Assembly: GCA_003427395.1 (NCBI GenBank) | Contig: BFEA01000004.1 | Location: 3,628,334 to 3,692,333, forward strand | From: Chara braunii | Lineage: Eukaryota; Plantae; Charophyceae | DNA length: 64,000 nt | Direction: 5' to 3' | In this document: in pieces, positions 1-64,000 of the stretch | How the letters are laid out: every line of letters begins with the position of its first letter | Numbering within the stretch: position 1 is the stretch's first letter | Notes under the pieces: generated by a model | Database searches by the model: none | Told to the model about the DNA's origin: nothing | Seen by the model: the letters and a program-made list of their open reading frames with translations, nothing else | Translations under genes and position numbers: made by a program

Positions 1-1354
1 GGGGTGCTTCCGACCGAATTCCCCAATTGTCGGCATAATAAGAGCTTATAAGTGCTCACGAGACGTGTGCTCAGCCTGTGGGAAACGGCAGCTTTGCTCT
101 GCTGAAGTTGTCGGCGGTCGCCAAGGTTGAGTTCTCTCCGGTTCGGACCTTCACCCATTGGTGAAGGAGATGGGCGCCAGGCGCTCCTCGAGTTCTAGTT
201 GCATGGTAGTCTTGACGGTTCAGAAATTAATTATGGTGTGAGCTTCTGAGAGAATGGAGATTGTGTAGTCCGATGTTTCTACGTTGCTGCTGCTGCATGC
301 GGCGGAAGATATGCCTGCTGTCTCGACTAAACCAAGGAAATCACTGCTTGTACCGGTTGTGCATATCTAAATTTCGTCGTCATTTCATGCCGAGCAATGT
401 CTTTCGTGCCGGTGCAGCAGGACTTCTCCTATGTGGTTTGCGACTCTGGGACGAGAGCTTCATCTTCGAGGCCTGTGTTCAGGATGCTGCGGCCATCGGG
501 AGAATTACGACGGTGGCAGTGTAGCATGCGGGCGATGATGTGATGGTGAGGATGACGGCGAAGCTCGCAATGACGATGATGGCGATACCGAGGGTGACGA
601 TTTGAGGTGCAGTTGTGATTGTTGTCCAACGGATAGTAGTCCCAATGGGATTTCTTGCTGGCATGGGACCACCACTGGTCGTGCCGAAATAAAAGCTGAG
701 CTCATTTATCGAGTGGGGGGTGAAGTCTGCGGCTGCGGAGAGAGGGGAGCGGGGCAACCTTCCAGAAGCAGAGCGTAGACGCTGTGGGGCCAAGAACAAT
801 CATTTGCGATTTGTGAAGAATGGGGAAGAGCAGAAAATTCGCAGGGGTGGAAAATGACAGGGGAAGAACGAGGTTGGCCGGCGGAGAGAGAGGGAAGATA
901 AAGAGAGGAGGGAGAAGCAAAAGGGTGCTAGGTGCGAGCGGTCTGTGCAGCAGCTGAGAATATCACTCTGTGCGACCGTCCGTCGAGGAAAATGTCGTCT
1001 TCACAGACTCTTCAGTAGTTTACTGAAACGCAGTCGCTCCTCACCTGTGGTGGAACTTGCGTGAAATGGATTTGACTGAGCTGAGGGCCTTTGCAGCATA
1101 GCAGGCAGTGCCCAGGAAGAAACATTCTTTCATTGTCTTGCAGGTAGAAGATGTGAAAAGGAGCATTTTCGCTACATCCCGTGACTCCTGAACAACTGGC
1201 ACCATGCTTTTCTCATCAAATCTTGGTTGCGTTGTATAATAATGTAGGTCGCACTTACTTTATTAGTCGTTGCTGTTCTTGTGTGAAGTTATTGTCGTCA
1301 TCCTCCTTCGTCGGTGTGAACCAATCGACAGGTTGAAGCAATTACTTGGTGGGA

Positions 1355-1880
1355 ATGTAGGAGCAGTAGTCCAGGAGCCTCAGGAGCCTGTCAGTTAAGG
1401 GGGGCGGGGGGCAGTTGAGCGCCAAGGTGAAAAGAAATCTGCCTGAGGTAGGTACGCTATTTTCTTGGGAGTCGGATCGCTTCGCTTCGCCTCACCTCTT
1501 TTTGAGTCCGGCATGGACTCATGCGCAATGTCGGAGCAGTAGTCCAGGAGCCTCAGGAGCCTGTCAATTAAGGGGGTGGGGGCTGTTGGGGCCGAAACTG
1601 AAAAGAAATCTGCCTGAGGTACACTATTTTCTTGGGATTCAGATCGCTTCATCTCACCTCTTCTCGCGTCTGGCATGGACTTGTGTGCAATGTGGCAGCA
1701 GTCCAGGAGCCTCAGGAGCCAACGGGCCTCGAACCCTCAACCTCAGGCTCGTCGATTAAGGTGCCAGTTTTTTTTTTGCAAAAGCGAAAAGAAATCTGCT
1801 TGAGGTAGGTATATGCTATTTTCATGGGAGTTAGATCGCTTCGCTTCACCTCACCTCTTGTTAACTCTCTGGCATGACCT
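1355..1880. repeat. Diverged tandem repeat, ~170-bp unit, 3 copies
   Basis: (GAGCAGT)AGTCCAGGAGCCTCAGGAGCC recurs near 1362, 1535 and 1697. AAAAGAAATCTGC(C/T)TGAGGTA...GATCGCTTC...TCACCTC recurs near 1430, 1601 and 1787. Confidence 0.85.
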
Positions 1881-4255
1881 CATGAGGCGAAGGCACTGTG
1901 CGATGTCTGTTGCCGAGATTGGATTGGCTATCATGCAGGACAGGGGGCTATATAGAGGGTTGTTGGGCAAGGGGGAGAGAACAACGAAGCAGTGGAATGC
2001 TTCATGTGTCTGGGTTGTTGAGATCATTACTGCAGGGAATTTTCGTTATGATACGTCATCACCTTTCTTCTCTGCGCTGTGCATTCACTGGTCCGTTCCT
2101 TTTCAGAAAAGGCGAAGCAGAGATCCTGCACCAAAAAACTCCCATCATCGTCTCCAGCCAGGGCGCATGCCCCTTTGGCACTGACCAACAGGATTCGGAC
2201 TGAAGTATAGGGGTCCGATTCGTGGCAAGTCGTTAGGGGTAAGCAGCCGTAAGCTGACTTTTATCTCCGCATTACTCCCATCGCTCCTCACTATGCTCTG
2301 CTAAGACGATACCGGAAGTTGAAGTGATTAATGATTTGATCTCTGCTGTGTCACTATTGACTTGGTTAGGTTGCATTGTGCAGAGTCTGAGCGGCTGATG
2401 AATGAGCAACCGCGTGTGAGAGGCTGAATGACCAAGCGCGGGTGTGCAGGGTTAAGCCACACACAGGGCAGGACAGGCAGTGGGGGGCCGCTTACCCTGA
2501 GCGGAGAGGGATGACGTCTTTATTTTTGCACGCCGGCTCGGCAGTCCGTATGCAAGGTTATGTGCTTCCCTTTGCTCATGTTTCTGTGCTGCTCCCCCTC
2601 TATTCAATTTTATTTCCTCGCAAATCTATTACTATTATGAGAATTGCAGCCTGCGCTCTAGCATCCCTTTGCGTGGGAGATGCGAAAGATCGCACCTTTG
2701 GGCGCACACTTCTCTGTGAGCGTAGCATGGCTTTCTCCTCCATGTTCTGCAGACTGAGCTCTGCCCCAACCTTCCCATTCGTTTGTGGAACATGCATGTT
2801 ATGATGCATCCCCCCTGCCCCTTAACTGCTTTGCAGTTGCGAGATAACCCCTGCTATTGCTCACAGAGGTTTTTCGACCCACCAATGTCTTGGTGGGTGC
2901 CTGGGGCCAAGTGTATAGCTGCGGTGCATGGGGAGAAGAAGTGGCTATGGAGCGGTGTGGGACGTGAAGGAAAGATGGCGGAGGGAGATGGCAGAGATGA
3001 GCGCAGAGGGAGATGACGGAGAGAGATGAGGGTGGACGTGTAGCAGAACTTGACAGAGGGTAAGAGGTGGTTACAGAAATGGAGGATGTTAGTTAAGGTC
3101 AGGAATCTGGGCCAGGAGTTTGAATATTATATATGCAGCTATACTTTGTCCTCTTGCGCTTCCCCCCAGCTTTTCCCCCTCTCCCGTCACCAGCGCCTTT
3201 CACTGCTCGCGTGTCCTCTGCTATCCCCTGGTATCGAATGGAATACTCAAAACTTGCTCTTTTTTTCCTTCCTTTGCTAGACCGAACCTGAACTTCCTCG
3301 TCGCGTGCTTCCGCTCCAATTGGGGACTCTTTAATTTGAGATAGCAGTGATGTCGGTTTCAGGTCAAATCTTTTACTGTTCATTTTAGGTCCTCGTACCC
3401 CCAGAGCATGAAATGGAATTTAATGGATACTTTTTTAAATGCATGCCTCCCTCCCTGCCTGCCTGTCTGCATGCATGCATGTGTGGAGAGCGAAATCAGT
3501 GCAAAATCTCCTGAACTGCGTCTTAGTTTTCGGTGGCTGGCTCCGGTGGAGCAGCGTTGTTGTCAGTGTTTTTTTTCTGTATGTGCCTGAGTTTTTGACC
3601 AGGTTCTTTTACTGAAAAAGTAGGCTTGAAGACAATAAGTCGTCAATCGCAGCAGCCTTGTGGTTCTTGTTCGTCGTCGGGAAGAGCGTCGTTTTAAGTG
3701 GATAGAACTGAAAAAGAACAATACATTTCCCTGTTATTACTATCTAATTAAGAAGAGGGCATACTTATACCAGGACTTTTTGTAAACTCGCTTTGGGACG
3801 TAATCACGGCCAGATACGTCTGCGCCCAGCTGTATGTGCAGTCAGGTACATCTATGAAAGCCCTTGTGCGAGTACGCGCTGAGAGTGATGTGCCGATCAG
3901 TGATTACCACTTCATTTGTTTTCTGATGATGACTTGTTCGCGCAGTGCCTTGGATCCATTCGTCTTTCTGCCAGACAATAAACAACTAACCATCTGGTGG
4001 GCTGCTTCCAAGCGTATGGGCGTTGGGATAGCGTACATATATATATAAAATATTATATGTATATGATGCAGCCTTGTATGCCTGATGATACAATTTGATG
4101 TGTGGCACTCCTGTGTATGGAAGAGAAATGCGATATTGATGGTGGTGCTATTATGGTTTGCTGGTTTGTCGAAAAAAAGAAAAAAAAAAAAACATTTGCG
4201 CAGGGGCCGCGCAATCCTTCTGCGTATTGTTCCAATTTTTACAGATGTCCTGAAA

Positions 4256-4305
<50 letters not shown>

Positions 4306-5803
4306 GGTTTGATTATTCGATACCAGTTTGCTTTGTTTGATATCATGATGCTGTTTTCTGAAAATAATATCAGCTGCCTAGGTGCGCACTTTCATACATG
4401 CCTGTCACTGTACAGTTGTGTACGACAGAGTAGCAGTCCACAAGTTCTCTACTGGTGCACCTCTGCGCGGAAGAGCACTTGGCGTCGAGTTCTGTGTCAG
4501 CGCAGCTGTATACGGAAGGGCAATGTTCCTCCGGTTCTTCGATGAGCACCTGTGTGCAAGAGCACGGGTCGTCGAGTCTTTTTCCGAGGGTGCCCCTTTG
4601 GTAACATTTCTGCTAAGGTTTTCCTCAATCTAGCTGCCAAACTCCGCCGGAGTGCATAAACCATACTATGGTGGTTAACAGTGGTTAATTTTGTGCCTTT
4701 CTAAGATTTGGCCTTAACCATGGTGATTTTTCTTGACTTCCCTTGTGCATTGGCCGGTCCAACCGGGAGGCTCCCGGTTGGGGAAGGGGTCCCGGGTCGG
4801 AACGGGGACCAACATTGCTTGAGGCAAAGCTTGTGCCTTGCAGATTATCTGGTCGGTGGAGGGGTCCCCGGTCGGACCCGGGAAGTTCCCCCAATGAAGC
4901 TTTAAGTGCTCCACAGTCCAGACCATGGCGGTTAGCCATGGTGAAGATGGTTAACTATGGTGAATTTCAGTTTCATGCTCCAATGATTCTGGTTGCGGTT
5001 TTGCAAAGAGCAGTCTGTCCCATTTACTGTTTCCACAACTTTCCAGTGTGCAAGGTCCCCAGCAGATTATCTGCTTTGCCATTTGGTCATTATAACTCAT
5101 ATCTGGGGCAATTTTCAGTCCAGATGCAGCGAAGACCAACCTGTTACGATCCTGGTCACTCCCAAAGTGCAAATTCACAATGAAAGACGATGCCACCCAA
5201 TTGCAAAAGAAATGAAAGCACTTGCAAAGAGATAGAGACCAAAGAAGAGAGAAAGAAGAAGAAGAAAAAGAAGAAGAAGAAGATGTACACCAGGAAGACC
5301 AATGACAAATCCCCCTTCTCTCTCCACCTTCCTCCTCCTTCACTTCGCCAATCTTATTCTTCTTTCGATAATAATAATAACAATGAGTGGATGAACCAGA
5401 ATCAATATCCGAAGTTCCCTCTTAGTGATGACACAACAACAACAACAGCAGGTCCACCATAGCTATGGCTTCCCCCCCTTCTTCCACTTCTCACAAGCCT
5501 AGGCTATGGCGGGCAAACTGAGGGCTCTGCCCCTCTCTGTGCAAAGGACAACACAAAGCAGCTATGGCGCTGCACTCCTGTCCAAAGGACAATGCGAAGC
5601 AGCTATGCTGCTGCTGACTAAGCCGCTACCCCGATTGGGGCCTTCCAGATGCAGCGCCCAACAAGGTGATGAAGATGGTGTCCACCATAGCCAGGTAGGT
5701 ACGTCGCCACTCTTCTCCTTCGCCCCCTTCTTCGTCCTCCTCAGGCTGGGCTGCTCGCCATAGCCAGGCTGAGCGACCGCTGCCCTTCATCTCCCGGCAG
5801 CGC

Positions 5804-6477
5804 TGTACAAGTCCAGCGCTTGGCTCAGCAGCATGTCGCCAATCCTTGCATACCGCGAATGAGGAGGAGCTACTTGCTCCTCCGGAAGATATAGCGGCCT
5901 ACTGACCTCTTGGGCGGTGACTTCCTAGGCCGAGCGGCCTCCCAGCAACCAGTACCTCCTCCCTTTCGGAGGGAAACATCATTGCAGGCTCTGCTATCGT
6001 CCGGACAGGCCCTAGACCCGGGCTACTTGGACTGGGACCGGCCTCCCTCTAACCTACCGCTACCGGGCCTTTAAAAATGCAAGCTTTTTGTCTTCTTTTG
6101 CTCGGCCTCCAATACCCGACACTTCTACCACTACTTGAGTGGTACCAGCCTACCTGCTACTTGAGTGTTTTTCCCGCTGCTCTAAATGTTGCGGACCTAC
6201 CCTTGCTACTTGAGTGTTTTCCCTGCTGCAACCCTCAAAGTCACGGCCACAGGTGAGTACCGGCCCTGCGGGGCCCTTCAACCAACAAGTACCCTTACGG
6301 GTCACACACACACTCAACCGACAATCACTTAGACAAGCACGCAACTCAGCAGGCACGCACACACACACAAACTTGGAAACCACAGCAGAACGCGGGAATC
6401 TCAGCAAGGCATTCATTCCGGTGGCAAATCCCAGAAATCATTAGTGTTCTCAGTCTGTGTTTTGGCGGGTCATTGCA
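5804..6477 (-). repeat. Probable 3' LTR of the minus-strand Gypsy element (left boundary uncertain)
   Basis: On minus, a polypurine tract (GAGAGGGGGGTAG, complement of 6478-6490) is followed directly by TGCAATG at 6477. TGTACA at 5804 is only a candidate far end. Confidence 0.45.
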
Positions 6478-6518
6478 CTACCCCCCTCTCAAGAGCGAGG
6501 TCCCTTCGAGCGAGTAAC

Positions 6519-7019
6519 TCATTCAGAGTCGGCATAAAATGCATCGTAGGCACATATCAGAAAGAGAGATTTAGTAAGACCGTGAGGAGTGCGTTTTGCA
6601 GGAAACTTAACAGTCTGTCCATCAGCGATTTGTCGTTCATAAGTGTTAACAACACGTGGAGAATTCTTTAGCAGCTCTTTTCGGTCGATCCAGAAAAACT
6701 CGTTCAATGGGTGATAGAGGAAGTGAACCTTGTACTGTCTGTTCCTCCCTCTTCCTTCAATTTTGTCTATGTCATGGCCGCCGTCAATAGGACGAGGGAT
6801 CATAGGATCTCGGAAGGGAAAAGTTTCGTCATCGATGTGTGGAAACAGTTTGGACACGTGAAAGATCGGATATGTGCGCAGATGAGGAGGCGCGTCAATC
6901 ACATATGAAGGACCAAAATCATCCCCAATTACCTTCAGAACCTGCCAAGGGCCATAGTACAATGGAAGAAGCTTTCGTGATACGCCCTCTTCGTCAGAAA
7001 AACATTTTGACACAAACAT
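6519..7019 (-). pseudogene. Integrase C-terminus (GPY/F-type motif) and chromodomain fragment
   Basis: KLLPLYYGPWQVLKVIG...PIFHVSKL, then IDKIEGRGRNRQYKVHFLYHPLNEFFWI. Confidence 0.85.
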
Positions 7020-7057
7020 AACTTCCTACTTCGAAGTTTCTTTCTTTGTGCAACTTG

Positions 7058-7728
7058 TTAGCATGTTTGATTATGGTATGCTGACGCTTGTTCATTGCTG
7101 CGATAGCAGCTTTGAGCAGGTGTGCATACTTGGCATTGTAGCCAGGCATGCCGGGTGTCAGACCAGGGGACAGTTCGGGGAACAAATAGGAGAGGATTGC
7201 GCAACTGCCAGCCATATTGCAGCTGATTCGGTGTCACGCCTGTTGCAGAGTGACTGGAGTTGTTGTATAACCCCTTCACTTTGTGTAACTCCTTGTCCCA
7301 CGTGTTCTGATTTGGAAAAATTAACGCCAGCAGTAATTGAATGACAGTCTGGTTGATTTGCTCAGCCAATCCATTGGCTTTGGGGTGTCGACCAGAAGTT
7401 TTGTTGAGTTTAATGTCATAGATCTGCGAAGTGAAGTCCTTCCAATCAGCACTAATGAACCTGGTCACTCACAAGAGTTTTCGGGGGTCCATACTGCAGA
7501 ATGTACTGCTGGTGAAATTCTTCGATCATAGGCTCAGTTGCTGCATGAGGAGGTAGAGGAATCAAATTCAGAACTTTGGAAAAACGATCCACAATGACCA
7601 CGACTTGTGAATGTCCTCCCTCCCTCATCTTCCCCATGTCCTTGAAATCGATAGAGACGAACTCACCGGGCCCATTAGGGATTGGGAGGGGTTTCAGCAG
7701 ACCATAAAGCGTATGCCTATGGACCTTG
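7058..7728 (-). pseudogene. Integrase catalytic core fragments
   Basis: GLLKPLPIP..FVSIDF..VVIVDRFSK..YGPPKTLVSDQ; TSGRHPKANGLAEQINQTV; YNNSSHSATGVTP. Confidence 0.92.
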
Positions 7729-7877
7729 TTTTTTTTTTTTTTTTTTTTTTTTTTTTGAAAATGCACCAGTCAGTGCTAGCAGTGCTGGTACGAGAAGACA
7801 CCGCTAGCACCCGGGGAGGGCTCCATCTATTGGTGGGAGCAACACCTGCTGGAAACCGGGTCAAGCTTCCCTTACAT
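7729..7877 (-). mobile_element. Short poly(A)-tailed retroposon (LINE/SINE 3' module) inserted into the Gypsy integrase
   Basis: T-run at 7729-7756. The conserved head CTATTGGTGGGAGC..CACCTGCTGGAAACCGGG is shared with copies at 35.3, 39.0, 40.2 and 62.4 kb. It interrupts the integrase zinc-finger region. Confidence 0.8.
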
Positions 7878-7891
7878 AGACAAAATTTCAT

Positions 7892-9540
7892 TCACACCAG
7901 ACCTTCGTTAGAAGAGTGTGACCCGATCCTGCCAGCATCGATTAGCCTGACAAACTTGAGATTCAACAATAATTTTTTTTGCAGATCCCTATCCAACTGT
8001 TGCAAAAGACTTCTACAAGTCTTTTCAAAGTCGAAGTGTCGACTCCGACGATATGCCAAAATCCAAGAAATGAGTCCGGAGAGACGCATTGGCAATGAGT
8101 TGGGTACACACAAACGATCAAACTTCCCATACTGGCGGAATAAAAGACCCTCACACGCGTGAAAATCAGGCTGGCTGCTAGGGTCAGCCTGATCAAGAAT
8201 GAGACTAAGGTTCAGATCCTTGGCAATGTGTTCGACCAGATCCTCCTTCAGTTTTTTTCGGAGGTCATATGAGTCCACATGGGAAGTTAAAAACTCACGA
8301 TGGCGCAACAAAGCATCAACAAAACGGTTATAACAACCTTTCGTGTGTTTCAGTTCAAAATTGTAAACATCAATGTCATGCAACCAGCGGGTCAGCGTTG
8401 GAGAGAGATTCGTTTGTGTTTTAATCCACTGCAAGGTTTGATGATCTAAGTAGATCTTTAAGTGATGACCCAAGAGGTAGTGCTTCCAATGTGTGAGCGG
8501 TTCGCGCAAGGCATAGAGCTCTCACATATACGTGGAGGTAGCTACCTTGTGCCTGGGCATGCGTTTGCTGTAATACTCAAGCGGACACAGACCATCGTCA
8601 TCATTTTGTTGCAGCACTGCACCAATCCCATACTGGCTCGCGTACGTAGTGACTACTAACGTGAGGTTGGGATCCGCAATGCAGAGCACAAGATGACTTA
8701 CCAAAGCCTCTTTCAAGGCTCTTGGAACACAGTCTCGTTTCCCACACCGCGCATAGGCAACGTTTTTGCTTGTTAGTCTCGAGAGTGGGTGAGCAATGCC
8801 ATAAAATTTGGTTACAAATTTTCGGTAATACGAAGCCAAACCAAGGAAAAAACACAATTCGCGCACGTTCGTCGGTTGAGGTCACTTTCGTATGACCTCA
8901 ACCTTGGTTGTCTCCGACTCATGGCCATTTGCAGACAACCGGTGCCCGAGATAAATGGCTTTGTACCTTTTAAACTCAGATATCTCTAAGTTGAGGTGAA
9001 GCTGTGCCTCCTTGAGGACTTGCAAAACCTCCTCAAGATGCTTAACATGCTCTTTCATGGACTTGCTAAAAATTAGGATGTCATAGAAGTAAACAACAAC
9101 AAACCTATTAAGCTGATGGCGGAGGACCTTGTCCATGAGGCACTGAAATGTGGCTGGTGCATTCATAAGACCGAAGGGCATAACGATGAATTCGTACATC
9201 CCATCGTATGTTTTGAATGCAGTTTTGTGCTAGTCGCTCGGATCAACTTCAATCTGGTGGTTGCCATATTTGAGGTCGATCTTGGAGAAGACTTTGCACC
9301 TACCTGCCGTATTTAGCAGATCGTCTATGCGAGGCAAAGGATAAACATTATTTCTGGTGATCCAATTTAGGCCACAATAGTCAATACACATCCGGAGTTT
9401 GCTTCCTTTCTTCGGCACAAACAAGACAGGTGCACCGAACTCAGACTCACTAGGCCTAACCCATCCACGATCAATTATATCGTCAAGTTGTCTCCTCAAT
9501 TTCTCCAACTCGCCTTGTCCCATACTATAGACGTAGTCCT
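7892..9540 (-). pseudogene. Reverse transcriptase and RNase H fragments (Gypsy pol)
   Basis: SEFGAPVLFVPKKGSKLRMCIDY, YPLPRIDDLL, FSKIDL, YEFIVMPFGLMNAPATFQ, VYFYDILIFS, FLGLASYYRKFV, YASQYGIGAVLQQ, WKHYLLG. Confidence 0.95.
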
Positions 9541-9949
9541 TGTGTTTGACCGGACGCTCGGAAACTCCACGAGGTTTAGCCCGACCTTCAGGAAATCGAT
9601 CTAATAGACGGCGAATGTTTGTTGGGACTTCCGGTGGAGGACCATCCTCAGCAGGAGAAAGAAACTCATATTGAGAATTTACAACAATTACAACCAAATT
9701 CGAAGTACTTGGATCAGAAGTAGAATGATTTTTTATAGTAGAAGTAGATGGAACAGAAGTAGAATTACTTTTCGAGGTAGAAAATTCATCAAAAGTAAAA
9801 GGCACATGGAGAGGCTTTACAAGAGCTACATGCACATGCTAAACTCCCTTGCGTCTGCGCACTGATTTGCGGAATTGTTTGCACTCAAAAGAGTTACAGG
9901 GGACTCGCTCGTCTCGTCCAAGAGAACGGTACGCTCATTCCCCTTGGCA

Positions 9950-10267
9950 TCACGCTCCATGAACTAAGTATCTGCCCAACCAGCCCAAGCCAATGATCGC
10001 GTCGAAAGGACACTTGTCCATGATGTAGAAGTTCAGCTCATGTGTGGCTGTGCGATTCTTGTCAAAGGTGATGACAACATGTGTTGAGGTGACAACTTGT
10101 TGGTTGCCTACCCGGGTCTGACAAGGGTTCTGCAATTCCACTTGCTTCATTCCCAGGTCCGCATTACGAATCTCGTTAGGAGAAAAGAAGTTAGTCATTG
10201 AGCCACTATCAATCAGCACGCGGATGTATCGGTGGTTAATGAGCAACTTAAAGAAGGTCAGTTCCAC
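9950..10267 (-). pseudogene. Retroviral-type aspartic protease fragment
   Basis: VLIDSGSMTNF active-site motif and FDAIIGLGWL. Confidence 0.9.
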
Positions 10268-10503
10268 ACTCCCATGAACACGGTGTTGCTGCTTGAGTTA
10301 CAACCAATGTTCCAGGTGAGAGTGGAAGTCAACTTCCTTAGTCTTCTCCCAAGGCTCAATGTAAAGTACTTGCACTGCATCAGCTTTGGTTTTAGCATTT
10401 GTCCGGGCTTCAAGAGCAGGCTGTTGATCAGATTCAGGTTCCTTGGAGGGGCCTGCAACTGACTGTTCAACTCCCCTTGTTGTAGAGAGTGTTGATAACT
10501 CTT

Positions 10504-10692
10504 CTACGCCCTTTGCCTGTTTCCCTGCACAAGGTAACATTCCTGGACAGTGCGCCCAGGCTTCTGACAATGCAAGCACACTCGCAGTTTGGATCTTCTC
10601 TCCCATCCCTTTTGGCTAATGCGGAGGGTTTCCCAAGGCTTGATGGAAGCATCATCCGGCTTCTCAGGGATGCGTAACGATTGCCTGCTCAT
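10504..10692 (-). pseudogene. Gag zinc knuckle fragment
   Basis: CLHCQKPGRTVQEC, a degenerate CX2CX4HX4C. Confidence 0.75.
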
Positions 10693-10782
10693 AAGGTCGT
10701 GTCTCCCCAGATACAGTGAGTGTTTGTGCCACTGAAATCCTCATGTTTTTCGCTAGGGTAAAAAAAAAAACAAAATTGTAGC

Positions 10783-11485
10783 TAGTTTATTGGTAACTAA
10801 GTATTGTATTATAGAGCTTCGTAGCACCGTGTTCGCGTTCGGAGGAGAACGCGAACATGTTTGCCCGAACGCGAACAAGCGTTCAAAACCCTTCGAACGC
10901 AAACATGAAAAATATTCAACAAAAAAAAAAACATTCTCAAAAAATTCTGAAAATAATATACGTTATGTAAAATAATAAAACAAGCAACTTTTGTTTTGGA
11001 GTCATGTTCAAATTCTCAGCCAATCATGAGTTAAAAATCAAAAACCGAAAAAATATATATATATATTTTTTCCATACAAAAAAAAAAAATGTTCGCGACC
11101 TGTTCGTGCGAACGCGCGAACATGGAGGGGTGCGTGCGAACGTGCTCGCGTGCTCGCACGAACAGGTCGCGAACATATTTTTTTCTCGTAAGGAAAAAAA
11201 ATATATATATAGTTTTTTCGGTTTTTGATTTTTAACTCATGATTGGCTGAGAATTTGAACATGATTGCAAGGCAAAAGTTGCTTGTTTTATTATTTTACA
11301 TAACATATATGTTTTTCAGAATTTTTTGAGAACGTTTTTTTTTTTTTTTTTAATATTTTTTATGTTCGAGTTCGGAGGGTTTTGGACGCTTGTTCGCGTT
11401 CGGGCGAACATGTTCGCGTTCTCCTCCGAACGCGAACACGGTGCTACGAAGCTCTATACTACAATACTTAGTTACCAATAAACTA
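10783..11485. mobile_element. ~700-bp fold-back (palindromic) MITE-like element
   Basis: The left arm begins TAGTTTATTGGTAACTAAG at 10783 and the right arm is its reverse complement, ending at 11485. Near-identical ORFs (MFKFSANHELKIKNRKN) occur on both strands. The centre lies near 11124-11141. Confidence 0.92.
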
Positions 11486-11949
11486 TAGAGCATTGTATAG
11501 GGCCTATAGGCGACCACAAAACTCCCCTGCAGGGTATAAACTTTAAACAAAATTATATTTTCCAAGGTGAACTTCATAACGATTTTCTTTCACTCTCTTT
11601 TTAGGCGACTTCAGCAAGGCAGGTTCCTTTTTTTTGCTTTGTCAACCTTCTTTTCTACAACCTTCCTCATCGCCTTATTGGCTTCTGTGATAGGCTGGTT
11701 TATGTCCATAACAGCGTTCACCTCCAAACCTACATGGGAACTACTTGCCTTTACTCGAGCTTGAGGCTGCATTGTCAAGTAGGGAGTACCTTCAAGCATG
11801 TCCCTTCTCTTCGATTTCTCCACAAACTTTAAGTTAATATTGGATAGTTAGGGCTATTCTTCCTCAAATTGAACCCAATGGATACCTGAACTTGTCGTTG
11901 GTTCGGGTTTTTTGCCATGGACCCTCTTTCTTTCGACCATCTTATCAGT

Positions 11950-14710
11950 GTTCATTTTCATAGAGGGGTAGAAAAAATCGGTTCCATAGTATCTGGCCAA
12001 CAAACCGAACTTTTCTCATTGAGTTCGATCATCCAACTGGAACTGACGCATATGTGTTAGACTCTCAAACCTTAACTAGACATCTTGCAGACTGAGCAGG
12101 ATATTAAGTGGGCACTTACAACTTTCTACACAGAGTAACTAGGGGGACAGTGGGAGGGATGATTGCTCGTGTTGAATGGGGGGGAGACTAGGATGACTCG
12201 ACTGGGCAGGGATGGCCCAAGGACTACTATTTGGTATTCAATGACGGGATTAACATTGATCCCTCCTTCCCAATGAGACCCCCATCTGAATATCCAGACC
12301 TCTTCCCACCTCACCCCCTCTCCCTGGTGGAGGGCCTGGAGGCTCTTGTTTGATCACAACTTTTGCTGCACCACAAGCAAGATCCACCGCCGGTGCCTCC
12401 CGAGGAGGGAAACAACTTCAGCGTTGCGACGAGCTTTCGGATGCTACACACTACTGGAGCCCGGGAACTAGGCAAGCGTGCAACTGGGGGGTGCTGTCAC
12501 CCAGTAGCAGGGTGAAATGAATTGAATCAACAACTCTGCTCTCTGCGAGATCATTTGAAGATAGACGAGGTGGTGGCTGAGAGGTGACTAAAGAGGAGGA
12601 TAGCAGCTAGCAGAAAGGACTTAAGCTTCACTGTTGGAGAAAGCGCTAACCATACATAAGTGGTGATGGGAGATGCTAGATATGATAGGCTAGAAGAGGC
12701 GCCCTTTTCAAGGGATGAAGAGACACTTCTATCCACACAACTTTTCCTACCGCTCAGTCAATCCCCCTGGGTAATTTGGGGTAATCAATGTTGGCGGGAT
12801 ACTCTCATGTCTGTTTCGCTGGGGGGCAATGCAGGGAATGGATGGGCACAATAGAATGGAGTGGGGACATATCTGATCTGCAACAGCAGTGCTAAAAAGG
12901 CAATAGAGACGACCCCCTGATTTCCAATAACTTGACTGATATAAAACTCTATTTCCCATTACGCCCCCCAGTTGAGTCCATGATCCCTTTCCACCACGTG
13001 CTCTATCTCTAACAAAAGTTTTGTGCTAAATGGTCTGATTTTGAGTAGCTTAATGATAACGCCCCGAGGATGCCCGCTGGCTGGATGACATTGATGAATT
13101 TCTTCGACCCATGGAGAACAGCCTCACACCAGCCCAGCAGACAAAGCTAGATTTCTCCCTCAGCGAGGAAGAAATCTGGACGACTCTCCTCTAGATGGAG
13201 GAATTCCGGAAAGTCATGTGGTCATTCTCAGTAACGATATGATGCAGTTCTATATAACGGTTTGGGAGACGAGGGAGATGGGGGAGTTGTTAGGGCAAGG
13301 GGAGGCGATAAAATGAATCTTAGGAACTATAGGTCTATAATGGTAGCCTATAAGATGATATCCAAAGTCCTAGCTAACCGCATGATTAAGGTGATCGGGG
13401 ACCTTATTCATCAGACCCAGACAGGTTTCATTTGGAAGAAACATATAAGATAACATCCTCCTTGTTAATGAGATGATTAAATTATCCCGCCAGTCTAAAA
13501 GCAATGCAGCCTTTGTTTTCGTAGATTTTGAAAAGGGATATGGCCACCTCGATTGAATTTTCCTCGATAGATGTTTGCAAAGACTGAATTTCGGCCCAGA
13601 CTTTCGAAAATTGGTGTGGATCTTACATCAAAACGCGACAACCTTAGTCCAGGTGAATGGTTTGCTGACACCAGAAATTAGGCTACAAAGTTCGGTCAGG
13701 CAGGGAGACCCGATTGCTCCTTTCCTCTTCATCATAATAATGGAAGCCATGTCCGTCAACGTCCGTTGCAACAGAGACCTCGAGAAAATCTAGATTGCAG
13801 GCATACTAGAGGGGTTCATCCCGGTCTGCAACCTGTTCGCGAACGACTTGACAATAATCGTGGAAGCGCTAACTCTCAACATGGAGGAAATCCAAAGGGT
13901 CATGGACCGTTTCTGCCTCTAGTCAGACATGGCAGTCAATTGGGGGCAGAAAACATTGGACTGGTGGCTACACCAGCAAAGAGGTCAGCCACATGAAATA
14001 CCTCGTATTACATGGTTGACCTCTGATGTAGTGATCTGAATTCTTGGGGTCAAGATGACAACACACCACCACCCTGCTGAAAATGATGATTGACTCACTT
14101 CCCCGACCGTGGCCAAGCTCTCCCAATGAGAGAAGGTTAACAACAGTCGTATTTTTCATCACCACTTCAGGACGCCCTTCACCATTTTAGGATGCAGCTT
14201 GCCTAAACAAGTGGTTTTCAGGGTTTTCGAACCTTTCACCACTTCAGGACCATTCAGATCTGAAAATCCTGAATGGTCCTGAAGTGGTGAAAGCTCCGAA
14301 GACCCTGAAAACCACCTGTTTAGGCCGGTTGCATCCTCAAGTGGTGAAGGGTGGTTTTCATGGTCTTCGGACCTTTCACCACTTCAGGACCATTCAGGAT
14401 TTTCAGACTGCCCAAAACTCTCACTTGACCACTTCAGGACACCCTTCACCACTTCAGGATGCAGCCTGCCTAAACAGGTGGTTTCAGGGTCTTCGGACCT
14501 TTCACCACTTCAGGACCATTCAAGATTTTCAGATTGCTCAAAACTCTCACTTCAGAATTTTCATTCCTGAATTTTCAGCTACCCGATAACCGTTTGTGTT
14601 CCCAATGGAACCACACGCACGCATTGCTTTTCGGACGGGCCTTGGTGATAAATAATGTGGTGCTGGCCACATTATGGTATAAGTTTGTCTTGTGGCCATT
14701 CAGCAAGGCA
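11950..14710 (+). mobile_element. Decayed, rearranged L1/Tx1-like LINE ORF2 fragments (RT at ~13080-13990)
   Basis: NYRSIMVAYKMISKVLANR, QTGFI, FVDFEKGY, VRQGDPIAPFLF, LFAND (the YADD-equivalent), GRALVINNVVLATLWY. Confidence 0.9.
14129..14599. mobile_element. Mobile satellite cassette, short copy, flanked by direct repeat TCCCAATG
   Basis: Contains CCTTCACCACTTCAGGA units in both orientations. TCCCAATG lies at 14121-14128 and 14600-14607. Both termini are shared with the 23.76-25.46 kb copy. Confidence 0.85.
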
Positions 14711-15319
14711 ACCCAGAGTTGTTTATTCGCTCGTACGAATACGACTCGTTCATACAGTTCGAACGACCGTACTTACGCTCCCCCGAGAGGTCGTACAGGG
14801 CGTACGAACGGTTGTACGAACCGTCGTACGAGCCGATTCGGGGGTCTTAAGAGGAGGGAGTCAGTGAACTAAAGGGGCGGGCGGGTTGTGCATGTGAGGG
14901 TCTACCCCCCCAGTGTGAAAAAAACGCAAAAGAAAAAAAATTGTGCAAGGGGTTTGGGAGGGTGGGGAAGCGGGGGGCTTCAATTTTTTTTTTAAAGGTC
15001 CCACTCCCACCCACCCCGTCCCGCAAGTCCGCAAATGCAGGAAAATTATGTAGTCCCGATAGCGGGATTTTCAGCCTTTTTTGGCAATTTTGAGAGCATA
15101 CAGACGGTGCAGCGGCCAGAGAGTGACATGTGGCAAAAAAGGAGAGTGTCGTTACGCCTCGTCCAAGGCCGTTGCATACGCACACTCACGCACCACATGC
15201 CCCGGTTGCCCGCTGCCCCGCTCCCAGATTATATATATCAAGATCCGGGATGCATGTTGCTGCAAGGGGTGCAACCTGGACAACTGCCAACTATGTGCAT
15301 GCGTGGCCGATGCCTTTAA

Positions 15320-16118
15320 CCGCCAGTACCTTTGAACTGCCCCTCCCGAACCAGTCCGGGGCCGTTGTCCAACGCTACGGGAGGGCAAGCCGAAAAAAAA
15401 ACAGAGCTGTCATTGTCATTTCGGAAAAAAAAAAAAAAAAAAAAAGTTGAGGAGCGGGATTGGCATTGCAGCTGGCAGCGGTCCCTGGTTGGTAACCTAG
15501 CTACTATGGGTCTCGCTCTGCAACTGGCCAACGTGCAAAAAAATGAGAATGAATCTGCCGTTAGAACATGGAAAGATACACCCCATATTTTTGCCTTTTG
15601 TGAATGTCGTGAGGTCGGCCTTGCTCTACTACTCACGACATTCAGAAAAGGTAAGAATATGGTGGTGTATCTTTCTATGGTCCAATGAAAGATTCATTCT
15701 TATTTTTTTGCATATGGTGAGTAGTGGAGGGAGACCCATAAATCGTTAGTACGGCGTGATTGGAGGACAGATTGTCAGTGACAACGGGACACAATGTCAT
15801 TTTTTTATTTTTTTTATTTTTTTTCGTTTCTGCAAAAAATGAACTTTCATTCCCGCGCGATACTTTTTTCTACAATATGCCTCTGTCTAAAGCGCACAAC
15901 AACCAAAACGCAGTTTACATGCGTTCAGAACGTTGCCTTGTCCTTTTAGATATCGTGATTCCCCAAGGAGTCGCGATATCTTGGAGAATCACAATATTTT
16001 TTTTACTTTTTTTTTCAGCGAAAAAATACGTTTTTTGTGAGTTTCTATAAACAAAAGTCACGGTGGCCAGTTCCAGCCCTAAGAGGTAGAAAAAGAAGCA
16101 GGGAAAGGTACTGGCGGC
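15320..16118. mobile_element. TTAA-flanked non-autonomous TIR element (piggyBac/Kolobok-like)
   Basis: TTAA-CCGCCAGTACCTTT ... AAAGGTACTGGCGGC-TTAA. Confidence 0.75.
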
Positions 16119-17134
16119 TTAACACACTGGTCAAACTCTATCCATGCTTTGGCAATGTGGCATCTGAATGTTGTAGGTTCAAATCCTACTCCCACCAATC
16201 TTCCACTATCTACCCCCCCCCCCCCCCCACGTTGTGGCTGTTGTTGGTTGCACATGTGACCATCTGCAGTGCCACGTAGCAGCTTGCTGAAGATCTTGAA
16301 GACCCCCTTGTCTAAGGGGCTACATTGCAGTGAAATCTGTCTGGCTGATTGAAGATCTCAGCACACCGAGATGATGATGATGATTATTATTTTTTCTAAT
16401 GCTGCAACGGCAGTTTGGCAACAGTGAAGACCTCCTCTAGCTAGCGAGCTACCCAACAGTGCAATCAGGTTGACTGATCAAGATCTCAATCAATCCTAGA
16501 TTATTTTGCTCTTGGTCAACCAAGAGTTTGGTATCACCTCCCTTTCACTAACCTACTCTCCCACACCCCCTCTTTCTCTCTCTTTTCCACCATCTAATTA
16601 TTTTTTCTAACTCTCCACTACTCTTCTCCCTTCTTTTCCGGGTTTTCCCTACTTCTCTCCTCCCCTTCCCACTATTCTCTCATACCCCTACCTCTTCACT
16701 AATATTCCACAATCTTTTTTTTCCGTCTCCTCCTTACTCACTCACTTTTTTCCACTAATCTATCCTTCTCTCCACCTTTCTCATTCCTCTCTCTCTCATT
16801 TTCTCCCTCTCCTCTTCCCCTACCCTCCCCCAACTACAACCCCATCATCTCCCCCACCTCCCACCTCAATCTTTTTCTCTTTACCACCTATTTCTCATTT
16901 TCTTCATCACTTTTTTCATTCCCCCCACCCAAACTTTGAATTTTTGGGTTTTTCTTATTTTGTCTATCTCTTTGATTTAAATTTCTTTTCTTTTCTACAA
17001 AATATTGAATTATCTCATTCCCTACTTCTTTTCTCATTTTTTTATTATTTTATTTTTTATTTTTATATATTATAAAATTTTGAATTTTTCTGCGGCACCT
17101 CTATATTTTGTTAGGACTTGGTCATTTCTGCTAT

Positions 17135-17490
17135 CGACGCACACTTTGACCCCTTGGGAGTAACGAAGTGTTGCCGAAATTTTCTCTTCTTCCAGCACAT
17201 TTTGACCTCTTGGGTGTAGCGAAGTGTTGACAATTTTTTTTCCATTTTACTTAGGCATTTTTTTTTACGACACACTTCGACCCCATGGGGGTATCGAAAT
17301 GCTGCCAAAATTTTCGAAAATTTCAAAACTTAGTTTCTTCTTCACTCTTCTCCATCTCCTCGTTTATTTATTTGTTTTTCTGAAATTTTAATTTGCGGCA
17401 TTGTAAAACTTAGTGTGCTTCTCTTAGTCTCCTCTTCCTCTTGGCACATTTTTTACCCCATGGGTGGTAGGGAAATGTTGCCGCAAATTC
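17135..17490. repeat. Diverged ~60-70-bp tandem units
   Basis: CACA(C/T)TT(T/C)GACC(C/T)C.TGGG.GTA.CGAA.TG.TG.C.AAATT recurs near 17141, 17197, 17271 and 17446. Confidence 0.75.
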
Positions 17491-17527
17491 CAAAAAAATA
17501 AATATTATTTTTCTTTTCACATTTTGC

Positions 17528-17595
17528 CTAGGCTACCAGCCGGGCCGCCCGGGTCCCCGATGGCCAGCCCGTGCAAGGACCAGGGAAGGTCCCAA

Positions 17596-17633
<38 letters not shown>

Positions 17634-17811
17634 AAAAAAACTATGTTATGCAGAAAAATAAACTGAACAATTTTTGCCTCAGGGTCACATCGGAATTCTT
17701 CACCAAATTTAGAATGAAAAATAAAATTTAAAAATATTTATTTTATTTTTATTATTTTAATTTATTTTGGCCCGGTCGGGCAAGTGACCCCGGGCCACTC
17801 TGGTAGCCTAG
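17528..17811. mobile_element. hAT-like MITE
   Basis: 12-bp TIR CTAGGCTACCAG/CTGGTAGCCTAG. 8-bp TSD CATTTTGC at 17520-17527 and 17812-17819. Confidence 0.88.
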
Positions 17812-19231
17812 CATTTTGCTTATTTTTTTCTTTTTTAAGTTTTTTTATTTTTATTAATTTTTATCTGGAAATTTTACTATTTATTTATTTTTCTTCTCCC
17901 CTCCCCTCCATGATTGTTATTTTACTTTCTTGATTAGGTTGCCGCTACTCCACCCTACCCCCCAAACTCCGATTAGGATTTTCTTAGGTTTTTTCTAGGG
18001 CCTAGGGTTCTCCTACCCCCCCTCCTTTTCCGCCTCCTCCTGTTGGACACTCTGAACCCGAACGGATCCTCTCCCCTTGACCGGCTTCGCGCCATCCTCT
18101 CACGCACGACCCGTTGGTCACGGAGCGCACCAACTCACGACTACCCACTCTACTTCCATGGTCCTCTCCCTCTCAATTGTGGGCCTCTTTCTCCACACAC
18201 GAGGCCATCTCTTTCCCCACCTCCCGTCATGTCTACTCTCATCCATCCACCGCAGTTGGACTGGAGTTCATCCATGGAGATCGTTGTGGCGCCATCAATA
18301 TATCAAGCGCCAATTCAGTTAACAACTCTCGATCAGGCCCCTATGGACCTTGAGATCGTCCTCGCGGCCCTCCTCGCACCAATGCAAGCGCGCCTCGATG
18401 CGCTTGGACCCATACAAATGCAAGTCAATACGCTCACCCTTTACATCAACCGCCTCAAGGGATCTCCTCATCGTTCCCCCCACCGCCTTCACACTCCATC
18501 CCCAACCGGCTCCAGACATGGAGACATAGTGGTTCCCCCTCCTCCACGGGTCAAGCCCAACACTCCCCCTCCACAGTGGTGACTGTCGTTGCCGCTTAGA
18601 CCATATCGTCTGTTGCGGCACATCCATCGGGCCCTGCTGCCCCTACCGCTTTGGCCACTGTCGTAGGTGCCGCCGCCCAGATATTGTTATCTAGCCAGAC
18701 AATTTCATCTACCCATCCCAGTGTTGCTGCCCAGCTTCCCACACCGGTCGCGACACTACGGTCCGGAGCCCTCCCTCCTTCGCTTATCCCCTCACTTCCA
18801 CCTAAGGGCTCCCTACGATTTTTTACTGCTCCCCCAGCTACAACACCCTCTCTGACTCCTCCACCTCCGACCCTGTGCACCCAGCGAGTGGCTACCTTGC
18901 AGGCCACCATGACGCAGATACAGGCGGAGATGCTCACCTTGAGACAGCCTCACAGTTCACATGTTTCTCACCCTTCATCTTCCCTCACTACTTCTACTTC
19001 GGTTTTGCAGGCTCGTTTCCCTCAACCTGCTCCTTTGCCTCTACCCTCCTACCTTACCACTCCGTCACACGTTCCTGCGGTCGTTGCCTCCACCTCTGCT
19101 GGAACTTTTACCAATGGCTACGGCCCACAACCTGATCTCACTTTTACCCCTGCACCGGCCCCGGCTTTTGCCGCCTCTGTGCAGACCCCTCAACCTTCTT
19201 CACCTGGGCGTAGCACAGCGGTCCCCCCTTT

Positions 19232-19834
19232 GTGCGCCTGTCGGATATACCTAACTGCGATGGCACACTTCGTGTGTCGCATTGGTTGCAGGCAACCATG
19301 AGCGCACTGACAATGACAAATACTAGTCAGAAGTCGTGGTGCTCTCTGCTCGCAACCAAATTGCGAGACTGCGCTTTCACCTCGTGGAAGAGGTATTATA
19401 CTGATCGTACTCACATAGGTGAGGCTCCCACTTTCACAGACTTCATCGCTTTCCTTCATGACCGCTATGGCGCTCAGAACGACGTGACCGACGCCTTAGA
19501 TAGGGTCAGCCAAATGCAGTGGCCTGAGTCCTCTGCACCGACAGACCTAGAGCGTCACATTCGGGTGTTTCAAAACGCCCGCCTTATTTCTGATGAGTCA
19601 CACCTATCAGAGGTTCTTCTGACCAACAGGTTTCTCGTCGGTCTGCCCCCTGATTATCGCATAGAGCTTTGGAGACAGACCTTCATGTCCACAGACCAGG
19701 CTGGGCGAGGTTGCTCGACAATATCAGAGGATGTGGAGTCGTTTCTCCGGCGCCCCGTCCTCTCCGCGCCACCTCCCAATCACGCGGCAGCACTTGAGGC
19801 CTTTAGTCTTTCTCCGGCCGCTTTCACCACTTAG
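19232..19834 (+). pseudogene. Retrotransposon gag capsid-like fragment
   Basis: LATKLRDCAFTSW..TFTDFIAFLHDRY..LLTNRFLVGLPPDYRIEL, a typical Retrotrans_gag pattern. Confidence 0.75.
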
Positions 19835-21559
19835 CTCAGACTGGAGCGCCATTCTCTCGTCGCTACTGTTCTATCGAGTTCGGCGACGACTTTACGGCAG
19901 AGGTCGACCCTAGCCACGGGGACGTCCCCGAGGACCACAAGCTTCGGAATGTGATCTAGTACCACTTGGATCACGAGACTTTCGCGATGGATTGCCGCTT
20001 GCAGGCGGCAATGTCCGCCATGGGTCGTGCTTGCAGTAGGCTTGCACAAGTTGGCGCCTGCATGTTCGTTGTTCCTCAGATAGACCTCCCACAGGGTTTC
20101 GTCCCTCCTCGCGGAGGCCTATCCCCTTAGGAGCGCACCGTCCTTGAGGCCCGTCGAGGTTGCCTTCATTGCCGCCAAGATGGACACACCTCCTTACAGT
20201 ATCCATACCATGCTGCCCTCGATCGGCACTATGCTGAAATTTCTTGTCAGCGTCGATGTCAGTCCCTCCTCGGCCCCGCCCGACCACTCCCAACCAGCTA
20301 GCCACGATGCACTGTACCGTTGAGGCCTCGCTCGTAGCCGGCTTCCCGACCATCGAATCCCAGTTTGCCCCTTTGGCTACCACAACAGAGGATCCTTAGG
20401 ACACGACGGACGCAGTTTCTTTTGACCCGTCGTCTGTCGAAGTACCGTCTTCCCCACAACAGACCGCCACATCTAGTTCTTCTCCTTTGAGATTTTCGAC
20501 GCATCGCGCCATTCGCATAACTCACTGTAGCAGTCAGCCGACGACTTGCGATGACGTTATGTCATCTCTCTTGGATTTGAGCATTCTTCAGGCTCGTTAG
20601 AAGTGACTCACGAGACAAATAAACGTCCCGCGTCTTCTTCTCGTACCGCTCTCTGACCTTGATCACACCCTCCTCATTATTCTCATTCGCCATCTACGAG
20701 GGTGTGCCGCACTTTATGAGACTTCGGGTCGCAGTGGGATTTTGTTCACCCTCACGTGATTGAGGAAACTCGTTTAGCTACCTCTGAGCCTCGCTCTCCT
20801 ATCTCCGTTACCCTCAGAGATAACAAGAGCAAAGATTCTTCGATCACACAGTCCCTGACCTCCACTTTTCTCTCACCCTCCAGCCATTGGATAGTACCCT
20901 GGCGCCTCGACGCTACCATTTCTCCGCATTCTTCGACGTGTTGGAGACTGAGTACGACTTTATCCTTGACACTCCGTGGTCTCGCAAGTTCCGTGGCGCA
21001 GAGGCCGAATGGGCCACTGAGACACTCATTCTCAAAACGAAGTGTGGTCAGACCTATCGAGTCTCCTTCATTGGCACTACGGGCGACACCCTTACCTCCC
21101 CAGGACCCTCGTCCTTCCGGGTCCCACCCGAACATTGCCTTCACCACTTCTCGCCAATTTATTCACTTCATACATCAGGAGGACGCCACCTTGTACGTGG
21201 TGAATGTCATGGATCTTCTTCGCTATGATTCACTATGTCCAAAGCTTAATCCCCCTGACCCTTCCTCCATCTCGCGGCTCCCATCTCTACATCCACTCCT
21301 CAATCTGCGGATACCCCGTCGACATCGCAGGTTTTTCCGTCGTTTACTGGCAAGTCCACATATACGTCTCGTGCCGATACAGACACTAAGGAACTCGCGC
21401 GGTTCACGACCGACTTCGAACCTGCCGCTCATGACCTTATTCGAGAGTACCCCGACGTCTTTTCCCCGTATTTCTCATACAACGAGATTCCTCCGATGCG
21501 CAGTGTTGAACATTTTATCCTGCTCGTGCCAGACTATCGTGTCCAGCATTAGGCACCCC

Positions 21560-22960
21560 ATAGACACTCGATTCTAGAGGCGACAGGACTCAAGCGTCCG
21601 CTTGAGGAGCTCCTTCGACTGGGTTTCATTAAACCGAGTAACTCCCCTTGGGGTGCACCCGTCCTCTTTGCTCGCAAAACGAAAAAACTCAACGCCTCTA
21701 CATGATTACCGCAACCTTAACCGTTACATGATTAAGAATAATTATCCCATGCCTCGCACGGATGAGCGTTTTGACTGTCTGGCAGGCGACCGCTTCTTCA
21801 CAAAGATCGATCTTCGTAGCAGTTATCACCTGATCCACGTTGTCGTTCAGGACCAGTCCGAGACCGATTTTTTGTCACGCTTCGGCCACTACGAGTTCAG
21901 GGTGATGTCATTCAGACTCACCAATGCACCCGCCACCTTCCAGATGGCGATGAACAATATCTTTAGGGACATTCTTGAATAATACTTTTTTTTGTACCTG
22001 GACGACATTTTGGTATACATTCGTACCTTAGAATACCATCTCAGACACCTCCGCGATGTCCTACGACACTTACGGAAGCATGGCTTCTATGCGAAGCTTA
22101 GTAAGTGTCACTTTGTCCAAGGCAAAGTGAATTTTTTAGGACACCATGTGTCTGATCAGGGTTTCCACATGGACGACGTGAAGATCACCGCTGTCACGGA
22201 GTGACCCATCCCCACATCCGTCAAGTAGCTTCGCGGTTTCCTATGGTAACTTCATCTGGGATACGCTAGGTATTCGTACGTCCTTACCTCCACCCTCCTT
22301 CGTAAGAACCCGCCATGGTTCTGGACACCTTTCTGTGATGATGTTTTTTGCACCCTCAAGAAGACGGTGACTTGTGCGTCGGTTATTCGCCTCCCCGGTT
22401 TTGATTGTTCCTTTATAGTTACCAACGACGCGTCAGATTTTGCAGTAGGAGTTGTACTTTCTCAACTGTTTTCTCACTTGTCTTGATTCCCTTTATCCCC
22501 ATGTTCCCTAATTTCACCCCCCTCTTGCTGACAGTGCTTCTCGAATGACGCTTATCCTTCCATCACTTCCCTCCAGTGGCAGTCCTTTCGTCACTTACTC
22601 CCTGACCATCGTGGAGGATGAGATTGTCAAGGCTTGTGCTGGGGATTGCGATATCGTCTTCTACTTCCGTAAGCAACTGCCTACCGAGATAAACTACATT
22701 GTCGATGAATGTGAGGTTCTCACAGTAGTTTTTGCTACCCGTCACTGGTGTCATTATCTGCACGAGGCACCCTTCACGGTGCATATGGAAAACTCAGTTG
22801 TCAAGGTTTTTCTCACGAAGCTCAAACTTTACCATTGACAGACACGCTGGTGACGTGATTTATCTGAGTTCAGTTTCGCCACCCAGCCTATAAAGGGTGA
22901 AACGAACTGTGTCGCCGATGCCTTGTTTCACCGCCATTACCATAATCAAGAACCTATCCA
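21560..22960 (+). pseudogene. Gypsy RT and RNase H fragments
   Basis: DYRNLNRY, YPMPRTDE, FTKIDLRSSYH, YEFRVMSFRLTNAPATFQ, YLDDILVY, KLSKCHF, TNDASDFAVG, HWCHYL. Confidence 0.93.
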
Positions 22961-23089
22961 CCTTGCTGCCATCTCGATCACCACCGTTGATCACTCGGTG
23001 ATCGATGCATATCGCACTCAATAACACCACTGTCCGGATTATTGCTACATCCACGCGATACTTCGGAGTGGCAAAATCGTTTCTTTATA

Positions 23090-23439
23090 AACTTTCATTT
23101 TGTCAAAATTGACATTTTTTATTTTTTGAATGAAATTGAAACTAAGTTTTTTGGCCGAAAACTCGTCGAAATTTGCTGCTCCTGAGGGTTCGACGTTCTT
23201 AAAACGTTGGACCCCCTGGATGTATGTAGACCGTGACTTAGCTTCATACCAGATACATCTAGTGGAAATCGCCTAATTCTATCTGATCTGAATCGAGGTC
23301 CAAATACATCCAGGGGGTCTAACGTTTTAAGAACGTCGGACCCTCAGTAGCAACAACTTTTGACGAGTTTTCGGCCAAAAAATTCGGTTTCAAGTTCATT
23401 CAAAAAATAAAAAATATCAATTTTGACGAAATTGCAGTT
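23090..23439. mobile_element. Palindromic MITE of the AAC...GTT family, inserted in the Gypsy pol
   Basis: Arms CATTTTGTCAAAATTGA...TTTTGGCCGAAAACTCGTC and their reverse complement GACGAGTTTTCGGCCAAAA...TCAATTTTGACGAAATTG. Same family as the 30.9, 56.3 and 59.6 kb copies. Confidence 0.88.
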
Positions 23440-23763
23440 CTCACTCTATTGGTGAGAACGGTCTAGTGTACTAACATGGTAGATCTGATCAACTCGAGCT
23501 ATGTATATACGTTCCCTATACTGGACAGCTCCGCGTCCCGGTCGTAATAGAGCTCCATGACCAGACAGTTGTCGGTCATATGCGCTTCAACAAGACGTTG
23601 ACCCTTGTTTGCCGCCTATACGTCTGACCGAAGTCCAAGAACTTCGTCGAAACCCATGTCTAGGCCGTGCGAACCACCTTGAATTCCGTATTGGGTTACT
23701 TCAACCTCTACTTATACCTGATGGTCGTTGGCAGTCCATCTGAATAATTTTTGTTGGTTTCCC

Positions 23764-25456
23764 AGAGAGAAGGTAAACAACAATTATATTTTTCATGATA
23801 CTTAATTTTACCATTCACCACTTCGGGACCGTTCGGAATTTCAAGAATGTCAGAACACTGCGAAGATAGATTGTTTTCAGAGTGTTCAAACCGTTTACCA
23901 CTTCAGGATTGTTCGCGATTTTCAGCCTGCCGAAACAGATGGTTTTTAGGGTGTTTAGATCCTTCATCACTTCATGACCGTTCAAGATTCTTAGACTGCC
24001 TAAATAGTTACTAAGATAGATTGTTTTCAGGGTGTTTAGACCCTTCACCATTTCATGATTGTTTGCGATTTTCAGTCTACCTAAACAGGTTGTTTTCAGC
24101 ATGTTTAGACCCTTCACCACTTCAGGACCGTTTGTTATTTTCAGACTATCTAAACAGTTGTCAAGATAGATTTTTTTCAGACCATTCAGACCCTTCACCA
24201 CTGCAGGATTGTTCGGGATTTTCAGATTGCCTAAAAATGTTGTTTTCAGGGTGTTCAGACCCTCACCACTTCAGGACCATTTATGATTTTCATATTGTCT
24301 AAACAGTTGCCAATATAGGTTGTTCTCTGGGTGTTTAGATCCTTCATCACTTCAAGATGGTTTGGGATCTGCAGATTGTCAAAACAAGTTGCTTTTAGGG
24401 TGTTAAGACTCTTCACCACTTCAAGATTCTTTGGGATTTTCGGGTTGCCTAAGCATTTGTCAACATAGGTTGTTTTCAGGGTGTTTCAGACCCTTCACTA
24501 CTTCAAGATCGTTCACGATTTTCAAGTTGCCTAAACAGATTGTTTTGAGAGTGTCCAGACCCTTCACCACTTCATGATTCTTTGAGATATTCAGATCGCC
24601 TAAATAGTTGTCAAGATAGGCAGTTTGAAAATCCCGAACCATTTTGAAGTTGTGAAGAGTCTGAACACTCCAAAAGCAACCTGTTTAGAAAGTCTGAAAA
24701 TTTTGAACCATCCTAAAGTGGTGAAGGGTCTGACCACCTTGAAAGCAATATGTTTAGGCAGTCTGAAAATCCCGAACCATCCTGAAGTGGTGAAATGTTT
24801 GAACAACCTAGAATTTTCAGGGTGTTCAGACTCTTCACCACTTCAGGACGGTTTGGGGTTTTTAGGGTGTTCAGACCCTTCACCACTTTAGCATGGTTCG
24901 AGATTTTCAAACTTCCTAAACAGGTTACTTTCAGGGTGTTCAGACCGCTCATCACTTCAAGATCGTTCGGGATTTTCGGGTTGCCTAAACAATTGCCAAG
25001 ATAGATTGTTCTCAGGGTGTTTCATACCCTTCACTACTTCGGGATCGTTCAGGAATTTCATGTTACCCAAACATATTGTTTACCGGGTGTCCATACCCTT
25101 CACCACTTCAGGATTGTTCGGGATTTTCAGATTGCCTAAACAGTTGCCGAGATAAGGAGTCTGAAAATCTTGAACCATCCTGAAATGGTGAGCGGTCTGA
25201 ACACCCCGAAAGCAACTTATTTAGGCAGTCTAAAAATCCCGAACCATCCTGGAGTGGTGAAGGGTCTGGACACCCTAAAAGAAACCTGTTTAGACAGTCT
25301 GAAAATCCCGAATTCATGGCAAATAGAATGCGGGTGCATACTGCTCACCATGAAGAACATACCTCTCACTCCGAATTCGGGGCAAATAAACGACCGTAAA
25401 TTTCTCACTTCAGAATTTTCATTACCGAATTTTCAGCTATCCGTCAACTGCTTGTG
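23764..25456. mobile_element. Mobile satellite cassette, long copy: 66/78-bp units with internal inversions, inserted in the Gypsy integrase
   Basis: About 20 copies of GACCCTTCACCACTTCAGGA..GTTC..GATTTTCAG..TGCCTAAACAG. Inverted blocks at ~24620-24810 and ~25158-25315. The integrase frame FVGFP|HPPTERGH rejoins across the insertion. Confidence 0.9.
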
Positions 25457-26550
25457 GTCCCTCATCCTCCCACTGAGCGCGGACATAATGCTATCTTAGT
25501 CGTCGTCGATCACTTCGTGAAGCGTGCACATTTTGTCTCATGCCGCTATCGCATTAGCGCTTGTGAGGTCGTCGACATCGTCTTTGACCGAGTCATGAGA
25601 GATCATGGTTTACCTCAGAACATCATCTCCCACCACGACGCGCGTTTTACCATCACATTCCGGCGACGCCTACATGAGGTGTACGGATCTCAGCTCCGCT
25701 TATCGTCGTCTTACCACCCTCAGACGGATGATCAGACCGAGGTCACCAATAAAACTCTCTGTAATATCCTCCGAAGGTTTATTAGGGATGATCAGCAGTG
25801 GCCTTACACTTAGCCCATGTGGAGATAACGTATAATTATGTTGTTACGTCGGCCACGGGGATGTCGTCATTCTATTACGACCTCGGCTACCACCCTCGTG
25901 TTCCCGCGAATTTCATACGACCGTCGCGGTTGCGCCCAAACACTCGTTGTCCTGCGCTTGGTGTTTGGATCGCCCACATGGGGATGATTATGAGACACAC
26001 ACACAAGAGTCTAGCCAACTCCTAGACTCACATGGCCGCACGAGCGAACCGATCACGAATGAATCATCCATTCCAAGTCGGTGACGTTGTGCGCACGCCA
26101 CTTGCAGCTCGAAGCGGATACACTTCGCAAGTTCAGGTGTCGCTTCTTCGGTCCATACTCACCCTTCAGGTCGTAGGTTCTTATACTGTCGTTAGTCCGG
26201 TCAGCTTCCGTGTGAAGCTACCTGATTACCTTTGACAGACTCGTGTACACAATGTATACCACGTCTCCTTGTTGCGTCCTTATCATAGACCGTTTGAGCG
26301 CTTCGCAGGATGTCCTTATGAGCGCCCTCTACCGATCATGGTGGACAGTCACAAGGAGTTCATCGTTTCGAACATCGTATCTCGCGGAGTTACCAACGAT
26401 ACCCCTCCACGCATCGAGTACCTTGTGCGTTGGAAGGGTTATCATGATGAGGAGGCTACTTGGGAGCCCTTCGAGCATTTGGAGTACGCCCGGATGTTGG
26501 TGCATGCATATGATCGTGCTCGTCGTGCTGAGACATCTGCTCGTACTTAA
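25454..26550 (+). pseudogene. Gypsy integrase core and chromodomain fragments
   Basis: ILVVVDHFVKRAHF, HGLPQNIIS..DARF, SSSYHPQTDDQTEVTN; chromodomain EFIVSNIVSR..IEYLVRWKGYHDEEATWEPFEHL. Confidence 0.93.
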
Positions 26551-28384
26551 CCAATTGACCTTCTTCCTTCTCCTTCGACTGAGCAAAATTGTCATAGACG
26601 AGCCCGCTCCCTCTGAGGCTGTTCTTCAGCAGCATACAGATGCCTCCGCACGTCCACAACGCACTTATCGACGACCTCGGCGTCTCGACGACTGACAGTC
26701 TCATCACTTACCTATCTCCTACCACCGACTCACACATGTACTTCATTATCAGCTTCTTTAGAATGTCATCGTTTTGTGGCTCTGCTTTAACATCTACTGG
26801 ACTCCTACTTCATCGACGTCATCGACCACCTTGCCGACTTCAACCATTTTCTCGACTTCAGCTACTTCATCGGCTTCAACTACTTTGAATGTGATTACTC
26901 CATGCCACCACCCTGCGTTGTGCATTCCCTTGTATGTGTCGCAAAATTGTTCTCACTTAGCTGGTTCTCCCTGAGTTGGGCTCTCCCTTTGTATCGCATA
27001 GGCATTGAGACCGTAGCGTTATCTTGGCTTCCCTGCTCCTAGATCTAGCTTACTCCCTAGTCGGTGAGTTGTGTGCATGTTTCCCTCACCCACTACCCTC
27101 ATCACCCTAATATCGGTCATTGCATGCATTTAGTTAGGCATATCTTCACCCTATCTCGGACTCCCCTTTCATGGTCGACCCATCCCATCTTCGTGTGTGA
27201 CTGCCCTTAGGAGTTTTTATTCTTAGGTTGCATTCACCCCCTCTGAGACCATCCTACTCTTAGTGGTTCAGCGACACTGTGACGACACTATCTTGTGACA
27301 TATTGCTATTTTTTCCTTTCAACACTAAGGTAGTTGCCTGTAGGACTTTAGAGTTGTACCCTGCTACATTTCATTTCCTGCTGTTAACTAGGATGTGTAT
27401 ATCAGACATTTGATTTTGCTATAACATTATGTATCTTAGGCTGCATTGCATGGATTCCGCATCCTAGATTTCTCAACTTTATTGTTTGCAACTTTGCATA
27501 GTTTCGTTGCTTTTGCGAAAGTGTATTTATGACTCTTGCAATCCACTACAGGTCCGAGGATCGTGTAGCGTACCTCTAACTGCCCTGGCTCTATCCGGTT
27601 ATTTTGCATATTCGGTCTGTGTGACCATGTCATGGTCTAACCCCACATGACATGTGCTCATCCAGACCAGTCCAATCCTACCTGGTACCACTGTCGGTGT
27701 CAGCATGAATACCTTTACAAAGGTATTCGAGCATCTTTTTGCACCTCACACAAGTGGCACCTGTGGCGGTACTTAAAGCAGCCAGTCACATAAGTGTTGT
27801 GAAGCCCACGACCAATTCTTTGTAGCAGGAATGGAGGGCACACACGAGATGGAACAAGAGAGTGTGTGGACGTGTGAGCTTAAGGCGCGGGTGGTTCGTG
27901 TACCATACGCTAGTAGTCGTGATTATAAGGTTTTTATTTTAATTGAAAACTTAGATTAAAAAATATATATATAAGTTGGTCGTTGTACACGAACGACCAT
28001 AGGCAGGGCCGACCATCTGTGCGGAAAAGGTGCCGACTTTGGCGGTCAGCAGACCGACTGGTAGGCCAAGATGTGGCCTTGGGGTACTTTGGTGAGGCAA
28101 CGAAGTGAGCAAAACCTGTTTATATGAGTTTCCGTTAATGTTAATACCACTCTTGGGCATACCACTATTGGTTACACTGTTGGATTTACGTACGGCAAGT
28201 TCAAGGATCAAGGCCAGCAAGAAGCGATGACAAGGTGGTGGAGTGGAATGCAGGACATTAAGGGGTTGAGGGTCTGACGGGGCTGTCCCCTTCAGTTTCG
28301 ATGCCAACCACGACAACAGGTCTTACTAGTGGGACCAAAAGGGGTGTTAGCGGTCCCCTCTCTTCCCCGACCTCCACTTATCTT

Positions 28385-28448
<64 letters not shown>

Positions 28449-30894
28449 CCAGGACCGGTACCTGTGTTGGTACTGGGACCGATATTGGAACTAATGAACT
28501 TAGCTTAATTGGTACACCCATAAACTGTCGAAATGCAGGCCCTCGTGACCCGTCCGATCCAAACGAAAAACACTATCGAGCGGGGAGTTGGCTATGGCGG
28601 AACATTTGTTAAAAGATAACACGAATGTCATAGGATGACCTCAACGAGGACAAAAATCTCGCTTAGAGCAAATGAGCAAAAACTCATTTTATTCTGATTT
28701 TCAGTTCATATACAAGCAGTGGGACCATGGGCTGCGAGGTGAGGCGAAAGGTGGTCGTCAGTGGAAACAAGGAGGAAGAAGTCGATGACAAGGACAAGCA
28801 CGACAAGGAGGGGCACATGTTAAAGGAACTTTTATTCGCCTGTTTCTTAGCGGAAACGAGTCCGCGAAAGCTCAACCCTGAGGTTTCGACCCTGGGCGAG
28901 GTGGAAGGTGAGGTAAGTATGGCTGTTGGGTTAGTAGGATAGGAGATAGTTGTGAGAGGAGGTGCGCGGAGTTACTGCGTGAATGGAGATGACAAATGTG
29001 CGAAATAATGATCTCGCTCGATTCTTGGTAGGATCGAGCGATACAAGGTGTTAGATAGGGGTTTTTCACACAAGTGACCACGAATCCGCGTACTAATTTG
29101 GACGAGAGTTAGTAAGGAAGGATGTAGAAAGAAAAGAGGATGTCTTAAGAAGACGAGAGGAGCGACAAGGAAGTAGGGGAAGGTCGATGTGCACGGTCAT
29201 TTCGAAACCGGATGTTGGCGATCTAAAAAGTGGTGCATGGGGGTATTGGCACAGCACGAGTCGGTTGGCAATGTTAGGTTTTAAACTGGAGGTGTAATTG
29301 CAAATAGAAAGAGTTCCGCCATGGGAGCCAAAGAAACAAAAATAAAAATTAAAGTCACGTGCCTTTCTGCCTTCTAGCGGAAGATTCATTCTCATTTTGC
29401 ACATTTGGAGAGTAGTGGATCGGTCGGGTGGTGCTCCTGGTGGTCGGCCTGATCATCGTTGTCTGGGCAGTCTTTTCTTTCGTCAATAACGTTGGCGATC
29501 GTTTTGAAGGCGATGATCATTGTGACCAGTCGTGGAGATTTTCTGCTTCAGGACGCGCCCCTCCCCTTCGTACCGTGATCTTATCTTACTCGCGGTTGAG
29601 GTTCTGTAAGTGATAGTGCAGTTAGTTGCTGCGTTGTTCATCGTATGATTCCATGGTGTGTACGTCCACTCCAGTCTCTGTACTGCGTGCTACGATGTGC
29701 ACATGAACGTGGATCTAGACTAGATGCATTGACTTAGAAGGAAGGGAGGGTGTAGATGTGTAGCTAGGAGTTGGCGACGTATATTCCCATGTTCTAGCAG
29801 AAGATCCATTCTCACATTTCATAATCGGTAAATAGAGGGACGAGGAGAAAGATAAAAGGGGGGGAGAGATACCTGGGGTTGTCTGCAGTTTACATAAACA
29901 TCATCAACCTTTACCTTGGTCTTCAACTTTTAAGTAATCCCAGTTGAATGTCGTAGTGGTAGGCTAGATAGGTAACTTGTAGTAATAGGATGGGCGTTGA
30001 GTGCTATATCAGGAGGAGAACGTTGTCTTCCTTGTTGATAACGACGGTGCGAGGTGGATCAGTCGAACTATGCTGACAACCTGTAGGAATCTGACTGGGA
30101 AGTGTGGTCGGATGCATTAAAGATAAACCTTGATCGTCCGTTGGTTGTGGGCGTCTTAGAAGTGGTCGTCACGCAAATCCGATTGATGGTCTTGTCAGGA
30201 TCCGAGTGGGGAACTGACTATCATCTGTGCTCATTAATTTGATTGTTGACTGAGGCTCGATACTACTACCACACAACATTTCGTTATGTCTCATTTGACA
30301 CTATGTTTTCTTTCTCTTCTTCTCGCTGTTTCATTACGCTAGTTGAGTTTGGTGACATCATTGTCGGTGGATCCACTTGCGTTCTCATAAGGTTTATTGA
30401 TGTGTTGTCGATATTTCAAGGTAGAGCTGAAGTCCGCCGCTACTGCAGAGTAAAAGTTGTCGTGCTCCTTCTTCGTTGAGCCCTACTGCTAACTAGTTGT
30501 GTTGGGGTTCGTTGAGTTGTTGTCCGCTGAGCCAGTTAAACTTGCTCATCGCCAAAGATGATCTTCGATGTGGTTTGTGACTGTTGGTGTTGAATCCCGA
30601 TGAGTGTGACTGTTGATGATTAAGCACAACGTCTGCTGTGTTTTGGATTGCTGAGTTTTGGGTTGTCGTGTTTCAAGTGTGTTTTGCTGAGTACTAAAGT
30701 TGCGTGGTTGTTGTGTTTTGTGTGTTACATCGCTGCACTTTTGATGTACAGTACCACAATCTACTATATGGTATTATATACTACTACGACAACATGCTGT
30801 TATAAACAGTTGTTGTACGAGTAGTCTCAGTTGGGAGTTTGCTAAATTTTGGCTGCATTTTGAGTAGAGCAAAGGGTGATGCTCTATTTGAAAG

Positions 30895-31238
30895 AACATT
30901 CATTTCGTCAAAACGAACATATTATATTTTTTGAACAAAATTAAAATTGAGTTCTTGGGCCGAAATCTAGTCCAAATTTTTGGCTCCTTAGATGTATTTG
31001 GAGCCCCTAGATGTATTTGGTCATAGCTTGAGACTACATACATCTAGGGGGTTCCGAGAACGTCGGACCCCCTAAATGTATTTGGTCATAGCTTGAGACT
31101 ACATCCATCTAGGGGGTCCGACGTTCTAGGAACGCCGGACCCCCAAGAGCCAAAACTTTGGACCAGATTTCGGCAAAAAAACTCAATTTTAATTTCGTTC
31201 AAGAAATATAATATGTTCATTTTGATGAAATGGTTGTT
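30895..31238. mobile_element. Palindromic MITE of the AAC...GTT family with 4-bp TSD AAAG
   Basis: AAAG-AACATTCATTTCGTCAAAACG ... CATTTTGATGAAATGGTTGTT-AAAG. It has no counterpart in LTR-like copy 2. Confidence 0.9.
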
Positions 31239-31912
31239 AAAGCGGTTCTTCGAAGCTGCGTAGTAGCAACTTGGTCAGGGGGAGTGACATCGAAGCTTAA
31301 GGGAGCGGTCAGGCATCTGCGAGAGGGTCATTGTTGTCAAGAGAAAAACCGTTAGGGTGTTGTTATACAACTTTTGGTTGCGGATTGACTGACTTGCTAC
31401 GCATTTTGACCACTATTGTGGGGCTCTCAGACATGCTGAGATTTCAATGCCCTCTCTTTGCAAGTTGAGTTTGTTTCATTTTTGTATCTCAAGAGTCTGA
31501 AACTCCTTACGTCTTTCTTATTATAAGTCTAGTCTGTGGTTACGAGAGGAAGGTGGCAGGCGGGATTGGAAATCCGTAGGACCGCATCAAGGGCATGTGG
31601 GAGGTCCGCCCACCGATTGCAGGAACTTTGTCGGAACTCAAGGGGAGTTATGGAGACAGGGAATTATCGTGTAATTTTCTTTGCCTTGTGTGAACCACTA
31701 TACCCCTATTTTATTACATCTCTCTAATCTGATTGAAATGTATGCGTGCAACCTTATCTTTTATTGATTTTTTATGGAACTTAATCAGATTGAGTAAAAG
31801 AAAAGATTGTGTGAATCCTGCTTTGCATTGTTGCCTGAAGTCAGACAAACGGGAATGAATTAGGGGAAGGTGGAAGAAATGTGGTCCTGATTGAGAATGT
31901 GGGTCACAAAAA

Positions 31913-32640
31913 GGGCAGGCATGTTTCTAAGTTAAATGAACTGATCGTGATGAATTTTTTTTTACTTGTTTTTTTATGGGTCAGACACTGTTTCTAAGTT
32001 GAATGGTCTTATTGTTATGGTTGTGCTTTGGGGTGTGCATAGTTTGGTTTTGAGGCCAAACATTGTTTCTGAGTTGAATGACTTGACCTACTTGCTTTTT
32101 TTTTTAAGGTTTCTAAACGAACCCCGACATGTTTCTAAGTTGAATAACAAAGAAATCTCTTCTTTTCTTGAAGTTCTAAGAAGTAGGGTTGAGTATTGTT
32201 TCTAAGTTGAATTACTCAAACTCTTCTTGTATGTTCTTTTGAGCGGATTCAGGCTTAGACTAAGTATTGTTTCAAATTTGAATGACTTAGTCTTACAAGT
32301 CGGTCGGATAGGGTTTTAAACTTGAATCAAGGTGAATAATCTTACTAAAGCTTATCATTAAAGGAAGAGAGTATGAAATTAAAAATATAACAAAGATACT
32401 TAGGTAGGTTGAACATTGTTTCTAAGTTGAATGACTCAACGTTATGCCTTGTTGAACATATGAGGATAAAAAAAATACTTCAAATTTGAGCTATTAAATG
32501 GTCAGGGTTGGCACAACAGGGTTTCTAAGTTGAATGATTTGGTCATATCCAAATTAAAAAAAAAGTTTTATTGTGCCATGTGTTTTGTTTATAATTATGG
32601 CGAGACTTAACATTGTTTCTAAGTTGAATGATGTAGCCTA
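31913..32640 (-). repeat. Array of ~9 conserved-loop hairpins with unique spacers (copy 1)
   Basis: The core TGTTTCTAAGTTGAATG (up to 2 mismatches) starts at 31922, 31989, 32064, 32130, 32197, 32268, 32417, 32520 and 32614. Several cores are flanked by unit-specific inverted repeats. Confidence 0.9.
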
Positions 32641-32919
32641 TAAGACGTGAAGTAAATTATTGTATTAGGGTTTATCTAACTAAGAGATAATGAACTACTT
32701 ATATATTAAAAATAACCTGGAATTTTGGTGAGAGTACTTACTCATTGTGGTATGGCTTTGCATATGAATTGAGTATAAGCTCTGCCTAATTTTAGTCATT
32801 GATTTGGTAGGTAGTCACTTTAAAGCTCGCCATGTGCTGGAGCGATAGAAGATGACTTTGATTTCACATATCTTCTGTGTTAAGAATTGGACTTGTACGA
32901 TTTGAGATACCAACTCTCT

Positions 32920-33530
32920 AAAGTAGTTGCTGCCGAAAATTATACAAGATCTAAGAAGTTATGTAATTTTGCAGGCTTTGCATAATAAAATTGTCCAACT
33001 TATTTTTTAATTAGTATAAATTTGACACTGTGTCTTCTCTAAATGAGATGTTGTTCAAATTTTAACTAATTCAAGGAGTTTGGCATATCCTTCTATACAA
33101 AGTTATAGGTTTTTGTCTACTTCACATTTCTGAGTCAGTAGGGATATGAGAAGCTACCTGCTCTAAAGGAGATGTTATCCAAATTTTTACTAATTGAGGG
33201 CGTTAGATAAAATTTGTCTTTGAAAAAGTAAGAAAATTTTTATGACCCGAATCTAGATTAGTATAAATTTTTTTATAGTACTTTCCTATGGGAGGTGATG
33301 CCCAAATGTTTGCTAATCTGAGGAGTCAGATAAAATTATGACATTTTTGAGTTATAAGTTTTCTGGGATTCTCATGTTTTAAATCTTATATAAATTCTGC
33401 GAAAGCACTTTTCTTACGGGAAGTGCTTCCGAAATTTCATGAAATTTAAGGAAGTTAAAATATTTTAGGACTTTGAAAGTTTGACGATCTACCCTTGCTA
33501 AAGGAGATGCTGACAAAATTCTTGATATTT
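32920..33530 (-). repeat. Diverged ~124-bp tandem array in the LTR-like module (copy 1)
   Basis: GATG....CAAAT..T..CTAAT...GG.GTT.GATAAAATT-like motifs near 32931, 33047, 33171, 33297 and 33423. Confidence 0.75.
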
Positions 33531-35300
33531 TTAAGACAAGTGTAAGAGATAAGGTAAGAAGGTAAGATTGTTCCATAGTCCCTTAAGCATAGCTTGGGTA
33601 CTGACCTGTGTTGTATTGCATGACATTTTGTTTCAGATTGTTTCAAGGCTTGACTAGCTTCAGGCTGATCCTAGGAGGATCATCTTCTGTTATCTTTTAT
33701 TAACAAGTCGGTTTTCGGCTTAACTCTAATTCATTCTCGCTAATTAACCTAAGGCCTTACCTCCTGTGGGTTGATTTTTTTTTTTTATCGGGAATTTTAT
33801 TAAATGACCATTTAAAAGAGATTGGGTGCTCTTCTTCTGGAAGGTTGGACAAAGGTGGGGCCTTGTTTGACTAAGGCAAGAGGTGAGTACAAAAAATGGT
33901 TGAATTTTTATGCGATCATGTGCATATTTTAAAGGGAGTCACATTGTGATTGTGAGAGTGATCGCGCCGTGTCCAATGAACCCGTTATATTTATGTTTCT
34001 GAGTACTCGCGAGGTCTACTTTCACCATGCACGAGGATTGAGCAGACTTCTACCGAGAGAAAAGAAAGATTCACTTTTATTTTTGCTTTCTGGATTTTTA
34101 TAGTTGGACGTTGAGGTCCGTGGCGACTTTCAAAGTCAAACCCCTTGACCTGTATCCAGACCTCTGACGATGGAGCCCCGTTCCCAGAGTTAGAGACGTT
34201 TGACCACCACTAAGGGTCGAAGCCGCCTACCCCTCCTCTCCGCAGTATGCAGAAGAGGGTAGGTCTCGCAATCACATATGCAATTGTCTAGCGTTAAGGA
34301 ATTAATCCCTCAGGACGCGGGTCATCCGACACTTGAGCGCCGAAAACGACCCTAAAAATCTTTGAAAATCGTGTGGTCAGGGGTACCACATAGTTCACCA
34401 TGATTGTGACAGCTTGCGTACTCATGCATGGCTGGTGGACATGGAAAAGTTTACGTTGCCGTGATATTTATTCAGAGTTTTGTGAGCGATGCCCGCCTAA
34501 TTCCTTCGTCGAAAGTTATGAGTTGAATGTTAACAATGGACTAGGCGTGATTTACGTATGAAGCTTGATTTTGTCTTGTGAAGTGTGTCGCGTGGTTAGA
34601 TTGGTCATCCTAGTCGACTGACGTAGGATCGCATTCGAGAAATCAGCATCTCGGGCGACGATTCGTCCACGGGTCTGATTCGGGCGTTAACCGGGCGTAC
34701 CCCCTATGCTACAACGAACGAGAAATGTCGTCGGCTCAACCACCTCTGCGATCGCATATAAAAAGTTTTCGTACATGGTTTGATAGCTTGGCGGGGATAC
34801 ACCCACCTAAGGGATGGTGACAAGTCTTATGGGTGGAGGTAAGTTGTACCTCGTGGGACCCTATCCTGTCGTAGGGGTTCGCGAGAGGTATGGCTGACGC
34901 ACTTGGCCGGAGCGGCAATGCTCTGCGACGAACTTATGCAAATCCTGCGTGACACAGTCGGGAGGCCCTTGCGGGACCAATGCGCTTGACATCGGTACCA
35001 GGCCAATCCAGTCCAGTCCATCCAGTCCAGTCAGTCAGCTAGGGGTATACCCCAACTGCAGTCTATTTCAGTATCCTTCTTCACTTGCACAGTTTGGAGT
35101 ACGTGCGTGTTGAGTCTGTGTTGGAGTTGCGCTGGTCCTTCCAGCTCCATCCCCATCTCCCCCATCCTCATCCCTTCGTCTTGATCTTGATGGACCGCCA
35201 TCCCGGCGGGTCTGTCACAGTCTGCCTTTGATTCGAACTTATAAGTCATTCGAAGTGTCACACTGTGTTCGGCAGCTTCACCTTGATAAGTTTACCCATC

Positions 35301-35394
35301 TTTTTTTCTTTTTTTTTTCAGTGCAGGAAGCTCCAGTCTATTGGTGGGGAGCTGCACCTGCTGGAAAACGGGTTCAGCGTCCCCTGGGATACAT
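35301..35394 (-). mobile_element. Retroposon 3' module (conserved head plus A-tail)
   Basis: CTATTGGTGGGGAGCTGCACCTGCTGGAAAACGGGTTCAGCGTCCC next to a T-rich run. Confidence 0.75.
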
Positions 35395-35466
35395 CTCTAA
35401 CTCCTCCCCCGCCATTCCTCCAAGTTCTCCTCGTTTGCCATCTCCGACATCCTCTTGCCTGCCACT

Positions 35467-35468
<2 letters not shown>

Positions 35469-35512
<44 letters not shown>

Positions 35513-35627
35513 NNNNNNNNNNNNNNNNNNNNNNNNNNNNNNNNNNNNNNNNNNNNNNNNNNNNNNNNNNNNNNNNNNNNNNNNNNNNNNNNNNNNNNNN
35601 NNNNNNNNNNNNNNNNNNNNNNNNNNN

Positions 35628-35674
<47 letters not shown>
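35469..35674. repeat. (CT)n microsatellite spanning an assembly gap
   Basis: (TC)n on both sides of an N-run. Confidence 0.95.
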
Positions 35675-35677
<3 letters not shown>

Positions 35678-35819
35678 GCACAGAGCTCAACTACTAAAAC
35701 AATAGTGCCATCCCCCCAAATAGAACGCACGTCCATTATCTGTATATCTAGACAGAAAGCTGCTCCAGAAAATTACAGTCATATTGGCTGTGACTTCTCT
35801 TCAACGCACGTTTTTTAAA

Positions 35820-36097
35820 GAGGCAAGGGCCAGGGTGCAAAATGCAAAGATGACCTGGGCCAGAAGTGGTAAAACAAAAAATAAATAGGGTCTGGGAAAA
35901 GTTGGCAAGTACCGGGAGATTTTGCACAGATGGACAGTACCCGGTAGGGGTATTTTGCAAAGATGGCAGGTCCAACCGACACTAGGGGCATTTCACAAAA
36001 CAATTTTTGTGTCCGAGGGGTATTCTGCTCTACCCACATCTTTTAGGCGCATTTTGGTATATGTCTCAACTTATAGGGGTATTTGGCAAATCATCCC
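35820..36097 (-). mobile_element. Mutator-like terminal region with subterminal repeats
   Basis: Repeated AGGGG(T/C)ATT(T/C) motifs, ending on minus in GGGATGATTTGCCAAATACCCC, which resembles MULE TIR ends. No partner end was found. Confidence 0.45.
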
Positions 36098-36180
36098 AAA
36101 AAGAAAAGGAAAATGTGTACTAAAAGGGAAAAAGAAACAACGTGGAATTTCTGAAATTTCTGGGGAACGAAAAGGTCAGC

Positions 36181-36975
36181 AGCCTAGCTCAGTTGGTAAG
36201 GCACACAAGTGGCATTCAGGAGGTCGCGGGTTCAAACTCCATTTCCTCATGTAACTTCCCAGGCAGACTCGGTGTCCAGCATAGAGAGGTGGCCCTTTGG
36301 CCTTCCCAGTCGGCATTAAAGCACCGGTACATGGGCACCTGGGCCGCGGGTCTGACACCTCAAATGCTGAAGGCGCGAAATGAAAGCACGGCTGAAGATC
36401 GAATTTATCAACAGCGGGCCCAGCGTTTAACGTTTCGGCCTCGTTTTCTTGTGCAAGCAAGTTTCGGGCTGCAAGGCTGGGGCGGTGTAAATGGGCACCT
36501 GGGCCACGGGTCTGACACCTCAAATTCTGGAGGCGCAAAACGAAAACGCGGCCGCCGATCGAGTTTATCAACGGCGGGCCCAGCATTTGGCATTTCGGCC
36601 TCGTTTTCTTGTGGCGACAAGTTTCAGACTGCAAGGCTGGGGCCTTGTACTTGTGGTTTAAGCAGAGACTGCTGATGTTCGTAGGGGGAGGGGAATGGAG
36701 GGGAGACACAGAGATTGGTCCAGATGGCATGGTCTCTGACGCTACCAGCTGACCTCGAGGCCAGTATCACCTACCAGCTGGTGGGTGCAGCCCCCACATG
36801 TTCCTTTGTTGGAGACATTGAACATGCCCTTTTCTCGGTAGAAGGGGGGGGGGGGGAGGCATTGGACATGGATATGGCGGCTACAGGGTTCCGTAATACT
36901 ATAATTATGAAAAAAGGCCTGAAAGGCTGAAAGGCTGTCCTGTCCACATTTGACAGGTAATTGAATTGGTTGGGT
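36181..36975 (+). mobile_element. tRNA-derived SINE, copy 1, with a nested TTAA element
   Basis: A-box TAGCTCAGTTGG and B-box GGTTCAAACTCC. Body and tail are colinear with the 37748 copy. Confidence 0.85.
36320..36657. mobile_element. TTAA-flanked TIR element with an internal 160-bp tandem duplication
   Basis: TTAA at 36316-36319 and 36658-36661. The empty site GGCATTGAGCAGAG is seen in SINE copy 2. Duplicated units start ATGGGCACCTGGGCC at 36331 and 36491. Confidence 0.85.
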
Positions 36976-37075
36976 TTAAACCACTCGTACCTCTGCCATT
37001 GTTGGGAAATTACGAGTTTTAGCCTGTTCCGGAAGATCTGATGGCTTGTCTTCAACTGGGCATAGGGCCTCTCTC

Positions 37076-37198
37076 CACTACTCAACATTCTAGATGTATG
37101 TCGGAGCTCACATGGACCAGATACATACAGACAGATCCAACTTTTTGGATGTATTTGGACTATTCCTCGATCCAGATACGTTTGGATGTTGAGTAGTG
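37076..37198. mobile_element. 123-bp CACTA (EnSpm)-type MITE
   Basis: TIR CACTACTCAACAT / ATGTTGAGTAGTG, with TC on both flanks. Confidence 0.8.
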
Positions 37199-37747
37199 TC
37201 TGATTTTGCCTGGTGAACAGCTTCGGAGTTCAGCGGGCCCCACCATCTTGCCCCGAAGGGAAGGAACTCGTGATGTTTTTTTTTTTTTTTTTTTTTACTC
37301 GTGATGCTTAGAAACCAAAGAGAAAACAGAGGAATTATATAGCTGTATTAAGGCCAACTTTCAGGCCAGAAACATTGATGGGTTGCCATACCTAATAATT
37401 GTTGTAAGCTGAACAGCATGTCTGGTACCTCAGCTTGACAACTCCGTCGTGTGAGGATAAGCGCTGTCATTATAGATGTATTCAGGACCATTCTATGTCC
37501 AGATACATTCACCTACAAGTCTCAGGCTCTGTCGTCAGGTGATGCCTCCAGCCTGACACTGCTGGCTGTCAGAACAGGGGTTCAGCATTTCTTACCAGGG
37601 GAGCTCGGTTGGTGTTTACTGGCCGCTGTATCTGTGTGTGAGTTTTTGGTTTTTAATATCTGTGTGAGTTTCCATCAGGGGGCTTGTGAAAGGGCCTGTG
37701 TTTAAAAAAAAAAAAAAAAAAAAAAGAAAGGGCCTGTGTTATCCACC

Positions 37748-38290
37748 GGCCTAGCTCCGTTGGTAAGGCACGCAAGTGGCATTCAGGAGGTCTTGGGTCC
37801 AATCCCCATTGGCCTCATGTACCTTCCTGGGCAAGCTTGGCGCCCGCCACCTAGAGATACGCCGTTGGTCCCCCCGAGTGGCATTGAGCAGAGACTGCTA
37901 ATGTTCATAGGGGGAGGGGACCGGAGGGGAGGCAAAGTGACTGGCCCATCGAAGAAGCTCGGTCCTGATGCTACCGGCTGACCCCTGGCCGGTATCGCCC
38001 ACCTGCTGAAGCAGGTATCGCACCTGCTGGTGGGTGCAGCTCTCACATGTTCCCTCGTTGGAGGCTTGAGCACGGATGTGGCTGCTACGGGGTTCCCTGT
38101 AATACTATAATGACAATAAAAAAAAGGCCTGAAAGGCCATCCTGTCCAGATTTGACAGGTAATTGAATTGGTTGGGCTTACAGAATTAGCCTTATTTTGA
38201 AAAAAAAGAAAAAAAAAGAAAAAAAAAGAAAAAAAAAAGAAAAAAAAAAAAGGGCCTGTGTATATATATTAAAAAAAAAAGAAAAAAAAA
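37748..38290 (+). mobile_element. tRNA-derived SINE, copy 2, with 3' extension, A-rich tail and TSD
   Basis: Head GGCCTAGCTCCGTTGGTAAGGCACGC...GGGTCCAATCCC. AAAGGGCCTGTGT(T) is repeated on both flanks. Confidence 0.85.
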
Positions 38291-38842
38291 GGGCCTGTGT
38301 TCTGAGGGCAAGTCCCACTAGCAGGGTTGAGCTGCCTCAAAGCCTGAATCTGGACGCTTTTGCAAGGATGTGCAGAAATGGTGTTGAGTTTCCTGAACTG
38401 CACCTCTCCACAAACACATCCAGATTCAGGCGTTGAGGTAGCTCAAAGCTGCTAGTGGGACTTGGCCCCTGGTGTATTTCCCTTCCCATAATCTCTTCCT
38501 GACCTTCCTTTTTTTTTAGAGGGAAAACTACCTTCTTCCCCTGAATACAACCTAGGGCCGTTATAGCTGTATTTGGACGGACAGATACCCCCAATACAGC
38601 AATAATGACCCTACGCTGTATTCGGCGGAAGAAGGACGCTGTCACGGTTTCAGTCCGAAAATGCGTTTCAGTCACGATTTCACAAATGTTGTGTCAAACA
38701 GAGGAAAATCATGGATGTATACAACCCAGCTTTAGGGCCGGGTGGCCATGTGTTGTATTCGAGGGATGCCTGAACTGGATTTAAAACTGAAACCTTGACT
38801 GCGCCCTATCTAGTATTTACCCCTTCCTTGCTGACCTTCCTC

Positions 38843-38881
<39 letters not shown>

Positions 38882-39003
38882 AAGAAAGAAAGAAAGAAAG
38901 AAAGATCAGCCTTGTGTAGCAATCCAGCATGTGCGATTTATTTATCTATCTAATTCAAAATCTGGTAGTCGTGTCTCCGCCGGGAGCATGTCCGAACTTC
39001 TGC

Positions 39004-39141
39004 ATGTAACACTGGGACACTGGGCCCGCTTTCCAGCAGATGCAGCTCCCCACCAATAGTAGAAGCCACCCTCAATCTAGGTGATTCTCTCGCCACCCCC
39101 AAGATAGAGGTGTGCAGAGTGATGTTTCTCAAAAAAAAAAA
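39004..39141 (+). mobile_element. Retroposon 3' module (head, hairpin, poly(A))
   Basis: ATGTAACACTGGGACACTGGGCCCGCTTTCCAGCAGATGCAGCTCCCCACCAATAG, then a hairpin, then an A-run. Confidence 0.8.
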
Positions 39142-40068
39142 AGAGAAAAAGAAAAAGCAAAAGGAAGCTAGTCAATTACATATACCGATTGGGTTTTTGA
39201 TAGATTCAGATATTCCTCTGCTTTTCAGGGCCAAGGACTTCTGTCTTCCCTGAACACACAAGGCACCCTCATCATCAATGTATACAAGCTATCTTTCTGG
39301 TCTGATTCAGTCATGACGAGGGAGCGTTGCATGTGGGGGCAGATGGTAGTATCTCCGACAAATCTCTGGCGACCAGGAGGTGATGTGTTTCACGTGCTTG
39401 AGAGCGAAAGCGATGTCAGCTTTCCTTCAGATGGAGCCCATGGTTTACACATTGGAAAAGTTGGGTGGTGAAAGGCAAAAAAGAAAGCCCCACAACGGCC
39501 TGCGGCCCACTTAGTGCCAACCAGCGGTGATAGTCGGCTTGATACCTCTGATCTGTATTAGCAGGGCCCTTGGTCCTTGGCCAACATGGGTGCGAGTGTG
39601 AGTGTGAGTGTGAGTGGGTTGTGTGTGGTGTGTGGGAGAGTGTTGGCCTCAGACCTGGACCCCACAGAGAAAAATCATGGAAAAACCCGTGTGGAAAAAC
39701 TTTTCTCTGACTGCACTGGACAAATCAGGTCCTCCCTCCGGAAAGCCGATTTTAGGAGGGGGGGAAGGTTTTCCGGGCCCCCACCGCCTGGAAAACGGCA
39801 GTTGGAAATCCGAGATTTTGTGTTTTCACATTGGTTTCTGGTCGGAAAAGTGCCAGGGGGGGAGTTTCTGCCGGAGTTTTGCGGCCTTCCCAGAGAGTGG
39901 GGGAGGGGGCATGTCCCTCTCTTTTTTTTTTTTTTTGTACTAACNNNNNNNNNNNNNNNNNNNNNNNNNNNNNNNNNNNNNNNNNNNNNNNNNNNNNNNN
40001 NNNNNNNNNNNNNNNNNNNNNNNNNNNNNNNNNNNNNNNNNNNNNNNNNNNNNNNNNNNNNNNNNNNN

Positions 40069-40230
40069 TTTTTTTTTTTTTTTTTTTCAGAGAATGGCCC
40101 TTGTGATATCGCTCTATCCTGGCGGTGGTAAGAGAACCGTCAGAATTGAGAGCTTATCTGTCGGGCTGTTCCATCTATTGGTGGGGAGCGGCACCTGCTG
40201 GAAACCGGGTCCAGCGTCCCATTGTTACAT
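40069..40230 (-). mobile_element. Retroposon 3' module (head, hairpin, poly(A))
   Basis: On minus: ATGTAACAATGGGACGCTGGACCCGGTTTCCAGCAGGTGCCGCTCCCCACCAATAGATGG, then a hairpin, then an A-run. Confidence 0.8.
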
Positions 40231-42323
40231 CATGAAGCACTGAGATTGATGTTTGTTGTTTCCTGGGGCTGTGGTTATTATTGACTCATCCTGAGGGCAT
40301 GTCCTTTGTTAGAAACTTGTCGCCGACCCGCTGGTCCATCCATAGTCCGAGCCGAGCCGATCCTGGTTCAATGACCAGGGCGACGGACATGCTGTTGTCG
40401 CGCATTGTCACTCCCCGCCTACGAGTGGACAACCGAAACAGGAACAAAACCCCTTCGAACGGACATGAGCAACCACCATCCAGTGCATATCCAGTTTCCA
40501 GCCTTTCCAAGCTCGTCGAAACTGGCTTTTCCAGCCTCTATGGTGGGGTCCCATCGTTCCGCAGGCAAACTCTTCCAGACACCCCCCTCCACGGAAACCT
40601 GAAAATCGTCACTTTTCCAGCACTTTTCCTCTGGGGTCCAGGCCTTGGACACTGCTGTTATTTGGTTGGGGGTGGGGGACAATGAAAAGGGAGGCGCAGC
40701 TACTGGCAAAATGCTCGGTCTTTGCATTAGCCGGACCCCCACAGGCGGCCCCACCCCATCCTTGACCACCATGGTTGGGGCGCGGGGCAACATGCATCCC
40801 CTCTGATGGCTGGAGGGAGACAACAAAGCTATGTTTGCAGGGATCACCTGTATAAGCCTTACGAGTAGTGGTAGGTAGGTAGTGGAGGTGAACTGAAAGA
40901 ATTTGGAAGATGATGAAAGATTTGAGAGAAGAATACAGCGTAGTTTTGAATTAAAAAAAAATATATATTTTCTTTCTTTCTTTTCTCTCACCTTACATAT
41001 CTTTTAACTGGCGTTCTGCCATGTCATGGAACATAACTTTCTTTTCAGAACCTACCACTGAGAGAAGAACATAGTGTAGTTTTTCAAAACAACAAATAAA
41101 AAACAAAGTTGGGGCCTGCCCCCTACAGTATGGCCGGTACTGGGAGCTTTACCCAGCTTCGCTTTTCACGGGACCAGAGGACCCGAATGGAACCAAACAA
41201 GAAGGAAAATGGAAAAGGGTGTCTAGAGCTCAAGCAATTCAATGTCTGCGAAGGAGGAAGGGAATGCCATGCGAAATAAGAGGATTCCCAGCTCTCTATC
41301 ATCACCACACAACTGTGCTAGATGGGAGTCATTGTGCGCCCTCATGAAGACCTGTAGTAGCATATGTGTGACGATGTTTTTTCTGTATGAGCGCCATCTT
41401 CAGCGCAATGGTACTGAGGGGGGGGGTGGAGAAGAAGGGGCCGGGCCCAATTGGACCAATGCCCCTGTTCTTTCGGGAAAGTTGGGACCACGGCGGTTGG
41501 TAGGACGCGTCATAGCGAGTGCGGAAAATAACGGTTGACGCAGCTTCTTTCTTTCTTTTTTTTTATGACGGAACTGGGCGGGGAGTTTTTGGCGCGATTG
41601 CTGCGCGGAGAATCCTTTTTGAATTTTGAACCTACACAGGGTCTCGGAATTTCTTCTTGCAATTAGGATTTTAATTAGGCCAGGGATTTGAGAGCGTCGT
41701 AATTTTTGGCTGTAACTGCACGGTGTTCCTTGCTCGCGCGCGCATTGTTGCATCCTATCCTGCGCTCTGCTCCCACCGCGCCTAAATCCTAATCGCAACT
41801 GTAATCTCTTCTTGCTCCTTCCTGGCAAGCGCAGGTGTAATTGTAATCCTCTCCCTTCTTGATCTCCTTTTTCCACAATACTATGCGCCTCTTTCCTGTC
41901 TATCTCATTGGCCAAGGAGGTGCATGATTGGATCGATGCCCGGAGAGCGGCTACTTCCCACACTCCGCGGCCCCGTCATGCAATTGTAGGCACTTCCTTC
42001 TTTTCCCTTTCTTCCGCTTCAGCATAATCCAGAGTTATCTCACTCAAATGCCGAGTGCTATAAATTTTGCAAGCATGACTAATTCGCTCATTAATCTACA
42101 CTTGGGAGTTAGCGCGGTCGAGGGGATCGGCTAACGAGCGGAGACAAAACGGTGAGTAGGGAGTTGGGCGATCTGACGAGCGGGTGCTGGGCATGGGGGG
42201 TCGACGTGTGGCCGCAAAGGACTGCGGCACAAGGGCAAACCTGGCTTGTATAATCGAACTAAGTGGGATGACAGCTTCGGGTTGTTGGTGGGTGCGAGGC
42301 GACGGACTGCCCGCATCGTCAGA

Positions 42324-42325
<2 letters not shown>

Positions 42326-42379
<54 letters not shown>

Positions 42380-42509
42380 NNNNNNNNNNNNNNNNNNNNN
42401 NNNNNNNNNNNNNNNNNNNNNNNNNNNNNNNNNNNNNNNNNNNNNNNNNNNNNNNNNNNNNNNNNNNNNNNNNNNNNNNNNNNNNNNNNNNNNNNNNNNN
42501 NNNNNNNNN

Positions 42510-42584
<75 letters not shown>
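42326..42584. repeat. (TG)n/(AG)n compound microsatellite spanning an assembly gap
   Basis: Read directly from the sequence. Confidence 0.95.
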
Positions 42585-42585
<1 letters not shown>

Positions 42586-44299
42586 ACGGTGTGTTGAAGT
42601 GGGGTTATCTCTTCGCATCTTCTGTATATTTTTTATTATTGGTTTTCGACCATCTTCGCTTGCGGCACTCTCAAATTTTCTTTTCGTTGTTTGATGTAGT
42701 AATTATCTTTCTCTCCCCCATCTCTTCCTATTAAATGGAGAACTTATGACAATTTCTAAAATTGATTGATCGCTCGAACGATTTGCATGGAGGGTTATCG
42801 ATCGCAGAGCCAAGGGATTATGAGGAGTATGGGATAAGCTTCCTGCTGATGTATGGAAAGGCGTATGTAATCCCGCCGTTTTTTTTTTCCGACCATGTTT
42901 CTGTGTATGCAACATCGATCGACTGAATGATTTTGCATTAAGCCTGTAGAAGTTATCTCCTCGAATAAACCCAGATCAGGATAGATGCATGCACAACTGG
43001 TAGGTTACAGATTGTATACATGCCTAGGTATGAGTTGGATCTTCCTCATGCATGATCCAAGCACGATTGATATCTGATGCGCGCGAATGTTACTCACTCT
43101 CTCTTTCCTTCTGCCCATCGAACATTTGTTTGAGTTGCACTGAGTATACGGGCATCGTTCCTTCGTAAGAGCAATAAGAGTAGATTAACGGTAGGCGTAA
43201 TACTTATGTTGGAACACATCATGTGCACGCACGTATACGGATGACACCCGAACGGCAGTTAATGCCAGTTATCACGCATATGGGTGTCTGCATGATTCGT
43301 TCCTGACCCTATCACGCCTGGTACACCCGAATGAATGAGTTAAGTACTTTTTGCAAAATATGGACATTGGTGTTTTGTTGTGGATCACTAACCGTGCCTG
43401 CTTAAGGGACCTTGAGTACCGAGAATACTGAGAAAGTGAACAACTTTTCCGTCGATCGAACTTAAGGCTCCCGGCCTAACCTCGCCAGACTGAAAACGAT
43501 CGATTATGTGCCTGGGATTTTGAGAGGGTCATCGGACGGAATTCCCGAATCCCGGATCACCCCGACACCCGTAGCCACCAGTACTACAACACATCGGGAT
43601 TCGTCGCGATCGAAACCAATTCCCCTCCATTCTATCTCCTTCTCCTTTATCACAATCTAGCGGCCGTCCCTTGGGAGTCAATAGCCCCCTCCTGGCCCCG
43701 GAGGTACGGCTCTGAGTATCGAGAGTATTATACTTATTGAGCCGGGGGATTTGTCCGGCGAACACGGCTTGAAGCTGAGTGTCGAGAACATGGCCTCCGG
43801 TTGAGGCCATCCATGTCAGATTCCGAGATCTACAAAACCCGCCAACGACAACTGTTTACACAGAGAGACACCCAATGTGTTCCCTCCGTACATCGAGTAC
43901 GAACCCGCCCTGGACGATGGGGCAGGCAAAACTAGCCGCTCGACTCTGAAGTGTGAAACTGAAGATCTGGTCCTACGCTAGACCACTTGCATCCCTGTCC
44001 TTGAAATTTGGCACTGGAGATCTCAGTTCTGGCTTGGGACTCCACCCCTACTTTCCTAAAATCCTTGGCACACCCCTACTACGCACTTCCAGGCCCCCTC
44101 CCACTTTGAAAACAAAAAGTCCCGCTGGGCGTGAGGTTAGTATGAGAGCCGACATGTATCAAGATCAAGGACTGACAAGTGATCCGGCTCCATATCTCGA
44201 CCGATCTGGTGAGCCCCAGGCGAGGACGGTCTAGACAAAGAAACACGTTAAAGCGCGAATCCGTAGTCACCCGAAACCGACCCACCCACTGCCCCGCCT

Positions 44300-46142
44300 G
44301 ATTTGTATCTTTTCAACCTTGCACATCATCTAGCCGGAGCATGGCTTGCCACGCTTCGATCACAACAACATGACAATGATGAAGCCAGTATAAACATCCC
44401 CGCCTGTCTAGGAGGAGATGCGCACCATTGGTTCAGTACCTACGTCTTGATCGATCTCCCGACCTTCGAAAGGGAACAGACTTTATTTATGATTAAGGAC
44501 CGAGTACAAAAACCTCTCTAGTTCATCGTTGAATACCAAAGCCGGTTCTACAGACTGTTCATAAAGTCCGAACGAGAAGAGAATATAGAGACCTGTTTAT
44601 CAACGGGCTTAGGAGCCGCGCGATGCGCGCCAAGCTGCGAAAACAATTCTCCCCCATTGATCACACCACACAACAAATCATGGACATTGCAGAAGAAATA
44701 AAACGGAAGTTCGCCACTAGCCTCCTTGAAGAGGAAGACCACGCTAAAGACGAAGACTCTACTGAACTAGCCTGGGCGCGAGCGGAATTAGATGCACTCC
44801 AGGACAAGTTCAAAAACATGGGGGTTGTATCAGGCCCTGTCACCGACCTAGAGCGGGTAGTGACTAAGAGACCTCTTTTCGATCTAACCACAAGACCATC
44901 GGTGGTGAAAGTTGCTGCACCCCCCACGAGCACAGTACGAAAGGCATACGATTCCAGCGCAGTGTTAGAACTAACAAGAACTTTGAAGAACATTAATTTG
45001 AAAGATAATACAATGTCGGTATCGAAACGTTGATGAGATCGATGCGTCCCGGTCGGAGGCCAGCCTGTACAAGCGGCAAGGGGACCCACCATATCACCCG
45101 TCGCCAGGACAAACGAATGCCATACGTGTCATCAACCCGGACATATAGGAGGGGATTACCCCCACATAGCTCCACAGACTTGGGTAGGAGCCACCCCCGT
45201 GGCAGCTGCCCCTGTAGCGAATGGACCAGGGAGAGTCGGAACGATGGTGGAAGAAACGGAGGGGGTGATGGTCGGGGCAACGGTTATGGAGGAAGCAGCA
45301 AAACTCATCCCCCTCGATCAATATCTCACGTTGGACTATCCCGGGTTAGGCATGATAGGAGCAGTTCAACCGGCTGATGATGAGCGAGAAGTTTCGGAAT
45401 GGAAACCCTCGCCCCAAGAAATGAAATCCGGAGAATCAGATTTTTCACTAGACAGATCAACGCACTTAATATAGTTCGAGCCCTAGATTACTGTATACCC
45501 TTACCGATCGGGCACCTTCTGTCCATATACGAACAAGCTAACAACAAAATGCTACAACACTGCAAGGCTAATCGAAAATAATTCGCCCTCGCAAAGCTTG
45601 CCGCCATCAAGGGAAAGGCGTCCGACAAAAGACAGAAACTTGATAAAGCAAGGACCTCAGAGTCCGTATGCGTAGATTGGTCCAGAAAGACGATCACTTT
45701 TTGTGCATCAAGCCCATCCCGTAGATATCAGCCGAATGTGATATAGAGGTATGAGGAATACCGTACAACGCCATCCTTGACTCAGGGCAGCCGTATTGGC
45801 AATATCACTCAGGTTAGTTGAGCAAGTTGGAAGAAAAAAATATTTAATCCTCATCCCAGAGGGAGACCACCTCGTCTCCGCAGACGAAGGGAAAATTAGG
45901 GTTGCTGGTCTGAGCTTGGTCGAATGTCAAACGTCGCTTTTCGAATAGGAAAAGTGCATGCTCTCGGTGAGGCGATTGTACTAAATGTGACGTCATACAA
46001 TCTGCTCATTGGTCTGCCTTCCCTCAACTCGCTACAAGCAAATATGGATTTCGAACGACGAATGGTGGTCCTCAAGAATACAAGAGGAAAGTCGCATATC
46101 GTCCCTGTCGAGCACATCGGTCTCGTACGGGGACCCTCCTGA
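44300..46142 (+). pseudogene. Degenerate LTR-retrotransposon gag plus aspartic protease
   Basis: Gag-like LGGDAHHWF. AILDSG at ~45770. FRIGKVHALGEAIVLNVTSYNLLIGLPSLNSLQANMDFERR matches a gag-associated protease C-half. Truncated where the LTR-like module begins. Confidence 0.75.
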
Positions 46143-47799
46143 CCACGTCACGCAGGATTTGTGGCTGGACTTTATCATTTTATCGTGGTGCAATGGAGCT
46201 TCCGTCGCCTCTCCGGCCGAGTGCGCCAACCATACCTCTCGCGAACCCCTACGATGGGATAGGACCATGCGAGGTACAACTTACCTCCACCTGCGGGAGT
46301 TGTCACCATCCCTTAGGTGGGCATGTTTCCCCTCGAGCCACCGAACCACATGCGAAAGTTAATGAGTTGCAAACGCAGAGGTGCCCCAACCGAGGGCGTT
46401 TCTCGTACGTTATAGCATAGGGGGTAGCGTGGTCCAACGCCTCTATCGGACCCTTAGGCGAACCGACGCACTGGGGGCTGAAGTCCCAAGCGTGACTCGA
46501 CGTCGGTCAACTAGGACGCATCCAACTTACCACACGTTACATCACGCTAAAAACATAAAATCAAATTACACACACAAATAAAACACTCCTAGTCCCCTTA
46601 GTGTCGAACCCATAACCTTCTGATACGAAAATCGATTAGGCGTCGAACGTGAGTCTTAAGATAAAACCGTGCGGACGCAAGACTTTCTCATATCGACTAG
46701 CCATGCATGCATATGCAAGCAGTCGCAACGATGACGTACTAAGTAGTACCCATAATAATGTGACCCTCGATGGTCTCGAGGGTCGCGTTCGACACTCAAG
46801 TGTCGGCTGACACGCGCCTTGAGGGGTTAATCTTTCAACGTTAGACAACCGTCAAGGCGGTTGAGAACCACACCCTTTTCTGCACCCTGCGGAGAGTGTG
46901 TGGTACATAGGTTCTTGCCTGTTGTGGAAGTCGGGTTTTATTTCCTGGAGCCGAGTTCCATCATCCAGAGTCTGGAGAGAAGTCAAGGGGTTTGATTTTG
47001 ACGTCTGCCACAAACTCCAACGTCCAACTATAATAATTGTAAGAAGCAAGGGGGTAAAAGAAAAATCTTCATTTTCTCTCAACACATAATTCGTTTAACC
47101 CTTACGCACGATCACAGTAGGCCGCGCGGACACTTGATACAGATATATAAATACAAGACGATCACTTCTCATAATCACAGTGAGTCTCCCTTCAACCATA
47201 CATATGAAATCGCAGACAATCAAATCCAGAGTCTGAACCACAAACATACCTGCAATCACACCAAAGATTCAACCAAAAATCCATACACTACACGGGGTCA
47301 ACTTCAACCACTCTCTATGTTCATACCCCTCGCTTTAGCCATACAAACCCCATCTTTGTCTAACCTTCCATAATAAAATTCCCAGTACCTTTTTTAAATG
47401 GACATTCGATAAAGTCCGGGTGAAAACCCAACGAAACAATTCAAACCACAAGAGCTAAAACCTTTAGGTTGAGTAGCAAGAGTGAATTAAAGTTGAGTCG
47501 TAAACCGACGAATTGACAACCGACCTGTTATCAATGATAACAGAAGATAATCCTCGTGAGATCCAGTTGAACCTAGTCCAATCCTTAATCGATTTGATCA
47601 AAAAATTACATGTAACAGAAGACAAGTCAATCCCCAAGATTAATACTTATAAGTGCATGGAGAACAAACCTCCATATCACACTTTAGTGAAATCCAATCC
47701 ATAACTAAATATGAATTTACCTCTTGGCAAGTGCCCAAGCAAAGGTCAACCTCTGGCGGCGCTACCTCTATGCATGGTTGATCGCCAAAATTTTCCCTA

Positions 47800-48400
47800 T
47801 CAAAATATATCTAACTCCTTTCAACTAAGAAAATTTCGGCAGCGCTTCAAATTTCCGTAGGAAAAGTGTCTTTTCATAATTTATACTCGTTCGCATATGA
47901 AAACTAAAATGATATTCAACTCTAGAAAGTCAAATTTTGTTTAACTCTCTGAATTAGGAAAAATTCGGCAACATCTCCTTTAGAGAAATAGACTTCCAAA
48001 ATTTATACTAAATCAGATATGAACTCAAAGAAAGATTTGACTTCTTGCCAAGACAAAATTTAACTAACTCCTTAGATTTGTAGAAATTTCGGCAGCGCTT
48101 TTCGTAGAGAAAATAGTTTTTCAAAATTTATATAAAGTTAAATACAGATTTGAAATGATTCTGACATCACAAAGTCAAATTTTGTCTAACTCACCGAATT
48201 AGTAAACATTCGGGCAGTACTTCTCTTAGAAAAGATGGTTTTCCATATTTCTACTAAGCCAGACATAAACTTTAGATAAATGTTGAACTTTGAAAAACTA
48301 AAATTTAACTAACTCATTGGTTTTGGTTTTGTAGAAATTTCGACGGCGGTTCTCGTAGGAAAAGTAACTTTCTAAAGTTATAGAAAATCAAGTCAAGTAA
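47800..48400 (+). repeat. Diverged ~123-bp tandem array, 5 units (copy 2)
   Basis: TAACTC...AAATT(T)CGGCA...TAG.(G/A)AAA units near 47811, 47941, 48064, 48186 and 48309. Confidence 0.8.
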
Positions 48401-48669
48401 AAGATCTCAGAAAATGCGAGAATTGACCTAAATAAGAAACTGAGAAAATGCAGAAATTGAACTAACTCATATGACTCTGGCACGTGGCAAGCAACTAAAG
48501 CGACTACCTATCAAACTGAAACTCAAACTAAGTAAAACTCTCATTCGGCCACATGCAAGTCCATACCACAACTGTAAATACTCTCACCAGCCCCTAGGTT
48601 AAACCTTATCAACAGTAATTCATAGTCTTTCAATAATTTATCATTTATACCCAACTTACATAAGACATA

Positions 48670-49392
48670 AAGCAAAACCATTAAACCTAGGAACAAAGTC
48701 TAGCTCAACCATTGAATATACACAAACACATGACACTACTACTTGTCTCTTCTTTGAGCATATGACTAAGCGAAACAAGCATAGTCGCCCTAAACTATCT
48801 AAGTAACCAAGTTATAATACTTTTTTGCTCTTAGTCTTTTAAGGCAGCATAAGACTGAACAATTTGACTTAGAAACGAAGTTCAACCTGCTCCTTTTTAC
48901 CACCAATTTATATTTTTAATTAATATATTTTTCTTTTTCATGATAAGTTATAGTCAGACCATTCAACTTAGAAACAAAGTCTGACTAGCTTGTTCGTAGA
49001 TAAAATAATAATAAAGTATAAATAAGTTTATCATTTTGTTCCAACATGTGTGTGACTCCAGATCAGACCATTCAACTTAGAAACGAAGTTTGATCCTTTG
49101 TCTGATTCCCTTATAATAAAGCAAAAAGAAGTTTGAGTCATCCAACTAAGAAACAAAGCTCAAACTCCCCTCTTTATAAACAATAAAGAAACATCGTAAA
49201 CCCTAAAATAAACCAAGACGAAGAAACCATTCAACTTAGAAACAAAGCTTGGTTCCTGAAAAGACAATCGTAGACAGTCCACGCAAATCAGAGCAACGAG
49301 ACCATCTAACTTAGGAACAACGTATCGTCCTCGAGACAATTAAAAAAACTAAACATAGCACTGGGTCATTCAACTTAGAAACTAAGCCCAAC
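48670..49392 (+). repeat. Array of ~8 conserved-loop hairpins with unique spacers (copy 2)
   Basis: CATTCAACTTAGAAAC-like cores at ~48679, 48861, 48960, 49069, 49139, 49228, 49303 and 49367, most with unit-specific stems. Confidence 0.9.
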
Positions 49393-50828
49393 CTTTGGTT
49401 GACCCGGTCAGTCGCAAGCAAAACCACCTGTCTCTCGCCTTCCCCAAATTCACAACCCCTTTTTCAATCTGAATTCAGACAAGCAACAAAAATGAAATTG
49501 AAAATGGGCATTCATTCCTTTACTTAGCTCAGATTTATGTCCAGAAAATCAAACATAAACTCAATATGGGATGCATGAAGTATACTCAGTCAAACCATAG
49601 AAAGATGTATAGGTAAGGGTTTTATCTGGGTTTATAGAAGGGGATGATGATTACCACTCAGTTCCCTGCCCCCAGAACATCGCCTAGGTCCAAGCAGAGC
49701 TCCCACAATCTGTGAGGCAATCCTCCCACAGAGGCCTTGGCACGGATTACGAGTTGCAATCTCGCCCACCGCCTTCCTTTAAGGAGTCAGAACCAATAGA
49801 CTAGACTTAGAATAAGAAGGGCAGAAGGAGGAAAATTTTGTCACTCAGACCTTAGAATGGTGCACTCATACTCGTGTGAGAGCCTTCAAATATTCCATGC
49901 GTCTTAGGGTCCCGCAATGATGGCCAAATAAGCAGTAATCCCGCTAAACTAAAGTCAGAACGCTAAATGCTGACCTCCTGGTGGTCCTCGCAATCGCAAC
50001 AAACACCCCTTTCAAAGAAACTCGGCCACTCTACAGTCACTGACTTCCACTCCGGATAAAACAACAGTTGCGTAGTCCAGAAAGCCTGCATTCAAACACC
50101 ACCCTTGTATTCTACTTAACGTAGAGGTGTTAGACGTAGCAACTTCAATAGACTCAGCAACCCCACCAGTTGTTCACGGTAGCGAAGTACCAAAATACAG
50201 TAAATCACAATGTCACGATTGCTTTGCAGCAGACCATAAACAACACAGTGGTCTACTGCGCATACACAGACTGTGGGCGGAAACCAATAACAACCCCTTC
50301 CTGATCCTCGTTGTTGTGTGAACACGCAACAACATCACCAGTCGTCGACTGCAGTAGCCCAACTGAAATCCATCTTAGTTGCAGCTCCTAGACCGGACAG
50401 TTGCAGCAACATCTGTAGCGGAATAATTCCATAACTACAGCTTCCTCTCGTGAAACCCAAAGAGTTATTGGTTCTTCAGTCTGACCTGGTGAGTTTCAGA
50501 TCGGCCCTGCACCAAACAGGCAATGCCCTTCTGCCTCACTCTGCTGGCTCCACTTCTCCTTTTTCAAACTCGCTCCCCCAATCTATCGTATCTCGATGTT
50601 ACTGAATCTGACCGCAACCCCGACCCGATGCGGGTAACTCAAAGTAGCCAGGATCCGCCCTTTATCTAATAAGAAGAACCCTACCAGAAGCCGGAGTATA
50701 CTGCACCTATGTGACACCCTCGGCCTAGACTGCGGGCAATTCGGCCGCCTCGACCAAAAAAGTCGGCCGGCCTATTTTTTTAGTATATTTTTATACCCCT
50801 AAAAATACGTAATATATATATATATATA

Positions 50829-51596
50829 CAGGGTTACCTGACCGAACGCTCGGGGCCCCCCGGGCTGGCCCCCGAACGTTCGAGCGTTCGGGGTCCTGTT
50901 CGGGGGCCGAACACCTGCAGGTTCGGCCCCCGCCAAAAACATTTTTGGGGCCAAAATGTTTGTTTTTTTTTTTTAAGTTTTTTTTATGAGTTCTCTATGA
51001 TGTAACCTACACGCCTATAAATTTTGAATCTATTTTGCTAAGCCAAAAAAACACTAAAAATCGTCAAAGATGGGGGCGTCAAAACGTGCTCGCCCACTCA
51101 CTATTTTGTTTTTTTTTTCAGTTTTAACTTTTTGTTTTCCCTTTATTTCGGGGCCTACAAAAAAATATTATTTTTTTAAAACAATTTAACGAGTTATTGA
51201 TTATGTAAACTACATATCTGTAAATTTTCAGGGCATTTTTCAATGCCAAAACATAATTAAAAATCGGCAAAGATGGCGGTGTCGAAAAGGTGCTGGCACA
51301 CTCACTCATTTTAATTCTCTTTTTATTTTTTCTTATTTTTATCATAGTGTTTATTTTCTGTATTTGATTTTTAATTCAAATTTGGTAACGAATTTGGATG
51401 TAGTGCCCAGGAAAATGTTGTTTAGTTTATTGTTCTCCATAACATATTTTGTTTTCGGAATTTTTTGAAAACGTTGTTTTGTTTTTTGTTTTTTTTTGTC
51501 TGCGTTCGGCCCGAACGGCCAAACGCCTTCCGAAGGGGTCCCATACGTTCGGGCGTTCGGGTTCGGGCGTTCGGCCTGTCCCGAATGCCGGCAACC

Positions 51597-51654
<58 letters not shown>

Positions 51655-51790
51655 TTCTGTAATACTTACAACAATTCTGCGTTCGGCCCAAGCGGCCGAA
51701 CGCCTTCCGAAGGGGTCCCATACGTTTGGGCGTTCGGGTTCGGGCGTTCGGGTTCGGGCGTTCGGCCCGTCCCGAATGTCGGCAACCCTA
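50829..51790. mobile_element. TIR element (CAGGGTT...AACCCTG) embedded in (TA)n, with a duplicated right end
   Basis: CAGGGTTACC at 50829 and GGCAACCCTG ending at 51599. The segment 51500-51599 is repeated at ~51677-51789. (TA)n tracts lie on all sides. Confidence 0.75.
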
Positions 51791-52493
51791 TATATATATA
51801 TATATATATATATTTGACGATATATATATAATATATATATATATAGGCTTCCTAAGCCGCCCGACCGGGCAGGCACGGTTGTGCACCAGTACAGACTGCA
51901 CGGGCGGGCAACTGCACGGGTCACCCGTGCGAGCTATTTTTTATTAAAAAAAAAAAAAAAAAGGTGATAGGGGTCTGTTGCGCATGCAGAGATGTGCCCG
52001 AATCCGCCTTTTCCACACATGTTCGCAACATTGCTACGTGGAGATTGAAGATGGAGAGAGGAGGGTAGAAGATGGCGGGCAAGAGGCTTGAGGTGGTGAA
52101 AGGGAGGGGGAGGTTGCAGGCGGGGAGGTGGGAGATGGCCGGATTGAGGTAGGAGGTGGCGGGAGTTAAGTGAGAGATGGCAAAATGGAGGGAGGGGGGA
52201 GATGGCAGAAGGGAGGTGGGAGAAGGAAAGGGAAGTGGGAAATAGTGGGAGGGGAGGTAGGAGGTGGCGGGAAGGAGGCGGAGGATTGGCGAGAGGGAGG
52301 AGGACGATGGTGGGAGGGATGTGGGAGATAGCGGGAGGGGTAATGGGGGGTAGCAAGAGGGGTAGTGGGAGGTGGCGGGAGATGGTGGAAGAGTAGGAAC
52401 GGAGTGGCAGGAGGGAGGTGGATGATGGCGGAAGAGAACGAACGAAGTGGCGGAAGAGAAGTGAAGGGCGACGAGCACACGGAGAAGTTGAAC

Positions 52494-52560
52494 GAAGAAG
52501 AAGAAGAAGAAGAAGAAGAAGAAGAAGAAGAAGAAGAAGAAGAAGAAGAAGACGAAGAAG
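52494..52560. repeat. (GAA)n microsatellite after a purine-rich low-complexity tract (52050-52490)
   Basis: Read directly from the sequence. Confidence 0.95.
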
Positions 52561-54384
52561 GAGGATAAGGAGGAGGAGTAGCCTTACCCCCACATTCGTC
52601 CTCCCTTACTTCTTGTAATACTCTCCCTCTAGCCCATGAAACCCTCCTTTCTCCCCCCCACTGCATTCCTCCTCTCCAACGTCCATGATATGAGATATTC
52701 GGTAACGCCTGGACACCACTAGTCTGCTCCCTCCCTGCCCCACGATCCCTCTCCCGCCTCATCATCCTGGTGTCCTCTCACCCCGTACTCTTATCCACGC
52801 GTCATGTCGTCATAGCACCTGTCGCTCTTCGTTTCCCAATCTCACCAAGGAGCCTGCCGTCGCATCAGTCCGTCGGGCGGCCCGACGAATTGCCTTCCTC
52901 CCTCAGGAAACCCCATATCTCTCTACAAGGCCTCACACTCCTGCCATTTGCAGGTTATAGGGCAATGCCCTAGCTCCGACCAACGTCGTTCTGCCATCGG
53001 CAAACCAAGGCCACAAAACAAAGCAACTCTGTAGATATCAGTCCATGTTCGACCATCTCTTAAATCCTATATCCCAAAATTCCCAAATGAGGAAGAAGGC
53101 CAGATGCTGCCAAAAATTTCAGAACACCAGAAAGCTTAATATAACATGATTAAGAACTATGAGATTCTTTTTTTTTTTTTTAGCAAACCTAGTCATCCCC
53201 TATACAAAACACACAACCCCAGAGACAATACTTTCCTGACCAATGCCAGTCACAACTGATGTGATCTTGCCACCAAGACTATACCCGGCCCTTTAAGTTG
53301 TCAAGGCTGACCCCCCCGAGTTCGCCACTGGATTGCCTTCCTCCCTCGATTACTCCCTAGATCTCACTTCCAGGCCTCACACTCCTGCTACCAACAGGTC
53401 ACAGGGCTAACGCCCCAGCACCGGCCAGCGTCGTTCTAGCATCGGCAAACCAAGAGCCCGAAACACATTGGCTTTGCAAGCAGTCTGTCCGGATTCTACC
53501 ATCTCTAAAACCATGTATTGTATATAAAGGGAAAACCAGATATCGCCTAGGATTACAGAAAAACAGGTAAGCTTGATATAGCATAATTAGTGTTTACACC
53601 TAAGATTAGTCTCCTCCCTCCCCTCCTTTCCATCCTGTCCCAACGCTGCCCCCGGCGAAACGGATTACCCAGATTGCAGGCAACCCATCACCGCCCCAAC
53701 TTGGGACAGTCCCACCTTCTCCACCCTTATCCCACAAAGGCATGCGGTTCCCTCCCAAAGTATGCCTCTGCCCACCTTTTACCCTGTTCATGTGGAAAAA
53801 ACCCTATGTTCCCATTCTACCGTTTCTCCATATCGAGCAAGGTCTCAAGCCCATTCCTGTCAATCAACCAAAATATGTCCATAGCGAGCAAGGCATCATG
53901 TGTCGAACACACCAGAAGTCGGAACCCTAATTCTGATGTGATCTGTGTTCATGTGGGGAGAACCCCATGCACCCATTCTACCGTTTCTCCATATCGAGGA
54001 GGTCCTCAAGCCCAATCCTATCAATCAACCAAGGGTCGAAACCCAAGTACATATGTATTGTGTGAAAGCTGAAAATCGGGTCCAGCATCCCTATACAACA
54101 GTGTATGAAGCCAATCAGTATATATGCATAACTCACCTGCATCACGGAGAGGAGCGGAGACAATAACTACTTCCCTACGCAAGGGAAGAAAAACTCACCC
54201 CACCCCAATCAAGGAATCAACCTAAAAAAAGTAAAACGTACAATCAAAATGTAATCAACAAACCCCTCATGAGGCCACGTGAGAAAAAGTTGAGGGTATG
54301 AGAGTTGAGAACCAATCATCCTTGATCAACGAGGGGGAGATCATCTATCCTACTCCCACCCGGTGCCAAAAAAGAAAAAACGAA

Positions 54385-54459
54385 TCATCTTAAAACGCCC
54401 GTCTCGCCTGTTTTGCCCAGTCGCTGCTCGCGGTCGTTGCTGAAGTTGTTGTCGTTGTT

Positions 54460-54507
<48 letters not shown>

Positions 54508-55305
54508 ATCGCCGTCCACCCTCGCACCCTGCTTGTCGATCTCGCCGAATCTCTGCATCCCCTCCACCACAACCACCTCCTCTGTCTTACACTCGTGCTC
54601 CTCCTTCCACTCATCCGCCCGGTCTCCATCACCCCGCTGCAAATGGGTGTCCCCGTTGTTGTTGCTGTCATCATCCGCCACGCCCATCTCACCGACTGCC
54701 ATTATCTGCTCGTCATCGTTTTTGATGTTGTTGTTAGTGTTGATGTTGTTGTTGTTGTCATTATTGTTATTGTTGTTGTAATTGTTGTTGCCGTCTGCCA
54801 TGAGCCCTTGCTCCACCTCCCACATACTTGCCTGGCTTCCAACACTCTGCTGCAAATGAGTGACACTGTCGACGTTGGCACTCTCAGTGCCTCCCTGAAC
54901 AGAGAGCGCCATCAGGTTCTCGTACCATCCTCCAACCCCCCGCTCATGTTCATCCCTGCAGCCGTCGTCATGATTGTTGTTGTAGTTGTTGTTGTTGTTG
55001 TTGTTGTTGTTGTTATTGTTGTTGTTGTCGTCAACCTTTCCACTATTCACACCGATCTCTCTCGTTCCCTGTCTCTTCTCCACCACAACCACCGCCTCTG
55101 CCACGCGCCCTTGCTCCACCTCCCACTCACCCGCCCGGTCTCCATCACCCAGGTGCAAATGAGTGGCACCGTCGACGTCGACACTCTCACAGTCTCTCAG
55201 AGTTGCCCTGGATAGAGAGCACCAACAAATTCTCGTACCATCCTCCAACCCCCCCCTCATATTCATCCCTGTCCCACACATCCTTTCCACGGTCCATCTC
55301 CCCAT
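54385..55305 (-). other. 306-codon low-complexity ORF built from internal duplications and (AAC)n tracts; probably TE-derived
   Basis: Repeated THL...GDGDRA.EW..E...VVVVE segments separated by poly-Asn tracts. No recognisable domain. Confidence 0.35.
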
Positions 55306-56280
55306 CTACTTCCCAGTTCACACAACCTACAAAAATTTGAGCGTAGTAGCCAACCATGTCTTCGTCATCATACCCACCATCCTGAGAACACGGAACGTCG
55401 TCTTCCATGTAGAAAGGAATATCTCCATACTACAACTCCCCCACCAACTCCATCGTGTTTCCGAAGAGCTGCGCTGCCATGTTTATCGTCGTCTCATTCT
55501 CTGCTGGCGGTACCCCTGTCCACGCGTCATGGACAACCACATCACCAACCGCAGATGCCGCGTGGCCAATCAAGGAGCCACGCACGTATGTTGGACGCGT
55601 GCAAAGGCCCAACATCCGAGGAGCATTCCCCCTCAGGTCCTAGTCGAGCCTGGGGAACCGGACCTCGTCAGTCCGCCAGGCGACGGGGCGCTAGCGCTAG
55701 TGCAAACTCCTTTACCCTAATTCAAATTCGGACCCGGTTCATTTCTAACCCTGGGCCCCTCACTCAATAGGGTTCAGCCTTTACTTGAGACAATAAAAAG
55801 CTCCCCACGAATAGACCGGAGCTCTGTTTGAAAAAAACAAGAGAAAAAGAAAGAAAGAACAAAAGGGATCGTAACCTGAGTATCTGTTGAGGCCTGGATT
55901 CATGTGCGCATCGCAAGTTAGCAGGGCGCCGAGTAGACGCACTTGGCGGTAGCCGCTTGTGCTCTACTGGGTCTTCTTCGGCCAATCGGTGATGGAATCT
56001 CGTCCCAAAGATCACACTCCGTGTTGGTTTCATTTGTTTTTCTATGGTTAATGGGGAGTTGTGCAACATGTATTTGCCATTTGGTGGTTGCTTGCGGACA
56101 TAACATGGGTAATCTTTGGCAAAACGAAGTCTTAGAGTGAAGTTTTAAGACCGTGATAATGAAACACTTTGATGTGGGGCTTACATAACTGCAAACTCGC
56201 AACCAGTCTGATGCACATAGGTTAGGGCCGCGATGGAGCACCGTTCAAATGTAATGTTATAGTGTTGCTCAAGCGCCTTA

Positions 56281-56590
56281 AACAGCAATTTCGTGAAAAC
56301 GGACATTTTATATTTTTTGAATGAAATTGAAACCGACTGCTTGCTTTTGCCCAAACAATATCATTTTTTTGGCTCATGAGAGTCTGGCGTTCTGAAAATG
56401 CCGTACCCCCTGGATGTACCTAAACTTCCTCCACGTGCAGATAATGGGTCAATTGTTTCACTAGGGCGAAAAAGAGTCTTATGTACTGATGGTTTTGATG
56501 AAGATTTTGTGAAACTTGATACATGCAGGGGATATAATATTTCCAGAATGTCGGATCCTCAGGAGAAAAAAAATGAGAGTTTTTGTGGCA
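56281..56590. mobile_element. Truncated MITE of the AAC...GTT family
   Basis: Left end AACAGCAATTTCGTGAAAACGGACAT. The right arm is incomplete. Confidence 0.7.
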
Positions 56591-56603
56591 ATCTTGTATT
56601 TTA

Positions 56604-58560
56604 CTATTTTCTATACTTTTCACAGACTCTGTAGTTCCTTATATTGGTTTTATCTCCCTTTATGTGTAAAAGGTTGAGAATCCCCTGCCCAACTAATTCT
56701 CCCATTTGCCCTGACACATAAATTGAATCAACAAATTTTATTAGGTCTGATGAGAAGGCTGACCACATGACTTCCCAAAATTCTTTCGGATATCCATCAA
56801 TGTAAGGGGTTTTATCCTCCTCCATCTGTAATAATGTTGTCCATAGTTCCTCCAAGGATAATGGCCTCTCTAACTGGTCTCTTTGTTCATGAGTCAATGT
56901 TTGATTTAATTGCAAGAAACCTCTTCATGGCTACCTCATCTTCTTGAATATGTTCCATATTTTTCGTTGATGTGAATTTTTTTTTGTAAACATCATAAGC
57001 AATTTTAAGGCTTCCCGATGAGGATAATGAGATAGAGAGAACAAATGCTCTAGTAGGGTCATGAAACCCTTCAATAGTGGTGTGACTAGATCTAGTACGC
57101 AGTAAAGCAAAAAAAAATAACGTCAATTTGACCTTCAGTCATATATTGTGATAATTTGACTCTGCCAACGATGTTGGGTAAAAGATAGAAGGTGATGTTT
57201 CAGTTCTTGAATATCGACTGGGTGATAATTATTTTGTAATTGATCAAGTTCAAAATTAGAAGTTGTTCTTGAATGTTTATTTTTTGAAGGTAACGGTACT
57301 TTGCATGTACTTCAAAAAATTCATTACATTTTTTGACAAAAAATGTCAGACCATTGTTGAACCATGCTATGTAGGTGTCTACGTATTTTCCCCTAAGAAA
57401 GGTTGTTCACTTGTATTTGCAATAGTGACTCCCAACATTAATCTAGATCCATAATAGATTTAATCCTAAGGTCACGGGATCTGGATCGAGGTTTGATATT
57501 AGCTGCTATCTTTTCCCAAAGTCCATGGTAAGGGATGAATCATAAAATGTATATAACTCTATTGCCTTTTAGAAAAAAGTCGGATCAGGGGAATAATTTT
57601 TACAAATTAAACACCTCTTTACTTTCGCAAAGACAATTCAAACAATACATAAAGGACGTTTTTTTTTTCCTTTTGTAGTGTCCCAATAATCCCAAACGTC
57701 CTTTATGTATTGTTTGAATTGTCTTTGCAAAAGTAAGGAGGTGTTTAATTTGTAAAAATTATTCCCCTGATCCGACTTTTTTCTAAAAGGCAATAGAGTT
57801 ATATACATTTTATGATTCATCCCTGACCATGGACTTTGGGAAAAGATAGCAGCTCATATCAAACCTCGATCCAGATCCCGTGACCTTAGGATTAAATCTA
57901 TTATGGATCTAGATTAATGCTGGGAGCCACTATTGCAAATACAAGTGAACAACCTTTCTTAGGGGAAAATACGTCGGTATGTATCAAATAATTGTTCATC
58001 TTCACATAATCTATTGATGATGTTTTCATCCTCTTCTATATATGTTGGACAAGGAGTGAGAACTTTCCATCGATCCATCCATATATTAGGGGTTGCATTG
58101 AAGTCCCCTGCCATGATGAATGGTTTTCCATCTGGAATTTGAACCTTGATTTTATGAAAAAATTTAACCCTTTCTTGGACCTCATTGGGTTCATATACAT
58201 TAATGACACATACTATTTCCAGTTCCAGCATAGCCAAAGCAAAGATTTAAGGACCATGTTCTTTATCGGTTATCCAATGAACAATTTATACCCTAGAATC
58301 TGGAGGCACCCAAATGGCCACTCCTCCTGAGCTACTTTGTGGCACCGGACATGAAATTTTTAAAAAAGGTTATGCCCGATTGTGTGGTCTATTATGGGTT
58401 GAGGAGTCCATGAGATGGGTTTCCTGTATGCAGATCAAATCAGGCCATATATGACCCCTCACTCCCATGAGTTGCTTTATTACAACTTTCCTCTTTTCCC
58501 CTTTTGTTATGGCGAGTTCATTTACATCCATCATTATTACATCTAAATTGGTCACTCTGG
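56604..58560 (-). mobile_element. Decayed L1/Tx1-like LINE ORF2 5' part (APE endonuclease and pre-RT region)
   Basis: DLICIQETH, INVYEPN, IMAGDFNAT, NHKM, FYKLNTSLL, LERPLSLEELW..KTPYIDGYPKEFW..KGDKTNIRNYR. Confidence 0.92.
57381..57974. repeat. Fold-back inverted duplication inside the LINE (281-bp arms, 32-bp loop)
   Basis: 57381-57661 is the reverse complement of 57694-57974, with only a few substitutions. Confidence 0.93.
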
Positions 58561-59593
58561 TAGCATGGACCCAAATGGATTCTTCCCATAATGCGCTTGC
58601 AGTGCCTGCATTAATAGATTACGAAATAAATTTCCTTCCTTTCCCTATGTCTAGTTAACTTCTATAAGCGCATTGAATTAAATTTCCCCTTATCCAAGTT
58701 AGTAGAGGACTGAAGAACCCCCCTTCAGAGGATTGAGCACAAAAAGAACGTTACATTTGCCACTGACCAGACTGAGTTTGCTTTGAGTTTGATGTACAAT
58801 AAATCCAACAGGGCGTTATGTGAGTACCATTTGAGGTCAGCCTCCGTTTGATCCTCAAACCTAACGAAGGCATCCTGCTTGGCTATTTGTGTCCGATCAC
58901 CTATTTTTGTGAGAGTTGCCTGAGGTCCCGGATCATAATGTTTGGAGAGGAAGTCGTGAAAATCTCGTTTGAAATTCTGGTCATTAGAATTCTGATATTC
59001 CACGTATGTGGACCATCCTCTCAAGATCACCCCTCCATATTAATCTTGCCCCATTGGAGACAACCCGATTTCCCACTTCCCATTTTTCTTTTTAATTGGA
59101 ATAACCAAATTACCGCCTTGGTGCGTGCGACCTGATGGCTAGACCTCTTTCCAGAACATTCGCAATTTTTGTTTTTTACCTGTTTCTTGTGAAACTGACG
59201 TGAGGAAAGAGACTGACCCTTCCTGAGTGTGTTGTCCTTTGTGTACAAACCCCCGTGAGTGATTGACAGATTGTGCCTATTGTTGTGTCAGTCGCTGTAA
59301 TCGCAGAGATTGATCGATATGTTGTTGTTCCATATAAAGTTTTTGATTCTGTTATGAAAACAGGAACTAACGTTGTGGCACCTCATGCATCGGTTCGTGC
59401 TGTTGCGACAACAACTGTTGTTGGGAAATCTGTTCTGGTACTTGAGATCGTTGTTGAGACTAACAACTGTTGTTGTGACGCCTGTATAACAACCGGATTC
59501 TCATCATTAGTAATTCATTTTTTTTCTTCTCCCTTTCCTTCCTTCACCACCCCTTCTTCATACTATTCATTCTTTGTTTGTATTTCATTGTCT

Positions 59594-59815
59594 AACAGCT
59601 ATTTCGTCAAAACGGACATATTTTATTTTTTGAACGAAATCAAAATTGACTTTTTTTGTCAAAATCCGGTTGGAATTTTTTGCTACTTGGGGTCCGGCGT
59701 TTTGGGAACGCCGGAACCCCAGGGAGCAAAAAATTCCGACCGGATTTTGGCAAAAAAAGTCAGTTTTGATTTCGTTCAAAAAATATAATATGTCCGTTTT
59801 GACGAAATGACTGTT
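59594..59815. mobile_element. Palindromic MITE of the AAC...GTT family with 4-bp TSD GTCT
   Basis: GTCT-AACAGCTATTTCGTCAAAACGGACATAT ... ATATGTCCGTTTTGACGAAATGACTGTT-GTCT. Confidence 0.9.
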
Positions 59816-62356
59816 GTCTTCATTGTCATCCTTCACCATGCTTAGAGAATCAGGATTTGCCTTGGAAATAAAGGGCCTAGGATCCAAGTCACAATGGTTT
59901 TGTTGTTCTTTGCATTCCTGAGGAGATGGATTCCGGTAAGTAGAGGTCTAGGTTACCATAGAGGTTACCAACACTATTGCAGAATCCTGTAACTCATCTT
60001 GTGTGAGGGGGGGAGAGAAGGGGGGGGGGGGGGGCTGAAACATAGTTCTTAACGCCTGCAACATCCTCTGACTTACCACTGGCCAACTCACTCCAGGTGG
60101 CAATCCCTGCTGCAGAATCCTCTTAAAAATACGACTTTAATTTAGAATATTTTTGCAAGTTGAACATATGACATATCCCATTAATTCTCCGGTGGTTGTT
60201 TCGTATTTTGACTTCAACTGCTGGAGTAGCCAATCAGCTAGTTGGATGATTTTTTGTTCCATGGGAATTTGATCCTCTCCCTCCGTAGGGCAGGGTGCAA
60301 CGTGCATCGAAGTATCTACTGGAACTTGTTCGTCCACATCCATTGAGGTCGGACCAAATGCCTTTTTAAAGTGGTTCAAAGAATCCTGATAATCCGCAAG
60401 TGTTCCTTGTAAGGGACTCCCCAATCCCTGTTCGACCCCCTCCTTTGCCTTCATTTTCCTTTTCACCCGATATTTCTGATGTTTTGATGCCCTCCCTTTA
60501 ATTATTATAGGTTTTTATGTTTTTGTTTTTTGTCTCCTTATCTTATTCTTTTCCAGAAAGGGTTGCTCGAATTCCTTGTCCTGGTTTTGTTCTCCATCCA
60601 TTCCTTTACTCTCTTCCATGTTATGATCATTCCTTGGGTGTGATCCCTCAGCTTCCGTCCTGATGATTGTGTCTACATTCTCCCCCGCAGTCCGAAGGGA
60701 AGGAGGAATATCAACACCTTGCATATAATTCCTTCAATCAGGGCCACGTTCGTAAATCGAAGTTTGCTCCGATCTCAAAAGTGAATTGTCAACCAATTGA
60801 TTACTAATTAATTGAGCCCTAGTCGATAAGTCTAGTTTCCTTCGAGCTTAAGGTGTTAGTTGCTAAATTTGCAGAGTCGATTCAACTTCGATCTCAAATA
60901 GTGATTACTCGAGTAATCGGTTTTATTGTGTTGTTCTTAGCAATTGAGCCTCAGTCCATGATGTTGTGGGATCGGGGTCATAGGTGTCGAATGAAATATC
61001 TCCTTTCGGGTTGGAATCCCTCCCTGCGGCGGTTACACAAGGTGGGAGGTGTGATCTTTGAGAGGGTAGGGGCGGTATTGAGGGTTTGTCTTTTTCTGGG
61101 CCACGATGATTTTCGGGTCGGATCAGCTATGGTGGTTGGGGAGAGAGGGCAAGGGGTGCTGATGTCAGCAGGGCGAGAGTTGAGAGGGTTGTTCCGCTTG
61201 GAGGGGGTGGGGCAAGAAGGAAGGGGAATCTTCGACTCTGCGGTGGCATACTTTAGGGGTTACTGTATGCGACTGAGGGAGCAGGAGTGGGGAGTTGTTC
61301 TGAACTGGGGCTCGGAGGTGGCGGGGCGCCTTCCCGTGGAGGCAATGAACAGACAGGGGGTTGTCTTTTGGGGGAGAGGAGTAATCCCTTTGGTTCTTGT
61401 GACCCCTTCACATGTAACTGAGACCTCAATAGGCGATGGAGTTTCCATGGGAAGAGAGGGTGGTTTTTCCCTCTCTTCCCCTCTTCCTGTGGAAATAGTG
61501 GGCGCTGAAATGTTTATGTGATTTTCCGGAATCTTTTGATTTCTTGTTTTCCCTAATTGAAAAATTCTTCCAAGGTTTTGGTGCTGGAGGCAAGGGGTTG
61601 TGGTGGCTGTGACGGCGGGAGATGACACGCTCTGCGGCGTAGGGGCTAGCCTGTAGGGTTGAAATACGGTACAGTACCGGTGGAGATGCCGACTTCATTG
61701 TGGTAAGACTTGTCGGATTAGGGCTGAGAGGGATTTTTTGGGGGATATCTGCAACCAGTGCATGAAGGAGATGAATGATGGGATCTATAGCTATAGTGCT
61801 GATTGGTGGCTTGACTGGTATTTGCCTTAGTCCTGAGTCCCGGTGGTTGGTGAATAGACGAGGCCAGAATGACGCTGGTCGGTGCTAGGGCTTGGTCGCG
61901 CTGCCCTGTAACATGAGTTGTACGAGGGCACGAGACCTGGTAGAGAGATCTGGGGAGTTGTCTAGGGTGGAAGGCACTCTAGTGTCTTTTGGTGAGCTGG
62001 TGCCTGGTCGATGTTGGCTGGAGCCGGGGCGGGTCGCTTTGCCATGTGGCCTAGCAGGTGGGGGTTTCTGGGGTGGGTTGTGCCACTCGGTAACCTAGCA
62101 GTTAGGGGCATGAGGCCTGGTAGAGATTGGGTATTGGGATATAGGGGTGAGGCAGGTAGGGTTGGGCTGCTGAAAGACCCATAAGGCAGGTGGTTTTTTC
62201 ATTCTGAATGCTCCTTTGATCCGAGCTTTGGGGGATAGAGAATTTTAGTGTTCTTGTGTAGATTACACAGTTGTCTTTCTTAGCCGAAGGCGGGTAATGG
62301 TCCCGGTATCTCAAGGATTTCTCCATAAATTTCTCAATTTCTCAACAAGATTTTGA

Positions 62357-62592
62357 ATGGGACGCTGGGCCCGGTTCCCAGCACGTGCTGCTCCACACAA
62401 ATAGATTGGGTAAAGCACTAGTACCTTTGTCGGTTCGGAAAATAGTGGGCCTCTGACCTTTCAGGAGGCCGAAACGAAACGACGGCCGGAGGCCGCCGAT
62501 CAAATTTATCAACGGCAGCCGTTGTTGGGCCCTGCCTCCTAAAAGTTCGGGAGCTGGCAAAAAGTTGTAGAAACCGGACGCCAAAGGTACTA

Positions 62593-62626
<34 letters not shown>
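62357..62626 (+). mobile_element. Retroposon 3' module interrupted by a TIR element (62414-62597) of the TTAA family
   Basis: Head GGGACGCTGGGCCCGGTTCCCAGCACGTG. TIR CACTAGTACCTTTG/CAAAGGTACTAGTG, whose interior resembles 36320-36657. A-run at 62599-62626. Confidence 0.75.
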
Positions 62627-62628
<2 letters not shown>

Positions 62629-63329
62629 AGAGAAGTTTCAGAATAGTGCAGTCATTGCAGCTATACGCTGCGTGTACGAATCCATCTCTTGTGTGGGCTC
62701 ATGCCTGTGCTCAGACTTCACATCGCGCTGCCATAGCAGCCTTCCAAATTCCCCGCCACATATGAAGATGCTGTTTACTACGATGCAGATATAGGGAGCG
62801 CACTATTTCAAACCGACCGAGTTTGTCCTTATGACCTTCCTAAAGCTTATCACTTCGGTGGGATGTGGTTTTGTGTTGATTGGTTGTTTTGATTCTCCCT
62901 GGATTAATCTGTCTTATTCAAACCTCACAGTGCTGCCTTGTTTGACAGCTCACACCGCATGGAACCGCCACTACAACTATCGTTGGTGCAAGGTGGCGAA
63001 CAAGTGGTGGTGGCATCGGCTGTTGCTGGGGTATCAGGGTGCCTTGCACTTTCCGAAGAACAGTCGCACTGCCAGAGTGCTGCCAGAGAGCTTCCACGTC
63101 CCAATTCCCTACTCCTTCCCCATCTGATGACGAGTCCTAGAAGTAATCTAACCATAATGATGGCCAGAGAGGGTCCTGCCTCTTTTTGAACTTACGAAAA
63201 CTGTGATCATTAGTATACTACCAGACAGAAGAGAAAACGACAGTTGTCCTTATCGGGGCATAGGGTAACTGACTATAACAAGAGGTATGGCTAAGAAAAA
63301 GGACCTCAGAAGGTTACGGACTAGTCTGG

Positions 63330-63755
63330 AGTGACACACAGGTTGGTCTAGAGTCGGCTTAGGTAATGACACTGCATAGGGTAGCTCCATGGAAACATTG
63401 GGATCCAGACTAGACTGTAGTGTAATCCGACCATTATGTAACCCTGATAGGTACTCAGGTTGCTCTAGAGTTGGCTTAGATTAGACACTGCCTAGGGTAG
63501 CTCCGTGGGAACATTCCGTTCCGGACTGGCCCGGGCCTGGACTGGCACACAGGCTGGTCTAGAGTTGGCTTAGGTAAGACACTGCCCAGATAGCTCCGTC
63601 AAAACATTCCGTTCTGGACTAGCCTAGAGTGGTACCCATATCGACCAGAACATACCCCCAAGAGACACCCGGAATGGTCTAGAGTTGGCTTAGGTAAACA
63701 CACTACCTAAGGATGGCTCCGAGGAAACATACGGTTCCAGACTGACCTGGGGCTC
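63330..63755. repeat. Diverged tandem repeat, 94-120-bp units, 4 copies
   Basis: TCTAGAGT(C/T)GGCTTAG...ACACT(G/A)C....G.(T/G)(A/G)GCTCC...AAACAT near 63347, 63464, 63558 and 63678. Confidence 0.85.
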
Positions 63756-64000
63756 ACAACCCATGACTAATAAACAACTGAGGGTGCAAGGGGGGGTGGG
63801 CCACTGGTTTCTCCTGGCTGGAATCGGCCCTGTGGCGAACTCAATATGAATCAGATAACTAACCACAACGATAACACAACCCCAAATACGGCAATAGTAG
63901 GCTATGCTAGGAACATGTCGCCCAGATAGGGTCAGGGGCTGTCTCGGGTAAGACTTTGGTCAGGGTAGGACCGCTACACACTGCCTAGGGGTGGCCCTAT

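Follow-up and report, generated by a model that had tools for sequence, protein, structure and literature searches.

An array of fixed-loop hairpins with covarying stems in an abundant LTR-like repeat of Chara braunii

The window, i.e., the whole 64,000-nucleotide stretch of Chara braunii contig BFEA01000004.1 that was analysed, contains two copies of a long LTR-like repeat, each bearing an array of short units in which a conserved core is flanked by two arms able to pair with each other (Table 1). The two copies lie in opposite orientation, with 31405–34991 (+) aligning to 49928–46106 (−) at 62% identity over about 3.9 kb, and the identity between them climbs to 80% over the last 150 nt of the repeat. 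Summed contig depth shows that the repeat family is dispersed and very abundant, since it rises from about 10 in the flank to 76,000–266,000 in the conserved blocks, these values being sums of depth and not copy counts. The hairpin unit at 32418 was covered at 440–550 times the single-copy depth, with a sharp fall outside its arms. The GC content of the array region, in 2-kb bins, is 33–37%.

Table 1. Position of the repeat copies, hairpin arrays and adjoining elements in the window.
Feature	Position	Strand	Description
Palindromic MITE-like insertion	30895..31238		Separate element, adjoining copy 1 on its upstream side
LTR-like repeat, copy 1	31335..34991	+	About 3.66 kb; starts with TGTCAAG and ends with CTTGACA (7-bp inverted termini)
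Hairpin array, copy 1	31912..32638		Nine units; cores spanning 31923–32630
Core starts, copy 1	31923, 31990, 32065, 32131, 32198, 32269, 32418, 32521, 32615		Watson-Crick pairs of 8, in core order: 0, 5, 5, 2, 7, 8, 5, 4, 4
Most conserved block	34690..34991	+	70–80% between copies; highest contig depth; predicted to be structured; U5-side
Primer-binding-site-like motif	34992..35004	+	Directly after the CA end of copy 1
Broken gag-protease relic of a different Ty3/gypsy-type element	44297..46109	+	Protein similarity ends where copy 2 starts
LTR-like repeat, copy 2	46106..50035	−	About 3.9 kb; ends with CTCGACA
Hairpin array, copy 2	48671..49393		Eight units, in orientation opposite to copy 1; cores spanning 48679–49382
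Core starts, copy 2	49382, 49318, 49243, 49154, 49084, 48975, 48876, 48694	−	Watson-Crick pairs of 8, in core order: 4, 6, 4, 7, 7, 8, 6, 6

Both copies carry GACA at the point where their similarity stops, and the 3′ end of copy 1 is firm. On the contrary, the 5′ ends (31300–31335 in copy 1) are tentative in both copies, because upstream of 31405 the two show no significant similarity (z of 1.3 and 0.6). The candidate start of copy 2 at 50035 retains 6 of the 7 inverted bases and 4 of the 5 bases of a target-site duplication, while no target-site duplication was found around copy 1. A gapped scan of both copies on both strands, performed with the reference motif taken from the accessible part of PMC7215508 and with one degenerate position picked after the sequence had been viewed, retrieved the motif at 34992 as the only match within two edits; an ungapped scan admitting three mismatches missed it. 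The position of this motif makes + the predicted sense strand of copy 1. We consider it quite likely that the repeat is the LTR of a Ty3/gypsy-type family and that + is the sense strand of copy 1; on its sequence, the array is predicted to occupy the upstream, U3-side third of the LTR-like repeat. Neither a gag-pol of the repeat's own family nor an intact element was seen in the 64-kb window.

Outside the array, several helices were predicted in the conserved block 34690–34991 (+)/46106–46430 (−), one of them closing on the terminal bases and showing a double change between copies. The same block contains words of the type GGAG/GTAAGT, which, on the consensus we assume, we take to be 5′ splice-site-like; none of the 15 joints listed out of 589 was an RNA-supported splice joint. 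Downstream of the array, a second and more degenerate tandem repeat of about 125 nt is found in both copies (32930–33470 (+) and 47800–48390 (−)), with very high contig depth in parts, and a conserved block of high contig depth lies upstream of the array (31503–31640 (+) and 49700–49830 (−)).

Copy 2, which on its sequence is possibly a solo LTR, adjoins the gag-protease relic. Alignments of related proteins run up to 46109 in 20 of 24 cases and beyond it in none of the 24, and this stop of the relic's protein similarity at the end of copy 2 indicates that copy 2 was inserted into a gypsy protease gene; by tblastn, the host pol does not resume beyond copy 2. All five relatives of the relic that were looked up are labelled Chara braunii, and retrotransposon domains (protease, zinc-knuckle, RT or RNase H) are present in all eight that were scanned. 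No hit came from word-indexed protein searches with the gag piece, with the protease piece or with the interval 50076–50318; as relatives of the protease were found by the full HMMER search, these blanks carry little weight. In the interval 50076–50318, next to the repeat, an antisense ORF suspected on the basis of Chara gene models was not confirmed (best Atlas score 0.79).

Further broken gypsy-type RT/RNase H relics lie at 8168–9553 (−) and 21547–22465 (+). The palindromic MITE-like family represented just upstream of copy 1 has other members at 23090–23439, 56277–56418 and 59593–59815. Two long, near-perfect palindromes, 10783–11485 (90% over 706 nt) and 57381–57974 (94% over 597 nt), are probably foldback elements, and a minisatellite with 69/81-nt units in both orientations (23810–25312 and 14161–14603) forms nested inverted repeats. 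The tRNA scan gave no hit.

An earlier note on this DNA had described nine near-invariant copies of a 19-mer, spaced 66–149 bp apart. Allowing up to three mismatches, nine plus-strand matches were indeed recovered at 31920–32630, together with five on the minus strand at 48960–49385, that is 14 in the 64-kb window versus 0.05 expected by chance, a number reached by none of 100 shuffles; the core-to-core distances in copy 1 are likewise 66–149 nt. The wording "near-invariant" is too strong for the 19-mer, from which the units of copy 1 depart, in order, by 3, 1, 1, 3, 1, 2, 0, 2 and 0 mismatches. What is conserved is the 16-nt core GTTTCTAAGTTGAATG; a looser scan over 16 nt gave nine units in copy 1, as before, and raised the number in copy 2 to eight. 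Each unit was defined as an 8-nt arm, a 3-nt linker, the 16-nt core and a second 8-nt arm. Over the 17 units the mean pairwise identity is 88% in the core, 49% in the linker, which corresponds to the first 3 nt of the 19-mer, and 44% and 40% in the two arms. The four stems quoted previously are exact, with pairing of 9/9 at 32269 and 6/6 at 32198 and with mismatches of the A.C or C.A type only at 32065 and 32418, while in two of the nine units of copy 1 (31923 and 32131) the stem is gone, 0 and 2 of 8 Watson-Crick pairs being left. The array is absent from the Tandem Repeats Finder output, and a model built from the 17 units matched, besides those 17 (by construction), a single site at E 2.1.

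The spacers between units are AT-rich and 27–145 nt long. They had been described as unrelated to each other, which holds within copy 1, where 0 of 28 pairs aligned at z>3; among all spacers 4 of 105 pairs did so, all of them between copies and three in matching positions. The description does not extend to other members of the family, however, whose contigs show similar T-rich stretches from unit to unit (ATGTTT...TTGTTTT, with a period near 60–70 nt), as judged by eye on stretches of up to 40 letters among the rows listed (12 of 22 and 12 of 65). The T-rich spacer common to these members implies that the array began as a tandem duplication and that its spacers were inherited, not captured. 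The idea of spacers as unrelated cargo or as a small-RNA payload is therefore not sustained, as they are AT-rich remnants inherited from the tandem unit and the stems have 8–9 bp only. Stems of this length are too short for Dicer-type processing, and the helix ends well before the approximately 20 bp or more of a miRNA or hairpin precursor. The repeat-spacer layout is also that expected of a scaffold from which spacers or hairpins are released in the form of small RNAs, or of a CRISPR-like array with captured spacers, and the palindromes of Sirevirus LTRs are hot spots for siRNAs according to the accessible part of PMC4728375. However, the uneven length of the spacers, their AT-richness, the partial orthology between copies, the T-rich motif of other members, the arms differing in each unit and the lack of any Rfam match all weigh against these two readings, which we regard as very improbable.

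The pairing of the arms was evaluated on the 17 units of the two repeat copies. When each arm was matched with its own partner, 88 of 136 cells were Watson-Crick, versus 56.7 ± 6.0 after partner permutation, and 88 was reached by none of 200,000 permutations, which ignore the relatedness of units. Permutation tests on single copies gave 40/72 in copy 1 (P = 0.0013) and 48/64 in copy 2 (P = 7e-5). Changes on both sides occur at all eight stem pairs, and the covariation score was reached, on each strand, by 0 of 500 shuffles, which likewise ignore relatedness. For this reason a tree was used to check whether the set could derive from a small number of ancestral stems, taking in those units, 11 of the 17, that have five or more Watson-Crick cells. 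The stems of these 11 well-paired units are all different, and the best tree found counts 14 compensatory changes among them, with a floor of 10; considering all 17 units, the four possible combinations are present in 10 of 28 column pairs. Almost all arm changes are transitions, with 28 of 272 cells outside the purine/pyrimidine class of their column.

Sliding the register by 1–3 columns lowers the paired fraction from 73–77% to 18–43%. Pairing is present in 8–13 of 17 units at positions 1–9 and in only 2–6 of 17 at positions 10–14, and such a sharp drop past position 9 indicates that the length of the helix is fixed. Neutral decay of a minisatellite, with a core that simply changes more slowly than the rest, would agree with the tandem origin and with the loss of the stem in two units of copy 1, but not with a core so much better conserved than its arms, with near-random spacers and with at least 14 compensatory changes on the best tree. 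This reading is already largely refuted, and we hold it to be highly unlikely; the claim that an invariant loop on covarying stems sets the array apart from a decaying minisatellite was thus borne out.

As to the strand on which a hairpin might act, the earlier note had proposed that wobble pairs are strand-specific. This is true of the two units quoted in its support (32065 and 32418), but over the 17 units the bias is not significant, the arm mismatches being 17 A.C versus 11 G.T (P = 0.34) and, at stem positions 2–8, 11 versus 11. Position 1 alone holds six A.C cases and the predicted fold can bulge that base; indeed, in the predicted minus-strand fold of units 32065 and 32418 position 1 is bulged and CAUU pairs with AAUG. 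In the inner UUC/GAA helix the corresponding count is 4 versus 1, so that four of the five wobble cases still pair on the CA-rich strand, and arms and inner helix together give 21 A.C versus 12 G.T (P = 0.16). Within the family contigs, T>C at position 3 of the right arm makes up 19–21% of depth, with no A>G at the partner position listed at 4% or above. The allele shares at position 2 of the same contigs lean to an A.C excess that is biased by the reference, and they were set aside because the reference unit is already A.C at that position.

A consensus structure was returned by RNAalifold on the CA-rich strand only, with a weak energy of −1.76 kcal/mol and with six outer and three inner pairs around AACUUA, and none was returned on the G/U-rich strand. 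When the full array was folded, a pairing probability of 0.5 was reached by 5–6 of 17 units on either strand, with means of 0.23–0.39; the arm helix was likelier on the CA-rich strand in 10–13 of 17 units, and the mean pairing probability as RNA was 0.29–0.39 on that strand versus 0.23–0.27 on the other. Folding as DNA was almost without strand preference (means 0.20–0.25). We lean, at barely better than even chances, towards the CA-rich strand as the working one. If the primer-binding-site call is right, this strand would be antisense to the predicted genomic RNA, which weakens the earlier suggestion that the array serves Gag packaging.

Under the same orientation the CA-rich strand would also be the minus-strand cDNA, so that the hairpins might instead act on single-stranded DNA during reverse transcription, as pause, strand-transfer or nucleocapsid sites. 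The best units do fold as DNA, with a pairing probability of at least 0.9 in 2 of 17. Nevertheless, the near lack of strand preference and the low means of DNA folding, together with the fact that U3 minus DNA is single-stranded only briefly, make this reading improbable.

Poly(A) reads from related copies were found on the repeat in all three RNA runs (78, 1570 and 163 reads). As only 4 of 1811 reads are at least 99% identical, nearly all of them derive from other members of the family, and the RNA contains both strands of the repeat family. First-mate directions (+/−) at 31554 were 2/7 in X5, 79/38 in X6 and 0/34 in X7; at 35119 they were 1/11, 53/55 and 3/13, respectively, and at 34730 they were 119/28 in X6. 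Admitting dUTP-type libraries, whose strandedness is uncalibrated, the RNA would be chiefly sense in X5 and X7, with an excess of antisense in X6. The array unit itself was covered by 11 reads in X6 (6/5 by direction, with the same uncalibrated strandedness) and by none in X7. No RNA data set was listed as containing the exact sequence of copy 1, which does not count in either direction.

The scarce RNA over the array, the wobble bias that does not reach significance and the similar outcome of RNA and DNA folding would all suit another reading, namely that the core is a double-stranded DNA motif, such as a repeated U3 enhancer or a site for a protein of the element, with arms kept symmetric by hairpin-templated switching, at reverse transcription or at replication, or marking a cruciform. 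Template switching can maintain perfect inverted repeats even when structure is not selected for. The array is placed in the upstream third of the LTR-like repeat, a region in which, according to the accessible parts of PMC2829016 and PMC4728375, repeated cis-motifs are common. On the other hand, register and the 8–9-bp length are constant in all units, many different stems are found instead of one spreading variant, and the variants of the inner helix mostly still pair on one strand. Moreover, the palindromic LTR motifs described in the accessible part of PMC4728375 conserve their arms and not their middle, so that arms varying around a fixed middle are the opposite of what a palindromic DNA site presents. 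We consider the DNA-motif reading unlikely, although it deserves more weight than those discussed above.

Several fixed-loop hairpins with different paired stems and unconserved linkers are typical of known multi-hairpin RNAs, such as the IREs of the transferrin-receptor mRNA, the GGA hairpins of CsrB/RsmZ and the duplicated TAR hairpins of HIV-2/SIV, and the array has the same combination of conserved loop, covarying stems and several copies. Its loop sequence differs from theirs, however, and it is placed on the U3 side of an algal LTR, possibly in antisense; the likeness is one of functional analogy and not of membership.

Among plant retrotransposons, the Sirevirus RM arrays are comparable, being multi-copy, symmetric, hairpin-capable motifs in the upstream half of the LTR, with about seven palindrome copies per LTR, as reported in the accessible parts of PMC2829016 and PMC4728375. 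In the same parts of these sources, Sirevirus arms are conserved around a variable centre and the region is GC-rich, whereas here the CGG-CCG signature is absent, the variation falls on the arms, in matched pairs, around a fixed middle, and the region is AT-rich. Furthermore, Sireviruses belong to Ty1/copia, while the elements neighbouring the array are gypsy-type. Retand/Tat gypsy elements also carry family-specific tandem arrays in long non-coding parts, and provide a precedent for antisense transcription or genes near the 3′ LTR, but in those elements the arrays are whole-unit repeats located between pol and the 3′ LTR, with no covarying stems reported in the accessible part of PMC11963269. 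According to the same part of that source, tandem arrays are common in the non-coding regions of plant retrotransposons and their function is stated to be unknown.

The Rfam search gave no match at the gathering score in the window and none at E ≤ 5 in 31240–35200. Searches for the two-core pattern in metagenome contigs (19 loci) and for a single core in viral contigs (6 loci) returned 25 loci, none of which resembles the repeat by blastn. One of the patterns seen there, an evenly spaced, CRISPR-like repeat-spacer array on an unrelated metagenome contig (L016:465–1810), is a chance pattern match. Integron attC, heat-shock element, Pol III B box, hammerhead core and branch point were dropped by eye, against their consensus motifs. 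A description of the motif was not found in the literature searched on Chara retrotransposons and on covarying or repeated LTR hairpins; Chara repeat annotations may also be relevant to this point.

The motif is real, probably selected and apparently undescribed. We judge it modestly probable that the array is a multivalent docking platform, in which a protein reads the loop on single-stranded RNA of the LTR. By analogy with the multi-hairpin RNAs above, we infer that the fixed loop, the varying but paired stems and the constant register and length are the trace of selection for a protein-bound, single-stranded hairpin. A unit of about 60–70 nt would first have undergone tandem duplication on the U3 side of the LTR, after which selection would have held the loop sequence and its closing helix while the spacers drifted. 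On the CA-rich strand, the predicted fold would consist of an 8–9-bp helix, a 2x5 internal loop, the 3-bp UUC/GAA helix and an AACUUA hexaloop, and an antisense LTR transcript presenting it might act as TAR, IRE or CsrB do, recruiting or titrating a regulatory RNA-binding protein. If the other strand were the working one, the array would belong to the U3 portion of the genomic RNA, within its 3′ untranslated region, and might contribute to export, stability or packaging. For now, the array is a well-supported motif and not a mechanism.

The signature of selection on structure is measurable, thus making a function testable, and the family that carries it is a very abundant one in a lineage sister to land plants. 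A docking platform of this kind would add an RNA level of control to the U3 side of the LTR, which is usually read as a DNA promoter only, and, if the antisense strand is the one that works, it would point to a device of self-regulation or counter-silencing. It is conceivable, though rather doubtful at present, that an antisense RNA with 8–9 hairpins per LTR, produced from thousands of LTRs, acts as a sponge or recruiter of a host silencing or RNA-binding factor, and that the array represents a wider, unrecognised class of retroelement arrays of same-loop hairpins. If this were true, the LTR of a charophyte, within the sister lineage of land plants, would contain a CsrB- or TAR-like device.

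Follow-up and report, generated by a model that had tools for sequence, protein, structure and literature searches.

A hairpin array kept as structure rather than sequence in a dispersed, likely retroelement-derived repeat of Chara braunii

The stretch of Chara braunii DNA analysed here (64,000 nt, referred to as the window) is rich in decayed mobile DNA, including Ty3/gypsy remnants at about 5500-10700 (minus strand) and 19400-26700 (plus strand, with a chromodomain), and the closest proteins to one reverse transcriptase frame come from Chara braunii at about 70-74% identity (top 22 matches). The genome paper of this alga, published in Cell in 2018, reportedly describes a large repeat family that is specific to Chara and carries gag and RT domains. 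Two copies of a dispersed repeat, inverted relative to each other, lie in the window and each holds an array of small hairpins. The features concerned are the following:

31400-34954, no strand assigned: repeat body of copy 1
31911-32639, plus strand: hairpin array of copy 1, nine units and a half-deleted unit, inverted relative to copy 2
44267-46142, plus strand: neighbouring decayed gag-protease-like frames (RVP_2, E 0.013, below the Pfam cut-off)
46146-49930, no strand assigned: repeat body of copy 2, common to copy 1 and, from 48740 on, to a third copy (L006); begins (T/C)GTCAC
47028-47080, plus strand: CTATAA box, then a pyrimidine patch about 30 nt on, kept in both window copies
47800-48450, no strand assigned: diverged tandem repeats (units of about 125 bp) that both window copies contain
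48670-49394, likely minus strand, not settled: hairpin array of copy 2, eight units, recognised from motif matches and arm pairing
48670-48706, 48852-48888, 48951-48987, 49060-49096: units 1 to 4 of copy 2
49130-49166, 49219-49255, 49294-49330, 49358-49394: units 5 to 8 of copy 2
48763-48787, no strand assigned: remnant unit with its loop lost, whose counterpart is an intact unit in copy 1 (32536) and a remnant also in L006
49640-49835, minus strand: conserved block adjoining the array, with one-directional family RNA reads and a consensus fold

The hairpin array is real. Eighteen matches to its motif were seen in the window against 0.88 expected by chance, eight of them in copy 2 on the plus strand (48679, 48861, 48960, 49069, 49139, 49228, 49303 and 49367), nine in copy 1 on the minus strand (32630-31938) and one at 47818, outside both arrays. 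All six stems quoted in a preliminary description of this DNA were found in the sequence as it gave them, and the unit number of 8-9, which it regarded as retained, proved correct, with eight units in copy 2 and nine in copy 1. In each unit of copy 2, a lower stem leads through a bulged junction to an upper stem of 3 bp, which is capped by a hexaloop. The arms around the 19-nt core form 96 Watson-Crick pairs out of 153 (17 units by 9 positions, both window copies), compared with a mean of 61.7 +/- 6.4 and a maximum of 89 in 100,000 trials with arms swapped between units. Tandem Repeats Finder found no array at 48670-49394 or 31911-32639, and the units are repeats of structure, not of sequence. 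Their order agrees across the three copies, except where remnants occur and where copy 1 has an additional unit; in copy 1, the half-deleted unit near 32301-32352 corresponds to unit 3 of copy 2. It was also observed that the 125-bp tandem units hold, at 47905-47950, a stretch like a decayed array hairpin (weak model match, E 0.46; compare the motif at 47818), and the two arrays may share an origin.

The third copy, L006 (2,280 nt), was obtained from a metagenome scan in which a one-loop pattern gave five loci and a two-loop pattern gave no matches, while a scan of viral contigs gave five single motif matches. Nine of these ten loci lack stems and were set aside as chance matches, only L006 being homologous. 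It contains 10 hairpin units and, over the shared part, its likeness is 65% with copy 2 and 52% with copy 1. One of its units has a core of the window type and the others keep only the hexaloop A(A/T)CTTA, with different closing stems, the upper stems observed being TTC/GAA, TCCA/TGGA, CTG/CAG, CAA/TTG, CTA/TAG and CCCCA/TGGGG. A CCCA/TGGG form of the stem was independently met as loose ends in DNA runs X1 and X2 (from one sample) and, with one change, in three RNA reads. Exact hexaloops closed by three pairs account for 9/10 in L006, 5/5 in copy 2 and 7/7 in copy 1, compared with 3/48 in the rest of the window.

Comparison of copy 2 with L006 over seven matching units shows identity at 38 of 42 positions in the hexaloop and at 8 of 42 in the upper stem, a low value that may be explained in part by an inserted closing pair; four spacers are identical at 106 of 179 positions, so that the upper stems have changed faster than the spacers. 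In the window units, 45 of the 51 upper-stem positions, all inside the 19-nt core, are Watson-Crick pairs. The unit that is conserved is not a loop of 19 nt; it is the hexaloop A(A/T)CTTA, carried on a stem of two tiers, and the stem of 3-5 bp under the hexaloop is replaced between copies while staying paired. The earlier statement that the loop had been kept is therefore right for the hexaloop and wrong for the 19-nt "loop", which is itself folded into a junction, a short upper stem and the hexaloop.

Stem types are shared by neighbouring L006 units, and this, together with the rapid change of the upper stems, would fit an array devoid of function, in which a hairpin was duplicated in tandem and its stems were repaired by template switching, thereby mimicking compensatory change; according to one study, stems can arise and be maintained through a single template-switching event (bioRxiv 10.1101/2021.04.15.439925). 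We regard this explanation as highly improbable, as it accounts neither for the near-identity of the hexaloop while adjacent bases turn over nor for 18 one-strand wobbles at fixed columns of L006, and as template switching should, by inference, yield perfect stems with no strand bias.

Between the two window copies, seven matching units are identical at 105 of 133 positions in the 19-nt core and at 71 of 126 in the stems (p 1e-4), and among 63 stem pairs seven have changed on both sides and nine on one side while still pairing, with 27 broken in at least one copy. The spacers, which had been described as aligning poorly, are in fact homologous, three of the five tested between the window copies scoring above shuffles (p 0.002, 0.002 and 0.026). 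The choice of gap costs affects the difference in identity between core and spacer (p 1e-6, 0.013 and 0.078, significant in two of three settings), which is also inflated by the selection of units by their core; loops and spacers were not equally diverged in this comparison.

Among six L006 units, 13 of 72 cells are changed on both sides, a number reached by none of 500 shuffles. This supports the proposal that selection acts on a single-stranded fold, for which the two window copies give less strong support than L006 does. Copy 2 had also been called an internal replicate; the two window copies have a common ancestor in a large family and are not of independent origin. A covariance model made from the six L006 units recovered three of eight units in copy 2 and four of nine in copy 1 on the modelled strand, with E up to 5, and this was not counted as evidence because chance matches of equal score were intermixed.

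The repeat bodies of the two window copies are 62% alike (46146-49928 against 34954-31405, inverted), with a left end of TGTCAC in copy 1 and CGTCAC in copy 2. Summed contig depth in DNA run X1, which is not a copy number, amounts to 2e4-1e5 over most of 46159-48543, 600-7,600 on the array, about 19,000 at 49657-49815 and 10-22 at 49975-50610. This indicates that the array sits in a very common repeat, the shared part of which stops near 49975; with three copies seen and high summed depth, the repeat is dispersed and of high copy number. Unit 3 alone has an X1 depth of about 10,700 and other copies carry successive near-identical hairpins 29-38 nt apart, which means that the stems are variants of a family theme and not free sequence.

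An element end at 50716, proposed previously, finds no support, as no target-site duplication was found for 46146-50716 and likeness between the copies stops at about 49930; for copy 1 there was no convincing duplication either, both copies being old and maybe truncated. The tails of the three copies gave no alignment above shuffles, and a likeness of the L006 tail to 50540-50730 was rejected for lack of significance across the tail as a whole (score 93.5 compared with 83 +/- 9.5). After the single-copy stretch, summed depth rises again to about 1,500 at 50611-50760, a repeated end motif with a putative link to the array element.

An LTR retroelement origin of the repeat is likely, judging from the TGTCAC end, the copy number and the context. 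Comparison with 120 related proteins found no pol inside or after either window copy, and the frames of the window and L006 yielded neither a Gag nor a pol that could be linked to the repeat. Near 47345-47360 both window copies have, on the minus strand, a purine tract followed by TGT. The AG-rich segment at 49800-49835 was discarded as a polypurine tract of the plus strand, since the following TG is absent in other copies, and a coding role of the repeat was discarded as well, all frames being full of stops between copies. Matches to the best minus-strand frame of L006 were limited to a 53-aa gene call of near-identical sequence plus three unrelated repeat proteins, and no protein-coding frame is supported in L006.

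The gag-protease-like frames at 44267-46142 stop just before 46146 and copy 1 has a different neighbour; these frames probably belong to a separate element and not to the repeat. They include a damaged zinc-knuckle-like motif (recognised by eye) and a retropepsin-like frame, with no reverse transcriptase after it. Searches with the upstream gag-like frame gave no sequence relative, only Atlas leads below 0.9.

The strand that carries the structure is likely the minus strand, which we judge about twice as probable as the plus strand, although the choice is not settled. Six of the ten L006 units have equal length and were aligned without gaps, and with one bulged base 68 of their 72 cells are paired on the minus strand compared with 52 on the plus strand, in a fixed register drawn from those same six units, which are six of ten in one contig. 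Two-sided change is seen in 7 of the 12 pairs; controls slid out of register give 22-53%, and none of 500 shuffles reaches the score. The pairing failures on the plus strand comprise 18 A.C and 2 G.U (p 4e-4 against 1:1), with no large substitution bias in the L006 flanks that would match the A.C excess, and at three junction columns C-G alternates with U.G or G.U on the minus strand, as is typical of an RNA helix formed by that strand. Folding of the L006 array is likewise better on the minus strand (z -7.1 versus -3.7), and mismatches flanked by Watson-Crick pairs favour it 7 to 2 in L006, compared with 3 to 3 in the window. A free symmetric alignment (69 A.C versus 14 G.U) was abandoned as a strand test, as shuffled arms give a similar share and the A.C excess does not exceed that of shuffled arms (p 0.10, 0.12 and 0.47).

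The window copies are decayed, with equal rates of C>T and G>A, and this decay would blur the signal of either strand. The plus-strand wobble polarity put forward in the preliminary description is not sustained, given that the wobbles on that strand are balanced by mirror mismatches (18 G.U versus 14 A.C, p 0.60; 12 versus 14 with the first pair left out; 5 versus 9 in copy 2 only) and that the least decayed copy, L006, favours the minus strand. Nevertheless, a protein-docking array could be carried by a plus RNA, within the long leader of a transcript from a promoter near 47028; its loop would read A(A/U)CUUA, and the short stem beneath would rest on an open, A/C-rich internal loop. We consider this alternative unlikely but deserving of real weight. 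Consistent with it are the departures in the first three lower pairs on the plus strand (11 G.U versus 2 A.C) and in the window upper stems (4 versus 1), the stem variants of unit 3, of which only two exceed 6% and both are G.U on the plus strand, and the fold of the copy 2 array, which is weak and slightly better on the plus strand (z -1.8 versus -0.06); the copy 1 unit at 32080 folds only on the strand favoured earlier. The plus reading would, however, leave 20 of the 72 cells of the six L006 units unpaired, 18 of them as A.C, the whole-window wobble tally is 18 to 14, and the U.G of the first pair has another possible pairing.

Such conflicting strand signals, together with stems built largely of Watson-Crick pairs and able to fold on either strand, would also be expected if the hairpins act as single-stranded DNA (in the minus copy of reverse transcription, or as cruciforms) and are read by an enzyme of the element. 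Wobbles, which make up as much as a quarter of the pairs in the L006 units, are typical of RNA helices, though G.T pairs occur in DNA too, and family RNA is found beside the array, so we consider action as DNA very improbable.

Three poly(A) RNA runs were aligned at 80% likeness (6, 12 and 13% of each read), giving 109, 3,932 and 177 matched reads, of which only 14 are 99% alike, which places their source in other members of the family. The array is flanked by reads running in both directions, and 11 fall on it, too few for direction. At 49657-49815, first mates lie on the plus strand only in X5 (10.4 versus 0) and X7 (15.3 versus 0), with X6 leaning likewise (27.5 versus 20.3); over 46159-48861, X6 leans the opposite way in 17 of 17 bins (464 versus 896), reaching into the array, above a two-strand background that follows DNA depth, and X5 and X7 have no such lean. 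As library orientation is uncalibrated, these directions convert to RNA strand only under an assumed library type: with the usual type, minus RNA would enter the array from the right and plus RNA from the left, and with the other type both would leave it.

If the library type is the usual one, the X6 excess fits a plus RNA running into the array, as would be required for docking on the plus strand, but its absence from X5 and X7 speaks against this. The TATA-like box at 47144, which had been suggested as the promoter, finds no support, since copy 1 lacks an exact match to TATATAAA and the plus-type signal of X6 begins well upstream of 47144. The CTATAA at 47028, kept with its pyrimidine patch in both window copies, is a better promoter candidate and also agrees with a plus RNA.

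For the conserved block at 49640-49835, the three-copy consensus fold is better on the minus strand (-43.7 versus -24.7 kcal/mol), although G/U-rich strands fold better by composition alone. Copy 2 (49631-49665) and L006 (1075-1110) share a promoter-like stretch on the plus strand, TTTATAGA followed about 28 nt on by TCAGTT, which is overlapped by a donor-like GTAAT on the minus strand at 49654, kept in all three copies. Either of these signals could explain where the one-directional reads stop.

The one-directional reads of X5 and X7 and the GTAAT, as a possible splice donor, also allow that the array is a minus RNA signal for a host factor, that is, a set of sites for processing, export or stability in the intron or 3' tail of a transcript starting right of 49830; antisense frames are described beside the tandem arrays of Retand elements in the accessible text of PMC11963269. 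We find this quite improbable, as there was no spliced read among the 15 joints listed of 790, the drop in read depth at 49655 is near a drop in DNA depth, no Rfam family matched, and the frames of L006 gave no support for a coding sequence.

Our tentative explanation, in which we have somewhat less than even confidence, is that the array serves as a multi-site docking platform on the RNA of a likely retrotransposon, probably the minus strand, where the protein that docks would probably be the element's own, of Gag type. Each unit would present the loop UAAG(U/A)U on a stem of 3-5 bp, below which there would be a single bulged pyrimidine or a 1x1 mismatch and then a longer G.U-rich helix, and the protein would read the loop and the shape of the helix, not the letters of the stem. 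Repetition of the units would make for avid binding, which would suit a polymerising partner such as Gag, and a Gag-type protein could use the array in RNA selection and packaging; such a partner is guessed by analogy with the packaging regions of retroviruses and Ty1. Units would be gained, lost and partly homogenised, as the shared stem types of neighbouring L006 units suggest. Since old copies decay, the constraint must act during replication of the element. More broadly, and rather doubtfully, a very large charophyte retroelement family might mark its RNA with a ten-fold array of hexaloop hairpins, the loop being a family-wide docking site and the upper stem a subfamily code that is rewritten wholesale, faster than neutral spacers change; this would represent an undescribed general class of multivalent signals for packaging or RNP assembly in retrotransposons.

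The iron-responsive element, hepatitis B epsilon and the PP7 and MS2 phage operators are bulged stem-loops with a hexaloop and one protein reader, occurring naturally in one to five copies. The array units resemble them in having a lower stem, a bulge, a short upper stem and a fixed small loop, and differ in the letters of the loop and in their two interchangeable junction forms. Rfam gave no match in the window at gathering score and one chance-level match in L006 (E 4.7).

As conserved RNA secondary structure in a likely retroelement, the array is comparable to retroviral and Ty1 Psi, a structured non-coding RNA region preferred by Gag, which in Ty1 is not precisely defined (PMC8396678 and PMC5035971, in their available parts; for Ty1 definition, PMC8396678). 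In contrast with Psi, which these parts of the two sources place in a single region near the 5' end, the array consists of 8-10 hairpins with the same loop over 0.7 kb.

Plant retroelements of the Retand/Tat/Ogre Ty3-gypsy type likewise carry repeat units in a long non-coding section, as family-specific tandem arrays between pol and the 3' LTR, of no known function and with antisense frames nearby (PMC11963269, available part). Those of Retand are head-to-tail sequence repeats in that position, whereas the present array is made of structure repeats and has no pol beside it. The accessible text of PMC11963269 contains no mention of hairpin, stem-loop or secondary structure and places Retand only in flowering plants. 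The antisense protein of Retand, TRP28 (PF04195), gave no Pfam match in 96 frames of the window or seven frames of the 2,280-nt L006. A literature search covering mostly non-subscription papers found no description of such a hairpin array.

RNA selection by plant and algal retrotransposons is largely unmapped, and the array offers an exact motif, natural two-sided variants and a family big enough for strong covariation statistics. It also illustrates that such arrays can be structure repeats, invisible to tandem-repeat finders.

Several other repeats were observed in the window. A short MITE-like element with long inverted ends is present at 30895-31239, 23090-23439, 56277-56418 and 59593-59815, having inserted into the tail of copy 1 and into the chromodomain gypsy remnant, with two further copies. 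The pol region of that remnant is broken by an array of 69/81-bp units with inverted segments (23810-25312), to which a short array at 14161-14552 is related. Nested inverted repeats of 91-93% complementarity occupy 10783-11485, with related sequence at 17595-17736 and 51352-51509, and a near-perfect inverted repeat at 57381-57974, whose 281-nt arms are 98% complementary and separated by a 32-nt spacer, could yield a long hairpin RNA.
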